A DNA stretch of 20,000 bases, from IMG/VR virus record IMGVR_UViG_3300021579_000006; one strand, given 5' to 3'. Made by a program: the position numbers and the translations under genes. Origin of the DNA: an uncultured virus (IMG/VR IMGVR_UViG_3300021579_000006) (taxonomy: Duplodnaviria; Heunggongvirae; Uroviricota; Caudoviricetes). Below, piece by piece: positions 1 through 20,000 of the stretch (its first letter is position 1; each line of letters begins with the position of its first letter). Under the pieces are notes generated by a model. It was not told where the DNA came from. It was given only the letters and a program-made list of their open reading frames with translations, and ran no database searches.

Positions 1-177
1 AGTTCTATTGTCTGCTCCACCACCGTACGTAGGACTTACTATAACGTATTCACGTTCTACAGTCAAGGGGGATTTTTCATCCCAGCGCAGGGGTATCTGA
101 ATTAGGTTAAAACCTAATTTATTTACAAATCTTTTAGTATTCCCCGACACGTTTGAGAAATAAACGATGTCGTACAT
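1..177 (-). CDS. nrdI: NrdI flavodoxin-like protein of class Ib ribonucleotide reductase (runs off the left edge)
   Basis: Not in the ORF track. Manual translation from ATG at 177: MYDIVYFSNVSGNTKRFVNKLGFNLIQIPLRWDEKSPLTVEREYVIVSPTYGGGADNRT. Contains the NrdI-typical YFSxxSxNTxRFV and PTYGGG motifs and lies directly downstream of nrdH. Confidence 0.93.
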   Translation of the reverse strand, partial: MYDIVYFSNVSGNTKRFVNKLGFNLIQIPLRWDEKSPLTVEREYVIVSPTYGGGADNRT

Positions 178-182
178 ACGAG

Positions 183-404
183 CTACTTCAGGGAGTTTAG
201 TCGGTCAGGGAGGAAACCACTCCAATGCGCATCTCCGGCAACTACAACAGGAGCAGCTTGATAGCCAAGACCCTTCACATAATCAGCGGCATCAGAGTCA
301 ACGCTAAGGTCAATAGTAGTGAAATCAATGCCGTTATTTGTTAAATATCTCTTTGTTGTGTCGCACTGTACGCAAGAGGGGAGAGTATAAACGGTTACGG
401 CCAT
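183..404 (-). CDS. nrdH: NrdH glutaredoxin-like redoxin (73 aa)
   Basis: MAVTVYTLPSCVQCDTTKRYL...GYQAAPVVVAGDAHWSGF: CVQC active site plus APVV and WSGF motifs. Start moved from 488 to the ATG at 404, which has GAAAG upstream and gives the typical length. Confidence 0.93.
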   Translation of the reverse strand: MAVTVYTLPSCVQCDTTKRYLTNNGIDFTTIDLSVDSDAADYVKGLGYQAAPVVVAGDAHWSGFLPDRLNSLK

Positions 405-435
405 TTTTGATTTTCTTTCAATAGGAGATGAGAAA

Positions 436-482
436 TCCTGACGTTTTTTGAGGACGCCAGGACCATTAGTTAATCCAGTATA
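436..482 (-). promoter_or_regulatory. Possible -10 box (TATACT, 477-482) and 9-bp stem-loop (436-462) upstream of nrdH
   Basis: Minus strand reads TATACT...TCCTGGCGT-9 nt loop-ACGTCAGGA-TTTC (one G-U pair). Could be a weak terminator for DUF3039 or a 5'-UTR structure of nrdHI. Confidence 0.35.
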
Positions 483-495
483 GGACAAAAATCAA

Positions 496-747
496 CTACT
501 GATTTTCGTCATTATTCAAGAATAGTGCATCCATAATCTCTTTGCAAGCTGAACAAATTCGGAGCTTATCCGGATTGCGGAATGGCACAAAAACCTTGCC
601 ACAGATGGCTTGAACAGGGGTACCTAAGACATATCCAGCAGTGGTCGAGACTTTCTCAGCATAGTGAGCAAAGACTTCGTTGCCTTCATCATCAAGCTGA
701 ATCTGATTTTCAGTCTCTACAATTTCTAAGGTAGATACGCTAGTCAT
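496..747 (-). CDS. DUF3039 family protein (actinobacterial, probably metal-binding)
   Basis: FAHY...GTPVQAICGKVFVP...ICSACKEI matches the H / CGK / CxxC pattern of DUF3039. Confidence 0.85.
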   Translation of the reverse strand: MTSVSTLEIVETENQIQLDDEGNEVFAHYAEKVSTTAGYVLGTPVQAICGKVFVPFRNPDKLRICSACKEIMDALFLNNDENQ

Positions 748-783
748 TAGGGACCTCTAGGGGGTTTTTAAAAGCCATACACG

Positions 784-792
784 TATTTTACC
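784..792 (-). promoter_or_regulatory. Putative promoter element GGTAAAATA facing DUF3039-nrdH-nrdI
   Basis: TATTTTACC on the plus strand. The same motif occurs at 818-825 and 16205-16213, each time intergenic and upstream of a gene block. Confidence 0.45.
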
Positions 793-817
793 TCAAAATT
801 AAAGTTTTATCCATGAT

Positions 818-825
818 GTAAAATA
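818..825 (+). promoter_or_regulatory. Putative promoter element GTAAAATA for fibre module 1
   Basis: TAAAAT -10-like core ending 37 nt before the ATG at 863, in the divergent intergenic region. Confidence 0.5.
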
Positions 826-862
826 AGAATAGCCAAATCCTACTCTCCTGCGGAAGAAATAT

Positions 863-1225
863 ATGAGCACACCAGCTGGACTATACAATATGGTTGCTGA
901 CCAAGGCTCTACTTTTTCACGCACTATCCTATGGAGAGACCCTGCAAAAAAGCCTATCCTACTTAGAGGATACACAGCCCGCATGCAGGTGAGAAAAACA
1001 AGCGATAGCGATGTAATAATCCTTGACCTAACAACTGAAAATGGTGGGATCAGTTTAGGAGCTTCAAATGGAAACATTGAACTTTATGTTTCTGATGAAG
1101 ATATGGCAACCATACCTGAAGATAAGTACGTTTACGATCTAGAGCTAGTTGCCCCAAACTCCGAGCTTTATGTATACAAACTGATTCAGGGAAATTTTGT
1201 AGTTAGAGCAGAGGTGACCAGATAA
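863..1225 (+). CDS. Phage fibre adaptor/attachment-like beta-sandwich protein (paralog 1)
   Basis: 120 aa with [30 protein letters not shown] and EVTR. Clear paralog of 16251-16613; this type of domain commonly precedes phage fibre genes. Confidence 0.65.
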   Translation: MSTPAGLYNMVADQGSTFSRTILWRDPAKKPILLRGYTARMQVRKTSDSDVIILDLTTENGGISLGASNGNIELYVSDEDMATIPEDKYVYDLELVAPNSELYVYKLIQGNFVVRAEVTR

Positions 1226-1542
1226 TGGCTGGAGATGTAGCGAGTAGTGTCGCATCCGGTAAATATGTTCGCCAAATCATAGTCTCCGCCCCCGGACCCC
1301 AAGGTCCAGCTGGAACTAACGGTATTGCTGCCAGTGAAATTGTACCCCTAGTTTCTTATAGGCATCTACAAAGCACTCCGGCAACAATCTGGACTGTACT
1401 GCACAATTTAAACTTCTTTCCAAATGTGACTGTCTTTGACAGTGGGGAATCGCAGATAGAAGGAACAGTGACACATATCAATGAAACTCAACTAACCATA
1501 TCTTTTTCAGAGGCAATTTCTGGAAAAGCTCATCTCTCATAA
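1225..1542 (+). CDS. Small virion structural protein with short collagen-like stub and C-terminal WTVxHNL beta domain
   Basis: TAATG-coupled to the previous gene. PGPQGPAGTNG, then WTVLHNLNFFPNVTVFD, which resembles the C-terminus of 1552-2922. Confidence 0.6.
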   Translation: MAGDVASSVASGKYVRQIIVSAPGPQGPAGTNGIAASEIVPLVSYRHLQSTPATIWTVLHNLNFFPNVTVFDSGESQIEGTVTHINETQLTISFSEAISGKAHLS

Positions 1543-1551
1543 GGAAACATA

Positions 1552-2922
1552 ATGTCACGTCAATTCCTAACGGGGCTCAATCTTAATAAGAATGAGCTGC
1601 TGAATGCCAGAATCCAAAACCTGGCTATTGCTCCTCAGTCACCTGTAGCTGGTCAAATCTATTACAACACTGGTGACAACACTCTTCGCTACTTCAATGG
1701 CACCTCTTGGCTAACCCTTGCTCAGGGTGGAAGCGTTTCAGATGCTATCAATGCAGCAATCACAGCTCTTGATCTAGCAAACACCTATGATGCTAAGGGT
1801 GCTGCAGCAGCGGCTCAGACTGCAGCTGAAGGATATGCAGATTCACTCGCAGGTAACTACGATGCAGTGGGCTCAGCGGCTTCTGCTGAAGCAGCTGCTA
1901 AATCATATGCCAATGGTCTTGCTGTCAACTATGACGTAGCTGGAGCAGCATCAGCTGCCCAAACTGCAGCTCAGAACTACGCTGATGGTCTAGCTGTAAA
2001 CTACGATGCTGCAGGTTCTGCAAGCACCGTACAAGGACACCTAGATACCCACACTGGATCTTCCTCTGGAGTTCACGGAGTAACTGGTGATGTTGTTGGA
2101 ACTTCTGATATTCAGAATCTTTCTAATAAGACCTTCACCGGGGATACCTACTTCCAATCAGCTGGTGGAGCAGGCGGGGCTAATAACTTTGTTAGCGTTG
2201 ATAATAGTTCTGGAAAACTAACCGTACATTCAGGTTATGCAGTAGACATAACTACTCCCGGAACCGTAGACATTGTTTCCACTACTGGAAATATCGTTCT
2301 TAATGCTGATGGTACTGCCTATATTACAGCCGCGTCGGCAGGCAATGAGATCGCTTCTCACGGTTATGTAGGCGGTCTTATTGGTGATGCAACTGTTAAT
2401 GGCTCAACTGGAAATACTGTTAAGGATCGCATTGACTCTGCAGTAGCAGGATTAGTCGCTGGTGCTCCGGATCTTCTTAACACTCTCAATGAACTTGCAG
2501 CAGCAATTGCTGATGACCCAAGCTTCGCAACCTCTGTTACCAATGCTATTGCTAATAAGGTTGCTAAGAATGGCGACACCATGACTGGTGACCTAACTCT
2601 TGCAAGCGATCCGACATCTAACTTAATGGCTGCAACCAAGCAGTATGTAGATAATACTGTATCTGGAGCTATCTCGGCTGCTGCTCCTACTACTAAGCAC
2701 ACCGAAGCAAATGCGGAACTAGTGCCGTCTAGTAATGTTGTTTCATGGACCGTGACTCACGGACTAGGTACCCGCAACGTACTAGTTCAGGTATTTGATG
2801 CCGTATCATATGATCAGGTTGAAGTAGATGTAGTTCGTACCAGCACTACTGTTGCAACTCTTTCATGGGTTTCAGCAGCTACTGTTGCAGCTGGTGCATA
2901 TCAAGTTGTAGTAATCGGCTAA
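1552..2922 (+). CDS. Tail fibre/appendage protein
   Basis: RBS AAGGAA. Fibre motifs GQIYYNT..YFNGTSW, Ala-rich repeats, [28 protein letters not shown]...AATKQYVD, and C-terminal WTVTHGLG domain. Confidence 0.8.
1786..2022 (+). repeat. 24-aa (72-bp) degenerate tandem repeat, three copies plus a partial fourth
   Basis: [24 protein letters not shown] / [24 protein letters not shown] / [24 protein letters not shown] / YDAAGSA. Confidence 0.85.
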
Positions 2923-2949
2923 TAAGCCTTTAAATAAAGAGGAAAAACT

Positions 2950-3348
2950 TTGTCAAGAAAGTTTTTAACGCCAGTAAACCTGCCACATGGGCCAGTTCTA
3001 CCTGCGGCAGGTTTAACTGGCGACCTCTTTTTTCTAACTACAGACAAAAAGGTATATACCTTTGATGGCAGTTCCTGGTCTGCTTCTAGCGGGCCATCTG
3101 CAGCAATGTCAACCCTTACAGATGTTCAGGCACCCTCACCTGCAGGCGGAGATGTCCTTCTCTACGACCAAACCACTACCTCCTGGGTAAATATTAGTTT
3201 GATCAGCCTACTGTCCGATTTCGGGCTTATTTCTGCAGATGCTGGACTATACAACGTGTCTTCAGTAACTGGTACAATTGATGGTGGAACCTCTACCACT
3301 ACTACCTACAACTTTACCTATGATGGTGGAAACGAAAGTAGCTTCTAA
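2950..3348 (+). CDS. Small fibre connector-like protein
   Basis: TTG start with AGAGGA RBS. N-terminus MSRKFLT resembles MSRQFLT of 1552. Has LTDV...GDVLLYD...WVN motif and C-terminal IDGG/YDGG. Confidence 0.65.
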   Translation: MSRKFLTPVNLPHGPVLPAAGLTGDLFFLTTDKKVYTFDGSSWSASSGPSAAMSTLTDVQAPSPAGGDVLLYDQTTTSWVNISLISLLSDFGLISADAGLYNVSSVTGTIDGGTSTTTTYNFTYDGGNESSF

Positions 3349-6300
3349 TGGCAATTAAGATTCAGCTTAGACGCGGTACTGCCGCTAACTGGACCTCAAC
3401 TAACCCTACCCTTTCTGATGGTGAAGTCGGCTTTGAGTCAGACTCTGGCAAGTTTAAAATTGGTCGAGCCGGCCTCGCTTGGGCTGATCTCGGATATGCA
3501 ACCGATCTACCTAGTCAGGTTGATGCATTAATTGCTGACCTTGCAAATACAGTCTCAGCACACAGCAGCTCACACACTAACGTTCACGGCATCGCTGATA
3601 CAAACGAACTAGAGACTAAGACTGGTGCTCAGAATAGGGTAGATGTTGGAGTTTCCACTGCAGAGTCATATACAGATTCAGAGCTATATGCCCACAACTC
3701 TTCAATTCTTAATATTCACGGTATTGCAAACACTGCTGCCCTCGAAACTAAGACTGGCGCTCAGACCAAGGCAGATACTGCTGAATCAGCAGCAAAGGCT
3801 TACGCTGACTCAGCCATCTCTGCGCTAGTAGATTCATCACCAAACCTACTAAATACCTTAAATGAACTGGCCGCAGCTCTTGGAGATGACCCTAACTTCT
3901 CCACTACTGTTGCTAATAACATTGCAACTAAGGCAACTCTTGTTGTAGACACTGCCGCCAACCTGACTTCTGCTAATGCAGTACCTGAGGCAAGCAGCTT
4001 CGTTCTAGAGTCAAATACCGGTAAGTTCAAGATCGGTAATGGTACCTCCCACTGGACTGCTCTTCCATATGCTGGAACAACCTCTACAGAGATTACCGAT
4101 CTAACAGCTCAGCTAGAGAACTATGCCAACAATATGATGGCATATCACATGGCCCAAACCACCGAGGTCCATGGTATTGCTAATGTTGCCGACCTAGTTG
4201 TTTCATCAACTCTTTATGCACACACAAGCGATACTACAAATGTACATGGTATCGCTAATACTGCCGATCTAGCGATGCTCTCAGACATCGATACCCACAA
4301 CCTAGACACCACAAACGTGCACGGTATCGCAAATACTGCAGCACTTGCAACTAAGTCAGACATCGACACCCACAACACTACGACTACCAACGTACATGGT
4401 ATTGCTAATACTGCACTCCTTCTAACAACTGCCGACCAAACCACTATCAACAACTCGATAGCTCTCAAGGCAGACATTAACTCCCCGACTCTAACTGGAA
4501 CTGTCGTTCTCCCTGCCACTACCTCAATTGGCAATGTGTCAGCGTCAGAGATTAGTTACGTAGATGGTGTTACCTCAGGTATTCAGGCTCAGCTTGATAG
4601 CAAGGCCCCGACTGCCAATGCCACATTTACCGGAACAACCTCCGGTATTACCAAAGCAATGGTTGGTTTATCTAATGTTGACAACACCTCAGATGCTAAT
4701 AAGTCAATCTCTACAGCAACCCAATCTGCCCTAGATTTGAAGGCACCTACTTCAAACCCAACCTTTACCGGTACTGTAGTTCTACCAGCAGCAACCTCTA
4801 TCGGAAACGTATCTGCAACCGAGCTAGGCTATGTAGATGGTGTTACTTCAAGCATTCAAGCTCAGCTTGATTCAAAGCTAAGCACAGCCTCTATTGCAGC
4901 AACTTACGCACCGATCGAGTCACCAACCTTCACAGGAACCGTTTCCGGTGTAACTAAGGCTATGGTAGGACTCGGCAACGTAGATAACACTTCGGATGCT
5001 GGCAAGCCTGTATCAACTGCTCAGCAGGCTGCACTTGACCTAAAGGCACCACTTGCCAACGCAACACTTACTGGAACTGTAGTTCTTCCTGCAACTACAT
5101 CTATCGGTACAGTATCTGCCGCCGAGATCGGATATGTAGATGGAGTAACATCTTCAATCCAAACTCAGTTGGATTCTAAGGCACCTACTTCAAACCCAAC
5201 CTTTACCGGTACCGTTTCCGGAATTACCAAGTCAATGGTTGGTCTTGCTAACGTAGATAATACATCGGATGCCAATAAGCCAGTATCTACTGCAACTCAG
5301 ACTGCTTTGGATCTTAAGGCTAACCTAGCTAGCCCAACCTTCACTGGAACTCTTGTTGCCCCTACAGTTAATGCAACTGACCTAACTACTGCTAACCTAA
5401 CGGTCACCGGAACCCAAACTATTGTAAATAGTACTAACCTTGCAGTAGCTGACTCACTTATCTACCTAGCTGACTCGCAGTATTCAGCTGATATTTTAGA
5501 TATAGGTATTTATGGTGCCTACGGTAATGGTGGAACCAACAGCTCTAACCACCCACACACTGGTCTTGTCCGCGATGCCTCCGATGGAGTATGGAAGCTA
5601 GTATCTGGAGCAACCGAACCAACAGATAGCGTAGTCGACTTCACTGGAGTTACCTATGACACTCTAAAGATTGGTGCTCTGCAGGCAACATCTGCAACTA
5701 TTGGAAATGTCTCAAACACCGAGCTCCAATATCTTGATGGCGTAACCTCGGCAGTCCAGACTCAGATTGATTCAAAGGCTCCAACGGCCAGTCCAACCTT
5801 TACAGGAACTGTAACCCTCCCAACTGGAACTGTTACTTCAGCAATGATCCTGGACGGGACCATTGTTAATGGCGATATTTCAGACTCAGCTGCTATCGCA
5901 GTTTCTAAGCTTGCAGCATCAACCATCTCAGGTATCACCCTAGGAAGTAACCTAAACACTCTTACCATCAACAGCGGCCTAACCGGAACTTCATACAACG
6001 GTTCAAGCGCTGTGACTATCGGTATTGATACTGCAGTGGTTGCAACCCTAACTGGAACTCAGACCCTCACCAACAAGACAATCAGCCTCGCTTCCGGTGG
6101 AGTTACATTCTCAGATGGGTCAGTTCAAACTGTTGCTGGCGTTCCTTCAATTACTACTATCTCGGGTAAGAGCGCTTCATACACCCTAAGCGCACTAACT
6201 GAGCGTGACACAATCATTGAAGTTGCTAATACATCAGCCACTACTCTAACTATTCCTCTGGACTCAACATTGAACTTCCCAGTAGGCACTACAATTGATA

Positions 6301-6458
6301 TTATTCAGACTTCAACAGGTCAGGTAACAATTGCTGGTGCCGGTGGAGTTACCGTAAATGCTACTCCAGGTCTGAAGCTTCGCACTCAGTGGTCATCTGC
6401 TACACTACTAAAGCGTGCAGCAAACACCTGGTTGGTCTACGGAGACCTGTCAGCTTAA
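3348..6458 (+). CDS. Long tail fibre protein (1036 aa) with Mtd/hyaluronidase-type N-terminal module
   Basis: IQLRRGTAANWTSTNPTLSDGEVGFESDSGKFKIG resembles the Mtd N-terminal-like module, with a second degenerate copy (ESNTGKFKIGNG). Also HGI repeats, LNELAAALGDDPNF, three VGLxNVDNTSD repeats, and C-terminal FPVGT...WLVYGDL domain. Confidence 0.85.
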   Translation: MAIKIQLRRGTAANWTSTNPTLSDGEVGFESDSGKFKIGRAGLAWADLGYATDLPSQVDALIADLANTVSAHSSSHTNVHGIADTNELETKTGAQNRVDVGVSTAESYTDSELYAHNSSILNIHGIANTAALETKTGAQTKADTAESAAKAYADSAISALVDSSPNLLNTLNELAAALGDDPNFSTTVANNIATKATLVVDTAANLTSANAVPEASSFVLESNTGKFKIGNGTSHWTALPYAGTTSTEITDLTAQLENYANNMMAYHMAQTTEVHGIANVADLVVSSTLYAHTSDTTNVHGIANTADLAMLSDIDTHNLDTTNVHGIANTAALATKSDIDTHNTTTTNVHGIANTALLLTTADQTTINNSIALKADINSPTLTGTVVLPATTSIGNVSASEISYVDGVTSGIQAQLDSKAPTANATFTGTTSGITKAMVGLSNVDNTSDANKSISTATQSALDLKAPTSNPTFTGTVVLPAATSIGNVSATELGYVDGVTSSIQAQLDSKLSTASIAATYAPIESPTFTGTVSGVTKAMVGLGNVDNTSDAGKPVSTAQQAALDLKAPLANATLTGTVVLPATTSIGTVSAAEIGYVDGVTSSIQTQLDSKAPTSNPTFTGTVSGITKSMVGLANVDNTSDANKPVSTATQTALDLKANLASPTFTGTLVAPTVNATDLTTANLTVTGTQTIVNSTNLAVADSLIYLADSQYSADILDIGIYGAYGNGGTNSSNHPHTGLVRDASDGVWKLVSGATEPTDSVVDFTGVTYDTLKIGALQATSATIGNVSNTELQYLDGVTSAVQTQIDSKAPTASPTFTGTVTLPTGTVTSAMILDGTIVNGDISDSAAIAVSKLAASTISGITLGSNLNTLTINSGLTGTSYNGSSAVTIGIDTAVVATLTGTQTLTNKTISLASGGVTFSDGSVQTVAGVPSITTISGKSASYTLSALTERDTIIEVANTSATTLTIPLDSTLNFPVGTTIDIIQTSTGQVTIAGAGGVTVNATPGLKLRTQWSSATLLKRAANTWLVYGDLSA
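3561..4413 (+). repeat. Six H-x7-HGI motifs in the long fibre
   Basis: HSSSHTNVHGI, HNSSILNIHGI, HMAQTTEVHGI, HTSDTTNVHGI, HNLDTTNVHGI, HNTTTTNVHGI. Confidence 0.85.
4460..5830 (+). repeat. Alternating long fibre-shaft repeats
   Basis: Modules IGNVSAxExxYVDGVTSxIQxQLDSK (four copies) and TKxMVGLxNVDNTSDAxKxxSTAxQxALDLKA (three copies). Exact 35-bp duplication at 4740-4774 and 5178-5212. Confidence 0.85.
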
Positions 6459-6475
6459 TAGGAGAGAATTAAGAA

Positions 6476-7441
6476 ATGGCAAAAAGAGCTGGTAGACACT
6501 CACAGTCACAGAATGACTTCCTACAGCCTAATGATGTAACAATCACAACTGCAACTAACGTTGGAACTAACCGACCATACCTTGCTGTAGCTACCGGAAC
6601 TAATGGTCAGGGTGGTGCTGTAAACCTAGTATGGACCCTTCCAGCACTATCTCCAGCAGCAACAAGCTATGACATCACTTCAACCCCAGCAACTGTAACT
6701 AAGAATACAACTACACTACCTACTGGTGGTGCACCGTTTGTGTTTGAAGGTCTTGCTTCTGGAGTTTCATATACATTCTCTGTAGTTGCAAAGAATGCTG
6801 CTGGAAATTCTAATGCAGTAACATCATCTTCAGTTGCAGTTACTACTGTTCCTCAAGCTCCTCAGTCGCCAGCCCTAAGCTCGCCAAGTGCTGACTCTGA
6901 CCGAATTGCTTGGACTGTAGGAGCAACTGGTGGTTCAGCTATTACTCAAACTACGCTGGTTCCATCGCTAGCCCCAAATACTCCTATCGTCATCGGAGTA
7001 GGGTCCCTAGCCAATAGCGGCACTCCTACTAGCGCTGTATACTACGATACCCCCGTTCCAGGTGGAACAAATGAGTACTTTAGCCTCTATGCCACTAACG
7101 CAAATGGTAACTCGGCTACTGTAACCACTAATACTATCTCTACTACACCACCGTTCTTCCCACCGTTCTTCCCACCGTTCTTCCCTCCTTACTTCCCATT
7201 CTTCCCACCGTTCTTCCCACCGTTCTTCCCACCGTTCTTCCCTCCTTACTTCCCATTCTTCCCACCGTTCTTCCCACCGTTCTTCCCTTACTTCCCATTC
7301 TTCCCACCGTTCTTCCCACCGTTCTTCCCACCGTTCTTCCCACCGTTCTTCCCACCTTCATTCCCACCACGCTTTGGAATCTTCTCTATTGATCCGAGTA
7401 TGATGGAAGAGGAATCTGAAGTCGAAGAAGACGAAGAATAA
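6476..7441 (+). CDS. Fibronectin type III-like protein with C-terminal (PPFF)n tract and acidic tail
   Basis: RBS AGGAG. FN3 hallmarks VNLVWT..GLASGVSYTFSVVAKNAAGNS and a second unit VPQAP..IAWT..GGSAIT..FSLYATNANGNS, then 76 aa of Pro/Phe repeats and EEESEVEEDEE. Confidence 0.8.
   Translation: MAKRAGRHSQSQNDFLQPNDVTITTATNVGTNRPYLAVATGTNGQGGAVNLVWTLPALSPAATSYDITSTPATVTKNTTTLPTGGAPFVFEGLASGVSYTFSVVAKNAAGNSNAVTSSSVAVTTVPQAPQSPALSSPSADSDRIAWTVGATGGSAITQTTLVPSLAPNTPIVIGVGSLANSGTPTSAVYYDTPVPGGTNEYFSLYATNANGNSATVTTNTISTTPPFFPPFFPPFFPPYFPFFPPFFPPFFPPFFPPYFPFFPPFFPPFFPYFPFFPPFFPPFFPPFFPPFFPPSFPPRFGIFSIDPSMMEEESEVEEDEE
7148..7375 (+). repeat. Coding minisatellite: 12-bp unit CCACCGTTCTTC (PPFF) with a 57-bp higher-order unit
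   Basis: [(PPFF)3 PPYF PFF]x2, (PPFF)2 PYF PFF, (PPFF)4 PPSF PPRF. By my count 36 Pro, 35 Phe, 3 Tyr, 1 Ser and 1 Arg in 228 bp. Confidence 0.97.
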
Positions 7442-7458
7442 AAAAAGATATAACCTAG

Positions 7459-7488
7459 AAGAGGGGCAGAGAAATCTGCTCCTCTTTT
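7459..7488 (+). terminator. Rho-independent terminator-like or mRNA-stabilising hairpin
   Basis: AAGAGGGGCAGA-GAAA-TCTGCTCCTCTT-TT: 12-bp stem with one G-U pair, GNRA loop and short U tract, 17 nt after the stop of the PPFF gene. Confidence 0.75.
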
Positions 7489-7507
7489 AGCATTCCCAGG
7501 AGAGATT

Positions 7508-8302
7508 GTGCCTATACACGCTGATACTAGTCCAAACATTAAATGGAAGCTTCCAGAAGGCAAGCCAGCTTTTTATCTAGAAAATGTATTTACTAAAGAT
7601 ATTTTGAATAAGGTAAAAACAACTATTGATGAACAAGCAAACTGGGGACCAGGTTCAGAAAATAAACCTAATGCAACTCCGTATCACAACATCCTCGGTA
7701 GATGGCATACAGAGGTAGACTTTCCACCAGAGGTCTGGGAGTACCTAGAGAATCTAGGAAAAGAACAATGGGGATTACCAGAACTTAGACTAAAAATAGT
7801 TTGGGTAGCCAGATACCAGCAATATAAGGGAATAACCCCATACATCTGGGAGCACATGGATCAACCAGCTACTCAATACACAGCGGATATTTGCGTGGAA
7901 TCACATCGAGTTCCGAGCTGGGGGCTCTCAATTGATGGTGAGCGTTTCGAGGAGCAAAATAATAGCGGAATCTTTTTTATGGGCCAACAGCAGGTACATA
8001 CTCGGCCTAGATATCCAGTAGACGATGAAGAAGCTTACGTAACAGTTCTTTTTGCTAATTATGCAACTAAAGACCACTGGATTTATGACATTGATTGCTA
8101 CTCCGAAGAAGGAAATATCCAGTACGCAGAGGCTATGAAGAAGTATAAGCTCGATGGTGACATAAGATATTACGAGCATTCCGGGCATGGGCCATACTTT
8201 AACGACTTACCGGAAGGTAATAAGGAATGTCCTGGATGTCAGCAATGCACTGTTGTAGGTATAGACTTTATTAAGAATGTTGAAGGATATATACCTCTAT
8301 GA
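7508..8302 (+). CDS. Divergent 2OG-Fe(II) oxygenase-like protein
   Basis: GTG start with AGGAG RBS. ARY...EHMD (HxD)...FMGQQQVHTR (distal His). Lacks the NDDYEGGE motif of the other seven; C-terminal CPGCQQC. Confidence 0.65.
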   Translation: MPIHADTSPNIKWKLPEGKPAFYLENVFTKDILNKVKTTIDEQANWGPGSENKPNATPYHNILGRWHTEVDFPPEVWEYLENLGKEQWGLPELRLKIVWVARYQQYKGITPYIWEHMDQPATQYTADICVESHRVPSWGLSIDGERFEEQNNSGIFFMGQQQVHTRPRYPVDDEEAYVTVLFANYATKDHWIYDIDCYSEEGNIQYAEAMKKYKLDGDIRYYEHSGHGPYFNDLPEGNKECPGCQQCTVVGIDFIKNVEGYIPL

Positions 8303-9297
8303 CAAAAATACTTGTCTCAATGATCGCCTATCGCGAGCGTCAACTAGCTGAGTCAGTTAGAGATTGCTATGAGAAGGCAGCTAAGCCAGGGAATCTAATA
8401 TTCTCGATTGTATCGGAGCAAAGTAAGCCAGAGCTTCATGCAGACCTAAGTTTCATCCCTGAGGGTCAGCTAGTCTATAGAAAATACGATCTCTCAAAAT
8501 ATAGAGGGGTACTTTGGTCTAGGGATAAGACAACAGAAGTATCTGAAGAATATGACTATATTCTCTATACCTGCGGGCACAACTTATTTGCCGAAGGCTG
8601 GGACACTATAGTTCTAGAGGAATACGAAAAAGCAAAAGAAATAAATCCTAAAGCGCTACTCACGGTCTCTGGGCCAGAGTACGAGATGAATTCAGACTGG
8701 AGCATTAGCTATACTTCTAGAGCAGGACGAGTAAAAAATAGCTATAGACCATTCATAACTGAAGGATATATTCCAGGCCATAGTTTCCCGGGAACTCAGC
8801 TAGTTCCGGAGGATAGTTCGGTTCATGAAGACTACTACCTACAGCTCAGCTGGGTATTTGCACCTAAAGAGTTTGTAGATGAAGTCCCGCTAGACCCGGA
8901 TATGTGTTATCACGGTGAAGAGATTTATGTAACCATCCAAGCATGGTGCCGCGGGTGGCGTTTCTATTCAACACCAAGAATCCTTTATTACCACAATACA
9001 TACAAAGAGTACCCAGACGAGATCCACTCTAGAATGACTACCCACCGCCCGTGGTCAGATATGAATAAAGATGCTTTCTGGAAACAATCAGATGATTCAA
9101 TGTTGAAACTAAATCTATTACTATCAGGGAGACTTACAGGCATATATGGAGACATCCCTAAAGAGTCCGTAGAAGAGTATTGCAAAATGTCAGGGATGGA
9201 TCATAGAATTTGCGAATATAATCCAAACTATAACAACTTAGGTATACCTAGACACGCAGAAGATTTTAGACTTTTAGAGCCAATTATTTTAGAATAA
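8299..9297 (+). CDS. GlcNAc transferase, GT60 / Skp1-hydroxyproline GlcNAc transferase (Gnt1)-like
   Basis: Motif order matches the Gnt1/GlcNAc family: ILVSMIAYRE (cf. IFVSIASYRD), RGVLWSR (cf. GPxxAR), YILYTCGHNLF..GWD (cf. YxLQIDSHxRF..WD), EVPLDP...HGEE, AWCRGWRFYS...YH. Confidence 0.75.
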   Translation: MTKILVSMIAYRERQLAESVRDCYEKAAKPGNLIFSIVSEQSKPELHADLSFIPEGQLVYRKYDLSKYRGVLWSRDKTTEVSEEYDYILYTCGHNLFAEGWDTIVLEEYEKAKEINPKALLTVSGPEYEMNSDWSISYTSRAGRVKNSYRPFITEGYIPGHSFPGTQLVPEDSSVHEDYYLQLSWVFAPKEFVDEVPLDPDMCYHGEEIYVTIQAWCRGWRFYSTPRILYYHNTYKEYPDEIHSRMTTHRPWSDMNKDAFWKQSDDSMLKLNLLLSGRLTGIYGDIPKESVEEYCKMSGMDHRICEYNPNYNNLGIPRHAEDFRLLEPIILE

Positions 9298-9313
9298 GGT
9301 ATAGACTGGATCT

Positions 9314-10048
9314 ATGAATGATTGGTTCACTAAAGATAGATCAGAGACCTCATCTAATAGAATGCCAGATCGACAGTATGGTAACGTTACCGTACTAAAT
9401 CCAGCTCTAGGTATAAATATCTATAGAGGCGCCTATACACCAGAGCAATGCGCAAAGTTTATTCAAACCCTCGAAAATAAGCTAGATGGGTCAGGACCCT
9501 ACAAATGGCAGGGTGCCATGGTTACCAACTCAGCTGAGGCGGATGTTTCAGCTAGAAATGCCCTAGACTTTAAGTTTGGCTCGAAGGATTTAGGGCCTAG
9601 AACTCCTCAGAATGCCGAGCTTCTGGATATGCATGAAGAAATTTTTCAGAGCATGTATAGCTGCGTATCAGACTACGGGCGCTACTGGGGTGTAGGGATG
9701 CAGTCATTCGAGGCATTTAATTTTGTAAAGTATCCCGGTAAGGGTACCCACTTTAAGATTCACGCTGACCATGGTCCAACCTATGTCAGTACTGTATCTA
9801 TCGTTATCTATTTGAATGATGACTATGAAGGCGGAGAGATTTATTTCCCTCGAATGGATGGCTTGAAGATTAAGCCTAAAGCAGGAGATATTGTAGTATT
9901 CCCGTCTATCTTTATCTATGAGCATGCCTCTGAAGATATGATCGACGGAACCAAGTACGCTATAGTCATCATGAGCGACTACAATGATCGTGATAATGTT
10001 AATCGTCGAGTACCACATGTAATTACGGAATATGAGTTGAAATACTAA
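9314..10048 (+). CDS. 2OG-Fe(II) oxygenase, prolyl 4-hydroxylase-like (Lys type)
   Basis: HAD...YLNDDYEGGEIYF...KPKAG...FPS...H-x9-K (HASEDMIDGTK). Confidence 0.88.
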   Translation: MNDWFTKDRSETSSNRMPDRQYGNVTVLNPALGINIYRGAYTPEQCAKFIQTLENKLDGSGPYKWQGAMVTNSAEADVSARNALDFKFGSKDLGPRTPQNAELLDMHEEIFQSMYSCVSDYGRYWGVGMQSFEAFNFVKYPGKGTHFKIHADHGPTYVSTVSIVIYLNDDYEGGEIYFPRMDGLKIKPKAGDIVVFPSIFIYEHASEDMIDGTKYAIVIMSDYNDRDNVNRRVPHVITEYELKY

Positions 10049-10806
10049 TGCAACCAGAGATAGTAAGTACCTCAGCGAAAATAGAAGAGCTAGGTAAGCA
10101 AGAGCAGAAGACAGTAGAAGAACGTCTAAAAGCTTGGTATAACATCGAAGAGAAAACCTGGACATCCTGCGAAGAGGTTGCCCCTGGGTCAGGAATTTGG
10201 GTATATCGAGATGTCCTACCAAAGGATATGAATATCATCGAGCGACTGGAAACAGTGCTAGCTGATCCAAGCAATAACTACTCATACGCCGAGGCTATGG
10301 TTGGCTATGCCATGCGAATGCCAGAATACCGTGATTGCGTAGATTTTAAATACAAAAAGTCAGACATTATCAACGATAAGTCAGAAGCTGGACTAGCACT
10401 ACAAGAGTTGGCAGATGATGTCAACTATCGCCAACTCCAAGCTGTTAAGGACTATACCCGCCGATACAACGTAGGAGAGCTTCGATACTGGGAAGCAACT
10501 AACTACGTTCGTTATGGAGAAGGTCAGCACTTCCAGGAGCACCACGACCACGGCTACTCATACAACTGCGTAGTATCTCTAGTTAGCTTTCCTAATGATG
10601 ACTATGAAGGTGGAGAATTGTTCTTCCGTCTACAGGGTGCAACCATTAAACCAAAGGCTGGAGAGACTTATATCTTCCCTTCAAACTTCATGTACCCGCA
10701 TCGTGCAATGCCAGTAATCTCTGGTGTCAAATATTCGATGGTTACCATGCTTGACTTCTCAGAGAAGTTCCACAACCCTAAGTTCTACGAGGAGACTGGT
10801 AACTAG
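10048..10806 (+). CDS. 2OG-Fe(II) oxygenase, prolyl 4-hydroxylase-like (Lys type)
   Basis: HHD...NDDYEGGELFF...KPKAG...FPSN...HRAMPVISGVK. TAATG-coupled. Confidence 0.88.
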   Translation: MQPEIVSTSAKIEELGKQEQKTVEERLKAWYNIEEKTWTSCEEVAPGSGIWVYRDVLPKDMNIIERLETVLADPSNNYSYAEAMVGYAMRMPEYRDCVDFKYKKSDIINDKSEAGLALQELADDVNYRQLQAVKDYTRRYNVGELRYWEATNYVRYGEGQHFQEHHDHGYSYNCVVSLVSFPNDDYEGGELFFRLQGATIKPKAGETYIFPSNFMYPHRAMPVISGVKYSMVTMLDFSEKFHNPKFYEETGN

Positions 10807-11540
10807 TGAAGACTATTACTGTAACCAAGGCTGGAAACAATGTAGCAAACATTGAACCATTAACCGCTAGACGAGACTGGATGGACGAGACTGCAGATAA
10901 GCACGCATATATGTGCTTCCCTGTAAGTCTGACTAATAAACTAGGCTGGGGAATATCGTTCCCTAAGGATATTCGCTTCATCTGGGATGGAATTACCGAT
11001 ACTACTGACACCCACATCAAAGTCCTCGAGGGGGAAGAGTATGTATACACTGGCCGCGGAAATGCGACTATTAGCTTCAGATCAGGTTTAGTGTTTAAAA
11101 CTGATCAGAACACTACCCTTCTATCGATGCCTGTTCCAAATCAGTTCATTCGTGGTGCTCAATGCTATACAACCCTGATTAGTACTTCATTCTATATGCC
11201 AGAACTACCTCTGGGTTGGCGTCTAACGGAACCAAACATTGAAGTATTCATCCCGGCTGGAACTCCAGTTGCTGCAGTTCTCCCTATCTCTTTAGGAGCC
11301 TTAGAGGGCGACTATCAACTAGAGATTTCAGATAAATTCCTTGACCGTGCGTACTGGGAAGAAGTAACCAAGTACGGAGATGCTGCAGAAATCAAAAATG
11401 GTGTCGGGGACTGGTCAAAAATGTATCGAGATGCTTTGAACTACAAGGGTGAAGTCGTCGGAAAACACGAAACTAAATCGATTAAATTGAAGACCATTAC
11501 ATGCCCAGTGACAGGAGCCACGATTGAGCAACAAGATTAA
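10806..11540 (+). CDS. DUF6065-like protein
   Basis: RRDWMDET...HAYMCFPVSLTNKLGW resembles the DUF6065 N-terminal pattern (RxWMD...AYRCLPL..AN..GW); later IPAGTPVAAVLPI. GTG start overlaps the previous stop. Confidence 0.65.
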   Translation: MKTITVTKAGNNVANIEPLTARRDWMDETADKHAYMCFPVSLTNKLGWGISFPKDIRFIWDGITDTTDTHIKVLEGEEYVYTGRGNATISFRSGLVFKTDQNTTLLSMPVPNQFIRGAQCYTTLISTSFYMPELPLGWRLTEPNIEVFIPAGTPVAAVLPISLGALEGDYQLEISDKFLDRAYWEEVTKYGDAAEIKNGVGDWSKMYRDALNYKGEVVGKHETKSIKLKTITCPVTGATIEQQD

Positions 11541-12255
11541 ATTTATTGCTAACCGCCCGTGGCTTAAAAAAGACAGTAAGTCAACACCTGAACCCACATC
11601 TAAAAACATTCCAGACTGGTATCGTAAAGCAGATCGGTTTGCCATCAATCCAATGACTAACGAGCCATGGGAGCACCCACAGCAAGGGAAGATCCCTACA
11701 TGGAAGGCGTGCCCAGCAATCATGGATGTAATGATGACTGGATATGTCTATAAAACACCATGTGACCTAGAGTTCTATCTAGATTCAAATAATCAAATTG
11801 CAGTAAAAGTATTAGACCCTCAGAACCAAGATTTCTGCGGCCCCCGAGACCCACTACCTCAGTTTGTCCACCCCATGGGTTATCACGAGAAGCACTTTGC
11901 TTGGTGGGCTGACTGGGCCGTATCAGTTCCGGAGGGGTACAGCGTTCTGTACACTCACCCACTGAATCGGTATGATCTACCATTCCAGACAACTAATGGC
12001 GTGATTGACAATGATAAGGTGAATTTACCAGGAACCATGCCTTTCTTTATTAAGGAAGGTTGGACTGGAATTCTACCAGCTGGAACTCCTTATGCTCAGC
12101 TCATCCCTTTCAAGCGTGAGGACTGGGAGTCAGAGATCTCGGTTCCTGACTACAAGACTATGGTTAAGAGTAACCATGATAACTCAACCAAGTATCGAGT
12201 ACGAGATGGTGGAGTATACAAGAACTCCGTCTGGACTAGAAGAATTTACGGATAA
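11524..12255 (+). CDS. Conserved phage protein, DUF6065-related (possible dUTPase-like beta fold)
   Basis: TTG start with AGGAG RBS. IPDWY...TWKACPAIMD..GY...PEGYSVLYTHPLNR...GVIDND...LPAGTPYAQLIPFKREDW; shares the Cys-Pro region and PAGTP with the preceding gene. Confidence 0.55.
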   Translation: MSNKIKFIANRPWLKKDSKSTPEPTSKNIPDWYRKADRFAINPMTNEPWEHPQQGKIPTWKACPAIMDVMMTGYVYKTPCDLEFYLDSNNQIAVKVLDPQNQDFCGPRDPLPQFVHPMGYHEKHFAWWADWAVSVPEGYSVLYTHPLNRYDLPFQTTNGVIDNDKVNLPGTMPFFIKEGWTGILPAGTPYAQLIPFKREDWESEISVPDYKTMVKSNHDNSTKYRVRDGGVYKNSVWTRRIYG

Positions 12256-12268
12256 CTAGGATATAACT

Positions 12269-12964
12269 ATGCAGAATAACGAGTTCGAAAACTCCAATAA
12301 CCAACACGCGATGAATGACCGAGTCTCTATAACTCCTTCAGGATTCTTTGGTAACTCCCCTGACAACATTGTTACTCTAGAAAACTTTATGACTGAAGAA
12401 GAGATTACTACTTTAGATACCTTCATTCGTAATAACGAATATTGGGACGTGACTGAAACTCACTACAATGACGATGGTACCGTAATCTATGACTCAGAGT
12501 ACTGGAAGGATCGAGTAGCCACATACGATACGATCCGTAAAACTAGTGAAGAGATTCCTAAGATTATTGAAGGAATGGTAGCTCGCCTAAAGGTTGAGGT
12601 AGATAAGTACCTTCAGGTTGACGCAATCCCCACTAGCCCGGCTATGGTGCGCTGGCTTCCAGGTCAGTTGCAGATGCCCCATGCAGACAAAGAACTGCAT
12701 GAAGAGCCTAACCGCGGTATCCCTAATGATTTCCCTTACTACGATATTGCTGGACTCTTTTATATCAATGATGACTACGAGGGTGGGGAGTTGTATTTCC
12801 CACTCCAAGGAATTCAGTTCAAGCCTAAGCGTGGAGCTGCATACTTCTTCCCTGGTGATATGAACTACATCCATGGAGTAACGAAGATCGAATCAGGCAT
12901 TCGCTACACTTGCCCATTTTTCTGGACTATCGCCAAGCACACAGGTGAACGTCAACCTCAATGA
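12269..12964 (+). CDS. 2OG-Fe(II) oxygenase, prolyl hydroxylase-like (Arg type)
   Basis: PHAD...YINDDYEGGELYF...FPG...HGVTKIESGIR. Confidence 0.88.
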   Translation: MQNNEFENSNNQHAMNDRVSITPSGFFGNSPDNIVTLENFMTEEEITTLDTFIRNNEYWDVTETHYNDDGTVIYDSEYWKDRVATYDTIRKTSEEIPKIIEGMVARLKVEVDKYLQVDAIPTSPAMVRWLPGQLQMPHADKELHEEPNRGIPNDFPYYDIAGLFYINDDYEGGELYFPLQGIQFKPKRGAAYFFPGDMNYIHGVTKIESGIRYTCPFFWTIAKHTGERQPQ

Positions 12965-13554
12965 ATACTATAACTTACTACAAAGATGAGCCTATTTTAG
13001 ATAGTAAGTTGGGTATTAAAACTAATCGACTAGTTAGAATATCTGATTTCCTGGATGAAAAAGAGCTGGATATCCTTATGGATATTTTAAAAAATGATGA
13101 ACTTCCTTGGAGCGAGACATCATTCAATAAGTCCTATGGAATCTCTTTAGTAGATATGGAAAGTAACCTCGAGTCTAGAGGTCTTTCAAAGGATTACTTT
13201 TTAAACCTAAGTAAAAAGTTTAAATCAACTGTAGAAAGTATCTTTGAACACCCTGTACTAGATACCTATGTACAAGCCCAGCGGTGGTCAAAAGGTGGAC
13301 AAGCTGACCCACACTCAGATAATTCAGACTACAAGGGCAATGTATCTGAGTTTAGTAAGTTGAAATATGTATCTATACTATATGCTAATTCTGACTACTC
13401 AGGCGGGGAGATCTACTTCCCAGATCATGGCCTAGAGATAAAACCGGAAAAGAATGACTTACTAGTTTTTCCCGGTGGTTTTGAAAATATTCACGGGGTG
13501 AAGGAAGTAACCTCAGGATTTAGATACACCATTATGGCCTTTTGGGACTTTTAA
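12961..13554 (+). CDS. 2OG-Fe(II) oxygenase, prolyl hydroxylase-like (Arg type, P3H-like motifs)
   Basis: PHSDN...SILYANSDYSGGEIYF...FPGGFENIHGVKEVTSGFR. ATGA overlap with the previous gene. Confidence 0.85.
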   Translation: MNTITYYKDEPILDSKLGIKTNRLVRISDFLDEKELDILMDILKNDELPWSETSFNKSYGISLVDMESNLESRGLSKDYFLNLSKKFKSTVESIFEHPVLDTYVQAQRWSKGGQADPHSDNSDYKGNVSEFSKLKYVSILYANSDYSGGEIYFPDHGLEIKPEKNDLLVFPGGFENIHGVKEVTSGFRYTIMAFWDF

Positions 13555-13587
13555 TTACAAATAGATACTTAAGATAGGATTATATAC

Positions 13588-14385
13588 ATGTCAGAGAATA
13601 AAGAAATGCACCTAGCTGAGAAACTTCATGAAGAGGTTTTCCTATACGAGAACGTAATCGAGGACCCTCGTAAACTCATTAAGATGATTGAAGATCTTGA
13701 TTCGGTCGAGGAAGTCTACTCTGTCATCCCTAAGTGGGGTAAGTGGCTATCAAATAGCAATGATGGTCACACTTTTGGTGGTAAAAAAGATTTTAATCCT
13801 GATCTGGTTGACCAACTTCCAGAGGAATATAAGGCAGATGTTCAGTACATTATTGATCAGATTCGCTCAGGTGTTAAGAAGGTAGCGGAAGCTTACTTTA
13901 GAGACCGAGAGTTCGATTATGAGCCAAATCTATCTCCTTTCGTAGGAATCATGAAGTATCGACCAGGCTGTGCAATGGGGGCCCACTTTGATGCCCAGGC
14001 TGGCGACCGTACTTTGAAGTACTCTATTGTTCTATATCTGAATGAAGACTACGAGGGTGGGGAAATCTCATTCATCATTCGAGACTATGATCTCCGCGAC
14101 CCAAAGAATGACCTACTGAAGCCAGAAGAAGATATCGAGGATGCTAAGGATTCAGGTCTAATTGACTTCTGGCGTAAGCCAAAGGCTGGATCAGCATTGA
14201 TCTTCCCGTCTACGCATCCCTACAAGCATCAGGTTCACATCATGAAGTCTGGAGATAAATACATGTTCCCTGGATTTGTATTCCACCCAGACTATGATCA
14301 ACATGATGAAGAGTCTCGTAAGTTCTTTAACGCAGGATCCCAGTACGAGCCAATTGTAAACCCGTATTTAACACCAGAGGCATAA
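13588..14385 (+). CDS. 2OG-Fe(II) oxygenase, prolyl 4-hydroxylase-like (Lys type) with internal insertion
   Basis: HFD...YLNEDYEGGEISF-[acidic insert]-KPKAG...FPS...HQVHIMKSGDK. Confidence 0.87.
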   Translation: MSENKEMHLAEKLHEEVFLYENVIEDPRKLIKMIEDLDSVEEVYSVIPKWGKWLSNSNDGHTFGGKKDFNPDLVDQLPEEYKADVQYIIDQIRSGVKKVAEAYFRDREFDYEPNLSPFVGIMKYRPGCAMGAHFDAQAGDRTLKYSIVLYLNEDYEGGEISFIIRDYDLRDPKNDLLKPEEDIEDAKDSGLIDFWRKPKAGSALIFPSTHPYKHQVHIMKSGDKYMFPGFVFHPDYDQHDEESRKFFNAGSQYEPIVNPYLTPEA

Positions 14386-14387
14386 CT

Positions 14388-15038
14388 GTGGGCATTGCCT
14401 ATAAAGAGGTTTACAACAATATCCTATATTTCGAGAACGCAATTCCAAATATAGAATCAGTAGTCAATGACATTGAAAAGACTAATAGTATTGCATTAAC
14501 CCCATGGCTGCCTTGGTATGCTAATTCAGAGGGGTCACATCGATATGGTGACTTAAAGAGTATGGTCAAAGATCTTTTAACTGAAGAATCAGACCTCACC
14601 ACTAAGCAAGCAATCATCGGGATTTTTGGAACAATAGCCACTTCCATGGGGATATGCGCTATTGAATACGCCTTTAAATACGGAATAGATCCCGAACAGC
14701 TCGAGTATGCGCTAGAAGCCATGAAGCTACCAAATACAAAGATTGGCATAAATAAATACTCTGAAGGCCAGTTCATGGGACCGCACATTGACTGGAATGA
14801 GCAAAACTACGATATTGCATACACCATCGTTGTCTATTTGAATGATGACTATGAAGGCGGAGAGTTATATTTCGTTGATCCTTCCATAGACCTTAAGCTA
14901 AAACCTAAGGCTGGAAGCATAGTAATGTTTCCATCCAACCTTCCCTACCTCCACCAGTCGTGTGAAATTACTAAAGGTAGAAAAATGCTTATTACTCATC
15001 ACTGGAAGAGTAAGCTCCTACTAAGAAAAGACAGCTGA
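14388..15038 (+). CDS. 2OG-Fe(II) oxygenase, prolyl 4-hydroxylase-like (Lys type)
   Basis: HID...YLNDDYEGGELYF...KPKAG...FPSN...HQSCEITKGRK. GTG start. Confidence 0.87.
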   Translation: MGIAYKEVYNNILYFENAIPNIESVVNDIEKTNSIALTPWLPWYANSEGSHRYGDLKSMVKDLLTEESDLTTKQAIIGIFGTIATSMGICAIEYAFKYGIDPEQLEYALEAMKLPNTKIGINKYSEGQFMGPHIDWNEQNYDIAYTIVVYLNDDYEGGELYFVDPSIDLKLKPKAGSIVMFPSNLPYLHQSCEITKGRKMLITHHWKSKLLLRKDS

Positions 15039-15514
15039 TGTCTGGAGATTTAAATCCAGTTAACCTGGATATGGTTGAAAAGTTTAAGTTAGAAGTTAGA
15101 GATAAAGTGGCTTCTGGCTACATGCTAACCGTAGCTAGAGATGGCGAGAATCCAGTCAGATCTATCTACTTCTATGACAATGCCCTGGATGCAGCTACAG
15201 GATATGCAGCCTACTCCGACTGGGGATTTGCGAAAGAATATCTAACCGTGACTTTATACGAGCCTACCGGCACTACACATGAAAAAATACTTAAACGCCC
15301 ACGTGGCGGAGAATGTACGTTCCTAAAAAATGACTACCTAGAGGTTACTAAAGCTCTAGAATCGGCTAAATTAGAGACGCCAGAACCAACTTTTAATAAA
15401 CTAATTTTTACGTTTGCTAAGATATTTTCTAGAGACAATCAAAGATTTGACCACGAAAGATTTCTTTCTAACTTAGGATATACAGGAGAGACAACCGATG
15501 AGCATCGAGAATAA
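15038..15514 (+). CDS. Hypothetical phage protein
   Basis: 158 aa, TGATG-coupled upstream and overlapping the next gene. C-terminal DNQRFDHERFL; no catalytic motif recognised. Confidence 0.7.
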   Translation: MSGDLNPVNLDMVEKFKLEVRDKVASGYMLTVARDGENPVRSIYFYDNALDAATGYAAYSDWGFAKEYLTVTLYEPTGTTHEKILKRPRGGECTFLKNDYLEVTKALESAKLETPEPTFNKLIFTFAKIFSRDNQRFDHERFLSNLGYTGETTDEHRE

Positions 15515-16184
15515 AAGATTCTTAAAGGAAGATATCATCTGCTACGACGACTTCATCCCGGTAGAGGACCAGCAAAAGCTCGTATCCTACTTCGAAGATC
15601 CTGAACTACCGTGGACAATGTCGGCATTTTTCGAGTCATACGGGATGAGCCTTCTACCCGACGAACCACTTTTAGAGAAGTACGGATTGCCTAAGGATTA
15701 CCTAGGAAACCTAGCATCAAGACTTAAAGAGTATGTAGAAGATGCGCATCAGCGCCCAGTTAAGTCTGTATCTAGCCATGCCCAAAAATGGGAAAAGGGA
15801 GCTTTTGCACCGTTCCACTCGGATAATACCGATATGGATGGCAACTGGTCAGCATGGGAGAAAAGTAAGTTTGTTTGCCTACTCTATGTAAACGATGATT
15901 ACGAGGGTGGAGAACTCGATTTTAGAGACCACAGCTTAACAATTAAACCTAAATCGGGTCAATTAATTACATTCCCGGGGGGAATTAACAATGTACACCA
16001 GGTTAAGGAAGTTCTAACAGGGACTCGCCACACTATCGGAGCATTCTGGGATTTTGCCGAATCCGAGTATTCGGAGGAGCGCATCAAGGAGTGGGACGAG
16101 GAGGTCACTAAGGTGCGTGAACAGCAGGCTGTACAGCAGGCAGAATGGAAGCAGGGTATTAAGAACGGCACCCCTATCTACTAG
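15498..16184 (+). CDS. 2OG-Fe(II) oxygenase, prolyl hydroxylase-like (Arg type)
   Basis: RBS AGGAG. HSDN...YVNDDYEGGELDF...FPGG..NVHQVKEVLTGTR, plus a charged helical C-terminal extension. Confidence 0.88.
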   Translation: MSIENKRFLKEDIICYDDFIPVEDQQKLVSYFEDPELPWTMSAFFESYGMSLLPDEPLLEKYGLPKDYLGNLASRLKEYVEDAHQRPVKSVSSHAQKWEKGAFAPFHSDNTDMDGNWSAWEKSKFVCLLYVNDDYEGGELDFRDHSLTIKPKSGQLITFPGGINNVHQVKEVLTGTRHTIGAFWDFAESEYSEERIKEWDEEVTKVREQQAVQQAEWKQGIKNGTPIY

Positions 16185-16204
16185 TATCAATCTTGCTCCA
16201 ATAG

Positions 16205-16213
16205 GGTAAAATA
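16205..16213 (+). promoter_or_regulatory. Putative promoter element GGTAAAATA for fibre module 2
   Basis: Intergenic, ending 37 nt before the GTG at 16251, the same spacing as the motif before paralog 863. Confidence 0.5.
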
Positions 16214-16250
16214 GTAGAAGAAATAGGCCAATTTCTCAGAGGATTTCCCC

Positions 16251-16612
16251 GTGCACTGTGCTACCGCAAATTATTACGACATTATTGTCGATCAAGGCGC
16301 TACGCTTTTGCGGTCAATTGCAGTCAAAAACTCAGCAAAAAAGCCAATAACCATTACTGGATATACAGCTCGTATGCAAGTTCGTGAAAAAACCTCGTCT
16401 ATGTCGGTAGTTCTAACGTTGACCACTGAGAACGGTGGTATCGAGATCAATGGAACAGCCGGATCAATATTAATCATAGCTAGCCCATCCCAGACTGAAG
16501 CCTTAGAAATAGGTAAATACACTTATGATCTGGAAGTAGAAGAAACCTCTACGGGGATAGTAACAAAAGTTATTCAAGGCAATCTTGTCGTTCGTCCGGA
16601 GGTTACTCGATA

Positions 16613-16613
<1 letters not shown>
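16251..16613 (+). CDS. Phage fibre adaptor/attachment-like protein (paralog 2)
   Basis: 120 aa with [38 protein letters not shown] and EVTR shared with 863-1225. AGAGGA RBS. Confidence 0.65.
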
Positions 16614-18165
<1,552 letters not shown>

Positions 18166-18166
<1 letters not shown>

Positions 18167-20000
18167 TGACCGATTTTATTTTTCCACTAGATCCGTCGCA
18201 GGGTGATATTTATAGCTTCGAAGGCTCGTCATGGGTTTGGAATGGCTACACCTGGGAAGCCCGCTCGACTCAAGCAGTCGGTGGACCCACCGGTCCTACA
18301 GGAGCTGCCTCTAGTATCCCTGGCCCAACCGGACCATCGGTAACCGGCCCTACGGGATCAACTGGAGAGCAAGGTCCAACTGGAGCAACAGGTCCTAGTG
18401 TAACTGGACCAACTGGTGCTCAGGGTGAGACCGGGTCTATCGGACGTATCGGCCCGACCGGATCGCGAGGTGTACAGGGGATTCAAGGTATCCAAGGTAT
18501 CCAAGGTATCCAAGGATTAACTGGTCAAATCGGGCCTAGAGGAGATGTAGGACCAACTGGCCCAACAGGTGCTACAGGTGCAGATTCAACAGTTGCAGGA
18601 CCAACAGGTGCAACCGGACCTTCTGTAACTGGACCAACTGGTGCTCCTTCAAATGTAACTGGACCTACTGGCGCTCGAGGTGCTCAGGGTGATCAGGGCG
18701 TACAAGGCATTCAAGGTATTCAAGGCATTCAAGGTGTTACGGGGGATACTGGTGCTACTGGCCCTACAGGTGCAACCGGACCTTCTGTAACTGGTCCAAC
18801 TGGATCAACTGGAAACCAGGGTGTAATAACTCAGGCTACTGCACCTTCTGATATTTCTCAGTTATGGCTTGATACTAGTGTTAGCGGTATTGAAGGCATG
18901 GGACCAACCGGCCCAACCGGTGCTTCGGGCGATGCAGGACTTCCTGGTGCTACTGGCCCTACTGGTGCAACTGGTGATTCAGGTCCTACGGGTCCTTCCG
19001 TGACTGGCCCAACAGGTGCTACAGGTGCAGATTCAACAGTTGCAGGACCAACAGGTGCAACCGGACCAGCTGGCATTTCCGTAACAGGACCAACTGGAGC
19101 TGCTTCTACTGTTCCCGGACCAACCGGACCAGCAGGCGCTAATGGATATGTTGGCGCAGATGGTACACCAGGAGCCACGGGACCTACTGGTGCTGCAGGA
19201 ACTAATGGAACTGATGGCCCTACTGGCCCTACAGGGTCTCAAGGCCCAATTGGCGCTACTGGTCCTAGCATAACAGGACCTACTGGTGCTGCAAGCACGG
19301 TAACCGGGCCAACCGGATCAACTGGAAATACTGGAGCAACAGGTGCAGCCGGACCTGGCGTTGCTGCAGGCGGAACTGCCGGGCAGATCCTTGCAAAGGT
19401 TGATGGTACCGACTACAACACGACTTGGATTGCTAACTACTCAGAGTCAATTCGCCACCAGGTTAAAGCTGCGGCTGCAATCAATAAGGGTCAGCCAGTC
19501 TATGTAAGTTCTGCTGATGGAACAAACATGATTGTTTCTCTAGCAAGTAATGCAAGTGAAGCTACGTCGAGCAAGACTATGGGTCTACTTGATGCAACCG
19601 TTGCGATTAATGGTGTAGCAAATGTAATTACTGAAGGTCTTCTTGCTGGATTAAATACTAATGGAGCTAGTGCTGGAGATCCTGTATGGCTAGGAGTTAA
19701 TGGATCTCTTGTTTATGGTTTAGCAAATAAGCCAGTTGCTCCGGCGCACCTAGTATTTATTGGTATTGTTACTCGTGCAAACTCAAATAATGGTGAAATT
19801 TTTATTCGCCCTCAGAATGGATTTGAACTAGACGAGTTGCACGATATACTTATTACTTCAAAAACTAATGGCGATTTGCTTCAGTATGAGTCATCTACTG
19901 GTCTTTGGAAAAATAAAGACCAATCTACGCTCGTTATCGCTGAGTCACAGGTAACTAATCTTGTTACTGATCTAGCATCTAAGGCATCACTAACATACCC
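18166..20000 (+). CDS. Second collagen-like fibre protein (3'-partial, at least 611 aa)
   Basis: Not in the ORF track because it runs off the window. ATG in TAATG at 18166: [31 protein letters not shown], then about 380 aa of GPT/GAT/GIQ repeats, [20 protein letters not shown], a beta domain (INKGQPVYV...TEGLL..LNT....GDPVWLG...IGIV) and LDELHDI...GDLLQY...WKN. Confidence 0.9.
18556..19067 (+). repeat. Exact 65-bp direct repeat within the collagen gene (18556-18620 and 19003-19067)
   Basis: ACTGGCCCAACAGGTGCTACAGGTGCAGATTCAACAGTTGCAGGACCAACAGGTGCAACCGGACC occurs twice. Confidence 0.85.

Follow-up and report, generated by a model that had tools for sequence, protein, structure and literature searches.

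Rows of 2OG-Fe(II) oxygenase genes are common in aquatic phages, and we know of no substrate that has been named for such rows since they were first described. Several better-characterized systems offer points of comparison. The P4H (vCPH) of the chlorovirus PBCV-1 hydroxylates the Pro-Ala-Pro-Lys repeats of PBCV-1's own proteins (PMC3634087). In Dictyostelium and Toxoplasma, a cytoplasmic P4H-type enzyme, PhyA, and then Gnt1 act on one protein, Skp1, near its C-terminus, and the substrate of Gnt1 is the hydroxylated form of Skp1 (PMC3515798). Extensins and the algal mastigoneme contain Pro-rich, low-complexity chains that become stiff, extended rods once they are prolyl-hydroxylated and O-glycosylated (PMC11015965). 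The Synechococcus phage Syn9 carries a tandem array of approximately 10 diverse 2OG dioxygenases together with a dUTPase-fold protein; a metabolite role was suggested for this array, and no protein substrate was proposed for it (Iyer, Abhiman, de Souza, and Aravind 2010, PMC2938197). For bacterial dioxygenase clusters, the same source predicts that co-encoded tail-collar or collagen-like proteins are the substrates (PMC2938197).

We analyzed a stretch of 20,000 nucleotides from an uncultured virus (the window), in which a gene encoding a protein with a (Pro-Pro-Phe-Phe)n tract lies behind a tail-fibre gene and ahead of a row of oxygenase genes. The tract gene and its immediate surroundings contain the following features:

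3348..6458, + strand: tail-fibre gene, 1036 aa, with an Mtd_N N-terminal domain (PF18454, E 2.5e-15)
6476..7441, + strand: whole ORF of the FN3-FN3-(PPFF)n-tail protein, 321 aa
6476..6529, + strand: conserved N-terminal peptide (K3, G6, S9, N13-D-F-L16, and P18; alignments A1 and A4)
6539..6838, + strand: first FN3 domain, aa 22-121 (Pfam fn3, AF2, and Foldseek)
6863..7141, + strand: second FN3-like beta-sandwich, aa 130-222 (AF2 strands, mostly at high pLDDT; Foldseek)
7148..7375, + strand: (Pro-Pro-Phe-Phe)n tract, aa 225-300 (composition, repeats, and homologues)
7352..7415, + strand: 64-nt stretch encoding PPSFPPRFGIFSIDPSMMEEE, with an exact copy in a second FN3 gene
7376..7438, + strand: C-terminal tail GIFSIDPSMMEEESEVEEDEE (motif I-x-S-[IV]-[DEP] and an acidic run)
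7455..7490, + strand: 16-bp hairpin of the terminator or attenuator type, between the tract gene and the next gene

Our homology search, in which 8000 candidates were scored, yielded 473 homologues of the tract protein at E<=1e-3, and IMG/VR contained 512 related stretches confirmed by tblastn. A tail-fibre homologue was located upstream of the tract gene in all 68 of the IMG/VR loci. The protein has the NDFLxP peptide, the two FN3 domains, the Pro/aromatic tract beyond approximately residue 200, and the upstream Mtd_N gene by which we delimit this unnamed family. We did not find the family described in the literature on phage PPFF, actinophage 2OG, and hydroxyproline fibres, and the text of Kavagutti 2019 (PMC6802176) contains no mention of an oxygenase, hydroxylase, collagen, fibronectin, or tail fibre. 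Neither the tract protein nor o7508, the product of the next gene, had a tblastn match among 50,697 deposited phage records.

Within the N-terminal peptide, K3, G6, L16, and P18 were invariant in alignment A1 (21 sequences), and S9, N13, D14, and F15 were invariant in addition in alignment A4 (13 sequences); AF2 placed a short helix at aa 11-15. We infer that this peptide may be the end by which the protein attaches to the fibre or virion. The earlier note on this DNA had described the protein as FN3-like, a label that is borne out: the Pfam fn3 (PF00041) match at residues 43-113 scored 25.8 bits against a cut-off of 25, the AF2 model contained two beta-sandwich domains (aa 22-121 and aa 130-222) with pLDDT above 90, and the best Foldseek matches of both domains were tandem FN3 pairs (E about 2e-9). 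The lack of a signal peptide, to which the same note drew attention, is irrelevant for a phage protein.

Translation of the ORF confirmed the reported run of 76 residues, 74 of which are Pro, Phe, or Tyr (36 P, 35 F, 3 Y, 1 S, and 1 R). The end of the feature has to be corrected, in that position 7441 belongs to the stop codon, whereas the tract proper stops at 7375. Tandem Repeats Finder resolved the tract into a 12-nt unit (19.4 copies) and a 57-nt super-unit (3.9 copies). Since P, F, and Y together account for 12.5% of the 5971 residues in the other ORFs of the window, the probability of finding at least 74 of them among 76 residues by chance is about 1e-63. AF2 assigned no secondary structure to the tract (pLDDT 52-60). 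With no Gly and one Ser, the tract contains neither collagen Gly-X-Y triplets nor extensin-type Ser-Pro(3-5) motifs. An in-frame Pro/aromatic tract was present at the same position in all 120 homologues listed, with lengths of 13-120 residues in proteins of 35-98% identity; a missing or out-of-frame tract in homologues, which had been named in advance as a reason to give up the interpretation, was thus not encountered.

Downstream of the hairpin, the window contains the following genes:

7508..8302, + strand: o7508, 264 aa, an unannotated, divergent 2OG-Fe(II) dioxygenase as predicted from its fold and conserved residues
8299..9297, + strand: PF11397 glycosyltransferase, 332 aa (75.3 bits, cut-off 21)
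9314..10048 and 10048..10806, + strand: two PF13640 2OG-Fe(II) oxygenases (Pfam)
10806..11540, + strand: DUF6065 protein (Pfam), present in 54 of 68 loci
11524..12255, + strand: 243-aa protein without a Pfam family, present in 60 of 68 loci
12269-12964, 12961-13554, 13588-14385, 14388-15038, and 15498-16184, + strand: five PF13640-type oxygenases
15038..15514, + strand: 158-aa protein with no assigned family
16613-18166 and 18166-19998 (the latter open at the window's end), + strand: collagen-repeat fibre proteins (Pfam Collagen, E 9e-42 and 2.2e-26, respectively)

The AF2 model of o7508 (pLDDT 90.4) had its best Foldseek match in the prolyl hydroxylase of PBCV-1 (5c5t, E 5.8e-7), followed by PHD2, bacterial P4H, and other 2OG oxygenases. 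H116, D118, H164, and R166 were invariant among 58 sequences, in agreement with an HxD...H iron triad and a basic residue for 2OG. These results suggest that o7508 is a 2OG-Fe(II) dioxygenase with a prolyl-hydroxylase-like fold and a candidate peptidyl-proline hydroxylase. In Pfam searches up to E<=10, o7508, the 243-aa protein of the cassette, and the second cassette's small genes were all without a match, and PDB sequence searches with the transferase or o7508 gave no meaningful match. The start of the PF11397 gene overlaps the stop of o7508 by 4 nt. Gnt1 is presumably the enzyme on which PF11397 is modelled. We found 100 homologues of the transferase; at residues 92-94 of the phage PF11397 transferases, H never varies, and C and G hardly do. 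The family was present in only 4 of 50 records that hold a tract-family gene, and a tblastn search of the 50,697 deposited phage records with the transferase returned only four distant jumbo-phage genes (24-25% identity).

The window encodes seven PF13640-type oxygenases, or eight oxygenases when o7508 is counted. Four of the five located at 12269..16184 exceed the 27-bit cut-off, and the remaining one (12269-12964) scored 26.4 bits. The nearest solved relatives of the oxygenase at 10048-10806 are the collagen lysyl hydroxylases LH3, with a weak E of 0.006, and those of the oxygenase at 14388-15038 are Bacillus anthracis P4H (3itq, 5hv0) and prolyl 3-hydroxylase 1 (E about 5e-4). The DUF6065 and 243-aa proteins share a faint likeness only.

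The tract had been proposed to be the substrate of these downstream enzymes. Of the 63 loci for which DNA downstream is available, 59 contained PF13640-type oxygenases, and the 4 that lack them keep the 243-aa cassette gene. Among the 46 loci with at least 8 kb of downstream DNA, the number of oxygenases correlated with the number of Pro-Pro units in the tract (Spearman 0.64, with kinship ignored). At the low end, eight loci with a single Pro per repeat (SFTPY, FGFTP, or VFGFSPF types) had 0-2 oxygenases. The exceptions were L021, which combines 3 Pro-Pro units with 9 oxygenases, and L013, L042, L056, and L067, which have (PFF)n-plus-polyPro tracts and only 2 oxygenases. The genomic context (the 59 loci, the Pro-Pro count, the PF11397 gene, and the fold of o7508) supports the proposal, and hydroxylation or glycosylation of the tract is a candidate modification.

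The C-termini of the 120 homologues listed fell into 66 of Hint size, 18 that are Cys-rich, 6 acidic tails, and 30 other short ends. In the 66 proteins of the largest class, the tract is followed by a domain of approximately 155-180 aa, with a Cys at most 20 residues past the tract in 61 of them; among the C-terminal domains sampled, 8 of 15 matched Hint-clan Pfam families at E<=0.01, one of them above the cut-off. The window's tract protein has no Hint/BIL domain: the 21-residue tail follows the tract, with Gly at the position of the Cys, and leads to the stop codon. The acidic-tail motif marks a minority form of the family that has neither a Hint domain nor a Cys knob. In the 13 aligned tails (A4), P298 of the last PPxF unit, F300, and S304 were invariant and Pro307 was not, with SIDERE, SIDESA, SVEPEE, and SIPDTV as variants at the "IDP" site; L008 and P0024 have a tail that is one residue shorter (G-YSIDPRELD...). 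Since the Pro of "IDP" is not conserved in the wider tail set, a Skp1-like acceptor proline inside the tail is unlikely to be general, and we dropped this residue as the acceptor.

The 64-nt stretch at 7352..7415 recurs at the 3' end of a second FN3 gene (G000:C1:60526-62622, minus strand), with 64 of 64 nucleotides identical and unrelated flanks. The product of this gene is 729 aa long by the table-11 ORF call and lacks a PPFF tract; a search for loci related to it returned a single one, 100% identical over the residues which that locus contains. It lies three genes ahead of a second PF11397 gene (124.5 bits), which is 20% identical to the first and has no neighbouring P4H-fold gene. The hairpin at 7455..7490 has a minimum free energy of -26.3 kcal/mol (z -4.7), a value matched by none of 200 shuffles, and a similar hairpin, with both sides of the stem changed as judged by eye, is found at the corresponding place in L109. 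New here are the tail form, its two extra genes, and the second exact 64-nt tag beside a second PF11397 gene.

A DNA-pattern search of IMG/VR for the tail returned 7 stretches, all of which have a PF11397 gene at most three genes downstream and 6 of which also have o7508. Among the loci fetched via the transferase, every upstream tract-family protein caught by the N-terminal motif filter carries the acidic tail; the filter missed L178, in which o7508 and the transferase lie behind a different tail. Among the 67 unique members of the family whose downstream DNA extends over 3.3 kb or more, a sample partly collected using the tail or the transferase as bait, both genes were present in 11 of 11 with the tail, and the transferase was present in none of the 56 others. 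On the FN3-body tree, the tail requires 5 changes, and the transferase changes along with it in all 5 independent pairs (sign test, p 0.0625). About 50 of 79 transferase loci adjoin replication and terminase genes, with no tract protein nearby. A complex predicted from the transferase (alignment of 31 rows) and aa 282-321 of the tract protein (13 rows) scored 0.01 (mark, 0.32) and is given no weight here. The earlier suggestion that the acidic tail is a recognition piece gains from its co-occurrence with the enzyme pair and from their joint changes on the tree; the RiPP-type follower role that was attached to it is not supported.

The tract is built of repeats, and it seems scarcely credible to us that the tract or its junction with the tail is a mis-assembly of short reads over them. 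Contigs of four public runs break within the tract and none spans it, two IMG/VR records start or stop inside such a tract, P0001 (261 aa), a 98%-identical protein, has a tract of only about 16 residues, and in all four of these runs the 64-nt stretch has two alternative flanks to its left and two to its right. However, an identical 321-aa protein is encoded by two long records (of 124.8 kb and 66.7 kb), short contigs connect the tract to the tag (7327-7381) and lead on from the tag into the acidic end and o7508 (7386-7900), the gene order recurs with diverged sequence in at least 10 other lineages, and the tract is in frame in every homologue listed. The existence and frame of the tract are thus secure, although its exact length is not, because contigs break inside it and the tract of P0001 is short. 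The "terminal repeat" of the 154-kb record G045 lies within the tract, and a search of this record for a second tail copy found none; among the public runs, no RNA run holds the stretch. Granted that the tract is real, it could be a passive spacer that keeps the cap off the FN3 body, with the oxygenases targeting fibres, host proteins, or small molecules. Its AF2 model is unstructured, and its length, which varies even between 98%-identical proteins, is as expected of a spacer. The two collagen-repeat fibre proteins in the window could be alternative substrates, and collagen-repeat proteins also lie beside the second tag-bearing protein. Syn9-type dioxygenase arrays, for which no such tract is reported, have been read as enzymes acting on metabolites (PMC2938197). 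Against a mere spacer, homologues of the two collagen fibres were found in only 14 and 2 of the 68 loci, respectively, compared with 59 loci for the oxygenases; the oxygenase count follows the Pro-Pro content of the tract down to the single-proline types; and the composition is kept to P/F/Y/H across bodies that are only 35-60% identical, which a spacer would not need. We consider a passive spacer unlikely and favour the tract as an enzyme substrate.

The association of the tail with o7508 and the transferase may itself reflect linkage rather than function. The three elements are contiguous. L109 and L055 are 85-90% identical in DNA as far as the end of the tract, and their similarity breaks exactly there, with a 2175-bp block (tail, hairpin, o7508, and transferase) on one side of the comparison and 375 bp on the other. 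Given this contiguity and the tract DNA repeats that different phages share, one recombination in the tract would move the tail, o7508, and the transferase together. The tail would then be a solubilising or capping end that hitchhikes in such crossovers without any link to the two enzymes, and possibly a remnant of the first strand of a Hint domain; it occupies the place of the Hint-like Cys1 of relatives. L008, which has a near-identical tail and no transferase within its 8.8 kb of downstream DNA, is consistent with this explanation, as is L178 with its transferase behind another tail. Nevertheless, identity among the transferases that go with the tail drops to 53%, yet Ser304 and the I-x-S-[IV] core do not vary, and the 64-nt tag has been copied onto a protein that has no PPFF tract. 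Since this second tag adjoins a different PF11397 gene, the second association did not come from the same block transfer. An unlinked tail is, in our judgement, rather improbable. The analogy with RiPP precursors made in the earlier note fared worse. In such a scheme, the tract would be excised to release antamanide-like Pro-Phe peptides, with the acidic tail as the follower. The PPFF unit is indeed present in antamanide and cyclolinopeptide A, a parallel that has no bearing on mechanism, and several modifying enzymes lie downstream. However, the tract belongs to a 321-aa protein with two folded FN3 domains, the gene of which is part of a tail-fibre module at all 68 loci, and Pfam detected no protease, macrocyclase, or transporter in the window; the only subtilase of the genome is far from the tract gene. 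The ends of relatives are Hint-like domains or Cys knobs and not follower peptides. We regard a RiPP-like precursor as very improbable.

Because a hydroxylase-like enzyme and a sugar transferase accompany the end-piece, the tract and tail are probable targets of the phage's own enzymes. We propose a model in which our belief and doubt are about evenly balanced: the phage would be an uncultured siphovirus of freshwater Actinobacteria, and the ORF at 6476-7441 would encode an accessory or "tip" protein belonging to its tail-fibre module, with a hydroxylated stalk and a tag served by o7508 and the PF11397 enzyme. The conserved N-terminal peptide and the two FN3 domains would form the body of this protein, and the (PPFF)n tract a non-globular, extended stalk bearing an exchangeable C-terminal cap. 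In most relatives this cap would be either a small knob rich in Cys or a Hint-like domain that processes itself; the present phage would use a third kind, a short I-x-S-[IV]-[DEP] peptide with acidic residues. The seven PF13640-type oxygenases, which are predicted to be collagen-type 2OG-Fe(II) enzymes, would hydroxylate the Pro-Pro units of the stalk, giving solubility and stiffness to a chain that is otherwise very hydrophobic. The acidic tail and the last two PPxF units would constitute a portable tag for o7508 (7508-8302) and the PF11397 enzyme (8299-9297). As with PhyA and Gnt1 on Skp1, a proline at or beside the tag would be hydroxylated, and HexNAc would be placed on that proline or on Ser304. 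The tag on the second FN3 protein, beside the second PF11397 gene, might recruit the same chemistry.

A bolder version of this model, which we find doubtful, makes a 21-residue module, composed of two PPxF units, I-x-S-[IV]-D, and the acidic run, a portable "glyco-tag". On any fibre-tip protein that acquires it, this tag would attract a phage-encoded enzyme of prolyl-hydroxylase fold and a GT60-type transferase and receive a Hyp- or Ser-linked sugar cap, as the counterpart and possibly the evolutionary source of the Skp1 modification, while the seven other oxygenases would poly-hydroxylate the stalk to a stiff or adhesive rod. If this were true, a bacterial virus would possess a counterpart of the eukaryotic Skp1 oxygen-sensing modification, with the cap built in the bacterial cytoplasm, and the poly-hydroxylated (PPFF)n rod would be unlike any described protein material.

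The product of a neighbouring gene that co-varies with the oxygenases provides a concrete candidate peptide for oxygenase rows of this kind. The tail is the easier handle: a tag of 21 residues, flanked by a Pro-Pro unit, in which one serine never varies and which is tied to just two enzymes. One of the two is a member of the protein family responsible for glycosylating hydroxyproline on protist Skp1. Should the chemistry prove real, it would represent the first hydroxyproline-based modification of phage structural proteins; it would also provide a compact pair of enzyme and tag, along with a new low-complexity Pro/aromatic material with properties set by oxygen-dependent hydroxylation.

Compared with the known systems, the locus differs from the Syn9 array in that an adjoining Pro/aromatic tract co-varies with the oxygenase row and in that halogenases are absent from the window (Pfam). 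The tract shares with extensins the character of a Pro-rich, low-complexity chain; however, it lacks Ser-Pro(n), is half aromatic, and belongs to a cytoplasmic phage product for which modification is a candidate only. A Hint/BIL domain, by definition about 150 aa from a Cys/Ser start to a His-Asn-like end, is present in relatives and is not found on the window's protein. PBCV-1 resembles the present phage in combining a collagen-type 2OG prolyl hydroxylase with Pro-rich repeat proteins in one virus, and 5c5t from PBCV-1 is the best structural match of o7508. Here, in contrast, the virus is a phage, its oxygenase genes form a row of eight where PBCV-1 has a single one, PPFF takes the place of Pro-Ala-Pro-Lys as the repeat, and the candidate substrate is the product of a neighbouring gene, with the activity being predicted. 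With respect to the Skp1 pathway, the target is a protein other than Skp1, and the serine, rather than the proline, is conserved inside the tail; the likeness is that the P4H-fold and PF11397 genes of the window overlap by 4 nt and directly follow the gene of a protein with a conserved C-terminal tag.

The ORF at 6476-7441 encodes a protein in which two FN3 domains (the first 222 residues) are followed by a Pro/Phe tract and an acidic tail; the end of the protein reads GIFSIDPSMMEEESEVEEDEE. The features discussed here are as follows.

6476-7441, + strand: called ORF for the FN3-FN3-(PPFF)n-tail protein, 321 aa
7148-7375, + strand: Pro/Phe tract, residues 225-300 (36 Pro, 35 Phe, 3 Tyr, 1 Ser, 1 Arg)
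7508-8302, + strand: o7508, a 264-aa protein with no Pfam family
8299-9297, + strand: glycosyltransferase, Pfam PF11397 (75.3 bits), overlapping the o7508 stop by 4 nt
G000:C1:60526-62622, - strand, in the IMG/VR record containing the window: second protein bearing the tail as a tag, 729 aa, multi-FN3 with poly-Thr linkers, ending in PPSFPPRFGIFSIDPSMMEEEL

The Pfam fn3 match was marginally above the cut-off; AlphaFold2 predicted two beta-sandwiches in the N-terminal part (pLDDT > 90), for which Foldseek returned tandem FN3 pairs. The tract was predicted to lack secondary structure (pLDDT 52-60), and the tail had a pLDDT of < 50. The tract DNA contains 19.4 copies of the 12-nt unit CCACCGTTCTTC with a super-period of 57 nt, and the chance probability of such a run is ~1e-63 against a P+F+Y content of 12.5% in the other ORFs of the window. 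Composition, together with Pfam, AlphaFold2 and Foldseek for the FN3 part, thus bears out the earlier note's description of a Pro/Phe/Tyr tract with an acidic tail on an FN3-like protein.

Of 8000 candidates scored in a word-indexed search, 473 were homologues at E<=1e-3. The 120 homologues listed all had a Pro/Phe/Tyr/His tract in the same position and in frame with the following sequence, its length ranging over 13-120 residues (median 63); homologues lacking the tract or carrying it out of frame, which the earlier note had envisaged, were absent among them. What follows the tract varied: a domain of about 155-180 aa (66 of the 120, 61 of these having a Cys no more than 20 residues past the tract), a short Cys-rich end (18), an acidic tail resembling that of the window protein (6) or another short end (30). 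Hint-clan Pfam matches at E<=0.01 were obtained for 8 of 15 sampled long forms, one of them above the cut-off. The shared tract position, the four cap classes and the Hint-clan matches place the window protein in a large phage family, as yet unnamed, whose members consist of FN3-FN3, a Pro/aromatic tract and a cap that can be exchanged; it is one of the minority whose cap is short and acidic. Some relatives have FFxPPG, (PFF)n plus poly-Pro, SF[TV]PY, FGFTP or VFGFSPF tracts instead of PPFF. The tract is a real and conserved Pro/aromatic stalk, not described before, in a protein of the phage's fibre module; the literature searched yielded no description of the tract family, its exchangeable caps or the tag/enzyme module.

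Pro/aromatic tracts can break short-read assemblies and imitate genome termini. The 124-bp 'direct terminal repeat' of another IMG/VR record, G045 (154,192 bp), on which its 100% completeness estimate depends, falls within a PPYF tract (positions 1-170 and 153,900-154,192); this contig merely starts and stops inside a tandem repeat. The related locus L096 likewise begins within its tract.

The window corresponds to G000:C1:66924-86923, minus strand, part of a 124,826-bp virus record estimated to be 73% complete. Elsewhere this record encodes two WhiB proteins, DUF3039, NrdI/E/F, ThyX, an SPP1-type Dit, a T4-type large terminase, several collagen-repeat fibres, and more 2OG oxygenases and glycosyltransferases, a gene profile that points to a large siphovirus of Actinobacteria. 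Every run holding at least a fifth of the sampled words of the stretch was labelled freshwater metagenome. Paralogous 120-aa proteins (863-1225 and 16251-16613) each stand first in a fibre-gene set, one the Mtd_N fibre set and the other a collagen-repeat set, which suggests that fibre cassettes may have been duplicated. The tail-fibre gene also contains a 75-nt repeat (4236-4415, 2.4 copies) encoding the motif T-N-V-H-G-I-A-N-T-A.

Tract-gene loci were confirmed by tblastn in at least 512 IMG/VR stretches, and 68 loci were kept. A homologue of the Mtd_N tail fibre (3348-6458) lay upstream of the tract gene in all 68, and we infer that the tract protein is a virion component. PF13640-type oxygenases, like the seven downstream in the window, were found in 59 of the 68; the other nine comprised five loci without any downstream DNA, one with only 2 kb, and three (L048, L051 and L064) that were oxygenase-free despite > 9 kb. 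These three and L068 had SF[TV]PY tracts, in which each repeat contains a single proline. Across the 46 loci with 8 kb or more of downstream DNA, the number of oxygenases correlated with how many Pro-Pro pairs the tract contained (Spearman 0.64, relatedness ignored): nine loci with three or fewer pairs had 0, 0, 0, 1, 1, 2, 2, 2 and 9 oxygenases, and the 37 with more had 2-10 each, at least five in 34. Collagen-repeat homologues stood beside the tract gene in only 14/68 loci. For two of the oxygenases the closest relatives of solved structure, at weak E-values, were the Bacillus anthracis P4H, prolyl 3-hydroxylase 1 and LH3, the last a lysyl hydroxylase. Synteny, the Pro-Pro correlation and these relatives thus lend support, short of proof, to the earlier proposal that the tract is an oxygenase substrate.

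In two Hint-type relatives (L011:3973-6647 and L052:5334-6585), the interval from the tract gene to the oxygenases contains sulfotransferase-like genes with an HIPR[CT]SG motif and one more HxD...H protein. This hints at possible sulfation of Tyr or hydroxylated residues in loci of that type; Iyer et al. predicted sulfation for bacterial clusters (PMC2938197).

A full HMMER scan found 113 representative homologues of o7508 at E<=1e-3, and Y103, H116, D118, W138, H164 and R166 were invariant in a 58-row alignment. Its AlphaFold2 model (pLDDT 90.4) matched best, by Foldseek, the PBCV-1 collagen prolyl hydroxylase 5c5t (E 5.8e-7), followed by other 2OG dioxygenases including PHD2 and bacterial P4H. 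On these grounds o7508 is predicted to be an eighth, divergent oxygenase of the cassette. Among 31 aligned PF11397 homologues, H94 of the transferase was invariant and C92 and G93 nearly so. The PF11397 family model was presumably built on Gnt1. Gnt1 adds the first sugar, GlcNAc, to hydroxylated Skp1. According to PMC3515798, the P4H PhyA hydroxylates Pro143 of Skp1 before Gnt1 acts. Between the tract gene and o7508 (7455-7490) lies a 16-bp hairpin (-26.3 kcal/mol, z -4.7), which may set the expression ratio of structural gene to enzymes; the matching hairpin in L109 (about 3150-3190) has substitutions on both stem sides.

PF11397 was present in only 4 of 50 records holding a tract-family gene, adjoining that gene only in the near-twin of the window and in G045. 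When IMG/VR was searched with a degenerate DNA pattern for the tail (FPPRF-x-I-x-S-[IV]-D-P), seven stretches were found, three of them copies of the window's own phage; six had a tract-family gene, o7508 and the transferase in that order, and the seventh had the second tag-bearing protein, two small genes and a second PF11397 gene. With the transferase as query, 79 loci were fetched, 18 of which had the order tract gene, o7508, transferase, oxygenases. The C-terminus was visible in 13 of these 18, short and acidic in every case and never a Hint-like domain or Cys knob, with the I-x-S-[IV]-[DEP] core in 12 (the L178 tail differs). About 50 of the 79, from another phage group, had the transferase amid replication and terminase genes and lacked a neighbouring tract protein; there (L123-L185) the PF11397 gene, 47-49% identical, lies between RecA-like, Cas4-like and RuvC-like genes and terminase genes. 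In a third group (L133, L136, L146 and L147), tip proteins combining a (PPVT)n tract with a Cys-rich knob were followed by DUF6171, an o7508-like gene and the PF11397 transferase; (Pro-Pro-Val-Thr)n is thus the third kind of Pro-Pro tract that goes with this pair of enzymes.

We pooled 67 unique family proteins whose C-terminus was complete and whose genes had 3.3 kb or more of downstream DNA, a sample gathered partly with tail or transferase as bait. All 11 tail-bearing proteins had both o7508 and the transferase; of the 56 others, none had the transferase and two (L070 and L053) had o7508. The unbiased part, the 68 IMG/VR loci, held one tail with transferase (L005) and one variant tail without (L008). 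The L008 tail is one residue shorter (G-YSIDPRELD...); neither o7508 nor transferase is present, and the corresponding place (L008:4795-5436) is taken by another protein, of 213 aa, which shows an H-x-D ... H pattern. Judged from these sequences, the tail co-occurs with o7508 and the transferase.

Such co-occurrence might arise if the tail were tied to the enzymes only through recombination within the repeated tract DNA. The clearest pair, L109 and L055, share 85-90% DNA identity along the fibre gene and tract, after which tail, hairpin, o7508 and transferase make up a 2175-bp block in L109, against 375 bp in L055; because similarity runs to the tract end and the blocks then differ, the tract/tail junction is the left edge of the module. 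A quick IQ-TREE phylogeny of the FN3 bodies (68 rows) required five changes of the tail, and the transferase changed in step in 5/5 independent pairs (sign test p 0.0625, the minimum reachable with five pairs). The second tag-bearing gene, which lies about 19 kb further downstream as the window is read, shares 64 identical nt with the tract gene (window 7352-7415) between unrelated flanks; in four public runs this 64-mer had two left and two right contexts, which fits two genomic copies. A collagen-repeat fibre gene precedes the 729-aa protein, and the second PF11397 gene (124.5 bits), three genes after, encodes a protein only 20% identical to the first. Block transfer of the L109/L055 type cannot explain this second association, which is therefore the strongest individual piece of evidence for a connection between tag and transferase, and we consider recombination alone unlikely. 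Since the copied piece takes in two PPxF units, the working unit is probably 'PPxF-PPRF plus tail' rather than the acidic run alone.

That the tract is a passive spacer and the oxygenases have other targets is rather doubtful, given the correlation with Pro-Pro pairs. The RiPP-like precursor to which the earlier note had likened the acidic tail fails on protein architecture and gene context and is very improbable. An assembly artefact, hardly credible overall, falls for the existence and frame of the tract and survives for its length only. The enzyme-substrate reading is plausible, and we give about even chances to its combined form, a virion protein in which hydroxylation would make the tract chain soluble or stiff, the tag would be hydroxylated and/or glycosylated, and the tail would recruit the enzymes. 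P298, F300 and S304 were invariant in 13 aligned tails. A Skp1-like acceptor proline inside the tail was dropped because several tails have other residues where 'IDP' has its Pro (SIDERE, SIDESA, SVEPEE and SIPDTV). Our first-ranked candidate acceptor is the last Pro-Pro unit, which would first be hydroxylated and afterwards glycosylated, the tail providing the docking site; direct O-glycosylation of Ser304 ranks second.

The nearest working counterparts are the PBCV-1 P4H, which hydroxylates that virus's own Pro-Ala-Pro-Lys repeats (PMC3634087), the Skp1 PhyA/Gnt1 pathway (PMC3515798), and the dioxygenase arrays of cyanophage Syn9, accompanied by a dUTPase-fold protein, along with bacterial dioxygenase clusters whose predicted substrates are tail-collar or collagen-like proteins (both PMC2938197). 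What this analysis contributes is a link between the acidic tail and two enzymes, a P4H-fold oxygenase and a PF11397 transferase, for which the tail would act as a transferable tag.
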